The notes beneath the pieces were generated by a model that was given only the letters and a program-made list of their open reading frames with translations, did no database searches and was not told the DNA's origin. The translations under genes and the position numbers were made by a program. A stretch of 55,451 nucleotides of DNA, filler included, from Jimgerdemannia flammicorona (taxonomy: Eukaryota), in NCBI GenBank assembly GCA_003990765.1. It is 3 parts of 3 records of this genome, joined end to end, with 100 filler letters (N's around TTAATTAATTAA, not from the genome) between each part and the next. Parts side by side here need not be neighbours in the genome. Positions count along the whole stretch, not along the records: positions 37,039 to 55,451 come from RBNJ01002217.1; 2 more parts are not named here. One strand, given 5' to 3'. Below, piece after piece: positions 1 to 55,451 of the stretch; within the stretch, counting starts at the first letter, position 1, and every line of letters starts with the position of its first letter.

Positions 1-312
1 AAAAAAAAAAATAGCTAATTTAGTGACAATTTAGCAGCCAATTTTGTCTACATTACAGAGTAAGAAATATATATCTAATATAATATTTTAATATAAATAA
101 CATAATATTATTTAGTTTAATATAGATTAGATATATGTTATTTTATTTGATTATTTATTTATTTTATAATTATTAGACTATAAAGTCAATAATTAATTTC
201 TATTAGAAATTCAAATATATAATTAACTTTATTTTTATTTTGAAATTTTACATTTAAATATACTTGCAAAATAAACTAAAAGATTTATCCATTTAATTGG
301 TTTAGAAACAGT

Positions 313-877
313 TGTAGGAGGGATAGGCATAGAGCATGATGACGACATGAGAATTGGTGACGTCACTTTTTTTTTCTCAGTTCAAAACAAAGATTTTTCA
401 CTTGCAGCCGATTTCCCTGTTCGAGTCAGCACCGGGTTATAAAAGTTGTATCAGGCCCACAGTTTATGGAGCATGTTAAGACACCTCTGGTGGACGCATG
501 ATCGCCTGTGGCCACATTGCTGTGGGCGGTTACCTCGGGTATTGTCCTTGTGTGAGTCTCGAACCAATTGGGGTACGAACGTTGTAGGGGATAGACCCTT
601 ACACCTAGTACTTGTAGCTGGTGATTATCTCCATACAGATAAGTATTTCATATCAACGTGGTGAATATTGTATAATCTTCGAAATCCGAAACACCTACTA
701 ACTTTACTTTTGACCGGTTCCTTATGCCGGTCTTGGTTGCTGTAAACCAACTGATGAGCCCCTTAAGCAAGGGCGAAACCGGTCTATTAGGTCATCTCCA
801 TTCTGTAATGCTTATGTGTATTTTATGTATTTACTTATTTATAAACAATACAAATTTTAAACGGATATGTCCAAACA
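313..877 (+). mobile_element. Solo LTR (retrozyme-like) containing a hammerhead ribozyme
   Basis: Starts TGTAGGA and ends TCCAAACA (TG..CA, imperfect inverted termini). Flanked by an exact 5-bp duplication ACAGT (308-312 and 878-882). TATA-like TATAAAA near 438 and ATAAA near 841. CpG retained, unlike the AT-rich left flank. Confidence 0.72.
726..783 (+). ncRNA. Type III hammerhead ribozyme
   Basis: GCCGG-UC (726-732, GUC cleavage triplet); stem I UUGGUU/AACCAA (733-738/745-750); core CUGAUGA (751-757); stem II GCCC/GGGC (758-761/771-774); GAAA (775-778); stem III 3' strand CCGGU (779-783). Confidence 0.9.
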
Positions 878-1631
878 ACAGTGTTGTTTAAGCTTCAACA
901 ATGATCTTGCTGGTGATGGTCATATTAAACACTAGCCACCGTCATCGACCCTTGCTACTGACTGATGGACGAGGAGTCCATTTTGGTTGCATGCCTGAAG
1001 CTTACGATTGAGAGGTTGCTCAGGTCTGTGAAGGAGAAGAGTAAAGGAAGAAGCTGCGAGTCATGTAGGTTGCGGACCAGGAGAAAGTGGGGATGGTGGT
1101 GTGAATTTGTAACTCGCGTTTGTGGCTCACGTGAATACGAAACGGAGTATAACAGATTTGATACTCACCTCCTGATCTTCCCTCTTCCAATATCAGTATT
1201 TTCGCTGGTTGTCGGTTTTCTTCACACCACTGGAACAAAGTAAGGTGTGCAGCTTCTTGTTTCCAAAAGCCTTCATCAGATTTCAAGTAAGCTGCGAATG
1301 GCTTGCTCGGTTACTTGTATGTCAAGAGAAGTTCTGAGGCTTTTGCGCTAATGACCAGACGAAAGATATGGTTGTCGATTAGATAATGCGCTATGTCGAT
1401 GTAGGTGATGACCCGTTCTTGGTCTTGTCTGATACGCTGCTCTGCAGCTCAGGATTGCTATTTGTCACGAATTACTGTCGTTTCGCCTTCACACCAATTA
1501 AGGTATTATTGCGAGGAAAAATTGGTATGGGAGAGTCTTTGAATCCTATTTCCTTTCATTTAGCTTATATATCCTTCAATATATTATATATATGCTATTC
1601 CATTTTCATATTTGTCTGTTTTTATATCGGA

Positions 1632-3568
1632 TTACTGCACTATTTCCTCCTTATCCTCCACCGTATCCCAGAAAGTCAACCTCTGATCGTTAAGCTCATC
1701 GTCATCTGTCTCGTATCTCGTCACACCTCCTTCTTCAAACACCAACACCTTCCCTCCTTTGCCCGTAAACCTTTCCCACTTTACCGACGCTTCGCCCATG
1801 AGCGGCAGGCCGCTCGCCGCAAATGACATCCACGCCTCGACGATACGATCCGATGTCCTGCTCTCCGCCTCTGTCAGCTTCTCCCTCCGTTTAAACACGA
1901 ACGGCAGCTCGATCGCGTGATGGATACCGAGGTTGAGCCCGGAGGTTATCTCGAGCCCGGAGGTTACCTCGAGCAAGGAGTTGAAACGGTAGTAGTATAC
2001 CTTGCGACCAGTTGCCGCGAGCCGTCGCGCGGCATGCCGCACCGGGCCCGAATAGGCGCGGTCGCCATGGATGCGTGCAAGGGCGAGGATCTGGGTATCA
2101 TGGAAATCGGTGATCGGGTACAGCATCTCGAGCTTGCCTGCTATGGTCGGGAAGGCCTTCGCGAGGGTGTCGTGGTATGTCTCCGCGATCGGAATGCCAG
2201 TCACAAAGATCGTTCCCTCGTCTGTGTTGTTGCCGACGATGATCTCGAGCACGTTAGGGTCAACATCGCCCTCGTTCAGGAGCGTACGAATCTCCTTATG
2301 GATATTTACACCGTCTATGGTACCATGCCAGCGGATTTTGGGGTTGGAGTTCGATTCAATGCACGGGATGACCTCGATGAGCTTGTTGCTTGGGATACGA
2401 CGGAGCTGGGCCAGGCGGTTGGGTGGTTTGATACCAAGCTCGTCGCAGACGAGGTCGAAGGTGCGTTGTTGATCTGAAATCTTGGGAGTAGGTGTAGTGA
2501 GTTTGATGCCAGACTGGAGGATCGCGCGTTGGAAGAGGTTGCGTGAAATGAAGAGGTGAAGGAGGATCGAGAGAGAGCCGGCAGAATTGCCAAATGCTGT
2601 AATACGGGAGGCATCACCTCCAAAGAGGTGGATGTTTTCTTTCACCTAATGTCAGTAAAGCAAGTGTACGAGGAATTGCATTGATTAATTTTTGAGGAAT
2701 GTGGCTGCACAATACGTTCTCTGACTTACCCATTCAAACGCCAATTGCTGATCCAGGAATCCATAGTTTCCGGCGCTCAAATCTCCGGAATCTTCCGCGA
2801 GCTCATGGGACGCCAAAAATCCGAAAATATTAACACGGTAGTTGATCGTGACGAGAACGATGGGGTTGGAGTCGACTAAGTTTGATCCATCTGCAATTAT
2901 AGAATGCAATGAATATGAAGGCAAGAATTAGTGCGAGATAATATCAAACAATCGAGGCCACGACATTTCAATCAAACTATTTACCAAGAGCAGGTTTACA
3001 TCCGTTTCCATTCCTAAACCCTCCGCCAAAGACATAGACCATGACCGGCCAGCCTTCCTTGGGCAATGTCTGCATAGGTGGTGTCCAGACATTCAGGTTC
3101 AGGCAGTTGTCTTCATCGCCTACGGTCTCGGTATCAGCGAGGATAGCGTCGAGGCCATGGGATCCCTCGGGCTGTGGGCATTTGGGGCTAGACGTTGGAT
3201 GGACGATGTAGTTTTGAGTTAATTACGGATGTCGGAAGAAATCCATAGTCAACGACATTTCAAAGTTTGGATTATTTGTCAGTATACAAGTACCAGAATG
3301 GTTGTAATAATATATTCACCCAGGCTTTGTCGCATCCCTAACTTCCTCCCATTTTTGCTCCAACTTCTTGGGTGCTCTCCATCTGAGTTCTCCGATCGGA
3401 GCCTGTGGATATGTCAACGTTGGTCGGCCAGTTGATCACTTCACGACGAAAAGGAGTGTTACCATTACAACAAACCTGGGCATACGGGATATTGTAAAAT
3501 ACGCGATGTGTTGGGCGAACGGCACCACGGAGTGGGCCTAAGGGTAGAGTAATTTGAGCGTCAGACAT
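1632..3568 (-). CDS. Type-B carboxylesterase/lipase (COesterase family), multi-exon
   Basis: Spliced exons give IPYAQ-APIGELRWRAP, EDNCLNLNVWTP, VMVYVFGGGF, NYRVNIFGFL, GNYGFLDQQLAFEW, nucleophile GNSAG, NTDEG and GIHHAIEL (S-E-H triad). GT..AG introns (e.g. 3475-3403). No signal peptide evident. Confidence 0.93.
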
Positions 3569-3882
3569 GGCTTCGGTCGACAGGATAACAGGTTGAAGTG
3601 GCTGCGGTGCCCCTGTGTAAGGTAACGTGACCTAAAATAGGCTACTACTATTTCAGCTATTACTACCAGTCACAAGGTTTGGTAGGCAACCTTCTGAGTC
3701 TCTTTTCTACAACATATACCCCCTCTATCTCAGGTTGGTTTGCTGTACCTATTGCAGGGCAGTGGGAGGGAGGTAATGATGATGAGTTATCTCTTTATTA
3801 GTATTGGATTAGTGCTTTCTCTACTTTTTTACAATTTCTGGTATCTTTAACTACATCTGGAATATACTCATTTTGGTATAGT

Positions 3883-3940
3883 GTCTTCTTCCTTTTGCCA
3901 TCATTTTTTTTTTTTATAGTCTTCTTCCTTTTGCCATCAT
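3883..3940 (-). repeat. 22-bp direct duplication flanking a short poly(T) tract (tail-only retro-insertion)
   Basis: GTCTTCTTCCTTTTGCCATCAT occurs at 3883-3904 and 3919-3940, separated by T11-ATA. Confidence 0.6.
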
Positions 3941-4619
3941 CAACAAGGTGTCATCTCAGTATATCATAGACTATATATGTAAGAAGTTGGCCAATCTTAA
4001 GTATTAAGTAAGATTATTTATAGATTATTAGTATTTATGATAGGGCTCTTTAAGCTTTGGTAAGCTTCTTAGTAAGTATAGTTCTGGTGTAGGTGGCTGC
4101 TTTTCAGATAGGGTCAGTTTGAGAGAAGAGATGGCTATTACAGATAAGAAAAAGAATGATAATAGTAAATCAGTTAAATACTAGACTAAAGATAGTCATT
4201 GGAGTTAAAGTAAGTATTATCTCAGTAAGGTCTTTTGATTGGTTGACAGAGAGTAAGATAGTGTAGTAACTAGTATTTTGACTATATCTAATTAAAACCA
4301 AGAGCTGATATAGTAATATGATTAAGGCCCACAGACTTAGAGAGTAAAACTAAAAGTTAATATGAAAATATAATTGAGACTTATAGACTTAGAAAGTAGA
4401 ATTGGAGTCTTCTTAAACTCTAATTTATATATTAGTTCTTTTGAGAGAATCTTATATATAAGTTCTCTACTCACTTATTATAAATTCTTTCTATTTTTTA
4501 TTGATTAGTTAGAGGGTTTTTCTTTATCTCTAATCTTCATTTAGAGTCAAAGAGATTATATTATTTAGTTTTGATATTACTAGATTTGATATTTTTTTTT
4601 TATTTTTTTTTATAGTTAC

Positions 4620-7600
4620 TTAGACTCCTTTATTATCCTATTATATCTATCAAGATATATATATATAGTTCTCTAATCCACTACCCAATCTCTCTAAGAG
4701 AATCTCTCTCTATACTCTTATGATGAAAGACTACTTTACTATTAACTATCACAATTCTTCCTCCACTCTGCTTATACATAGATCTTCTCTATTAATTAAT
4801 AATGATAACTATATATTCTATAAACCTCACTCTCAGTTACCAATTTATCAGGACATTCTCCATTAATCTTTTTCATTTTGTTAAATACTCTCTCAAACTC
4901 AACTGCTATCTCTCCTCAAAAACAAATAATTAGTATCCAACCAATCTCACCCATATAGCCAAAATCCACCTAATGATAAGTTATTTATTACCAATCTCAC
5001 TTACCAATCTCTTCCTCAAATCCTCTCATTGGCTCCTCTCATTATCCCTTCTCATTCCTTCTCAATAAGTATCACCATACTACTCAGAACTTAGATAGTA
5101 TTTAGTATCATACCTTAGCACTCTAGGACTAGACTCTTATTTAGTCTCATCTTTTACCAATACCTACCACCTATTAGCTAATAGACCATATATTCTATTC
5201 TAGCTCTCTTTGATACTCTATACTATTACTAATATCAAAGTCAACTAGTAGAGCACTATCTAATAGGATATAATTCCAACTCTATATTACTGGGCCCCAT
5301 AGTATCTCTCTCTCAGCATCATATTAGTGAAGATCAATATAGTATACCCTGTCAACCACTCCTTATTAGAAGTTCTTATATTGTATACATCTACTATCTC
5401 TAAGCTCAACTAGAGATAGTAGATCTCCAGAAGAGTCTCTTAAAGAAAATCTCATCTCCTAAATCTTTTGTATCAGAAGAACTCATCCACTACCTCTCAG
5501 CTCCACAGCTCTCTTCAGCCACTATACTCTCAGATAATGAAGTCTCTTTGAGAAGTCCACCAGCCCAAGACTCCCTCTATTTACTAGTAATAATAGAATA
5601 TCCCAGCTAATCTAGTTCTACTGCCTAGCCCAAATCTAGTCCTTGGCTAGCTTTAATAATCTCTTTACTACCTAGGCTAGAAAGTTCAAATAATATACCA
5701 AATACTATAACTTCAGAAGTCAGTAGATATTCAGGATTGAAACATGATCTACCAAAGAGATATGATGGTCACTCCAGCTCTGCAGAGCCTTCTCTCAAAT
5801 AACCATCTGCTACTTTTACTAAGTTTTAAGCAAGACTGAGCTATAGACTGAAAGAAAAATGTTCAGATATTATACCATATCTCTAGTGGAGACAATTGTT
5901 CTAATGACATCCCCTTCTATTAGACTATTACTCAATACTATTATTTCATACTTATGCCAATTGAGTTTTGCCCCAGAGTGAGCCTCATATTACTCCACTA
6001 TCTTCTTAAGTACTCTTATATCTGCAATTGAACCAAGGCCAACTACTATGTCATCTGAAAAGACTTCCACCTTCCAGACAATTTCAAATACTGAAAGCTC
6101 TACTATCTTATAATGAATTCTATCTATCAATAGCTTCAAGGAGAGAGTATACAGTATAGAGGACAGTAGGTCACCCTGAGACATACCTCTATCCAGTGTA
6201 AATACTATATCCTGATATCTATTGTATATAAGTACTACTCTACTCTCTTTCAGCAGGCTGATTATTAATATACAAAACTGCTGAGGAACTTCAATTTAAT
6301 CTAGCACCTTTGCTAACCAGACTCTTCTGACATAATCATAGGTCTTTTTCTGATCCAGAAAGATCAACCTCCTATCTAGCCTACTAGCTCTGGCCCCTTC
6401 AATAATACTATAAACCTAAGCTATACTATCCTGAATAAACTAGCTCCCAACAAATCTCCATTACTCCTCACTTAGTCCTTATTGGGTTACCCTCTGCAGC
6501 TTTACCACAATAATCTTAATAACTATCTTTCTATCTATATCCAGAAGTATGATCAGTCACCAGTTCTTCCAATTCTCTCTGCTGCTCTTTTTCTTATATA
6601 ACAAAGCCACTAGTCTCAGATTCTGTCCTCTCACCCACTTCTCTGATAGTAGTATAGAGTCACAAAATTCTGTTATCTCCTCCAGCACTCTAGAAATACC
6701 CACTATCTTCTTCCAGAAGTTCTATGACAACCTATCCTCTCCTGGTACAGTACTCAGCTTTATCTAGCAAGAATCTGCTGAATCTCCTCTTTCTGAACTA
6801 GTAGTACCAAACTACCAAGCTTATCTACTTGTGGTGGATACCAATCCTCCAAAGTATGTTTAATAGCAGTAGTATCTACCTTACTCTTCTCCTCACTCCA
6901 CAACTATTTCATCTCTCCTTCAAAGAGCCTAAGATATTTTATATACTATATATCAGCAGGTCCTCAGAATCTAATACTTTCTTCTATCTTTACCTCATCC
7001 TCTATATTTGAAGAGATACTTTGAGGGCCTCTTCTCTTTCTCAAGCCCCTATCACTATAGTTGTATAGCCATGCCTTTCATAAGAGTCTCTTTCTCCTCT
7101 CTCAACATCTATTATAACTCTTTTACCTCCAGTTTTGCTTACATTAACCTCCAATTCTCTATCCCCTCTAAGTTCAGTAGATTAGTCCATTTTCTTTATA
7201 ACCATACCAACCTAGTAGAGGCCCAAGTTACTCTCTTTCTCTACTATCTTCCTGCAGTCTTATCAGTCTTGCTTCAGTATACTCTAGCTACCTCCTTCAG
7301 TCTCATCTATTAAATACCAACTGGAGTACCTTCTCAGACCTAACTATCTACTTTCTGCCTAATGGTCTCAGCCCAAATGTCTCACAACTTCTTATCAGCC
7401 AATAGAGAAGAATTGAGACACTAATGTCTAAACCTCTCTTTACTTTCTCTAAACTATCCATACCCCAATAAACTTCAATAATCTGACCATGGGTACTACT
7501 CAACCTCTAGAGACTTTCAGATTCCAGCATTCTACTATCAGTACTTAGTTAATTCTAGTCTCAAGACTATCTACTCAATGAGTATAGATTCTTCTACTTC

Positions 7601-8142
7601 TCTATATCACTTGACCAGCATCTACTAAGGATCTAAGATACTTCACCTCCTCCTAACTATCCAGTCTACTACTTCTGTCTTCTATATTCCTTTTCTGATC
7701 TATCCTATCTATCTGTACTATACAGATCATATTGAAGTCTCCTTTAAGTATATCCACTCCTGCCTCTCCAAGAACTCTACTATCTATCTGTCTACTCTAT
7801 TTACTCACTCCTAGCTACAGAGTAGTAGCAAGATCTAATCATAATTAGCTCTCATCCTAGCCAATGCCATTTACTCCAAACTAGTTAATCTTTCTAATTT
7901 CTGCTTCCATATATTTTATCTCTCTCTTTTTATACCAGTAGCCCAATCATGTTATTTCAAACTACTGCTCCTTTCCATTCTCTTGTCTACTCCTATTGAT
8001 CAAGATCATCCTTATAATATACATTCTGCAGAAGAAAGAGATCAGCTTCTAATCTCTTTAACCAAGTAAAAATGTTATACCATCTCCCAGAACTCTATAA
8101 GCCATTCACATTCAATAAAAAAATATTAGTTGTACTATTCAT
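4620..8142 (-). pseudogene. LINE ORF2 (APE endonuclease plus reverse transcriptase), many stops
   Basis: ATG at 8142, then LNVNGL, GDFN (~7740), FLDQKKTYD (~6350), QGDLLS (~6170) and FSDDIVV (~6050). The 3' boundary is approximate. Confidence 0.85.
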
Positions 8143-8178
8143 AGAGAATAATATTAATATAGATATATTCTCTTCACA

Positions 8179-8581
8179 TGTAATGGTTCTAGTTTCTAAA
8201 TGAGGAAGTGACTAATTCTAGTGGTCCTAAGTAGCTCAAAGAGATACTAAGGATTCAAGTGTTCTTGAAAGATTTTTGAGAGAAAATATTCTGAGACTTT
8301 ATTCATGAGAACAAAGAGAATATTTATACAAGATCTGAAAGAAGGATCTGGAAGAATCTGAGAAATCAAAGGAAAATGCCAAGAGAAAAGTTCTCGGCAA
8401 AGATGACAAATGATGATAAATAAAGTTTTACAAGTTTCCAGGATATTCAGTGACTAACTAAATAAGTACTAGTTAATGCTCAGTGCCAAGAAAGGATTTC
8501 AAAGTATTCAGAAAGTATCAGAAGGTTGTAGAATATTAAAGAAAGATAAAGAAAAGAAATAAACTATGCTAAAATATTACA
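8179..8581 (-). repeat. 3' LTR of chromovirus
   Basis: TGTAAT...ATTACA; roughly 94% identical by eye to 13798-14200. Confidence 0.95.
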
Positions 8582-8904
8582 TCTCCCCCTTCTTAAGAAT
8601 CAACATCCTCATTGAATTCTCAAAGTTATATATGATAAACAATAAGACTAAAAGAAACTTCAAATTAAATATATCAACTCATTGGTAAGGATTGGTCATC
8701 CTTATATAAGGTGAGGGCCAAAGTATCATCTTGATCAGATGAGAACTAGTTTGAACCTCATTGGTTGCAGGATTTATAGAGTTCTTCTGTATCTCTTACT
8801 TCTGATGCTATATTCCTTAGAGAGCCTTGATGCATAATGTACCTGATCAGTACAGTAGGTCATCTACTATCTAAGAGAAGAACCTCATGGGCAGTCAATG
8901 AGTT

Positions 8905-11900
8905 CCTTTTTGTTCGAACTCTTGGATGAGATCTTGGGAGTTCTTGAGATTGGTGGCAGGTTCTCAGGTGGCATCATATTCAGGGTAATCCATCCACTTG
9001 ACTAGGTATTCTGTGCGACAGTATCAGACTCATTTGTCTAAGATTTTCTCAACTTTATACTTGATATGGTCTTTAACTATAACTGGTACTGATGGTGTCA
9101 GAATTCGGCCAGGGTATGGGGGTGACTGGTTCCAGGCCTTGAGTTGTGACACATAGAATACTGGGTGTATATGTATGGTTGTTGGCAAGTTGAGATGGTA
9201 AGACTAGGTAGAGACTTGCTCAGTAATCTCAAAGGGTCCAAGGTACTTGGACTGGAATTTGGCTGACTGGTGGTTGACTTGAGATTGAGCCTTGATGTTG
9301 TCAGCTTTGAGTAAAATCATATCACCAATGTTGTATATGACATCTCGCCACTTCTTATCTGTATACTTAGCTTGATGTTGCTGAGCCTTTTGCAGATTCA
9401 TAGTGGTGATCTTGAGAAGGGAATCCATTTTATCAATAAGATTCTGGGCTGTGGGGACTTGAGTGTAACTGGATTGCTAGAATTGGACTAGACTTGTAGA
9501 GGTCTCAGGTTTTTGACTGTAAAGTAGCTGAAATGGGGAAAGACCAGTTGATAATTGGTTGGCATTATTGTAGATAAACTTAGCATAGGTCAGATAGTAG
9601 TCCCAATCATCTTGCTCATAAGACACATAGTTTCTGAGCATTTGTTCAAGTGTTCTGTTCATTTGCTCTATCTGTCTATTAGTTTGAGGATGAAAGGCAG
9701 TGGACATAGCAATTTGGGTTCCAAGGGTCTTGAAGAGTACTTGCCAGAAGTGACTTGTAAACTTGGGGTCGTGGTCACTGATAATTACTCAAGGAAGTCC
9801 ATAATGGCAGAAGACAGTCTTGAAGAAGATTCTTGCAATTTCTGGAGCAGTGGCATTGGTTGTAGTTGACTTGGCAATTGTAATCTTGGTGAGATAGTCC
9901 ACAAATACAATAATGGCATCATAGCCTGTTTTGGTTCATGGGAGTTGTACAATGAAGTCCATTGTGACTTGTTCGAACTTCTTGGTCAGAATTGACAAGA
10001 GTTGTAGAAGACTGGCAGATACTTGGTTGCTTGACTTATTTTTGGCAAAGATTACAGCTTTGGACATACTCCTTGATTTTCTTAAGCATGTTTGGCCAGT
10101 AGTAGTCTCATTGGATATTCTTGATGGTCTTCTCAGTTCCAAGGTGGCCAGCTAGTAGGGAGTCATGGTGTTTATGAAGAATCTTATACCGTAGTTTAGA
10201 GTTAGTAGGAATATATACTTTGTCTTAATAGTACACGAGATTGTCCTTGATGGTATACTTTTCCTTAAATTTCTTAGTGTTCCTTTGTAGAACCAGAGAG
10301 TCTTGTTTGTATGCCTTCTTGATCTGGTTGAGGAATTCAGATGCCATGGTGACTTGTAAAATTGCGACAAGGTCAGGTCTCCTTGAAAGTATATCTGGTA
10401 TAACTAGAGTTTTGCCAGGCTTATAGATGATATTTGGGGTAAAAGTCTGAAGTAGTTGGCTCCACTTGGCTTGTTGGTGAGAAAGGGTTGATTGAGTGTT
10501 GATGTACTGAAGGGACCTGTGATTGGTGATCATGTTGAACTCAACTCCTTCTAGATAGTGTCACCAGGTCTTGAGGGCATATATGATTGCCAGGAGTTCC
10601 TTTTCGTGAGTAGCCAGCTTTTGTTCTGCTGGGGACAATTTTCTTGACTCAAAGGCAATAGGTCAGTGTCCTTGACCATCATCTTGCAAAATGACTATAC
10701 CAATAGTAAAGTTAGATGTATCTGTAGTGACTGTGAACTTCAAGTTTAGGTCTATGTTTCAGGACAGGTGCATGGGTCAGGTAGTTCTTGAGTTCTTGAA
10801 AGGCTTATTGACAGAAGGCATCCCAGATGTAGGGGACATAGAGGTTAGAGTTGGGTTCCTTTTGCAGGAGATTTGTCAAATATTCTGTGATGCCAGAGAA
10901 GTTCTTGACAAATTGATGGTAGTATCCAGCCAGACCAAGGAAGGACCTGAGTTCAGTGAGGTTTGCTGATACAGGCCACTGTTCAATGACTTGTATTTTC
11001 CTTGGGTCTACTTGAATTACTTTGGCTGATACAATGTGTCCAAGGTATTTGACTTGATCCTTGAAAAATTTATATTTCTTGAGCTTTGCATAGAGCTTAT
11101 TCTCATGGAGGATCTTGAGGACTTGTTCAATGTGCTTGAGGTATTCTTCTTCAATACTACTGAAGATCAGGATGTCATCAATATATACAAGCATGAAGAT
11201 ATACAGCTGATCCTTGAAGACAGTTTGCATGAGATCTTGAAAGATTGCTGGCGCATTGGTGAGACCAAAGGCTATGACTAGAAATTCATAGAGTCCAAAG
11301 GGTGTCATGAAGGCAGTCTTGGGTATGTCTTCTGGCTTGATTCGAATTTGGTGATACCCAGAGGTGAGATCAATCTTGGTGAAGTACTTGGCATTCTTGA
11401 GAGCATCAAAGATTTGATCTATGAGTAGTAGTGGATAATGGTTCTTGACTGTGATCTTGTTGAGTGCACAGTAGTCTATATACATTCGCAGAGTATCATC
11501 CTTTTTCATGACAAATAGGACTGGGGAGCCAAAGGGTAACTTGCTTGGTTGAATGGCTCTTTGCTCAATGAGTTCATTGAGTTCCTTCTTGACTGCTTCA
11601 ATTTTGAGTAGAGATATATAGTACATTTTCTTCTTAGGTATAGCTTTATCAGATATCAACTTGATTTTGTGGTCATGGTCTCTTGAAGGTGGTAGACCAG
11701 GTAGTTTTTCCAAGAAGACATTCTTGTACTTGTTCAGCAGTAACTTGATACTTTCACTAATCAATAGCTTCTTGTCTTCTTTCTTTGGTTAGATCAGTGC
11801 TATAAAGGCATAGATAGCTTTCTTGAGGGCCTTCTTGAACTGAATTGCTGAAAGGGTAGCGATTGGGGTTCTTGTCTGAGTCTTGTCTGGCTTGATGGTA

Positions 11901-13729
11901 ATGTTAACTCCATCTTGAATCAAGGTGACTTCATTCTTGGTCCAATCAATCTGAGAGTTGTGTTATGTAAGCCAGGGTTTACCTAGGATCAGGTCATGGT
12001 CTCCTAGTGGTGCTACCTTGAAATCTAAACGTTCCCAATACTTCTGGATCTTGAGGGGAAGTTTAGCAGCAATTGAGTCAATTAGTAAGGTGGTGCCATC
12101 TGCAGTGACAACTCCACCATTCTTGCTGGCTAGTTTGGTGAGAATCTTGAGCTTATTGATGAGGTTCTTGTTGATGAAGTTCCCAACAGTTCCACTGTCT
12201 ATGAGAACATCTAGCTCTTGTCCCTTGACTAGACCTTTGAAGATGAGCATTGAATTGGCTCGGTTCTCAGCTATACTTACAACTTTGTCAGTGCTACCAA
12301 AGCCTTTCTGATCTCACTTGGTAGAAGACAGCTTGGTGACTTCTTTGATGACTGGTAGAGTGGCTCACTCTAGAATGAGCTGTGCAATTCTGTTACCTTC
12401 ATTGATGGTATATGGTTGGTTCTTGTGGTTGACTAGCAGAACTTGCATTTCACCTTAAAAGTCAGGGTCAATGACTCCAGCACTAACATCCAATGAGTAC
12501 TTGAAGCTGAGGCCAGATCTTGGTGCAATTCTTGCATAATGTTCCTTGGGGATTTCGACTGAAAGGCCAGTTGGAATGAGCCTTCTCTCATGTACCAGAA
12601 TAGTGACTTATTGTACTGCTTGAAGGTCCAAACCAATGGCTCCTTCTGACTGTACTTGAGGGATCTGGGCCTTGGGGTTGACTCGCACAACTTCTTGTTC
12701 AACTGGTTGACCTTGAGTATCTTTGGACAGGACCAGGATCCTCTTTGGTTCAGCAGTTTTCTTGAGACATTTGGTTGCAATGTGATCAGGCTAATGACAA
12801 AAGAAGCAGGCTCCAGCCTTCTTGAGGCACTCCTTTTTCTTAGGTATAAGTTTGCCTTTCTTGCTCTTGTTGATGGTGTCTAGGTCCATGGGGGCAGGTC
12901 CAACAGTTCTGACTTTGGGTTCCTCCCTTCTGTAGTTGTTGTTGTTGTTGAAAGGCAGTCTCTTCTGTTTAAAGCAGTGACCATAGGTGATGACATTAAA
13001 CCTATCAGCAATTTTCATTGCTGTATCTAGGTTCTTGGGTTCTTCTAGTTCAATACAAACTCAGGTTTGACCTTTCAGGCCTTAGATATACTTGTCAACC
13101 TTCTCGTCTTCAGTAATATGTGGTAATTCTAGCAGAATTGATAGGAATTGTGCATTATATGCTTGCATAGACTTGAGTTATTTAACATTTGCCAGACAGT
13201 CTCGTGCGGCCTTAGTGCTGTTGACTGGTTTGAATTAGCCTTAAATAGTATCAGAGAATTCGCCCCAGGTCTTGATTCAGCCAGAGAATCTGATATTCTA
13301 AACATGATTTCGCCACCAGATTGCAGCATTCCCTCGGAGGAGTGTGGTAGCAAATTGGACTAGTGTTGTTTTTTCCAAATTGGTCAGTTCTCTATATTGC
13401 TTCAATTGGAAAAGCCAGGCATCAGTAGACAGTCCTCCTCTTTGACCATCAAAGGTATCGGGCTTCTGAGGCTTGATAGTGACTACTGTTGAATATATTG
13501 ATGTTGGTGGGAGTGCAGAGGTATGAGCAGGGGCCTTGCTTTCCTTTCTTTTTATGTGTTCTTGAAGTTGAGCAATCTGAGCTAATGTAGTCTGCAAAAG
13601 ACTCTCAATGGCCCCATTTGACTGAGTAGGGTTTTGCTGTTCCTCTTCTTCTTGCTGATTGTACTGATTGTATGAGGTATTGCCTGGACTATAGGTACTA
13701 TATGAAGGGTTCCACCTGTTGTCCTCCAT
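8905..13729 (-). pseudogene. gag-dUTPase-protease-RT-RNaseH-integrase-chromodomain polyprotein, with stops
   Basis: Gag KPQKPDTFDG..WLFQL and PAPMDLD; CCHC CFFCH*PDHIATKC; dUTPase GLDL/RSGLS/GVIDPDF/RIAQLI/KGFGST (12.3-12.7 kb); protease LIDSG; RT YIDD; RNaseH TDTSN; integrase STAFHPQTN and YLGPF; chromodomain KVEKILD..EYLVKW..EP..NL (~8930-9065). Confidence 0.93.
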
Positions 13730-13797
13730 AGTGTTGTAACTGATATCTTGAGAGGTGTCTTGATAAAGCTAGATGTAACTTCACTGCTGCTACCAAG

Positions 13798-14200
13798 TGT
13801 AATGGTTCTAGTTTCTAAATAAAGAAGTGACTAATTCTAGTGGTCCTAAGTAGCTCAAAGAGATACTAAGGATTCAAGTATTCTCGAAAGATTTCTGAGA
13901 GAAAATATTCTGAGACTTTATTCATGAGAACAAAGGGGATATTTATACAAGATCTGAAAGAAGGATCCAGAAGGATCTGAGAAATCAAAGGAAAATGCCA
14001 AGAGGAAAGTTCTCGGCAAAGATGACAAATAATGACAAATAAAGTTCTACAAGTTTCCAGGATATTCAGTGACTAACTAAATAAGTACTAGTTAATGCTC
14101 AGTACTAAGAAAGGATTTCTAAGTATTCAGAAAGTACCAGAAGGTTGTAGAATATTGAAGAAAGACAAAGAAAAGAAATAAACTATGTTAAAATGTTATA
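13798..14200 (-). repeat. 5' LTR of chromovirus
   Basis: Direct repeat of 8179-8581; terminal CA mutated to TA. Confidence 0.95.
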
Positions 14201-16477
14201 TCATAGCTCTATACTTATCTTCTCTCTAGCTAAGTTCAATCTATATTCTGCAACAGCCTCCTCTCTCTTGACCTACTTAGCCTCCAGTCCAACTAAAAGC
14301 TTGGTTATTGCTATATTATTCTTCTCCTCCATCTCCTCCCAGTACTTCAAGTAAGTCTCTTGTCAGATTTCCAGTCTATGTCTCTGTTCTCACTAGAAGA
14401 CTATATACTCTCTAGTAGTTATAGCTAACTCTGTCTCTCTTGCTTCATCTACTATATATCCTTCCTTATCCAGAAATACTACTAGTACTTCAGTCTCCAG
14501 AGCCTCCACAATACCATCTCTCTGCAGTACTCTCACCCAGTGCTCCTCACTAATAATCTATAGATTTACATCTCCTAACTTCTCAGCTATCAAGTTGTTC
14601 ATCACCCAGTACATCTACTGCAGGTCATCAATTATCTTGCCCTCAGAGGTCACTGGTCTGCTGTCCTCTAGTATCATAGTATCAGCTCCAATACTTATAG
14701 ACTCATCCCACTTCTCTTCAGAGATATCTACCAGCTCATCTTCTCTAGCCTCAACTATCTACTCTCTTCTTGCTATCTTGGACACTTTAAATCAAACTTA
14801 GTAAGTGCCCAATATCTCTATATTCTCACTAACCTTTGGTTGTATAACTCTAGATCACCTACTTATATTCTCACTCTTCTTCTATACCCTCAGTAAGCCA
14901 TTATTATAGAGAGTCTGATCTCTCACCTCCTGGCTCTCTCTATAGACTTTACACCCCTCCCCATATTATTATCTGCCCAGACACTCTCCCAAGCACTTAC
15001 TGATATTCTATCAGTACTAGTAATGTCTTCTTTTTCTCCTTCATACTTACTAATAACTCCTTCTGCTACTTATATCTCTGAGCTCTCTCTCACTATCTCT
15101 TATTTATCTGAACACACTTCCCATCTACTACCTCTAAGTATATTGAGTCTATATATACCTGCCATGTTTTGGTCTATTGCTTTATTACTCTACTGAGCTT
15201 CTTCAGTACCTCTACCAGATTCTTCTTCTTCTCTATACTCTTCTTTACTCTTATTACCTTACAGATAAATGCACTTTACATCAATACTAAGGGTCAGTCT
15301 CACAGCTTCCCAGTAGCCTCCTTCTTAGCTAGCTGGAGATAGATATCTACATCCTCTATTCTGAACAAAGTCCCCTCTCAGACCTAGAAACCAATATCAA
15401 CCACTTTGCTATACTCAGTCATAATCTTCTTCACTCTTCTTCTTATCTCAACTATTATTATTATGGATACTTCTTTCACTAGTAGCTGGACCACTCTGGG
15501 GTCTCACTATAAACAGTAAGTTATTAGAACCACTACTACTCCCACAGTCAACTCAGTCTTCAATGTTTTCTCTAGAGGGGTAGCCTCCTCAAAGCCTATC
15601 TTGACTCTCTCTAGCCTCTTCAGAAACTTCACTGAGGCAGCTCTAGTTATCTGCTTCAAGATCATCCCCAGAACTATCTTTGCTATCACTATTAAGCTCT
15701 GAAAGTACAATGTAACTATAAACTCTGAGATTGACTTCTTGAGTAATAGTGCTACAGTCAGGCCTGTTATATCATCAGCCAGATCTCTCTACTTCTATTA
15801 GTCTCTCTGTATAGCCTTACTATCAGCCATCACATTTTTTTTTTTTTTTTTTTTTTTTCCAAATTCACTGTTATGCTATAATTAGCTATCATACTACTGC
15901 TCTCAGCTATATCCTCTTCTACCCCTACACTTGCTCCCCTGGATAAAGGACTCTCCTCCCTCTCTAAGTTAGCCTTGTTCTTTTCCTCAGCAATACTAGC
16001 CCAAGTATTTACCAATTATCTACTCTCCTTCACTTTTTCTGCAAAACTTAGGGGCCCAGAACTGCCTCTATTTTCACTATATACTAATCTCTCTCTAAAG
16101 CTTTCTCCACTATTGATACCTCCAAAAGGGCTCATCTCCAAGCCATAACTCCTCTCTATATACTATCAGCTAAATGCCCCAAGTCTACCTAATCTAGTAT
16201 ATCTATCAGAACTCTTGCTTGATGATATATTACTAGTATCTTTTCTTTGAAATATTTTGAAAAATATTATCTGATATTTATATAATGTAAATTATATTAG
16301 AGAAAGATATTCTGATTACTAGATCTGATATATATATAGATATACTCTTATAGATATTAGTCTTGATAATTCAGCTCTGATAAATAAAAAAATCTAGTTT
16401 ATATATTATTAGAATAAGAGTATATAATACTATCTTTATATAACTGAGACAGTAGAACTGTTAATTCTCTCTATAGC

Positions 16478-18270
16478 TGTAAGCACACAACCTCCAAGCT
16501 ACCGAAATTATACATCACCCTCTGAACAAGCCACTGAAATCACACACGACCTCCAAATAAATCTGGAAATTACCTGCTTGATCACGAAGCTGAGTCAAAC
16601 CGAAGTCACAGCATACAAAGCTGAGTCAATACGAAGTCACAGAACACAAGATCTACACAAATGGAACCTTACCAATCAGGACCAAATGCATATATACTGA
16701 GCACCGAGACGCGTTGAATCAGAGAACCAAAACAACAACAACCACAAACTTCCAAACACACAAACATGACCACTGAGATCTACAACTGCATCCGCGCTGA
16801 CATTTGAAATGCCATTGTCAACCGAGCCACACCCCCTCTGCCCCTCATGAATATCCATAGCCTGGCACCCCTCTACTTTGTGGAAGCCCAATGGAATGCC
16901 CTGAACATGCTTTGCGAGGCCTACCGAATCGGACAAATCTCAAGCTACTACCAGATCGGCCGCCTCCTGGAAGACATGGTCGAACACCACCATGATACAG
17001 ATATTACCCAGATGTCTCAACACCAGAAGCTCATCGCCCGCAAACATTGAGAACTCTTCTATGAGTACAACACCTTTATTCCCCGCCTCCAAGTTACTAC
17101 CAGCGAAATGGTTGTAACCCTGTCCTATGGCCAAATCGATGACATGATACAAGAAATCAACCACAAGTACCTCGAGTATGTCGAAACCACAGACAGAACC
17201 TTCCCGCACCCTGATGACCACATTCTGCAAATGCCTCAAGTTGGATACGCCATGAAGGACGTCTATGATATAATCCACTTCGATGAAGATGAAGCAGAAG
17301 ACAATGATCCCTCTGACACCGACATGACCTCTAGCCAAGGATCTCTGCCAACTCTGATCACTCCGCCAACCTTGCCGATGAACTTACAACAGTTCATAAC
17401 TGTATACGAGACTTATTGGGATAATGACCACTGGCACGAATACCAACCCGCATTTACCCCTGACTACTTCAACTACAATGAAGAGACCGGAGAACACAAC
17501 CTGTACCTCCAGACAACCCTTGAGACCGAACCAACAACCCCACCACCTGAATATGAGTGACATGAACCACAGCCGCCAGCTTACTACAACCCCGTAACTC
17601 ATAGTGCTGTAACCTATAGAAGGTACGCGGACAGCGAATCTGATGAAAGCGAAGACAATACACCCATCCTTCGCCCACCAACACCTTACCCAGCATATGA
17701 AACAGATGATGCTATTCTGTGGGACGGAGATGAAGTCCCAATGTATTACTACCTCAGCTAACAAGGAGAAGTAATCCGCGAACCACTCTTCCTAGATGAC
17801 TACTTCATCAGAGATGATGCAATCGATGGTGATGTCATCGAAGACTACCCAGATAGTACCTAAACCTATAAATAGTCTAGCAGTCATAGTATAGATAGAT
17901 TAGCCTTGTACATACGACGTGACTGTGAACTGACTCAGCAGTCAGATGATCTCTTGACATGTCAGATCACACTTGTACTACGTGACTACATTCCGACTCA
18001 GCAAAGTACTTAGTGCTACATCCATATCTAGCATAGTCCAGATAGCCCCTCACTAGTATAAATACCCCCTCCCTCAGACCTCAGAATCTCAGACTTGAAG
18101 ACTTGAAGACTCGAATAGACAAGAACATTCCTGAATACTTCCCCACAATACCCCTTCATACAAATACTTCTAGTATAGCAATATCATGAATAGCAAATAA
18201 ATCTATTCCATAACCCATAAACCACTCTTAAGTAAATCCGCTCCCTGTTAGGTCCTACTCCTAACCCTGT
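16478..18270 (+). mobile_element. Partial LTR-element-like segment: accessory ORF followed by an LTR-like tail
   Basis: CpG-retaining island within decayed DNA. Possible integrase C-terminal relic (EPYQSGPNAYIL, ~16665). Interrupted ORF ~16766-17863 with an acidic tail. The tail has GACTCAGCA repeats, TATAAATA (~18057) and AATAAA (~18196). Termini not resolved. Confidence 0.5.
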
Positions 18271-18420
18271 CACGAAATTTCCTAATTGGGTATTGTCTGC
18301 AGCGATACGCCAATTCAACTAAGCTGGTCTTAGTTTCTTGAACTTCCTGAAATATGGAAAATCCTGAACATCCAGAACTAGTCCGAAAAAGGACTTTGGT
18401 TGAGACATCAACCCGATCTT

Positions 18421-18520
18421 NNNNNNNNNNNNNNNNNNNNNNNNNNNNNNNNNNNNNNNNNNNNTTAATTAATTAANNNNNNNNNNNNNNNNNNNNNNNN
18501 NNNNNNNNNNNNNNNNNNNN
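18421..18520. other. Assembly spacer (N44-TTAATTAATTAA-N44)
   Basis: Exactly 100 bp with a six-frame stop linker in the middle. Confidence 0.97.
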
Positions 18521-18714
18521 GCTAAATCGGGGTATTCGATTTGGATAATGTCTAAAATTTAGACAATGTCTAAGAAATTAGACAATGTCGAAATCGAGGA
18601 CTGCTAACTATAAGGCTATACTACTTTGGGAATGGGTGCGATCAAGTGTCTATTCCCTATTTCCTTCTTCCAAATTCGGCTGTACCGTCACAGTATCTAT
18701 ATAATAGGTAGTTC

Positions 18715-18930
18715 TAGTACTTCCAAATGAATCAAATCAATTCAAATTAAATTAAATTAAGAGTTATTTGAATCAAATTAAATTTGAATTAAATTGAGAG
18801 TTTGAATCAAATCTCAAATTGAATTAGACCTTTGATTCAATTTAAATTGAATTGAATTGGATCTTTGATTTAATTGAATCAAATTGAATTTGTATCAAAT
18901 TTAATTCAATTTAATTTATTAGAAGTATTA
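18715..18930. repeat. AT-rich MITE-like palindromic pentamer repeat
   Basis: Arrays of AATTG/AATCA-type units. Ends TAGTACTTCCAAATGAATCAAAT and ATTTAATTTATTAGAAGTATTA are imperfect inverted repeats. Confidence 0.45.
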
Positions 18931-19175
18931 GATAGTTTAGAGCATCTCTACTGGGAGGGTTAAATATGTACATAAACCCAAATTAATTAGTAATTTGGTT
19001 AAAATTTTAATTTTCAGTCCTGCACTAGTCTAAGTAATTTTCTAAATAAATTGACCATCACTCAAAATAGATACTTTCTTGATTACATTTGACTATTTTT
19101 TTAACCCTGGCAATATTGTATCATCACTATACCTATATTATATTCTTCCTCTAGACCTATCTTCCTATCTTTTTC

Positions 19176-19985
19176 ATGACCTCTCTCTTTGATTCCATTC
19201 TTCTAGAACATACCCAGAAACTGTCCACACAGTCTACAGAAGTCTTTCAGATCTCCTCCATCATTTCATCACCTGTAGTACTGAGATTGAAGCAGAAAGG
19301 CAAAAACTGAAACCTTTTTGAGGATGAGCAACTGGTCACATCTTGGCTAGAGATCACATAAGACTCTATTATTGAAAATGAGCAGAAGTCAAAGAACTTC
19401 TGGCAGCATGTATAACAGTCCTTCCAGACTGCTCTTCTGATGGCAAATTGGTCAGAGAATAGCCTCTCAAACCATTAGTAAATGATTCAGCAAATAGTCA
19501 ACAAGTTTGCAGACTATTTTGCCACTATTAAAGATTAAAACAAGAGTGAGAAAACATTAGAGAACAAGGTTGCAGATACCAAGGCATTGTACTTTGAGGA
19601 CCATGGCAAGGCATTCACCATAGACTCCTTATGATATAAGTTATATAATACTCCAAAATGGCAGAAATTCATTAGCTGATTAGCTGGTAGGAAAAAGCAC
19701 CAGCTTGCTATCCAGGATGAGAAGAGAGAAGAGGGCCCACCTTCTCTCTCTTCTCCTGAGAAAGAGTGCTCAAAAGAGCATAAAAGTGTAAAAAGAGAGA
19801 CTGCAGGAGGCATATTGATTGCTGTCAGTATAGATAGGCTGGCAAATAAGGCAGAGAGAAAGAGCAAGACTCTGGAGGCAGCAATAGAGAATAGGGTCAT
19901 ATCTTGCAATATAGAGGGCATAAGCAAGATATAAAAGCAGTGGTATTAGCCAAGATACTCCATAAACTACAGAACTTACAAAAAT
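19176..19985 (+). pseudogene. Harbinger Myb/SANT-like DNA-binding protein (NAM-associated type)
   Basis: FEDEQLVTSWLEIT*DSIIENEQKSKNFWQHV, IQQIVNKF and KAFT...KLYNTPKW, with in-frame stops. End approximate. Confidence 0.8.
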
Positions 19986-20032
19986 AAACTACTTGTTCTC
20001 TTCTACCGATAAAAATACTTATTTTTACTATT

Positions 20033-21280
20033 TTACTCCTCTTCTCTCTTCTATTGCCAAAGATGTTCAATGAGGTCATTTTGAAGCTAGTAGTACATTG
20101 TAGAGGTTTGAATACTCTGATATTGATAGACAAACTTGTCAAATGCACAGTTTGCCTCATGAGAAGGAGGGTAAACTGAAAAGGATAAAGACAGGTCATA
20201 ATTGAAATCTAGTTTGTGAATTTCATATTCATCTTTATCAATCATATTGTTTAAAATAATATATATAGTCATAATGTCACTCAGATCCTCCTTTCACCAG
20301 AAATGAGCAGGACCAGAGACTATAACAAACCTGGCTTGTAGAATACCAAACACTCTCTCTATATCCTTCCTGACTACTTCTTGTATCATAGTGAAGTATT
20401 TCTTCTTCACTTCTTGGGGCTGTAAAATGGTCTGAACCAGTATTGCCCAAGAGGGATAAATGTTATCTGCGAGGAAATATTCCATTTGGTACTTGTGACT
20501 ATTGACTCTGAATATTATAGCAAGTATCTGACCATTCTGCAGCTCTGCAAAAAGTAGAGACCTATCCAGAATGTTGATATCATTATGGGATCCTGGTATC
20601 CCAAGATTATACAAGACAACAGCCTCAAGAATAATGATCAGACTTATTTCTTTACTAGTATACTAGTCCTGCCAGACCATTGGATAGTTTTTCTAATTCC
20701 AGTGCATGCAGTCAAGACTGTCCAATATACCAGAAAAGCCTCACTATTCACTGACTATCAGAAGTTATTCCATATCATCCTGGTTGAGGCTGTGCAGGTA
20801 CTCATTACCAAATACATAAATGACAGCTTGGCAGAAGTATTTCAGACTCTTGATGGCTGTAGTTTTAGTAATCTGTATATATTTGTCAATAGTATTAGCT
20901 GGTATTCCATATGCTAGCTGGCAGATAGCTGCAGTACATTTCTGAATAGATGAAAGTCCAAGATTTCCTAGGGCATTAGATTTCTGCTAAAAGTAGGCAT
21001 CATAAGTCTCTATGGCTTCCACAATGCAAAGGAAGAGCAAATGGTGCATTCTGAAGCATTGGTGGAAGACCTTTTTACTATAGACTGGCTCTGGAGCAAA
21101 GTAGTCCTTGATGATATACTCATGACCTTACTGGATATCTCAATCCACATTTGGAGCTCTGCCTGGACATAAGCACTAGTTTGGTCATTCTTCAAGCAAA
21201 TTTTCTGCTATAAGGAGAACAATAGCTTGCTAGGCTTCTCTATCATCAAATTCATCAAGAAAGTCAGAGTCAGAATCCAT
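20033..21280 (-). pseudogene. PIF/Harbinger transposase
   Basis: LDCMHWN*KN, GSHNDINILDRS, YFLADNIYPSWA, RKDIERVFGILQARF, IILNNMI and DLIEHLW, with several stops. Confidence 0.92.
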
Positions 21281-21324
21281 GGCAAATGAAATATCTGTGA
21301 CAAACTATTATATAATGAGATTTC

Positions 21325-23098
21325 AGAGGATGGATAGAAGAAGTAATTTATTAATAATACAAATAATACACTTTTAGATACTGTGATATTAATATGATGT
21401 ATAATTGATATAATAGTGTAAAGTCACATACTGATATATGTATCAAGTTGCCATCTCAACACTCCTGCTCAATAAGATATATATGCAAAAAAAGAAAACT
21501 ACAAACTGCAAGAAATACAATACATAATGTATGGAAAACTAGAAGTATATATAACCTAAATTATAACTATTTAGATAATTTTTACAGGTTGAAAAATATT
21601 TCAAAATATCTGTAAGAAATATAATATATATAATCTGCTTGTAGATAAGAGATATAACCAATATATATAATATCTGCTTGTAGAGATATATTCCAGACAG
21701 CTATTCATTAAGATTACTAGTCAGTATCATAAGAGCTGAATAACTGTATACTATTACTCCTACTTAATTTACTATCATTTCTATAATACTTATTATATTG
21801 GGGAGTCTCTGGGTCATTCCAGTATTTTCTCAGGTTGTCACATACTTCATTCCACACTCTGAACTTTTGCACTCTGGACTTGTACTTTTACTTACCCTTT
21901 AGAGAGGATTTCTTATCATTGAAGGTTTTGCTGTTATTCTTGATTTTAGTTATTCTAGACTCAGATAATCTCATAGATGATGCTGGTTATTGTCTCAAAT
22001 ATATTATTGCTGATAGTTATTTCAGCTTTTATTGCTCTTTTGCTGGAGATGTTGCTAGTGCTAGTTATAGTATTGGTATTGATGCTGGTTGCCTAATCAG
22101 TACTACTGGCACTGTCTGTAGTGCTTTCAGTAGTTACTGGTACTGCCTGTAGTACTGTTTGCAGTACTTGTTGCCATGTTTTTTGGAGATATAGTTGGTA
22201 TCAGATTGGGTGTAGGAATCTCAACATAGTTGTTCTCCTTAAACTATATATCATATGATATAACTATATGCTATTTCTAAGAGTTCCATAACCTATATAT
22301 TGTTATACCTTTTGAATATATGCTGTTGGTAGTACCTACATTATTGGCACTCTTGCTGTTAGTGCTGCTTATAGAATTATTGATGGTACTCATGCTGCTG
22401 ACAATGTTCATGCTATTGATATCACTATTTTTCATCCTTATAAAAGTATTTCCCAGACCAGGTTTTGTAGATATCAGGTTGGCAGAACTTATGCTGGTTG
22501 AGCTTGCTATTGCAGTACTTGTTGTCATGTTTTTGATAGTATTCATATAGAGCTAACATTACTCATGATTGCTATAATAATTGTTTTTTGCTATTATAAT
22601 TATTATAATTCTTTTTGCAGTATTCACATTCATGATATCTATATTTCTCACAATAATAATTATAGTTACCTTCAAATAGTTAACTATGCTTAGCTTGAGT
22701 TTATTTCTATTGACTTTATTGGCATTTGCCTCATCTGTGCTTTTGATCTTGTTGGCCTTTTTCATAGTCTTGTCAGTCTCATTGACCTTTTCATAATTGT
22801 CTCTATCATCTAAGTAGGTATCTTGATAATCACTCTCTATCATCAGAGAGAACTTCTTTGTCACCATTAGCAAGCTTTTTTGTCAAGTAGACTGATGATG
22901 ATCTTGTCTATCTTGAATCTGTTAACAGAGCTACTCATACTTGATATGCTTGTACTTGTACTCATATTTAGTATAGTATATAAACTAGAGGACAGATAGA
23001 AGAAGCAATTTATTAATAATACAAATAATATACTTTTAGATACTGTAATATTGATAATATATAATTAATATAATAACATAAAGTCACATACTGACATA
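21325..23098 (-). repeat. ~112-bp direct repeats (21325-21437, 22987-23098) bracketing a third decayed ORF inside the Harbinger
   Basis: AGAGGA..GATAGAAGAAG.AATTTATTAATAATACAAATAAT...AAAGTCACATACTGA occurs twice. Each copy lies just upstream of a minus-strand ATG (21280 and 22965). Confidence 0.75.
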
Positions 23099-24621
23099 TC
23101 TTCAGTTTGACTCTCTATTTAGCCCTAACTGTGGTATATATGTCAGTCTTGCTAGGACTAAATAAAATAAAAGTATCAGAATAAGCCTTATCTTTGGGTG
23201 TAATTTTCCCCTAAATTTAACCCTCTCAGTAAAGATGCTCTTATAGCTAATATTTCTATACTACTATAGTCTCATCTATATTATTTTCTCTGAAATTTAT
23301 AGCTGTAAGTATAACTCTTGCTAGATCTTAAAGACTGAAAGATATGAGAACTATTTGCTATATTACTATCAGAGTTCTTACTACAGTATACTGCTTAAAA
23401 TTATTAATAAAGGTAAAATCAATTCATCAGAGATATATTTATAGAATATTTGTGGTCTTATATCTATCTTATCTGAATATTTTAGTTTGTTTTATATAGT
23501 TATTCTTTGACCAGTAGTTGTTTATTATTCAGCTTAAAAGTGAGGAATTTGTCTTGAATTATTAGCTAATAGATACTAAGTTATAATATATATAGTAGAT
23601 GCCTAATCTCAAAAGTATAGTAGATTTTTATATCTTAAAACTTGATCTTGTTCTGACTCTCACAAAGTTCTTAGAGTATAGGAGTATTAGTTTAAAGTAT
23701 ATCTATCTGTAGACTTACTAGTTTTCTCACTTTCTCTTTACTTTAAACTATTTTGATCTAAGGTTTATTTACTCTAGATACTAAGAATATTTATATAAGT
23801 TTTTTAGCTATAAGGTGGCTGAGTTATAACTATATTTTTTATGAGTTACTTTTTACAAGTATGGATTCTTAATATCTATAAAATTTTAACAATTATTAAA
23901 ATTCAATATTTGTTAAATCTTGATATTTGTAAAATAACTACTATTTATATAACTATACTATATTTGAAAATTAGTTTAAGTATTATAATCAAATATTTAT
24001 TTCTCTAATTTATATTTCTAATTCAGATCAACTATCATAATAGATAACTTATCTATAATATAAATAACTAATAATAATACTAAAAATAAACTAAAAATAA
24101 GATTACTATTACTATTCTCATAACTATTAAATACTCATAAATCTCTACCAAACTACTCTCTATCAATATATAAATTTCTAAAAGCCCAGATCTGAATAAA
24201 GTTTAATAGTATCTTAGAAGAATCTAATACTTTTAAGTCTTCTATTACTACATAATAAAAACTAAAGAAATACTATAAAATAAAATGAATTATCTACTAA
24301 CAGACTACTCTCAGTAAGATCAAATAGCTATTCTGTCTTTTTGTTAATAACTATATCTATATTATTATAAAAAGACTATATAGTGAGAGTTATATATGTA
24401 CCAATGTTTTATTATTTTTACTTTTTAAATTAATTATAGCTTATATAAAAATATTATTGAAGCTATTTTTTAACCAGTAATAGAATAGGTTTAAAACTTC
24501 TAAATATATTAGTTTTGCCTTATTTGAATAATTACAAATAAAGTTATTACTATTTAAAGTTATATCAATCATTGGTACACTTATGGCCCTGATGGTACCT
24601 GAATCACTTTATTCATAATAA

Positions 24622-25641
24622 TTAATATTTGGTGTGTTTTCCCTTAGCTTTAATTACTGCAGCAATACATCTTGGCATACTCTCTATTAATTTGATACAA
24701 ATGTCTTACAGAATACCATTTCATTTATTCTCCACCCACTTCTACAACTCCTCTATACTGTTCAGCAGTATTTTGTATATACTAAACTTCCTCTTAAGAT
24801 GGCACTATAAATACTTGATTGGATTGATATTAGGAGATTGTGCAGACTAGTCCAGGATGTGAATAGAATGATCAGCAAGCTATTTGGAAGCTGTCTTAGA
24901 TGTATACTTTGGGGTATTATCTTGTTGGAATATAAGCTTCTTTCTGTCCATCTTAAAAAACTGGATAGATTTTTGTAGCTTATTAGTAAGAATACTCATA
25001 TAGAGCTCTGTATTCATTTTACCATCAATCTGGTATATATAGCCTATGCTACAGTAATTTATATGACCCCAGACCATTACTGATCTACCACTGAATTTGA
25101 TAGTCCCTTTTATGTGGCAGTTAAGTAGTATTATGCCTGGCTTCTTCTATACCTATTGATGTCTATTAGACCCAAAATGATTGATCTTTGTCTCATCTGA
25201 AAAAATGACCCATTTTTAGTTATCTAGAGTCTAATATTAGTACTTAAGGGTGAATTCATATCTTGCCTTAATATGATGCTTAAACAACATAGGCTTTTTC
25301 TACTTGATGGTGGTCTTCAGACCTACTCATTTCAGTACCCAGCATATGGTCTTGGTACTAATAAATAGTTTCCCTTCTTCTTTCATAGTTCTGGCAACTA
25401 TTGTAGCAGTTTCTACCTTACCAGTAGTTATTTAGCAAATAGCCCATACCTCATCTCTGGTAGAAAGAGTCTACAGACAATTGCTTTTTGGTAGTATTTC
25501 AACATTACTATAGTACTGATCCCTTATATAGTATATGGTTACCATTCCAATATCCATCTCTTTGGCAATCTTGTGTACTGATATACTAGAATATAGTTTA
25601 TAGATTATGCAGTTATGAATATTTTTGGGGAGCTTTCTCAT
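24622..25641 (-). pseudogene. Tc1 (DD34E-type) transposase
   Basis: IFSDETKIN, VMVWG, FQQDNTPKY, AQSPNINPIKYL and SMPRCIAAVIKAKGKHTKY*, with stops. Confidence 0.92.
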
Positions 25642-27339
25642 AGTTCAAAGTATGTCAGGAGTAGAGAAGATATAGATAATAAAGCCTCAATTAGAGAAAT
25701 TTTTTTTAAAATATCAAGAGCTTGTAAAACAATAGTAGGGACCTCCAGATACCATCAGGGCCATAAGTGTACCAATGATTAATATAACTTTAAATAGTAA
25801 TAACTTTATTTATAATTATCTAAATAAGACAAACTAATATATTTAGAAGTTCTAAACCTATTCTATTACTAGTTAAAAAATGACTTCAATAATATTTTTA
25901 TATAAGCTATAATTAATTTAAAAAGTAAAAATAATAAAATATTAGTATAGTATACAGTACTTATACTCAACCTTTTTGCTACTCCTTTTTAATATACTTA
26001 ATAAAACAAAAATAAAAATTATAAATTAATAGAACATCCTATCAAGTTTAATCTAATGAAGAGTTTTTTTTATTATTACATATAATATTTTAATAAAAGT
26101 AGTTTTTTTTCACTATTTTATAATAGATATTGTGACTTACTAAGACTAGTCATAATTTCAGCCTTAAATTTAAACACTTTACAAAGCCAAATTAAAAATA
26201 AAAAAATTTGAAGTTACAAAATAAAATTGAATCATAACTTATGCTCAAATTTTTGTCACTTCTTTTTGTTACTTTTTTTTTATATATTTAATAAAAAAAT
26301 AATAAAAATCATAAATTGATAAAAAATCCTATAAAGTATAAAACTATGAAAAGTATTTTTTTAATTACTATATATAATATATTAATAAAAATAGGTTTTT
26401 TACTTATATTTATATTTTTCTTATATTTTTTAAATTCTTTCTCCTCTACATTAGTCATATTAAAAAAATATATTATTAGAAATATAAATAGTAAATATTA
26501 TCTACTTTACTTCTATGAAGAGTTTTTTTTTTTAATTTTTTTCTAATTATAATAATATATAAATTTAAATTATATATAATTATGAGATATTGTAACTAAT
26601 AGACTAAGCACTTTTTTAAGGCCAAAATTGTGACCGGCCTTAATTTAAGGCCAAAATTATGCCAAATCTAAATAAAATAAACATTTTACATAAATATGGA
26701 TAACTTTATTAATATATCTCCAAATTTATTTATCTTTATTGTGCTAGATTTCTGTACTAAATGTGAATCCAACAAGCTAAAGTACATTCAAATTGAATGT
26801 ATATTAATAGAGTTATTAATGTTTTTGTGATCAGGTCTATAGATAGGTCTATTTTCTCAAGTTGGCTTTCATTTAAGGCCAAAATTGTGATCGGCCTTTT
26901 GCTGAGTTGAATTCATTCTTCCTAGTCACAATTTTGGCCTTAAACTAAGCACTTTTAAAAGCCAAATCTCAAATTTTTGAAATTATAACCTCAATCGGCT
27001 GAATTTTCTCTTTCACTAGGTTTCCTCTTTGCTATATTTATAAATCTTACTCTTTACTAAGTTCCTCTTTACTGACCTATAGAGATAGGCTTCTTTCAAT
27101 TTGGCTTTGAGAAAGTGTTAGTTTAAGGCCAAAATTGTAACTGATCTTTTACTAAGCTGAATTTATTTGGCTGGGCACAGATTTGGCTTTATAAAAAAGG
27201 CCAAAATTGTGACGGAGGGGAATGAATTCAGCTTAGTGAAAGGCTGGTCACAATTTCAGCCTTAAACTAAAGCCAAATAAAAAAAAAAGAAGTCAGTGAA
27301 AAATTGAATATATTTGATTAAAGTTATTTATACAATATA

Positions 27340-29440
27340 TCAGACAGCTAACTCATGCCTTGGCTAAATAATATTCTGAGAGATATGGCAATGTGAATGA
27401 TATTTTTTAACATCATTTTCTGCATCAGCTAATACAAGTCCTTTTTGATATGCATTTATATATTTTTGTTTATAATAAGATCAACAGAGGCCAAGACTTT
27501 TGGAATATTTTGCTTAAGTCCAGCCCATGTATAATTACAATTAGTTCTAAATATTATAATTAGATAATATAATAATTAGTATTATTATTATATAAATTAT
27601 AATATTATAATTAAATAATATATTATATATCTGCAATACTTTTTTGCACTACTCTAAAAATATTCAATATAATTGAGTTCACAATGGAACTTAGGATAAA
27701 AAATGCATTTATGACTCAAGTTTTCAATGACTTCTTGAAGTGGCTTCTGTGCTTTAAAATCTTCTTGAAGAGATAGAATTTGTACTGCATAATAATCTTC
27801 TATCTTGTATTTTTCTTTGCATTTTCTTTTTAAATCTTCTCTCCAAAGATTTCTTTCTTCAAGTACTTGTTATAAGCCCTTTGCTTTACCATGCAGTTTA
27901 ACAATTTTATATTTCTTTAGAAATATCATTTCTTGAGTAATATTGTTAAACTTTGTAGTTCTCATAAGTGGTTGTTTTCCAGCAAGTCCAAGATTCATCT
28001 TGTGAGCAAATAAAGCATCTGATGCATACATTGAATATCCTTGACTATGATCAAATGCAAATACTGCTATACAGTTGGGATGAATAGCATTGAAAATTGG
28101 AATAGTCTTTTTTTTAATCTAAAAATATAATATTAATTTATATTATAAGTATTTTTTATTAATCTATTTGCAAAATTTAATTATTATTATAAATATACAT
28201 ATCTGATCTATTAGATTATTTCCTGTTCAATAACCTTTCTTAGCCTTTCCAATTTCATATAGACAATAAGCTTCTTTTGGAGGCTTTGGCTTCTTCATAT
28301 CTTTATATTGTCTTTCAGATATAGCCAGTCTTCCAACAGTATCCAGAAGAAAGTCACTAACCATTATACTAGCACCTCTACTTTTTTTTCTTAGAGGAAA
28401 TTGTCCTTTTGGTCCCCATCCATAATTTAGATCATCATTTGCATTAAAAGTAGCCTCATCATATGTAACTAATATATGTTATTGTCTAAGAGGAATGTTG
28501 TGTTGTAATGGTTGAAAATTTTCATCATATTGAACTATAAATGGTTTCCAGTTAGCCATCTGCTTTAAAAATTGTTCACGGGATGCTTTGACATCATCTC
28601 TTTTATGACCATCAACATAGAGTCCTTTTCTGTGCCTACTATAAGTATAGTCCATCTTTAACATCCATCTTCTTACTGTATCTTCATGGATTTTTGTAGA
28701 TTCTGCTGATGTTGAAAAAATCTCTTTTTCTAAGAGATTTTAGAGTAGTAGTAAACTTATTTTTTTCTAAATAAGTTTTTACTACAAGTTTAATGTTTTT
28801 ATCATAAAGAAGACTTTTCTTCTTAGCATGTCTTTCTTGCTGAGAAATAGGAAGAATTCTATTATCAATCTAATCTTGTGTCCATCTTCTCAAAAGCTTT
28901 GCATAATATAAGCCTTTATTGATACTTTCTGCAATCAGATGACTAGCTTGAGAAGCACTTCTGTTATTGTTTCTAAATATCATATATTGTGATATATGGT
29001 GATATTTTAAAATATAATTTAGAGATAGATTCTCTAAATTCTTTATGTAAACTTTGAGTGCAAAAATATGAGGTTCCCAACTGCTGTCAGTCTTTTTATC
29101 TTCATTCTCATCATCATTCTCATCTTTATCTTCATCTTCATCTGTATTCTTATCTTCATCTATATCTTCATCTTTATCATCATTCTCATCATCTTCATCA
29201 TCATCATCATCTTCACCATCATCATCATCATCATCATCATCATTCTCATCTTCTTCTTCTCTTTCATCTTCATCATCATTATCATTCTCATCTTCTTCTT
29301 CTCTTTTATCTTCATCATCATCATTCTCATCTTCTTCTCTTTTATCATCTTTCTCCTCACTATCTTCTTCCTTTTCATCATCATCTTCTCTCTTATTATC
29401 ATCATCTATATTATTATTATTATTATTATTATAATTAATA
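27340..29440 (-). pseudogene. DDE transposase (DGHER / PKFHCELN family) with introns and an acidic N-terminal tract
   Basis: YYAKLLRRW, GLYVDGHKRDDV, TYDEATFNAND, MVSDFL, FAFDHSQG, MNLGLAGKQPLMR, DFKAQKPL and FYPKFHCELNYIEY. Probable AT-rich introns at ~28118-28200 and ~27545-27630. Boundaries approximate. Confidence 0.82.
29090..29435. repeat. (TCA/TCT)n trinucleotide microsatellite, encoding Asp/Glu runs on the minus strand
   Basis: Direct inspection; in frame with the downstream transposase sequence EDKKTDSSWEPH. Confidence 0.85.
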
Positions 29441-29614
29441 TATTAATAATATTAATAATATTTATATATATAATAATATTTACCTATAATCTCTTCTTTC
29501 AGTTTACTTTTTTGATATTTTAAACTTTGTAAGTACTGAGATCATTTAGATGGTCTTGGCATTTTGTTATAACTAAAAAATATAAATTTAATAATTTAGT
29601 AAGATCATCTAAAA

Positions 29615-30468
29615 GAGTGACAGGAGACGGGCAATAGGAGACAGGCGATGGGAGATGGGTGATGGAAGACGAGATGAGTGATAGGAGACAAGATGAGCAA
29701 TGGGAGATGAGATGAGTGATGGGAGATGAGATGAGTGATGGGAGACGAGATGAGCAATAGGAGACGAGACGAGCAATGAGAGATGAGACGAGCGATGAGA
29801 GATGAGATAGACAATGGGAGATGGGTGATGGAAGATGAGATGAGCAATGGGAGATGAGATGAGCAATGAGAGATGAGCTAAGTGATGGGAGATGAGATGA
29901 GTGATGGGAGATGAAACAAGTGATGGGAGACAAGACAGGTGATGGGAGACAAGATGCCAATGGGAGATGAGATAAGTGATGAAAGACAAAATGAGCGATG
30001 AGAGACGAAATGAGTGATGGGAGACAAGATAGGTGATGGGAGACAGGTGATGGAAGATAGGCATCTTGTCTCTCATCACCCGTCTTGTCTCCTATTGCTT
30101 GTTTCATCTCTCATTGCTTGTTTCGTCTTCCATCACTTGTCTTACCTTCTATTGGCATCTTGTCTCCCATCACCCATCTTGTCTCTCATTGCTCATTTCA
30201 TCTCCTATCGCTTGTCTCATCTCCCATCGCTCAGCTCGTCTCTCATCGCTCAGCTCGTCTCTCATCACTTATCTTGTCTCCTATTACTCGTCTCATCTTC
30301 TATTGCCCATCTCTCATTGCCTATCTCCCATCACCTATCTTGTCTCCTGTCTCCTATTGCTCATCTTATCTTCTATCGCCCATCTCCCATCGCCCATTGC
30401 CCATCTCCCATCACCCATCTCCCATCGCCCATCTCGTTTCCCATTGCTCATCTCGTCTCCCATCACTC
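29615..30468. repeat. Foldback palindrome of tandem ~19-bp units (GAGATGAGATGAGCGATGG-like)
   Basis: Purine-rich arm 29615-~30060 and pyrimidine-rich arm ~30061-30468. Variant units such as AAGATGCCAAT are mirrored in order. Confidence 0.9.
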
Positions 30469-32506
30469 ATCTCAGAAAAATATATATATTACATACTTTG
30501 GTTTTGTAAGATATCAAGAAAGATTGTTGACAATATTGACAGATGAACAATCTTATGGCTGAGTTAGAAATAAAATGTAGAGTCACACTGAGAATGAATT
30601 TAGCTCAGCAAAAGGCCGATCACAATTTTGGCCTTAAATGAAAGCCAACTTGAGAAAATAGACCTATCTATAGACCTGATCACAAAAACATTAATAACTC
30701 TATTAATATACATTCAATTTGAATGTACTTTAGCTTGTTGCATCCACATTTAATACAGGAATCTAGTACAATAAAGATAAATAAATTTGGAGATATATTC
30801 ATAAAGTTATTTATATTTATGTGAAATGTTTATTTTATTTAGATTTGGCATAATTTCAGCCTTAAATTAAGGCCGGTCACAATTTTGGCCTTAAAAAAGT
30901 ACTTAGTCTATTAGTCACAGTATCTCATAATTATATATAATTTAAATTTATATATTACTATAATTAGAAAAAAATTAAAAAAAAACTCTTCATAAAAGTA
31001 AAGTAGATAATATTTACTATTTATATTTCTAATAATAATATTTTTTAATATGACTAATATAGAGGAGAAAGGATTTAAAAAATATAAAAAAAATATAAAT
31101 ATAAGTAAAAAATCTATTTTTATTAATATATTATATATAGTAATTAAAAAAATATTCTTCATAGTTTTATACTTTATAGGATTTTTTATCAATTTATGAT
31201 TTTTATTATTTTTTTATTAAATATATCAAGAAAAAGTAGCAAAAAGAAGTAATAAAAATTTGAGCATAAGTTATGATTCAATTTTATTTTATGACTTCAA
31301 ATTTTTTTATTTTTAATTTGGCTTTGTAAAGTGCTTAAATTTAAGGCTGAAATTATGACTAGTCTTAATAAGTTACAATATCTATTATAAAATAGTGAAA
31401 AAAAAACTACTTTTATTAAAATATTATATGTAATAATAAAAAAAACTCTTCATTAGATTAAACTTGATAGGATGTTCTATTAATTTATAATTTTTATTTT
31501 TGTTTTATTAAGTATATTAAAAAGGAGTAGCAAAAAGGTTGAGTATAAGTACTGTGCACTATACACTTATGATCCTTACTATATATTCATTTCTGTATAT
31601 ACTCCTACCTTCATAGAATATCTTTTGAAAATATTATCAATCTGACTGATAAATATTAGAGTAATATTATCTTTTAAGTAATCTAATAAGTTTGATAAAT
31701 ATCTGAAGTTTAGTATAGAATTAAATAAGTAGAATCAGATAATAAAGAGAAAGTTATAATAGTTTATTATATAGTAATAAACTACTGGTATTTTTAACAG
31801 AATTTCTAAATATACATAGTGGTTATATACTATATATAGTATAACTATATATATATCCAGTATATCATATTTAGTTATAGCTTTAATTTATATAAATATA
31901 TATTCTCTATACTGAGTATATTGTAATCTCAGCTCTGCTTTCTCCTCTTAAGAATAAAGAAGTATTTTTATCAAAAACCTTCAAACTGACTTATTAGTAA
32001 TTCTGAGCCTAATCAATTTGAGATATAAGTATAGTATCTCTATCTAGTACAAAACTCCAAAAGTGATACTTAGACTATATATATCTTAATAACAAATATT
32101 TAGAACTTAGCACTTTTTTACAGAACTCAGAAACTAGAACTGATAGTCTATCTAGATTATTTATAATGTATTAATTCTATCAGTATTAGTTTTATTATAA
32201 TAAATAAATAAATATAAAAAACACATTTATTAAATTAATATATTTAATTAATTAAATATTAAAGAATATTAAAAATATTAAAAAATATAATATAAAATTC
32301 ATTTATTTTAAAATATTAAATTAATTAATTAATTAATTAATATAATTAAAACTAATATTGTTATTTTAAATATAATTATAATTTTTTTTTAGTAAAATTG
32401 TTATATTAATAAACTTAATCTAATTTAACTTTCTAATAAAAATATATTGAAAAATTATATATATTAAAATAATTCAATATACTATATACTATAAATATAA
32501 TATACT

Positions 32507-34273
32507 GTCATATAGTGAGTACTGAGTTCTTCAAATATATCAGATTTTCTTCAAGATATATCTCTTAGACTAACTACAAGTTTGTTATAAGCAAGTTCTT
32601 ATTAAAGTGTCTTCTTAAGATCTTATAGTTCTCAAACTTCTTATCTTTAACCTGTCTTGTTATTTCTTAGATTGCTTGTATAGAATTAAATATAAGTGAA
32701 CTGAGGAGACTGACTTTATTTTAAAGAAAATAAGAGGGATATTTATACAAAATATAATTCAATAGTTGCTAAAATATAAAGCTAAATATAAATTTCAATA
32801 ACTAAATAAAATACTGAAATATAGAAAATTTTAGTTGTAAGTATAAATTTGAGTATCTGTACAGTAGTTGTATAAGTTCAAGATGCTGATAGATTTCAGT
32901 AGTATAAGAAAAGGATATCAGAAGATTTTGATATTATAAAGAACTTAGAGCAAAATATTCAAGACCATGGAGGCTTCATCTTTATCACTATTATTAAGAC
33001 TAAAGATTGAGAACAAGATGTCTTTGAAGGAAATAAGATTGAAAAACATTTTATCTATCTTATATATATTATATATATTATATATTTTATATACTTCATA
33101 TATGTTACCAATTAGCAGAATAATATCATTGCTAATGATATCATTGCTGGTAATATCATCATGTTTAGTAGTGGTAGAGAGAAGAATAAGAAGATCTGGG
33201 GCTCTCTAATGACATTCTCTTCTACAAAATAAGAGACAAATGTGAGATCTTAAAGAGGTCTAACCTAGATGCTGAGACCTTAGAATACTGAGATCAATCC
33301 TTATAAGAATTGATTTGAATTGTTCTGGAGGATAAAATTTCAGAAATCTTCTATCTCATCACTATTGAGAGTGATGGTGAATTGGACTTCTATAACCACT
33401 ATAGCCTCTAATGTATTTATGTAGTAGGCTAACAATTCTTTAAAGTCTGAGACTCTGATATACTCTAAGTTAGAGATTGACTATAATGCATACTTAAAGA
33501 CCTGATAAATCTTCTTAGCTATTCTTATTTTATATATATCTATAGAGGTAATATCTTATATCTCTTAGAGACTAATCTGAGAGAATTTCCAGTAGAAGAG
33601 GTTTTCTATTTTATTTTTCTACCATATCTAGAGACATTTAGTAGTGATAGTAATCCTTATTTCTATTTCACAACAGTCAAGAATAAAGTGGTAAGGGTCA
33701 CTAATACCCAGATTGAGGCTAGAGATCTTTCTTGTACAGGTCCTCATAACTCTTCTGATGTCTTAAAATATTCTTTCTTGGACTGAGGGGCCTTGATAGT
33801 TCCTGAATCTTGAGGTTTGATGGGCAGCAAGCATTTTGTTTATAATGAATCTTTGAACTATTTTGGGATTTTGTGAGTCTTGTTTGAATTACTATTACTG
33901 TAATTTCTTAATCCTTCTTTTATATTCTTTGAGATATTTATCTTGTAATCATGATGACTCATAATTGGTCATCACTGCTCATCTTGTAACCTGGATAAAT
34001 CATGCCATATGATCTTCTTGTGCTCCAATCTGGTGACTTGTAAGGAAAGGCTATCTCCTATAATGATATCACCATTCTGAAGTCACTATTACAATATATA
34101 TATTAGCTATAGGAATATATATCAGCTATCTCATCTAATTTATATTATAACAGTTGGTAATTATATAAAAGTCTATAAAGCTAGATCAGCTAGATAAATA
34201 ATTGCAAATAAGAAATATATCTACTTTAAATCTCCTGGCTATACAGAATAGCCATCATCTTGCTACTGTTACA
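32507..34273. mobile_element. Highly decayed LTR-element-like remnant
   Basis: Begins TGTCAT and contains a GGGATATTTATACAA block like the chromovirus LTR. CpG-free. Sharp end at TGTTACA (34273). No confident protein motif. Confidence 0.3.
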
Positions 34274-34296
34274 GTCATACGAGATGTAAAGAGGAT

Positions 34297-34692
34297 GAGT
34301 GAACATACACAGATCGCGAGTTTAATTTCATCGTACAGCTGCACACAATGCTCCACATTGTCCCGACATAATTACATAATAGAAATTCAGCGTGGTCGTG
34401 TTCTGCTTCAGAGGGCACGGCCACCTTGTTGCTGATGTTGTTGCCTGAACATGAACAGGGGATAGATGAGCGAACATGCACAGATTATGATCTTGATTAC
34501 ATCGTACAGCTGCACACAATGCTTCACAGTTCTGACATACTGTAGAGATTCAGCATGGTCAGGGTAGGTTCTGCTTCAGAAACTCTGCTAGGGCGTGTGT
34601 GAGCGAATATACACAGATCGTGAGCTTGATTTTAACGCGCAGCTGCACACAATGCTTCGCATAGTTCAGACATATCACCAAGATTCAGCATC
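34297..34692. repeat. Three imperfect tandem copies of a ~130-170-bp unit
   Basis: GAG(T/C)GAA.AT.CACAGAT...CAGCTGCACACAATGCT...A(A/G)ATTCAGC at ~34297, ~34468 and ~34601. Confidence 0.8.
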
Positions 34693-34820
34693 TGAAACTC
34701 GGCTAGGAGAAATTTCACGACCTCGACGTGCAGCATAGGGCAGCACGTTCTTCTTGGCGTTGGCATCCGTCCTGAACTCGGTCACAAGCAGCCTCACGAC
34801 CTCCCTTCGCCGCCATGTCT
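34690..34820 (-). pseudogene. Ankyrin-repeat-like fragment
   Basis: EVVRLLVTEFRTDANAK and HVEVVKFLLAEF resemble the ankyrin second helix. Frames are broken. Confidence 0.45.
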
Positions 34821-35181
34821 ATCCGCGCCCCGAACACGGCTATTAATTTTGCCATGTGGCACGGTTTATTTCAGGACGAACCTTTTTTGGTTTCAGTCCC
34901 ACTGAGGTCGTGCCAAGGCATATATATACAGATCCTAGTCTTCCAAACTGTAAATATGCTTCCTCGACTTATCTAATGTTGAAGAAAGCCCACACATTGG
35001 CCTGCTGCGCATAGTTTCGTGGTAGACAAGTCGACATTGAGCGATTTGGCGTGTCTCCCTTGAATTTATGTTCACCGGTAATGCGCGCGTCGCGAATGGT
35101 TTTGTCAGCATGAATTTGTCAGGATCGCCCTTCAAAGGTTAGCATGGCTGAATGTGACTGATACGCCTCTTACGAAGAACC

Positions 35182-36583
35182 ATGTCCGCCAAACAGCAAA
35201 TCTTCGGTTACGTCGGTCTCGGAAACATGGGCGGCGCCATGGTACGCAAACCCCAGACTGGCCATTACCTATTCGCAATGCTCCCTCCAAAACCCGCCCG
35301 CTGATCTATCTTTCCCACCTCTATATCAGGCGGCCAACCTCCAAAAACACCTGACCGCGACCGGCCAACCCCCCCTCGTGGTCTTCAACCGGTCGGCATC
35401 CCGCGCCGAACCGCTCCGCGCTCTTGGCGCCGTAGTAGCTGCCAGCCTGGCCGACGTGTCGCATCGCGCCGACGTTGTGTTCACCTGTCTCAGCAACGAC
35501 GCGGCCGTATTGGAGACGTACGAACAATTGCTCGAGGACACCGTCGAGGGAAAGGTGTTCCTTGAGCAAAGTACCGTGAGCTCGGATACTACGGCCAAGG
35601 TCGCAGAAATGGCGAGGAAAAAGGGTGCCACGCTGCTGGGTTCTCCGATCATGGGTAAGAATTTGGATAAAGGATTGTTTAGAGAATGCGAAATAAATCG
35701 ATCTTATTGATCTGACCACCGAAACACCTTTCTCGCACCAGGTCCTCCCGCCAGCGCTGTAAGCGCGCAGCTCGTTATCATCCTTGCCGGCGGCACGGTT
35801 GAGATTCGCGACCGCATCTCGCCTTACCTTGTGCCCATCTTGGGGCGGGCGTTGATCCCGCTCGGCAACGACGAGCGCGACGCCTCCAAGTTGAAGCTTA
35901 CGGGCAACTTCTTCATCTCGTCCATGGTTGAGATGCTGGCGGAGGGGCTGACGTTAGGAGAAGCAGCGGGTGAGCTGAATTTTTATTTATTGCTTTAATA
36001 TAATATATATTGGAACGATCAATACTGGGCGAAGTAAGTGCATACCCATTTCCGGTTTCCGATCTTGACCCATACGTAAATCCCACTAATCTCGCTCACG
36101 ACCCACCAGGCCTCGGTCAGCACAACGTGCAGAAGTTGATCAACGCCGTCTTCGCGGGCACGCCGCTGGTCCCGTACGCGGAACGCATGGTGTCCGAGTC
36201 GTACGACATCGACCTAGCTGCCGGCGAGCGGGCGCAGTTTTCCATCTCTGGTGCGAAGAAGGACGTGTCGCATATACTCAACCTGGCCAAGAAGTGAGTA
36301 ATCGTTTTGTTTGTCTTCTCGTTCAGATGTGTTGTGGGGCCCAGCGATCGCGATTGGTAGCACGATGCAGATCACGAATGAAAAGACATAGCTTGTTGAC
36401 TTCGTTCATCTTAATGCTTGCTCACAATCTCAACCCAGCCACGGCGCCAAACTCCCAATCTCAGAAGTGATATTCGAGCACCTACAGCAGGCTGGAGAGG
36501 AGAAGGGTGACATCGACTTCTCGGGCATTGTGGGCGTGCTGAGAAAGGATGCTGGGCTGCCATTCAATCTGAAGAAAAAGTGA
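35182..36583 (+). CDS. NAD(P)-dependent beta-hydroxyacid dehydrogenase (3-hydroxyisobutyrate/6-phosphogluconate dehydrogenase-like)
   Basis: Exons ~35182-35241, 35330-35654, 35742-35969, 36110-36293 and 36439-36583. Rossmann GYVGLGNMGGAM, VFNRS, EQSTVS, PIMGPP, catalytic KLTGN, and KDVSHIL. Confidence 0.93.
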
Positions 36584-36938
36584 GTGGGGGAGCTTGGGTC
36601 AAGCATAGGATTGAGGATAATAATGCCTTTCGTTGAGATAATAAATTGTCGATGTAGGAAAGAAAAAATAATTTGAAGTATTCAAGACAGCCAGAGTTGG
36701 GGTCGTGTGTTGTTGAGAGGCGTCAGAATGACGCGTGTACGCCGATATATCATTCAATATTTTATTTTTCGGGATCCGCTCGATCGGACAAACAAACAAC
36801 CAAATCCAACGCGCTCTCGGGACCTTTCTTTTTATTTTTTTTTGGTGGTCTCATGGACGATCAGGGATTTTTGAACCCCCGAATTCCGATCGGCGCTCCA
36901 GCAAGTTGTACATTTTTTGAGCTGGTTGGAATGTGATA

Positions 36939-37038
36939 NNNNNNNNNNNNNNNNNNNNNNNNNNNNNNNNNNNNNNNNNNNNTTAATTAATTAANNNNNN
37001 NNNNNNNNNNNNNNNNNNNNNNNNNNNNNNNNNNNNNN
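36939..37038. other. Assembly spacer (N44-TTAATTAATTAA-N44)
   Basis: Same 100-bp linker as at 18421. Confidence 0.97.
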
Positions 37039-37039
37039 A

Positions 37040-37854
37040 AAAATTGCCTTGGCGAGCAAATATATTGCTTTGAACTTACGATTGTCAATGGTGATACCCG
37101 AAAGAGTAAGTCCCTTACATCCACTGATTGAGAAAGTGTGGATAGGGGAACCTGTAACGGTCAGCCCCTTGATTGTGCCGCTCAGGGATTTGAGCCTGAT
37201 AAACCTGGGTTTGTTAATACCTCCGTTAGAATCTCCATCCCACTAAAAGTAAAGTAAATCTAAATGCAGTAAGTGTGATTAGGCCAGGTGGGCGGCGCTA
37301 ACATGCTGTTTAACAACTTCAAAAACCTGAACGGTTTAACATACTGGTCAACTGCCATAAAGAGTCCCTTTGGAGCCGTCGATGGTAATGCTAGAACCAC
37401 AAGATCGTTGGACTTGTCAAGAGTTCACTTAGCGAAGGTAATGGTGTCGGCTAAAATGAAAGAGTCAATTCAAAATTATGTTTTAGCGGAATTCTCTGTG
37501 TACGTTCTGAAAGTGGGTACGGTATGTTTGTTGAAAAAAAAAAAAAGAGTCTGAATAAACATGCTAATTGTGATCGCGGTGCCAGTAATGAGCCTGTGAG
37601 ATCAATCTTCGAGTTCGCAGGCACGGTGAACGAGCCTTGAATGGGATTGCAGTGCAAGTTTTGGTAGCAGCGATTTGGTCGTAAGACGTGGCGGTGCATG
37701 AGGCACGTCCCTGGAAAACAACACACAACATTAAGTAAATCAAGCATCTCAACAGAAGAATTTGCAACGTTTTTGGGATGCACACTTCAACAGGAACCGC
37801 GACAGCGGCCGTGGCCAGGAAGGCAACAATGATTGCGACAATTCTCAATTGCAT
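37040..37854 (-). pseudogene. GH28 endopolygalacturonase, N-terminal part, frameshifted and cut by the gap
   Basis: Signal peptide MQLRIVAIIVAFLATAAVA; SCTATSYDQIAATKTC; FTVPANSKIDLTG (shifted frame); TITFAK*; WDGDSNGGINKPRFIRLK..IKGLTVTGSPIHTFSI..LTLSGITIDN. Confidence 0.8.
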
Positions 37855-38421
37855 GATGGAGAACAAGTTTGGGTGGATTGAAAAGAACTGCGGTATTTGG
37901 AAAACATTTCATACTTGATGCGACAGCATTTATAGACTCGCTGGAGCAAATCTAGCTCTATCGACATGTCAACGAAAACGTCGTATTGCGCACTAGAGAA
38001 GAAAGTCGCATATGACCAAGTATATCAATGATACCACTTTGGAACGACAGACCGCGAATAGTTTGTTGGAAAGATTGATCCTCGGCCGATCACACGCACC
38101 ATCGACGCTTTAAGTATTTATGTGCGAATATCATGAAGGAGAAACACGAATTGCGTGCATAATATTATCACGTGATGCTAGATTCTCGAGGTGGCGAGTT
38201 CGCGTGATTACAAAGAACTGCACATAAGTGGTATGGTAGATGGAATATCACGAGAAGAATATTAACGGCAACAATGATCATGGGACGAGAGGCTACATGA
38301 AAAAAAGAAAAGACAAGTATAAATATCGAATCACGGTGCATGTAGACAAGGTCCGATCACAAAGCTGGGATTTGCGGACATGGATCTAAGTCTCACCAAG
38401 TATATTTCCCAAAATCGGTAT

Positions 38422-38887
38422 TGTGACGGTATAGCCAGATTCCGAAGAAGGAAATAGGGAACAGACACTTGATCACACCCAGTCCCAAAGTAGTATAGCC
38501 ACATAGTTAGCAGTCCTTGATTTCGCCATTTGCTAAATATTTCGCAAAGTGCAAGATCAAGCTTCTCAATATAGTATAGCATTTTGCAACTGGCAAAATA
38601 TTTCACAAAGTGTTAAATGACTCATAACTTAGCCACATAACCCAGTAACCATCTCATAGCTAGCAAACTTATATAAATAACCCAGTATCTTCGAGTGAAT
38701 AAACCTCAGATCAAAATAGTTCAAAGCAAAGAGATAGCAAAGAAACTAGTAAGCCTGCAGGCAGATATACTTTGAACTCACCCACCCTCCCCTGCAACTT
38801 AAAGGACTTTGAGGAGTCAGAGAAGATTAAGTTTTCAAGATACAGAAATCTGATGTACTTTCAAGAGTAAGCATCTACTACATTACA
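38422..38887 (+). repeat. 5' LTR
   Basis: Direct repeat of 44663-45116 differing by transitions and small indels. Confidence 0.95.
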
Positions 38888-38943
38888 ACTTGGTGCCCAT
38901 TGGCTGGTGATTCAAGACGAATCTCTCACTTTCAAGCTGAACA

Positions 38944-41900
38944 ATGAACAACCGCCACTACCCAAACAACCATACAAACCAAGCCCCAATATTCAGACAA
39001 GATGGATATGAGACTACCAGTATTCTACAGATATACCTCAGACGAATCAATTATCACCTTTATTGATGATTTCGAGCAGTATGCTGCTGTAAGGACCCTG
39101 ACAGCAGCATAGCAAGTAGCCCTCATACCCTTCAGCCTATAAGGTCCTGCCAGAGCAGCATTCATAGCCACAACCCATGCAGGAAATGATGCTGATGCTA
39201 TATTAACAGCACAGAAGACCTGGCTCTGAAATACATATTATACAGATAAGATCAAGCAAGCCCTGAAGGATCAGCTCAATACAATATACCAAGGAATGAG
39301 CGAGGATCCAAACACATTCTATACCAGAATTTGATATCAGATAATTCTTACAGATTATGCTGCTGCTATCTGAGATCAAGTAGCCGAAGCAATCTTCATG
39401 AAAGGAGTCTATCCAGAGATAGTCATGGCCATCTGCTCATCACCAGTGACTCTGGATCTACCACAGAAGGTCACCTATGCTCAGTGATACTGGATAGCCA
39501 GATATCCACAAGACCATATAATGGAAAGAGTCATGGGAGTCAGAATCAAGACACCTAAGTCAACCAGTGTGATCCCCACCACAATGATCAATCGAAACAC
39601 ACCTCAGCCCAAAGCTACAGAGTAGCAAAAGAACAGTGACCCTATGGAGGAACTTGCCAAAAGGTTTGCCAAAATGACTGCCCATCTGGGAGATATGGTA
39701 AAAGAAATTTGAGGAAGAGACTGCCGCCCTGTTCAGAAGTTTGCTGCCACCTCAGATAAGAAGAAAGGTACCTGCTATAGCTGTGGAGAAGAAGGCCACT
39801 ACTCCTATGAATGTATGAGTGAAACCAAGTACAAGGCTCAACCAAGCAATGCTATATGAAATAAGGAGCAGGCCAATACAATTATCTTCGAGGAAATTGG
39901 AAATTCTGATGAAGAAGAATAGGAGGCCTATCCTGCTCAGACTACCAAGAAGGATGTTCACAAGGAACTCTACAAGAGACCACCAGAAAGACCCAAAAAG
40001 AACCCAGTAGAAAAGCAGATGGAAACGGCCACTGAAAGCCAAGCTGAAGAGATGGACCAAGATATGGAGCTGGAACAAGCAGTTCAAGATATCATCCAAG
40101 GAACCACTCCAGCCAGTGAAGGAGAAAAAGAAAAGAAGCTTTGCACGATCAAGACCTTCAAGTATGATATCTTCAAGGACCTCAGTCAATAAAAGGTCAA
40201 TGCAACCTTTGGTCAGCTCATAGAAATCCCAACATTCAGACAGTAAATGAGGTTTGGACTTACCAAAACAATTAAGGAATAAGAATGGAAGATAACTGAG
40301 GCCAATAACATTCAAGAGGACTCAGGAGAAGAAAGTAAGGACAATCACAAAACCTCTGCTTATGCAACATGCCAAATCGAAGATAGAATCTTTGAAACCA
40401 TTATTGATATGGGAGCAGGAGGATATCTCCTCAGCAAGAAGGCAGCAGACCACCTAGGTTGGAATATGGAAGAAGCAACTAAGCTAGTATTCATTACAGC
40501 TGATAGCACAAGAGCCACACCTCTGGGAAAGATCCGAGATGTTCCCATCAAGATTGGAGGAGCAACCATCTCAGTAAATGTAATTGTAACCAATGCCACC
40601 AACTATGACATTCTCATCAGCAATCAATGGCTTCACAAAGCCAAGGCAGTAATCGATCTCAATATCTAGAAGATGCAGATCACCTACTGGAGACAGAAGA
40701 TATGAATTCCCATCAATGTCAACAAAGGAGTCCTGCCTGACATAGAGGAAGAAGAGAGTGAGCAAGAAGAAGCTTATATAGTGACTACTTCAAAGAAGAA
40801 GAAAGTTGGATGGATAAGTAAAGAAGAATGGTGCAAGAAGATCACAGAAGGTTATGCCCCACAAGGAGTCTGTCCTCATGGGATCAAGATGTACTATATG
40901 GAGCATATTAATGATTGCTACCAGTGCACCATCAGAATCAAGAAGATCCACCAGGAAAGAAGGCAGAAAGCTCTCAAAAAACAGATCAGAGAAGAAGAGA
41001 AGGAGGAAGATAATGAACCACCAGCCCTTCTGGAGGACAGTAATGATGAAGAAGAAATCAAGGTCAAGATTCAAAAGATCCACCCTGATGCAGTCTTGCC
41101 AGAACACAAGTCAGAAAATACAGCCAGAATGGACATTGCTACAGTAGAAGAGACTGTACTGAAACCCCAGACAACCACCCTACTCACAACTGGACTGGAG
41201 ATAACTATTCCAAAGGATCATGTCAGGATTCTCAAGACAAGAAGCAGCCTGGCTAGAAGCGAAATCACAATCAAAGAAGGAGTCATCGATTCAGACTATA
41301 CTGGAGAAATTCTACTCATTGCTAGGAATCACAATCCTACAACCCTATTTTCAGTCAAGAAGAAGGACTGATTGGTACAAATGTTGATCTTTCTGATCCT
41401 ACAACTAAAGATTATAGAAGTTAAGAAGCTGGAGGAAACAAAAAGAGGAAAGAAAGGATTTGGATCCACAGGAAGAGGAGTATTTATCAGTACCAAGATT
41501 ACTGAACTTGAGCATAAGAAGGAGGAAAACACAAGCAAGCACAGCTACACCATCAGAAATGAATTTCCACTCAAGAAAGAACTCAAGAAAATACTCTATG
41601 AATTTGAAGATGTCCTTGCCACAGATTTCAAGAATATCAAAGGAAAGACCCCACACTACTATCATGAAGTAGATACTGGAAACACCAAACCAATTTATCA
41701 GAAGGCAAGACCTGTCCCGCCAGCCTACTGAGAATGGCTCAGAGAAGAAATCAAGCAGATGAAAGAAGCCAGCATCATTAAAGAATCCAGCAGCCCCTGG
41801 TCCTCACCTGTTGTACTAGTCCTGAAAAAGGGCAGCAAGCCTGGGGAATTTGCCCCAAGACTCTGTGTTGACTACAGAAAGCTCAACATGGTTACCAAAA

Positions 41901-44174
41901 AGAATCGCCAACCACTGCCCCTCATCAATGATATCCTCATAACACTGGGAGATAAAGCACAGTACTATAGCACTTTGGACTTATACTCAGGATTCCACCA
42001 AATCGGACTCACAGACATGGCAAGTGAAAAGTCAGCTTTCATCACCCCAGATGGAACCTACATCTACCTATGAATGCTATTTGGAATGTACAATGCACTA
42101 GTAAGTTTCCAGTGAATGATGAATAAAATCTTCTACTATGATATGGGAAGATAGATGATGGTCTATATTGATGATATAATCATCTACAGCCAGACACCAG
42201 AAGAACACCTGCAGCATATCCGGCAGATAATAAAAAGACTGAGAAAGTATGGCCTATACATTAAGCCCAAAAAATGTAAATTCACAGAAGTCGAGATCTC
42301 CTATCTCGGCCACTTCATTAATTGAGATGGAACACATATGGACCCCCTCAAGATATAAGCAGTGGTAGCATACCCAAGACCCACCACTGTTACAGAAGCC
42401 CAAGCCTTCATGGGACTTAGCTCCTATTATTGCAGATTTATTAGAGGATTTTCTAATATTGCAGGACCAATCTACGAACTTAACAAGAAGGATACCAAGT
42501 TCCAGTGGACTGGCAGACAACAAAAAGCATTTGATGAACTCAAGGTCAGACTGACCCAGGCACCCATCTTCAGAAGACCTGACTGGACTCAAGAATTCAT
42601 CCTACAGACTGATACAAGTGCACAAGGACTAGGAGCAGTTCTAGTTCAAAAGAAAGATAAAGTGGAGTATGTCATCGCATACCTCAGCTGCAGAACTCAA
42701 GGAGCTGAAAAAGAATATGAATCCTATAAGTTGGAATGCCTCACAGTCATCTGGGCTATAGAAAAGTTCCACTACTACTTGGCTGGAAGATACTTCACCA
42801 TCCAAATAGACTATTCAGCTCTTATCTGGCTACTGATAACTGGACAACCCAACTATGTCTGATGGATAATAAAGTTGCAAGCTTATGATGTAACCATTGT
42901 ACACTGCTCTGGAAGAACCAATGCCAATACAGATGCCCTCTCATGGACACCCCAAACTACCTCCAACCAATAAATCAATCATGAATAAGGAGCTCTACTA
43001 TGGAATTATCACATATCTGGGACAGCGAAAGATGCCCCAACATCTGGAAGAATGGATACAAATGATTATCAACAGAATATGGAAACAATTCGAAACTGAT
43101 GGAGAAATACTGAAGAAAGGAAAACTACTAGTTATATCAGAACACAAGAAGGAGCAAGCAATGAAATCAGTACATGAACTTGGCTATCTAGGAGGAATGA
43201 ATACATATGACAAGGCAAGAAGAATAATATGGTGGCCAGAGATGGAGGAAGATATCAGACAATTTGTCAAGACCTGCAACAAATACCAGAAACAGAAATA
43301 AGATCAATGAAATCAAGCCCCAGGATCAGCACACATAGAACTAGTACTATTTGCCCATATAGCAATGGATGTAATCGGCCCTCTACTCTTGACCCTGACT
43401 GGTAACCAATATATCATTGTCATTGTAGACCTTTTTACGAAGTAGATAGAAGCAGGACCCCTCAAGGAAGCCAATTCACAGTCAATCACTGATTTCTTCC
43501 ACAAGGAAATCATCTGCCGGTTCAAGACCCCAACACAAGTAACTACAGATAGAGGAACAGAATTTGTGAACCAGCTCTTTGAGGTTCTCTACAAGAAGTA
43601 CAAGATCCAGCACATTCAGACCATAGCCTATCACCCCCAAGGAAACAGACAAGTAGAAAGGACCAACAAAACCCTCAAGAACATTATTGCCAAGATCTGC
43701 AATAACTATGAGAACTGTGATCACTATCTGCTAATAGCATTATCCACTCTCTGGGATATCTGATCACAAAGTACCCACTTTACCCCTCGAGAAATACTGT
43801 TCGGAGAAGAATATTCTCAGGGAACCCTATCATCCAATGGAGATACTGTATGGAAACATGTGGATATGGAAATATAGAGACTATACCAAATAAGGAAGAA
43901 GGCTGAGGATTACATAACCAAAGTGCAGACACTATAACAGAGGAATGCAGAAAAGACCTACAAACTCTTGGAGATTATCAAGATAGGAGACAAGGTCCTA
44001 GTATATTGGAATATAGTAGAAGCTTCATGGTCTTGAAAACTGGAGCCCAAGTGGGAAGGACCTTACCTCATGCAAGATATAAAAGAGACCACTTTTTGGC
44101 TACAAAAACCCTTAGGCACAATAATCCCCACCACCATTCACTGAAACTGACTTAAGAAATATCATGGCCAGTAA
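38944..44174 (+). pseudogene. gag-protease-dUTPase-RT-RNaseH-integrase polyprotein, with stops
   Basis: CCHC CYSCGEEGHYSYEC (39773-39814); protease IIDMGAG; dUTPase RSSLA/GVIDSDYTGEI/RGKKGFGSTG (~41056-41475); RT RLCVDYRKLN, LDLYSGFHQI and YIDD; RNaseH LQTDTS; integrase TDRGTEF, YHPQGN and KWEGPY. Confidence 0.94.
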
Positions 44175-44667
44175 CAAAAGTACTGCAATAACACTCAAGA
44201 TCACTAGTGCTACCCAAAGAGCCATCGAGAGACAATGGTGCACTACTGAGTCTCCAACCATAGAGAAGTCTCATGATAGTATCCAAAGCATCATACAGAC
44301 TCATCTCTCTCGAATCTCACACTTCAAGGCCTATCAGCATCGAAACAAATTTCAAGAGTACTTCAAACTTGACCAAGTACTCAACCAAGACCCAGAAATG
44401 ACCAAAGAAAATTGGATCGCAGAATACCAGCTCTCCTATTCCCAGATCACCATTGCTAAGAGAATCTACAAGCTATTCTGAGAGGATGAACCAGCACTAA
44501 CCCACCTGTGAGGAGTGACTCTCTCAGACTTTGACCAAGTCAGGCAACACCATTGGGAAACAGTAATGCAACAAATCGCACAATACAAGACCATATAGAC
44601 CATTGAAGCTTGGGAGTTTGAATAGATATTTCAAGGATGAGATCATCTATTCAGGAGGAAGTTGTGA
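44164..44667 (+). pseudogene. Accessory ORF3 of the Gypsy element (unknown function)
   Basis: ATG overlaps the pol stop. The frame continues through TGA/TAG stops (likely from CGA/CAG) up to the PPT/LTR. Motif YFKLDQVL...QITIAKRIYKLF. Confidence 0.65.
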
Positions 44668-45116
44668 TGGTATAGCCAGATTCAGAAGAAGGAAATAGGG
44701 AACAGACACTTGATCGTACCCAGTCCCAAAGTAGTATAGCCACATAGTTAACAGTCCTCAATTTCGCCATTTGCTAAATATTTCACAAAGTGTAAGATCA
44801 AGCTTCTTGATATAGTATAGCATTTTGCAACTGGTGAAATATTTCGCAAAGTGTTAAATGACTCATAACTTAGCCATGTAACCCAGTAACCATCTCATAG
44901 CTAGCAAACTTGTATAAATAACCCAGTATCTTCGAGTGAATAACCTCAGATCGAAATAGTTCAAAGCAAAGAGATAGCAAAGGAACTAGTAAGCCTGTAG
45001 ACAGATACACTTCAAACTCACCCACCCTCCCCTGCAACTCAAAGGACTCTGAAGATCAAGTTTTCAAGATACAGAAATCCGATGTACTTTCAAGAGTAAG
45101 TGTCCACTACATTACA
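44663..45116 (+). repeat. 3' LTR
   Basis: Direct repeat of 38422-38887. Confidence 0.95.
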
Positions 45117-45187
45117 GTATATACTTATTTGTCCCAACAACACTATCAGTTCCTCCCCTTCCTGTCCACCCACTTCTTCCTCACTCC

Positions 45188-46441
45188 ATGAGCCCCTCCA
45201 ACTCACCTCCACTTCCTCCTTCCCCATGGCTACCGCCCGAGATTCTGCGTCCAATATTCACTTACATCGGTGGTCATCCTCACTCCCTGGACACACTCAT
45301 GGACCTAGTGGCCATCTCTATGGTCTGCGCCGAATGGTACAATATCGCGCGCCCAATGATCCCGAATAAGGATCTCCAAAATCCCTTCGGGCTATATACA
45401 AGCTTCGTCCTTCCTCGGCACTCTCAGACGGCTCGTCGCTCTCTTTTCAAATTCGCGCCAACTCATCCTTCCCGACTACTGTACTGAGCTCAAGCTCGAT
45501 CTCGCATACCATCGGTTGGAGGCGGAGGAGGACGCGATCATTTACGTTGATCTTTTGGGATCCGAGGAAAAATTCAACGTGGACTAAGAGTTTTTCGACG
45601 CCCTGTCCGCCGTCCTGCGGTTCGGTCCTGCGGTTCGCGACGCTGCAACGGGTCCACATCGTTGTTGTTCAGGGTTGCGAGTGGGTTTGCGACCTAATCC
45701 GATCTAATTGCAGCCGTACCTCGGAGTTGAAGATCGTTTTTCCGCGGGACGGCGTGCTGGTCAACCTTGGCCTGGCCGACCTGGTCCGAGAAATGCAGAC
45801 CTCCTTGATATCGATTGAGATTAACAACGAACCAGATGCAATGACCCGCCAATCCTTTTCAAGCTGTACAAACATCAAGACCGTATCAATAGGCGATTGT
45901 GAGTCCCGGGCCACCGCCGACATCCTGCGCTCAATGCAAGCTTCCGTTGGGAAGGCTGAGCGGATTCGGAATCGAAACCTAACTCACGGGGCTGTGCTCG
46001 GTCTGCGAAAACCTGGAACTTCTATCTCTCATCAGGCTTCCGACTGAGTCGCTAGAGGAGGAGTTCTCCTGACTCTCGAAGGCCTTGGAAACCCTTCGGT
46101 TCATACCGTTTGTGGAGGATGGTGTGCTGCGGGCCCTGGTGCGGTGCTGCCGGAACTTGCAGAAAATCGACCTGGATTTGGTCGACAGGGTTACGGGTGC
46201 TGGCGTTTGGGACGACGTGATGTCACCGTGGCCTACTTGAGTTTGATGCAGAGCGAGTCGTGCCGGAGTTCGTGTTGCCGATCATCGCGGTGTTAACATA
46301 CTGGAGGAATTGATTCTGACGGAGTTGTTGGACGACGATGTAAGTGTGGTGGAGGTTCTTGAACGCCACGAGTTTATCCAGGAAGATACCCTTGGAGCTC
46401 CCTGGATTCGTCTCAATTGTACTGGCGGGGCGAGGCCTTAA
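45188..46441 (+). pseudogene. F-box-like protein with LRR-like C-terminus, apparently frameshifted
   Basis: LPPEILRPIFTYI..DLVAISMVCAEWYNIARP is F-box-like. Downstream fragments (CTNIKTVSI, CRNLQKIDL) fall in different frames with no evident introns. Confidence 0.62.
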
Positions 46442-47457
46442 TCACTGACCTACCTGCACAATTTAATGAAATGTTTTGTTGCCACCATGTAAGATCGTCA
46501 TTATTAAAATCCACTTAGACTCAAATATTTGAATTTTTAATTTTGTTTTGTAAGGGGAAAAAGAAAAAAAAAAAAAAAAAAAAAAAAAATCTGTGAGAGC
46601 CGATGTCGAGAGTGCGAATTTTCAATATCGAATTTGACGCCCTTCACATCAGCGCTTTTACTGGGATTACGGTTGGGACGCAGTAAAACACTAAAAAAAA
46701 TAAGAGGTGAGACCGTATATGATCTAAGAACACACACATGCAAATATCTTTGTCAAGGAACAGTAAGCATGCCAAAGAGTATATACGCCGAGGCTAAATT
46801 TGTTGACAGCTATTCCTTCGACCTTCAAGAATGCCAAAAGGATCGACCCATCGCCGTCGAGGTCTTCCCTGACGAGGAATTGTTCAGGTCACTCTTTCCA
46901 AAGGTGAGTCCAGTTGCGCGCCGGCAGCTGCTGGATATTACGTCATCCCCGCAAATGCATGTACCACGGCGTGTTTAGTTAAAATACGACTGCATAATGG
47001 CTACTTTTGACATGGTGGGCACATACGAAGGGAGAGGGAGAAAGATACACCAATGTGTTTCATACGAGCTCTTGCACGAGATTACATGTCTTCGAATGCG
47101 TGGTATAGACGTCTGGGATGAGATGTCTGATGTCCCATACACACTCTCGTTTTCCTTCCCTAAATACATATGTAAGCGAACAACCGCCAAGATATAATGA
47201 CCACTTCGAAGGCCTGAGCTGATATTCAATACACAAACTCACAGAAACCTCACCAATATACACATATGACTGAAGCGAATTTATAAAGGCAAGTGAACTC
47301 CCTACATTCTACATGCAATGTTGGCGTAGACATATTCAAGCAAAAACGGGTTGCAAGACATAGCTAATAGTAATATTGTTAAATCAAACAGCGCGAATTA
47401 CTACTGATTTTGAACATGGAAGAAAATACAATTTTATACTATTGCCAAAAGCCCATC

Positions 47458-48694
47458 TCACATGCCACAGACGACTCGGCACTTCGAGATGACTCTGTAT
47501 TGACCATCCCAGCTGATATGTGCGCAGCCTGGAAACACGGTGAAAAGAATGAAAGGGCTCGAACCATTTGGCTGCCCTCGGAATCCCGGCACTGTTTCGA
47601 GGTCTAAGTAGATGGTTTCATCATGAGGAACAAAGGCAAGATTACGTTCATCTCCCATACGGTCGGAGCTTTCTGGAATGTCGATCCTGAACCGATTTTC
47701 ATCCGCGGACGACCAGAATGCCACGATGTCATTGTCGCCAATTACTGACATTTCAATGGTCACGTAGATGGCGGCATAAAGGAATTTCTCCAAATTTGAG
47801 CTCATAACGTTGCTTTCGATGGAATATTCCCTGGAATATTCTTCGATCTTCTTGAACTTGTAGTCGAGGATATTTTTCATGGGTTCCGGGAGATTAGAAA
47901 AGAATGAGGTCGCGGGTTCAGGGGTAAGCTTTTCAGGCGGAACAAGACGTTGCAACAGCTCCTTTGCGAATTCCTTCCTCGAGAGGGACTTATTTCCGAT
48001 TTCGTGAGCAAGCTGTCCCACCAAGTCGTAATTTTCGAGTTCGACGAATCCGTTTGTTTTGAGCATCGCTGAACGACAAATATTCATGATGATACAGGAT
48101 ACGTCTTGAACGATGGGGTAAGCTTGCAACCGTGGAGTTATCGTATCACGCTCCGGCACGCCGTGCACCAAACTATGATACTTGCATACCGCCTGCGAAT
48201 TACTTTGCCCCTGATTTTTCAAGGCTTGGACTAACACTTTGTGGAGGTTTATGTACATGGTACTCCAGTGTTCCTCGATGATCGACAGGTTGACTTCACC
48301 AAATTCATATGTTCCCATTGCGATGTTTGTTGACGGCAAGTCACCATTTCGGCGTCGAAGATCAATAATGACGCCTTCGTATTCTATCACCTTCTTCAGT
48401 ATATTATTCCTCTCCTCAATTATTGCGTTTATCTTGTTGTCGTGATTGTTCCTTCGGTTCTCTTCATCCTGAGGGTTTATTTCCTCGTTTCTTGCTCCTT
48501 TGGAAGCTGTAGCATTAAGGTAACAAACCGAATTGTCTCAATGTCATTTTAGATGCAAATGTAAAACCATATGTGTTTTCCCTACCTTTCTCACATAGTC
48601 TAAGAGTATAGGAAATTCCTTTCCCACACAAGTTAAGAGTATAGAAAATTCCTTTCTCATACAGGAAAAGTATGGTGCGTAGAAATCGGGTCAT
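47458..48694 (-). CDS. Hypothetical 385-aa protein (2 exons); C-terminus possibly a GrpE-like beta head
   Basis: Exons 48694-48586 and 48506-47458 splice in frame (1158 nt, GT..AG). Exon 1 has 33-bp tandem repeats. Helical middle region. C-terminus FILFTVFPG...RVISKCRVVC. Confidence 0.75.
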
Positions 48695-48859
48695 GCGTTT
48701 CTTGAAATGAGATTAAGCGAGGAGATGACTGTGTTGTCTAGTTCTCGATGAGCGACAGTCTTGAGATACAGGAAAGAACGTCTTTATACTGGGGAGCGGC
48801 ATTGTCCTATTAAAAGATTCATCAGAACCGAACATTGATTTAGACGCATTGACGCCAAT

Positions 48860-48944
48860 AATTAATTATTCCATTTCATTCCATCAAGATAAAATTCATT
48901 AATTAATGATTCCATTTCATTTCATCAAGATACGATTCATTAAT
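48860..48944. repeat. 41-bp tandem duplication in the divergent intergenic region
   Basis: AATTAAT(T/G)ATTCCATTTCATT(C/T)CATCAAGATA..ATTCATT occurs twice. Confidence 0.75.
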
Positions 48945-49202
48945 ATTTTATCAATATGCCATCCTGAAGTTGTCCAAGCAGCGACTAAAAAGTTGTAAGA
49001 GGCAAATTGATATCGACTCCGCTGTTTATAAACTCTCATGTCAAGTGGATGATGTGCGATAAATTGCTTTCGTCATAGCAGTGGTTTTATTGACTTTACG
49101 TCATGAGAAATGTTTGTGCAGATTGTGAAATCATTCATGGGGTATTGGATTTAAAAGGATACCATGTAGTCGTGTTCTTTTGACCCCATCTCACTCTTAG
49201 CA

Positions 49203-52200
49203 ATGAATCCACCCACGTTTGTGACTCCGCCAAGCCAGCAAGATCATGCCACAGAACTGCTGCATCCCGATACACGAATCGTTGCAGCTATCGACTTTGG
49301 CACAACGCATTCCGGCTTTGCCATGGTTAGCTTTCCACCGCCATATCTTCAACGCCTTTATGTCACGGTTTTGACTAACTTTTAGTTTGCTACATATTGC
49401 GTGCTTTGTATTTAGGCTCGCGTCAACTGGCCAGCCGAGGGTGTACAAATCTACGACAGGTGGCTCCACCAAGCTGGAAAATATCCCAAAAATCTCACCT
49501 GCATCCGCTATGATTCGAACGGTGACTGTATAAGCTGGGGCTACGAAGGTATATAGTCTTTGAGTGAAACCATACATTTTGATTTCTTTCTTGCGGCAGC
49601 CTGAGCTAATTCTCAATGAATCTGCATTCAAAGCTCGATATGGAAGTACTTCTCGAACTGGAGAGCGTTACGAAAGATTCAAGCTCCATCTTGCACGCAA
49701 CAACACATCAAATTTGCAGCTTCTGCCTGAACACCGAACTGCCGTTGAGATAATATCTGACTATCTTCGATCACTGCACAAGTTCTTTCTGGAGAATTAT
49801 CTGCAAAAAGTATATGGCAACATATATGAAAACAAAGACATCTTGTGGATATTGACAGTCCCCGCGATGTGGGAGGAAAGTGCCAAACAGCGTATGACCG
49901 ATGCTGCTGTTCAAGCAGGAATTGTAAGATTTTTAACTTACATCACTGATTTCTTATATGTCATGGCAAATGTTTGATTACATCAATGATGCGTTTTTTT
50001 TTAAAAAAAAAAAATTCATAGGTGTCTGCCCGAGAGGCCAAAGACAGGTCAAGGTTCAAAATCGTACTCGAGCCAGAGGCAGCTGCCATGACATGCTGCG
50101 AGCATTCCATCGAAAACAACTTGAAAGTCAATGACAATTTCATTGTCGTTGACGCAGGTGGAGGAACTGTTGATCTTGTATGTAGTAGGATTGTGGTAAT
50201 GGTTGATGAGTGTAGGTTTAATGGCTAATCGCTTCCATCCGTCCATCAGACCACATACCATATTACCAGAGATGCCTCGACTGGGCGTGAATCCCTTAGA
50301 GAGCTCTGCGACGGTATTGGCGGTTGCTGCGGGTCCACATATGTAGACGAGAATTTCTTTAAATTTTTGGAAACAAAATGCGGAGCCACAGTTGTTTCGC
50401 AATTTCGCGAGAAAAAACCTGGTGCCTGGTGCCAAAGCATTGTTCAGCCATGGGAGAATATAAAGGTGAGTAGAAAATCCATTCACAATGTACTAACACT
50501 AGTAACATTCGGCTTTTGGCTCACTCACTCAAATTGACATCTTTTTGAATAGAAACGGTTTAGCGATCTCACTTCAACAGATCAAGATATTGAAGCTCCT
50601 TCATCTCTAACCTATCTTATGACTACAGCTGAGAGAAGACGATTTGAACACCAGTCTGACGGAGCCATCAGGATCACTGTAAAAGACATGCTTGCGATAT
50701 TTGACCCTGTTGTTAACCAAGTGATTGACCTCATTGAGCAACAAATTGACCGTTGCGATATCAACCTCTCGGGAAGCAAAATTGATAAAATCGTCTTGGT
50801 CGGCGGTTTCGGAAACAGTGACTACTTGCACGCAACCATCGTGAATCGTTTTCCCAACATCCAAGTTACTCGGCCCAGAGAACCTGGAATGGCTGTCATG
50901 GCTGGTGCAGTCTTGTTAGGCTTAAATTCCAGGTTAGTATACCTTCAAGGATTGAAATACTCGCGCATCATTCGTTCCATCTTACCTTTTTTCTCCTTTT
51001 CTTTTATGCATAGTTATATTTCCGCCCGTTGCTCACGATATACATATGGCCTTAAAGTCTCCGGTCCATGGACACCAGAAAATCAGGCTAGTGACGGGGA
51101 AAAATATTGGAATGAAGTGAGTTTTGGATGGTGCTCTTTGATTATGTTACATAAAGTTGTCACTATGTTTGCTTATTGCTATGCTTTCAATATTTTTAGT
51201 GTGAAGGAATGGTCTATGCCAATAATCTGTTCCATACTATGGTTTCGAGGGGTCAGCAGTGTGAAGTTGGCGACGATGTGAGTGAAAGGTGACTATCACA
51301 AGTTATGTTTGTTTGCTTCACGATTACCCTTCAAGGCAGATCTAATTGGGCAACTCTTTCCAAAAAGATTCATTCCAACCGGGACGAACCAGACACATTC
51401 CTTTTTCGAATTTTTCCACACCGATCTGCCATCGGCGAAATACATTAGTTCAGCGACGAGAGCTGTAAATGCCCTAGTGCCTATCTTGGCTACCAATCAA
51501 GATGGAGCCTCACAAGCAGTGCACCGACGTATCCGAGTCAACATTGTTCAAGATTTGAGCGGAAGTATGAGTGGTGAGCCGATCAATGCTTGCAAGGCTG
51601 GAATCAAGAGTTTATGCAATGTGCTTAGGCCACAGGATGCCGTGGGTTTGATCGAGTTTGGGAGTTCGGTGACAGTACTCAGGTTCGTTATATTGCTGCT
51701 CAAGCCTTGTGTGGATGTTGTGGTTATCCGAACTGACTGAACTGCTCCCCAAACAGCAACATTTTCCGCAGTCCGATTTCAAGCGCTGAGCTCCCAGACC
51801 TTGTTGACGCGATGCAAACCTGCGGTTCAACAGTTCTGTATGACGCAATTCACAAGGGCATGACCACCTTGAAAGCAGCTGCGGAGCATGACAACGATCA
51901 CCACACGAAAAATGTTTTGATTGTGTACACGGATGGTAGAGAGAACATGTCGAGAACTTCGTTTTCTGTTCTCTCCACTTTTCTTCAAAGCCACCAGATT
52001 CCGAACTTTCGCTTATACTTCGCCAATGTGAATGGCATCCTCAACAACCCCCAGCTCATCAATCTTTGCAACACTAATCCCTGCAAGGAGTTCTGCAAAA
52101 TCATACCGGTGGAAGATTCCGGGGAATCTATCATGTCAGCATTCTCCAAGATTCGTCGGGACATACAGCTCTTCAGGACACAGAACCAGGATCTTTTGAG

Positions 52201-52312
52201 CAAGCATGTGGATCTGAAGATGGTCTTTTGCGAGTCAAAGATCAGGGCGGAAATGTACTGCGAATCGGCCGGCGAGACGCAAGATTGTGATCTCGAATTT
52301 TTCACCTTGTAA
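49203..52312 (+). CDS. HSPA12-like atypical Hsp70 with an inserted VWA domain (~10 exons)
   Basis: [72 protein letters not shown] and [28 protein letters not shown] and YTDG. Exon phases are consistent by hand; one acceptor near 51335 is uncertain. Confidence 0.88.
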
Positions 52313-52695
52313 TCTTTGCATCAAACTCGTCAGTTTTTTTTTTTTTTTTTGCTCTGTGACAGCACAACCTGCACATTGTCAACGAGTTCTCAGATGAATA
52401 AACAAGAATTTTTTTTTTTTTGATAAATACTATCTCCTATCGTAGTGCATTTGCCCGCACTTTCCGATCAACATCAACCATAAGCCAGCCAAACCCCCTC
52501 GTCTAATCGTGGCATTTCTTTATCACGTAAAGACCCCTCTGATTTTCGTTTTCGTAGGGAAACGACACCGAATTAGAAAATCTCACCAGCATTTCAGACC
52601 GATCCAACGCGAGACGAAGAGGGACAGCATAACAGGCAAGCGTGCAACGCCAAGGGATGCAATATTGTGATTTCCTCTCCATTATGCACTTCGTT

Positions 52696-53630
52696 TCAAG
52701 ATCCTTTTAAGGTTCGCCGTAAGTCCCATGCCATCTCTCCAGCGATTTGCTTCTCACGGACGTAGTCAATGAGGTCTTGGCACACAGGACAGGCGAGATT
52801 GTAGCCGTTCTTGTGGAAAAACGAGGGAAGGCGTGTTCTGCGGTTAGTTCTTTTTTTTTCGGATTTTTTTTTTTTTTTTTTTTTTTTTGGTATATACCTC
52901 ATACCAAAACGTGGCCATCTGGGATTGACGGTGCAGACACACCTCTTTGCCTTCTTTTCGTTCTCCTCAAAAGTCTTTTACATGTTGCTGCCACACTTCT
53001 GAAAAGCATTCTTGATCTTTTCAGATTAGATAATTTTATTTATTTAGCTCGTTGTATATATATGAGCAAGCCTGTACAAAATCCAAGAGAAGCATGATAA
53101 AGGAAGGATGCAGGGTTGAGCATCATACTTGCATCTACTCATCGCCCTACAAGAAAGCGAAAAGCGACTTACAAATTTGTTACCTTAAAACTAACACACT
53201 ATTTGCAACCAACCGTTTGAAACCAAACCGGGGAAAATATTTACTTTAGCGGCTTGCTGCCTTGCGGAATCCTTGGCTGAGTGAGGATGTTCATTTCTTC
53301 CTTGAGGGTCAGTTGTCTGATCCGAATATCCATGCTTAATTAATTTATTATACATATTTGAGGACCTTTGCGAAGATGGTTGCGACCTCGTCTCCGATAC
53401 TGTTGTCGTGCAGAGCTAATGAGATGAGAATTTTGTTGGGGTTGAGGACCTTTGCCAAGGCGTTTGCGCCCTCATCTCCGGTGTTATTATTGTGCCGATC
53501 TAATGAGGTAAGGGTTTTGTTGGTTTACGACGGCGTTTGCGCCCTCATCTCCGATATTATTGTAGTGCATATCTCATCGATACTATTGCTGCCCAGATCT
53601 AATAGACGAGAATTTTGTTGTACGGTTTGA
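52696..53630 (-). pseudogene. RNI/NLRC3-like leucine-rich-repeat gene fragment
   Basis: LDLGSNSI, NKTLTSLD.HNNNTGDEGANALAKVL and NKILISLALHDNSIGDE (53358-53630), with broken frames. Possible further exon relics to 52696. Confidence 0.65.
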
Positions 53631-53858
53631 GATTTGATGTCTATCATTTATTTAGACAAAGTACTAGGGCATTTATATGAGTTGAATAATGATGTCACTA
53701 ATGATTGTCATATCATAAAAATTTACATATTAAATTCCGCAATGTTGCTGCTAGTTGTATGATCAAAGCAAACGAACATTGTGCAGGTTGAGAATTTTGA
53801 GGAGATGGCGAGGAAGAGTGCGTGTGATCATCGAAACAAGGTCCGCCCACCAAACCCA

Positions 53859-55451
53859 CTAGAATTCCATGGAGACGGCCGATTCATCTACGTTGGCGTG
53901 AAGAAATTTATGTAATTTATGTTAATTTTTGTCATAGACACAAGGGCTAGCAAACACCTTCAGAGGGTGCAAACAAAAGAAGACACACTTTTCTTGTTCT
54001 GCAGCGACTCTTTCATCAGGCCGTTGACAAAGTCGTCAAAGATCTTCATGTATGGCTTCAACGATGTCTTCTCGTAGTCTACAAGTATTCGAACGCGACC
54101 AGATTGCATTTATATAACGTCAAATTCGGCAGAGAACTGTCAAATTATGAGACGGAGAAAACTGTGAAAACCTACCAGCAATCCGCTTCTCCCCGCCGTT
54201 GTACTCATTTATCTCCTTGTTCAGCTGAGCCAGCGTGGGAACCTTGAAAGGATCAAAGTCGTTGCATCGTGCGGGATCGATGGGGACACATACTCGGTCT
54301 GAGGGCGTACAGATGCAACCGGGTGAGAAAATTATATTGCAGGGGATGAACCCTTTCCATCCCGCCATCTCACCAACTTTACAGTCTTGCATTGTCGTAA
54401 AAGTAGTCGACCCCTCAAACAAGAAAATCAAGAAACGATGACAACAAAGGAGCGGGGAACCTCACTTGTTTTCGGATGCACACAAAAGGGGCTTTTCAGC
54501 AAATGGTTTATCTGCATGGTCACCTTCTCATCAAGTCTCGGGTAGCAGTACTGAAACATGATCTCTCGCACCAACACCTCGCCCTACGATTTTACACGCA
54601 CCAGTTATGATGAACAATAAATCATTGGCATTGTGAGTCTTGAGACGATCGAGCCGACGTCTTTAACAGTCGTAATAACCAACCTTGCCGTCGCCGATCT
54701 CGTTCTTGAGATCTTCCCATTTCAACATGGCAGTATTAGTACGAGAAGATTTTTGCCACTTGCTGTCCAAAGTCTCCCGGATAGCTGATCGGGCGTGAGG
54801 GTGGGTAAATGCTACCTTTAGAACAACTGCAAAAGAGTGGTGGTAGGCGATGGCAACAATTATTCAAAACCCAGGCTGTAACCAAGTACCAGGGTCCGGC
54901 ACAATCTGTAGAACCTTGTTCCAGTTCTCCGGTTCATCCAACACCCTTTGATTATTTAGCACAAGGCCCTCGAAATGTTCTTTCAGAATACCCAACGATC
55001 GTCTAAGCGAATCATTTGAGACGGAATTGCAATGAGCAGGCATAATTTATAAAAATACAAAATTTCCACAGTATGGATCGAAATGGAAGCACTTACTTAA
55101 GAGACGGGTGAAGAATCGTGGGTAGTTTGACTTTTTTTGCTTGTTGTGCGCCGCCCTATACACGCAATTTGGGTCACTTCACGGTGAGGTACACGATAAA
55201 TAGATATCCCAACGACATATCGGAGTTGCACAACGGAGTTCGCAACAAACCTTGATCACCTCTAGGTACTGCACTATCGACTTTCTTGAATCGTTCGTCA
55301 GCTTCCGCGCGCGTTCATCGCATACCCAACAATGCACCCCACGACGGCCTGAGTAAACCCAGAGGAGATGGGAAAAGCCAAAATCCTCTGCCGGTTATTG
55401 GGCGAGAGTGACGCATGTAGTCGTAGGTAACGAGTTAGTTACAATCAAAAA
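53859..55451 (-). CDS. PRI1: DNA primase small (catalytic) subunit, 3' part; 5' end outside the window
   Basis: [61 protein letters not shown] and final exon SMEF*. Multiple GT..AG introns. Confidence 0.95.

Follow-up and report, generated by a model that had tools for sequence, protein, structure and literature searches.

Does a 565-bp LTR-like insertion in the genome of Jimgerdemannia flammicorona contain a genuine self-cleaving ribozyme, and if so, what kind of element brought it there? The insertion lies within the window, by which we mean the whole stretch of 55,451 nucleotides that was analysed. A sequence-only reading had described it as the solo LTR of a candidate fungal retrozyme with a complete type III hammerhead ribozyme. 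Its host had been given as an early-diverging fungus, and this assignment held: because a 337-aa carboxylesterase exon of the window (1635-2645, minus strand) is 100% identical to a Jimgerdemannia flammicorona protein, we assign the host, on this sequence match, to J. flammicorona, a member of the Endogonales (Mucoromycota). Paralogues of the carboxylesterase at 83%, 75%, and 54% identity are found under the same species name. The window also contains two old Ty3/gypsy elements, one of them termed P1 here. The positions of all features are listed in Table 1.

Table 1. Features of the window, with positions counted along the whole stretch.
Feature	Position	Strand	Basis or remark
LTR-like insertion, putative solo LTR	313-877	+	565 bp; TGT...ACA ends
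Left copy of putative 5-bp TSD, ACAGT	308-312	.	identical to 878-882
Right copy of putative 5-bp TSD, ACAGT	878-882	.	identical to 308-312
TATA-like box TATAAAAG	439-446	+	sequence reading; ~290 nt upstream of the ribozyme
Module common to the many-copy family	596-783	+	hammerhead and roughly 100-190 nt upstream; depth, loose ends
Hammerhead ribozyme, type III	726-784	+	core letters, stems, fold, descriptor match, homology to L007 and L008
Helix III (open)	726-731 pairs with 778-783	+	6 bp, including A778-U731 and one G-U
GUC triplet	730-732	+	predicted cleavage site after C732
Helix I	733-738 pairs with 745-750	+	6 bp
Loop I	739-744	+	6 nt
CUGAUGA core	751-757	+	sequence reading
Stem II	758-774 (758-761 pairs with 771-774)	+	opens with G758-C774
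GAAA core	775-778	+	sequence reading
Possible competing hairpin	712-718 pairs with 726-732	+	minimum-energy fold of 600-800
Stop-free frames of at least 70 aa in or overlapping 313-877	429-647 (-), 443-661 (+), 676-888 (+)		
Ty3/gypsy element P1	LTRs 8179-8581 and 13798-14200		LTRs 94% alike
Second Ty3/gypsy element	LTRs 38422-38887 and 44663-45116		LTRs 91% alike; carries dUTPase

The complete core and the three pairing stems that had been reported for the motif can be read directly from the sequence. CUGAUGA, GAAA, the A15.1-U16.1 pair (778/731), and a residue other than G at the cleavage site (C732) are all present, and the layout is that of type III, with loops closing helices I and II and helix III left open. 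Stem II consists of four G-C pairs, one bulged C, two inner U-A pairs, and a 4-nt loop. The GUC triplet, and with it the cleavage predicted after position 732, was found where it had been placed. At minimum energy, 720-790 folds as a hammerhead, with an energy that is ordinary (z -1.16; 23 of 200 shuffles fold equally well). In the minimum-energy fold of the longer segment 600-800, a hairpin could sequester the 5' strand of helix III and compete with this helix. No degenerate second hammerhead adjoins 726-784. The window copy was also considered as a type I motif cut after C784, but the letters following 784 do not pair with 745-750, and this reading was rejected. We predict that the ribozyme at 726-784 is probably catalytically competent.

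A motif of this kind may also arise as a chance match to the hammerhead consensus in sequence without function, and very many windows had been screened before this one was picked. In an Rfam scan of the whole window, nothing reached the gathering score. The search with the Hammerhead_3 model (RF00008), proposed along with the original description, did find the motif, but at 24.1 bits compared to a gathering score of 48.5; the E value was 0.005 within 301 nt and 0.94 window-wide, and the match was the sole row of the hammerhead clan among 11 rows. Against a chance origin, a descriptor demanding CUGANGA, a G-C-closed stem II, GAAA, a U-H site, and at least 4 bp in every stem matched exactly once in the window, at the 726-784 site, with no match on the minus strand. 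The same descriptor gave 0 matches in 300 dinucleotide shuffles of the window, searched on both strands (~33 Mb). A near-identical motif with a compensatory change occurs in two unrelated contigs, and the core is kept in dozens of variant contigs (both described below). The chance reading is close to refuted, and we consider it extremely improbable.

The two unrelated contigs were identified with a search pattern of 26 fixed motif letters and 9 free positions. The scan of metagenome contigs yielded L007 alone, a contig that the pattern matched twice at a distance of 530 nt; it consists of two 100% identical 530-nt tandem units followed by unrelated sequence. A single contig was likewise obtained from the genome_contigs collection, namely L008, which is 523 nt long with a 394-nt period and is filed under a bacterial isolate. 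In both contigs, 8 of the 9 free positions match the window, as do the letters after GAAA and ten letters past the cleavage site. By blastn against the window, L007 aligned over 42 nt at 95% and a further 16 nt at 100%, and L008 over 39 nt at 95%; no further likeness among the three sequences was found outside the hammerhead. Judged by these matches, the ribozymes of L007 and L008 are of the same lineage as that of the window. In the viral scans, the pattern with 9 free positions gave 0 loci. A version with 8 free positions gave 6 loci that look unrelated, differing on the stem I side and in the letters after GAAAC, and a looser scan returned 2 phage loci with a closed helix III, which are also unrelated to the window motif.

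L007 and L008 have the ribozyme parts in a permuted order. The palindrome ACCGGU forms helix III as a tiny hairpin, and the body of the unit closes helix I, which results in a type I topology; monomers folded from cleavage site to cleavage site close helix I in both contigs (z -1.6 and -2.1). The best Rfam match of L007 is HH9, at 23.6 bits versus 52. The G+C content is 57% in L007 and 63% in L008. Both contigs, the closest homologues retrieved, are tandem type I arrangements (2 x 530 nt and a 394-nt period, respectively) rather than parts of LTRs, and the window copy is type III and non-tandem. In its letters, the window copy looks like a unit of the L007/L008 type in which a 6-nt loop, with GCUG retained at its start, stands in place of the body, and the last six letters of such a unit precede the window motif.

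The comparison also provides a few cases of pairing maintained through change, resting on very few sequences, too few full ones for statistics. In stem I, the window and L007 share U-A at pair 1.2-2.2, for which L008 has C-G, a compensatory change; at pair 1.5-2.5, the U-A of the window corresponds to U-G in both L007 and L008. Among the variants listed for copies of the organism itself, 742 G>U falls into loop I, and with 746 A>G and 748 C>U, wobbles (U-G and G-U, respectively) take the place of Watson-Crick pairs. The sole variant listed within 749-781 is the core change 753 G>U, which occurs in at least one contig each of sequencing runs X4 and X10 (introduced below). The indels listed in the motif are an insertion behind 742 and a 4-nt deletion at 745. 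A tertiary contact between loops I and II had been proposed and receives some support: GCU of loop I (739-741) can pair with AGC of loop II (766-768), and a fourth loop-loop pair, 742/765, is G-C in L007 and L008 and G/A in the window copy. With U at 742, as listed for at least 5 X1 and at least 6 X4 contigs, 742/765 would become U-A, the linkage of the two positions being inferred from separate table rows.

The frame that surrounds the ribozyme was also as described, a 565-bp TG..CA element with an exact ACAGT duplication. It starts with TG at 313-314 and finishes with CA at 876-877, or TGT...ACA in the longer form. The GC content is 15% at 1-312, 47% at 313-584, 42% at 585-783, and 26% at 784-877. 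Ends and 5-bp TSD resemble the LTRs of the gypsy element P1, which has the ends TGTAAT..TTACA and the duplication TCACA/TCATA; the LTRs of both gypsy elements start with TGT and finish with ACA. Among 2000 shuffles of the two boundary zones, which were drawn generously, at least one TG..CA pair with a 5-bp TSD occurred in 28.5%, and in 3.25% if TGT..ACA was required. The locus thus has the termini and short duplication of an LTR at a chance of 0.03-0.29, and this frame is the weaker half of the observation. The TATA-like box TATAAAAG is a possible LTR promoter.

We searched the 55-kb window for further parts of the element. Using blastn, no second copy of 313-877 was obtained apart from the self match and AT-rich matches of up to 30 nt. 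Nor was a paired-LTR partner, an internal region, a PBS, or a PPT seen for this copy in the window; with one hammerhead in 55 kb, the copy is not a two-LTR retrozyme. None of the three stop-free frames matched pfam families at E<=0.001, and no protein relatives were found for the 71-aa frame that spans the ribozyme. A tRNA-like module as in Helenus is absent from 313-877, and TRF detected no tandem repeats at 200-1000. Sub-repeats of ~135 nt within 313-877, hinted at by a two-sequence alignment, were discarded, since TRF found none and pairwise scores of the four segments were at p 0.29-0.99 versus shuffles. The first ~16 letters of the insertion recur loosely at 582-598, at a level that is not significant. 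The ratio of observed to expected CpG in 313-877 is 0.81; the two gypsy elements have ratios of 0.12-0.36, and the gene next to the insertion has one of 1.08. The earlier statement that the CpGs are intact is borne out by this value, but the young age it was taken to suggest is one of three readings: the copy is either young, or spared the CpG depletion of the other repeats, or constrained.

Whether the insertion belongs to a repeated family was addressed using sequencing runs. The search returned 15 runs, two of them of the window's organism (X1 and X4) and the others soil metagenomes and root metatranscriptomes with small shares; X1 contains half of the searched words. Contigs of X1, X2, X4, and X10 were aligned to positions 1-1400 of the window at 80% likeness. 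X1 and X4 are only guessed to be RNA, X2 is a DNA-type soil run, and X10 is a root metatranscriptome. On window 1-1400 there were 82 contigs from X1 and 74 from X4, falling into identity classes of 35/19/16/12 and 20/19/22/13, respectively. Depth is given as the sum over all contigs, hence it is no measure of copy number, and the contigs show neither ends, strand, nor cleavage. In X1, the depth was 135 at 565-611, 1148 at 612-658, 2461 at 659-705, 6178 at 706-752, 11379 at 753-799, and 141 at 800-846. The same six bins (565-846) had depths of 2, 920, 1715, 3995, 10205, and 17 in X4. Relative to the bin just downstream as flank, the depth of the motif was higher by a factor of ~80 in X1 and ~600 in X4. 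High depth was confined to ~612-783 in both runs, with 424-611 and 800-893 at flank level and 1-423 uncovered.

The ends of the alignments delimit the same module. Just behind 781/783, loose contig ends were observed in at least 9 contigs of X1, at least 7 of X4, and at least 2 of X10, and the likeness of the family to the window copy stops at the last base of helix III (781-783). Among the rows listed, loose ends also occurred before 626, 637, 681, and 743; several of the loose-end consensuses before 626 and 637 are still window-like at lower identity. In the root metatranscriptome X10, two contigs covered 695-783 and 745-781. Because only ~612-783 stands at high depth, with the neighbouring segments at flank level, the 565-bp unit as an LTR of the whole family is not supported; only ~600-783 is seen to be multi-copy. 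Since two or three variants cover the segment 432-626 in X1, the copy number of the upstream part is low at most. In one X4 contig, which is diverged, a relative of 457-583 is connected to the ribozyme region. The right border 877/878 is crossed by record 7 of X1 and record 11 of X2, which share a 22-nt deletion at 835, indicating that the insertion occupies the same site in related strains. Among the aligned contigs of X1, X2, X4, and X10, no empty insertion site was seen.

The depth values further bear on the nature of the template. The ratios of motif to flank differ ~8-fold between X1 and X4, so equal DNA copy number would not fit, and the window's own version of 597-721 has a depth of 9-13 beside a flank contig of depth 156. 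Both observations favour RNA over DNA as the template of at least one run. Taken together, we are highly confident that the hammerhead is genuine and a member of a many-copy family seen in RNA libraries.

The high depth and the many variants in runs guessed to be RNA would also be expected if the contigs derived from a circular RNA, similar to those of viroids or ambiviruses, that replicates in the fungus, with the genomic copy as an endogenised cDNA fragment. In infectious circular RNAs, fungal ones among them, hammerheads are as a rule of type III, according to the available text of two reports (PMC13725137, PMC11721086). However, many of the 82 and 74 contigs diverge just outside the motif, which fits better with many loci. 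In addition, the relatives L007 and L008 stand in DNA assemblies, the DNA-type soil run X2 contains the locus (records 10 and 11), and the ribozyme occurs on one polarity only. We regard such a replicon as an improbable source.

A further possibility is a single-copy ribozyme that serves the host by processing the region downstream of the carboxylesterase transcript. The insertion lies 754 bp beyond the stop codon of this gene, one X1 contig spans 759 to roughly 2000 (~600 nt beyond 1400), and CpG is undepleted. The ribozyme, however, is located on the strand opposite to the gene, therefore the gene's own transcript would carry only the complement of the ribozyme, and the motif is many-copy. 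A role of this kind appears very improbable.

Two readings of the insertion as part of a mobile element have more weight. In the first, the window copy is the solo LTR of a non-autonomous, retrozyme-like LTR element. This reading may be said to rest on the ends, on a 5-bp TSD typical of fungal LTR elements, and on the precedent of plants; we consider it the best single reading, with chances about evenly balanced. The repeated family, its presence in RNA libraries, the LTR-like ends, and the gypsy elements in the window agree with what had originally been proposed, but the restriction of the multi-copy part to ~600-783 and the lack of a paired LTR in the window do not. The main rival is a non-LTR retrozyme-like or SINE-like repeat as in animals, with tandem or dispersed units moved by other retroelements. 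In that case, the module 596-783 would represent a fragment of such a repeat or its collapsed 'mini-unit', and the 313/877 frame would be coincidental or that of a capturing element. Several observations fit this alternative: the family shares only ~600-783, its likeness stops at the last paired base of the ribozyme, L007 and L008 are tandem repeats in which the unit body hangs on stem I, and the window motif can itself be read as such a unit with the 6-nt loop in place of the body, the GCUG start, and the six preceding unit letters. In addition, the test of the TSD is weak. On the other hand, there is no tandem copy in the window, loose ends before 743 suggest a short-loop stem I (type III) in several variant contigs, and the sequence that follows 783 in these contigs is not the start of a next unit. 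TGT..ACA and a 5-bp TSD also occur in genuine LTRs of the same genome. We hold the non-LTR repeat to be possible but rather unlikely.

Most likely, then, the insertion is a solo LTR or a remnant of a retrozyme-like retroelement, in which the family-conserved part is only the ribozyme and the 100-190 nt before it. Under this preferred reading, the transcript of the element would fold into a three-helix junction, aided by a kissing contact of loops I and II, and would cut itself after C732. A tRNA-type ligase could circularise the RNA, and the circular RNA might then be copied and integrated by the Ty3/gypsy machinery of the genome; the two window elements could supply reverse transcriptase and integrase. 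The motif with its homology, its copy number and pattern of variants, its occurrence in RNA libraries, and the LTR-like ends are observed; from these we infer cleavage, RNA circles, mobilisation in trans, and a two-LTR form of the element. Only tentatively do we suggest that J. flammicorona harbours an active retrozyme family (hammerhead-bounded, circle-forming, and non-autonomous) that would be the first fungal one of the LTR type and whose ribozyme lineage also occurs as type I in unrelated G+C-rich genomes. With one lineage in both topologies, the module would have switched its cargo between helix III and helix I, or changed hosts.

Plant LTR retrozymes are described as having a type III hammerhead in a 300-400-bp LTR-like repeat with a 4-bp TSD (Cervera, Urbina and de la Pena 2016, PMC4918200). 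According to the available text of the same paper, plant retrozymes occur most often as solo LTRs with a type III hammerhead, and the families are heterogeneous and non-coding, with only the ribozyme and small boxes conserved and Ty3/gypsy elements as presumed helpers (PMC4918200). The window element resembles the plant retrozymes as described there in its type III hammerhead within an LTR-like repeat with TSDs, in heterogeneous family members with the ribozyme as the best conserved part, and in the lack of coding capacity. It differs in being fungal and in having a 5-bp TSD and a 565-bp unit. In contrast to the plant families in that description, the window family has been seen as multi-copy only in the ribozyme-proximal part, and neither a two-LTR copy nor a PBS/PPT was seen.

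For metazoan non-LTR retrozymes, type I hammerheads in tandem repeats of 170-450 bp have been reported, the G+C content of the animal units being given as less than 45-50% (Cervera and de la Pena 2020, PMC7229834). L007 and L008 are similar to these in forming tandem units (530 and 394 nt) with a type I motif. Their very short, palindromic helix III is like that of amphibian motifs which, in the available text, are said to act as dimers (PMC7229834). Unlike the metazoan retrozymes of that account, the window copy is type III and single, and L007 and L008 are G+C-rich. In fungi, hammerheads on multi-copy interspersed repeats have been reported for Yarrowia lipolytica, in a paper that, in its available text, assigns the majority of the repeat-associated hammerheads of eukaryotes to type I (Perreault et al. 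2011, PMC3088659). The present case is comparable to that account in that hammerheads stand on multi-copy repeats of a fungal genome. Unlike the host of the window, Yarrowia is an ascomycete yeast, and LTR or retrozyme anatomy is absent from the available text; the comparison is one of descriptions, not of sequences.

A structural RNA module within an LTR has a parallel in the TRIMs Cassandra, Helenus, and Ajax, short non-autonomous elements with a small-RNA-derived module in the LTR (Kojima 2024, PMC10886601). Fungal TRIMs are described there with 5-bp TSDs, many solo LTRs, and TGT..ACA-like ends (PMC10886601). In this description the TRIM module is a tRNA- or 5S-like pol III promoter, and in the window element it is a ribozyme. 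As for the distribution of the two topologies, the available text of another paper gives type III as typical of infectious circular RNAs and DNA-encoded type I as found in bacteria, phages, and metazoans (PMC13725137). The window was also compared with a further group of elements, and no Penelope-like reverse transcriptase was detected in it. Penelope-like and Terminon elements have minimal type I hammerheads with a weak helix III in their terminal repeats. In contrast to those, the window motif is canonical, with long helices.

A full-text literature search for hammerheads or retrozymes in Jimgerdemannia, Mucoromycota, Rhizophagus, and mycorrhizal fungal genomes returned no paper. The notion that such an element had not been well described in early-diverging fungi agrees with this result, but it has to be narrowed in view of the Yarrowia lipolytica repeats reported in 2011 (PMC3088659). 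New here is a many-copy hammerhead of type III that is framed by LTR-like ends, occurs in an early-diverging fungus, and has permuted tandem relatives elsewhere. It is no new class, because fungal repeat-associated hammerheads are already published for Yarrowia lipolytica in the text available (PMC3088659).

Genome-encoded hammerheads that make circular RNAs have been described in plants, as type III LTR retrozymes, and in animals, as type I tandem repeats. For fungi, the literature searched holds, in the text available, the 2011 Yarrowia note and many RNA-only viroid-like agents and viruses. If our reading is true, retrozyme-like elements extend to a third kingdom. For 'viroid-like' circular RNAs mined from metatranscriptomes of soil and roots, which contain the motif, an origin from DNA would then have to be considered as well. 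Together with the window copy, L007 and L008 would be an example from nature of a single ribozyme lineage with two permuted topologies.

Both window Ty3/gypsy retrotransposons, which are degenerate, are strongly depleted in CpG (O/E 0.12–0.36), in contrast to the LTR-like hammerhead element (0.81) and the neighbouring esterase gene (1.08). Within the hammerhead element, the stretch at window 310–327, comprising the last letters of the target site duplication and the element's initial ~16 letters, is loosely repeated at 582–598. This likeness was not significant when compared with shuffled sequences. The inner copy could nevertheless represent an inner terminus, close to where the multi-copy part begins.

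Further repeats were observed elsewhere in the window. At 25945–31564, inverted repeats of ~1 kb that are 95–99% complementary surround 3.7–5.3 kb, possibly representing a foldback or large-TIR DNA transposon. Between these repeats, arrays of a 19-nt minisatellite occur on both strands (29581–30473); the microRNA-family matches obtained from Rfam in this region were produced by the arrays and were rejected as spurious. A transposase fragment of the PIF/Harbinger type was also identified. In addition, GC skew is strongly negative (-0.23 to -0.48) in the blocks at window 5001–8000 and 14001–18000, whose open frames had no match in Pfam. Runs of N, 44 nt each and arranged in pairs, occur at window 18421–18520 and 36939–37038 and were read as scaffold gaps or masked stretches.

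Features identified in the window and in contigs with a homologous hammerhead
Feature	Sequence	Position	Strand	Remarks
Ty3/gypsy LTR retrotransposon, degenerate	window	8179–14200		LTR pair 94% alike
Ty3/gypsy LTR retrotransposon, degenerate	window	38422–45116		LTR pair 91% alike; dUTPase domain
PIF/Harbinger-type transposase fragment	window	20297–20662	-	Plant_tran, E 1.4e-38
L007	VFQP010074536.1	1–1294		metagenome contig
L008	NZ_BBME01000008.1	1–523		recorded as Demequina isolate

Pattern scans yielded two contigs, L007 and L008, with a hammerhead homologous to that of the window. L007 consists of two 530-nt tandem units, 100% identical to each other; the 230 nt after them are unrelated and have a higher AT content. 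Each unit harbors a type I hammerhead, in which the palindrome ACCGGU forms helix III. In appearance, the contig looks like animal (tandem) retrozymes, but its G+C content is 57%. The Alu-domain end of Plant_SRP weakly matched each unit, at 468–644 and 998–1174 (minus strand), scoring 22.1 bits against a gathering threshold of 105 (E 0.0007 in 1.3 kb). The matching stretch contains two hairpins, each with UGUAAC after it; the match may be due to chance or may reflect an SRP-like module of the unit.

The same type I hammerhead occurs in L008, which comprises 1.3 copies (523 nt) of a 394-nt unit with 63% G+C; the 129-nt overlap between the copies has a single mismatch. L008 is unlikely to be part of a bacterial chromosome; it may stem from contamination or represent a small element of circular or tandem form.

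What the first reader, a model, noticed from the sequence alone, without database searches (positions are those of the whole stretch)
49203..52312. HSPA12-like Hsp70 with a VWA domain inserted inside its C-terminal beta domain
Seen: an actin-like Hsp70 ATPase domain, then [20 protein letters not shown], then a full VWA domain with intact MIDAS (DLSGSMS/T/TDG), then [31 protein letters not shown]. That last segment resembles the final strands of the HSPA12 C-terminal domain. Inference: VWA is inserted into a loop of the substrate-binding-like domain rather than appended. This unusual architecture might give metal-dependent target recognition coupled to the ATPase.
Basis: partly seen in the sequence, partly recalled or inferred. 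Interest (0 to 1): 0.75.

Follow-up and report, generated by a model that had tools for sequence, protein, structure and literature searches.

The report
VWA domain nested inside fungal Hsp70
A spliced gene of an early-diverging fungus encodes a lidless Hsp70-type ATPase with a complete metal-binding VWA domain sitting inside a loop of its client-binding beta domain, and it belongs to an expanded family of gene pairs that could make the unknown job of this Hsp70 branch testable.

Summary
Confirmed. 49203-52312 is one 10-exon gene (786 aa). Spliced contigs from two runs span exons 1-10. It encodes an HSPA12-type ATPase domain, then a beta domain that a MIDAS-intact VWA domain interrupts. The loop holding the VWA is 7-14 residues in 24 VWA-free relatives and 199-214 in 3 VWA-bearing ones. 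A profile of bacterial VWA-free tails finds the post-VWA tail. A model of a full-length relative aligns with ATP-bound BiP to the end of its beta-sandwich. The site probably matches DnaK loop L5,6 (weak alignment). The genome holds at least 19 VWA-exon matches and one close paralog without the insert. A coiled-coil gene, at most weakly GrpE-like, lies head-to-head in 11 of 13 testable loci. Both transcript contigs carry frame-breaking indels. Best reading: an ATP-gated adaptor using VWA to choose targets; function is inferred, not shown. Ten literature searches showed no description. This scan already noted the nesting on paralogs in this genome, and Hsp70-vWA fusions in Naegleria and bacteria. 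New variant of a known kind.

The parts
49203..52312 (+). Whole gene, 10 exons, 786 aa: HSPA12-type Hsp70 with nested VWA
   Evidence: Gene model; spliced contigs; public protein P0035 identical apart from 14 extra residues
49272..50924 (+). Actin-like nucleotide-binding domain, residues about 24-430 (exons 1-6); [18 protein letters not shown] and VGGF motifs intact
   Evidence: P0019 model vs Hsp110 NBD Z 28.6, rmsd 3.2, 323 aligned; family profile vs DnaK NBD E 7.5e-21
51014..51488 (+). First part of the SBD-beta-like domain, residues about 433-537 (exons 7, 8 and start of 9), up to the strand that aligns with DnaK beta5
   Evidence: Alignment A7; weak profile alignment to DnaK 408-505; strands in model
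51528..52165 (+). Inserted VWA domain, residues about 551-738, split by intron 9 (51683-51756)
   Evidence: Pfam on exons and on relatives; P0003 model vs ITIH1 VWA Z 21.8, rmsd 2.6, 187 aligned
51552..51566 (+). MIDAS DxSxS (D559, S561, S563)
   Evidence: Sequence; intact in 12 of 12 full-length rows
51830..51832 (+). MIDAS threonine T627
51932..51934 (+). MIDAS aspartate D661
52205..52312 (+). Post-VWA tail: last three strands of the beta domain, then stop; no alpha-helical lid
   Evidence: (P0019 strands 746-752, 756-763, 769-775; pLDDT blocks 82-87 over 741-770, 71 over 771-780)
47458..48694 (-). Divergent partner gene: coiled coil, helical region, C-terminal TVFPG motif. Main exon 47458-48506; first exon 48586-48694 is inferred and not confirmed by a spliced contig. 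The two start codons are 508 bp apart
   Evidence: GrpE likeness weak

Best explanation
A cytosolic, lidless HSPA12-type Hsp70 ATPase that gained a VWA domain once, in the Endogonales lineage, in an outer loop of its SBD-beta sandwich (the equivalent of DnaK L5,6, on the rim of the peptide cleft). SHOWN: single spliced gene, domain order, nesting, intact ATP-site and MIDAS motifs, family expansion, head-to-head partner. INFERRED: it works as an ATP-gated capture-and-release adaptor. The MIDAS binds an acidic residue of a specific target through Mg or Mn, giving the specificity and grip that the missing lid cannot. The nucleotide state moves the beta-sandwich. Because the last VWA helix runs through a short linker into the next beta strand, that movement could tune MIDAS affinity as in integrin I domains (analogy from recalled knowledge). 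The neighbouring coiled-coil protein is most likely its dedicated, highly diverged GrpE-type nucleotide-exchange factor. Paralogs differ in target.
For: Nesting. Site: the profile of VWA-free relatives aligns its positions 474-578 to DnaK 408-505, with the insertion loop on about 461-471. L5,6 is named among loops that reinforce substrate binding (PMC6843406, passage); equating 461-471 with L5,6 is recalled. MIDAS and ATP-site motifs are intact in 12 of 12 full-length rows, one with EPEAAA changed to EAEAAA. VWA dN/dS is 0.32-0.51 in three paralog groups, close to the NBD's 0.29-0.45. [quoted passage not shown] Partner is head-to-head in 11 of 13 loci with enough upstream DNA. All 11 partner places found lie on contigs with a family member. 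A related gene follows 27 of 32 bacterial HSPA12-like loci (15 of them built the profile), and that bacterial family matches GrpE at hhalign probability 88.8%. No signal or transmembrane stretch (best 19-residue hydropathy 1.44).
Against: No biochemical data. The DnaK beta-domain alignment scores only 3.7 bits, and the BiP superposition has rmsd 5.7 and gives end points only. The focal protein itself was not folded, only P0019 (291 of 739 identical) and P0003; the P0003 model left the tail at pLDDT 49-62. The fungal partner matches GrpE at only 2% and the bacterial partner family at 30.6%; 0 of 10 members hit Pfam GrpE. Paralog L053 lacks the VWA and keeps an intact frame and partner, so the insert is dispensable in at least one member. 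Both transcript contigs are frame-broken. No partner was found upstream of 2 of 13 loci.
Confidence: 0.5

Rival explanations
1. Non-self surveillance pair: the VWA is an integrated sensor for foreign or allelic ligands, and the Hsp70 plus coiled-coil partner form a two-gene switch that triggers a defence or incompatibility response.
For: At least 19 VWA-exon matches; tandem and paired copies; broken copies (L044a frameshift, L048 relic, L035 degenerate motifs, broken partners at L045 and L060); broken alleles of the focal gene. In the largest paralog group the MIDAS-face loops have pN 0.228 versus 0.094 in the rest of the VWA, reached by 0 of 10000 random column sets. Partners diverge faster than the ATPase domains (17-77% versus 40-74% identity). 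HSP70 plus GrpE genes occur in predicted bacterial conflict systems (PMC7159879, passage).
Against: pN/pS on that face is 0.77, not above 1. I chose the region after seeing per-site variation. The control was random columns, not other surface loops. The second group shows no effect (0.061 versus 0.057; 4156 of 10000). No effector domain was recognised; PADLOC gave only a weak NBD hit (E 4e-4).
Confidence: 0.25
2. The VWA acts inside the machine, as a lid substitute or as a docking site for the partner or for the acidic loop that many paralogs carry in NBD lobe II, not as a reader of outside targets.
For: It sits on the rim of the cleft of a lidless protein. Many paralogs have a D/E-rich insert in exon 6.
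Against: The focal gene lacks the acidic insert yet keeps its MIDAS. VWA-free relatives work with the same kind of partner.
Confidence: 0.15
3. A tolerated, near-neutral insertion carried along by duplications; the family is decaying.
For: Broken paralogs and alleles; one VWA-free paralog; partial locus L014 has N in place of the last MIDAS D.
Against: All five MIDAS residues are kept in 12 of 12 full-length rows, while VWA identity averages 51% and falls to 31%. dN/dS is 0.32-0.51. The layout is shared with Endogone (P0019).
Confidence: 0.07
4. Two separate genes, or a VWA merely appended with an unrelated tail.
For: One public annotation splits an allele into P0020 (621 aa) and P0004 (63 aa).
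Against: That split follows from deletions in that allele. The beta strand and the VWA start lie in one exon and one frame. Single spliced contigs span the gene. P0019 and P0035 are annotated as single proteins. The tail is homologous to the HSPA12 end.
Confidence: 0.02

Closest known systems
HSPA12-type atypical Hsp70s (animal HSPA12A/B; fungal and bacterial 'Hsp70 family / actin-like ATPase domain' proteins, often with Pfam PF27033 DUF8340)
   Same: Divergent NBD with the same motifs, lidless C-terminal beta domain ending in the same three strands.
   Different: About 200 residues of VWA in a loop that is 7-14 residues in all 24 VWA-free rows. None of 32 bacterial loci showed a VWA match in the Hsp70 frame.
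Canonical Hsp70 / DnaK / BiP and Hsp110
   Same: NBD fold and SBD-beta-like sandwich; the model aligns best with ATP-bound BiP (Z 31.1) and also with Sse1 (Z 28.4, rmsd 4.3, 429 aligned). Hsp110s also carry long insertions in the beta-basket (PMC13580251, passage).
   Different: No lid, no canonical linker, far below the DnaK family cut-off (22.5-33.7 vs 822.55 bits). The insert is a folded domain, not an acidic loop.
Bacterial Hsp70 + VWA fusions (ESM Atlas clusters, 676-751 aa, 56-270 members)
   Same: Hsp70 and VWA Pfam families on one chain (six clusters, one more).
   Different: Feature scores were 0.91-0.93 but with only 130-141 of 256 features shared, so they are probably not the same family. 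Where the VWA sits in them was not tested: no such gene was recovered.
Inserted VWA domains (integrin alpha-I domains, ITIH1, Sec23/24, pilus adhesins)
   Same: VWA fold. That these are domains inserted into beta-rich hosts, and that integrin MIDAS affinity is tuned through the last helix, is recalled knowledge.
   Different: Here the host is an intracellular ATPase's client-binding domain.
DnaK-GrpE pair (Pfam PF01025); MIEAP (PF16026)
   Same: Gene linkage of an Hsp70 with a coiled-coil protein; the bacterial neighbours match GrpE (88.8%) and weakly Pfam MIEAP and GrpE (4 of 15 members each).
   Different: The fungal partner is too diverged to be assigned.

Membership tests
HSPA12-type Hsp70 | Actin-like NBD with phosphate-1, EPEAAA, phosphate-2 and VGGF motifs | tested here: met
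HSPA12-type Hsp70 | Closest relatives by sequence and structure are HSPA12-like, not DnaK-like | tested here: met
   Named hits; TM 0.67-0.80 to HSPA12-like rows versus 0.56 to a DnaK-like row. No human HSPA12 sequence was put in my trees.
HSPA12-type Hsp70 | C-terminal beta domain without alpha-helical lid | tested here: met
   Model of P0019 ends in three strands; tail profile; lid absence in HSPA12 stated in PMC13580251 (passage)
HSPA12-type Hsp70 | Nucleotide-dependent client binding | not testable with these tools
   Shown for human HSPA12A only (PMC6345817, passages)
Canonical Hsp70 / DnaK | Alpha-helical lid and conserved DVLLLD-type linker | tested here: not met
   No lid; linker motif as given in PMC13580251 is absent from the model sequence; NCBIfam scores far below cut-off
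VWA domain | Rossmann-like VWA fold | tested here: met
   Z 21.8-22.6 to VWA structures; Pfam cut-off passed by P0019, P0003, P0005
VWA domain | Complete MIDAS (DxSxS, T, D) | tested here: met
   D559, S561, S563, T627, D661; 12 of 12 full-length rows; motif as given in PMC11090510 (passage)
VWA domain | Metal-dependent ligand binding | not testable with these tools
   Needs experiment
GrpE family (partner gene) | Sequence match to GrpE profile | tested here: inconclusive
   0 of 10 members hit Pfam GrpE; hhalign 2% direct, on the expected motif; indirect chain 30.6% then 88.8%
GrpE family (partner gene) | GrpE fold, dimer, nucleotide-exchange activity | not tested

The most novel reading that the evidence does not exclude
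An undescribed fungal two-gene surveillance machine of bacterial-type layout: an HSPA12-type ATPase and its own GrpE-derived exchange factor, in which an integrin-like VWA domain nested in the client-binding sandwich acts as a swappable, diversifying sensor. ATP cycling would switch MIDAS affinity allosterically, and the family would evolve by birth and death like immune receptors in a plant-associated fungus.
Probability: 0.25. Interest if true: 0.85.

Novelty: new variant of a known kind. Interest (0 to 1): 0.57.

Why it matters
A 2026 review calls HSPA12 function unknown (PMC13580251, passage), and an older survey found no similarity of the HSPA12 C-terminus to the SBD (PMC2266713, passages). 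This family gives a handle on both points. The structure comparison places the C-terminal domain on the Hsp70 SBD-beta, and a domain with known chemistry sits on the rim of that cleft. Natural controls exist: a VWA-free paralog, paralogs with different MIDAS-face loops, and broken alleles. MIDAS mutants with and without ATP make target capture directly testable. A folded domain nested in an Hsp70 client-binding sandwich was not found described in my searches. The limits are a narrow lineage and no shown function.

Tried and rejected
Complex prediction of the NBD (P0020 residues 20-432) with the partner gave no verdict (scores 0.02, 0.57, 0.02; alignments not used), so it is not used as evidence. 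No run was on record as RNA; the two guessed runs were laid instead. Word-based protein searches with exon 10 and with P0003 for longer proteins found nothing. A metagenome scan with the exon-9 alignment confirmed none of 59 pattern matches. The P0003 model did not resolve the tail, so a deeper alignment was folded. A search for bacterial Hsp70-VWA fusions in 301 Actinomycetota genomes and in plasmids found none among the 30 loci read; the VWA hits printed were unrelated proteins. The partner profile found no significant solved structure. The bacterial partner profile gave only non-significant scores on fungal partners (best E 1.9). Forcing VWA-bearing genes into one clade without L053 was not rejected (p-AU 0.06), so secondary loss in L053 is likely but not shown. 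The first tree was a quick one. Other HSPA12-like subfamilies in G000 were read for inserts at this site; the six with an aligned tail showed none. Literature searches listed no paper on this layout. I read listings, one abstract in full and term passages of 12 papers, no whole text and no supplements. Supplements of large domain-architecture surveys (such as PMC7159879) could list such fusions.

Full report
Observation. The region is one intron-rich eukaryotic gene on the + strand. Two public runs, only guessed to be RNA, each hold one contig that covers exons 1 to 10 with the introns missing. In X1 eight introns appear as GT..AG joints and intron 3 appears as continuous record numbering. A public 800-aa protein, P0035, labelled Jimgerdemannia flammicorona 'VWFA domain-containing protein', equals my model plus 14 residues at the exon 1/2 junction; the contigs support my junction. 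Named relatives are from Jimgerdemannia and Endogone, so the lineage is Endogonales.

Is the VWA inserted or appended? Inserted. I collected VWA-free relatives: 32 bacterial loci, one unnamed HSPA12-like fragment (P0031) and a paralog from the same genome. In alignment A7 the VWA falls into one clean gap. The loop there has 7-14 residues in 24 VWA-free rows and 199-214 in the 3 full VWA-bearing rows. To avoid circularity I built a profile from the last 60 residues of 22 bacterial proteins only. It finds the post-VWA tail of the focal protein (13.7 bits in the whole protein, 21.2 on the last 50 residues, 0 of 200 shuffles as high), and likewise in 15 of 15 proteins tested. The ESM Atlas model of the Endogone protein P0019 superposes on a 592-aa VWA-free relative over residues 15-780 (TM 0.80 by that row, 530 aligned). 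My AlphaFold model of P0019 (pLDDT 85.5, pTM 0.77) has three tail strands after the last VWA helix and no lid. Its best structural match is ATP-bound BiP, model 16-775 on chain 24-526 (Z 31.1, rmsd 5.7, 431 aligned), and its VWA part matches VWA structures at Z about 22. These outputs give end points, not strand pairings. The focal protein itself could not be folded, and a first model of the fragment P0003 left the tail at low confidence.

Which loop? A profile of VWA-free relatives aligns its C-terminal part to DnaK 408-505 as a weak second stretch (3.7 bits), with the insertion loop on about DnaK 461-471. From recalled knowledge this is loop L5,6, an outer loop of the peptide cleft; a review names L5,6 among the loops that reinforce substrate binding (PMC6843406, passage). 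So the VWA probably sits on the rim of the cleft of a protein that has no lid.

Family. Exon 10 has 19 matches in G000, a lower bound. All 14 other loci returned there have the beta segment and VWA start upstream. Ten full-length paralog models share the introns after residues 234, 432, 496 and 601 in place and phase. All five MIDAS residues and the ATP-site motifs are kept in 12 of 12 full-length rows, while VWA identity averages 51%. VWA dN/dS is 0.32-0.51 in three groups, similar to the NBD (codons mapped through pairwise alignments, so rough). One paralog, L053 on C301, shares 8 of 8 upstream introns but has a continuous beta domain without VWA. It nests among VWA-bearing genes with support 95/97 and 95/96, which suggests a secondary loss, but the tree with it outside is not rejected (p-AU 0.06).

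Turnover. L044a has a frameshift, L048 holds a VWA relic with stops, and L035 has degenerate ATP-site motifs. Both transcript contigs of the focal gene are broken. X1 lacks 31 nt and 11 nt in exon 10, which brings a stop at 51861; its changes match protein P0020, so the two may not be independent. X2 has a net frameshift from exon 6. I saw these as table rows, not as contig letters. In the largest paralog group (8 rows, one frameshifted) the three MIDAS-face loops have pN 0.228 against 0.094 in the rest of the VWA (0 of 10000 random column sets), with pN/pS 0.77. A second group (4 rows) shows no such effect. I chose the region after seeing the variation, and loops vary more than cores, so this is a hint only.

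Partner. A gene on the - strand (47458-48694) starts 508 bp from the Hsp70 start. Its homologs lie head-to-head in 11 of 13 loci with about 2.5 kb or more of upstream DNA; three are broken or fragments, and none was found at L044b and L052b. All 11 places found with one partner as query are on contigs with a family member. Partner and NBD distances go together (Spearman 0.73, 0 of 5040 permutations), as expected from joint duplication. In bacteria a gene with a related C-terminal motif follows 27 of 32 HSPA12-like loci (15 built the profile). That bacterial family matches GrpE at 88.8%. The fungal partner matches it at 30.6% and GrpE at 2%, with no Pfam GrpE hit in 10 members. A GrpE-type role is therefore plausible and unproven.

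How it most likely works. Shown: one gene, nested VWA, intact catalytic and metal motifs, purifying selection, a linked partner. Inferred (about 0.5): an ATP-gated adaptor. The MIDAS grips an acidic residue of a target, the nucleotide state moves the beta-sandwich and, through the last VWA helix, may tune that grip as in integrin I domains (recalled analogy), and the partner resets the nucleotide. Human HSPA12A binds acidic clusters of one client in an ADP/ATP-dependent way (PMC6345817, abstract and passages), which fits an adaptor. Rivals are a non-self surveillance pair (0.25), an internal lid or docking role (0.15), a neutral passenger (0.07) and two genes (0.02).

Known and new. It is an HSPA12-type Hsp70 and a true VWA by the features tested, and not a canonical DnaK. 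Hsp70 and VWA also share a chain in bacterial clusters, where I could not test the layout. Ten literature searches listed no description of the nested form. The library lacks most subscription papers, and I saw listings and passages only. Earlier notes of this scan report the nesting on paralogs in this genome and the partner pairing in many fungi; these are not independent support. One note called HSPA12-vWA fusions confined to amoeboid protists, which this family contradicts. Verdict: real, a new variant of a known kind, narrow in lineage, function untested; interest 0.57.

Noticed in passing
window 47458-48694 (-): Divergent coiled-coil partner gene, conserved head-to-head with most paralogs; possibly a diverged GrpE-type factor. 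The inferred first exon has a short internal repeat.
   Followed up: yes
L053 (G000:C301), exon at 3475-3735 (-): Close paralog with the VWA and its intron cleanly absent; a natural empty-site control, probably a secondary loss.
   Followed up: yes
window 51783-51813, 51865-51875, 50653, 51051 (runs X1, X2; protein P0020): Both transcript contigs of this gene carry frame-breaking indels, while the window's copy is intact.
   Followed up: partly
exon 6 of paralogs, such as L045:3126-3560 and L043:2935-3381: Many paralogs carry a D/E-rich low-complexity insert in NBD lobe II that the focal gene lacks.
   Followed up: no
L128:1060-3000 and L048:1990-3906 (G000:C2523): Two partner genes with open frames but no intact Hsp70 start beside them; one lies near a VWA relic with stops.
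   Followed up: partly
L061-L091 (bacterial loci): HSPA12-like gene followed by a GrpE/MIEAP-like gene in 27 of 32 loci; several cyanobacterial and gammaproteobacterial loci also have a recurring upstream gene, some starting with a Cys-rich motif.
   Followed up: partly
window about 40283-43301 (+): Broken LTR-retrotransposon pol region with a dUTPase (E 1.9e-13) ahead of reverse transcriptase and RNase H pieces.
   Followed up: no
window 45053-46978 (+): F-box-like gene with weak LRR signal.
   Followed up: no
window about 53340-53630 (-): Short RNI-like leucine-rich-repeat fragments, apparently broken.
   Followed up: no
window 35162-35710 (+): NAD-binding dehydrogenase exon (PF03446, E 2.4e-17).
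   Followed up: no
window 29520-30562: Low-complexity repeated sequence giving long open frames on both strands.
   Followed up: no
P0008-P0010, P0012-P0015, P0017: The nearest VWA relatives outside Endogonales are short stand-alone VWA proteins, mostly unnamed and one from a protist transcriptome set; a possible donor family.
   Followed up: partly
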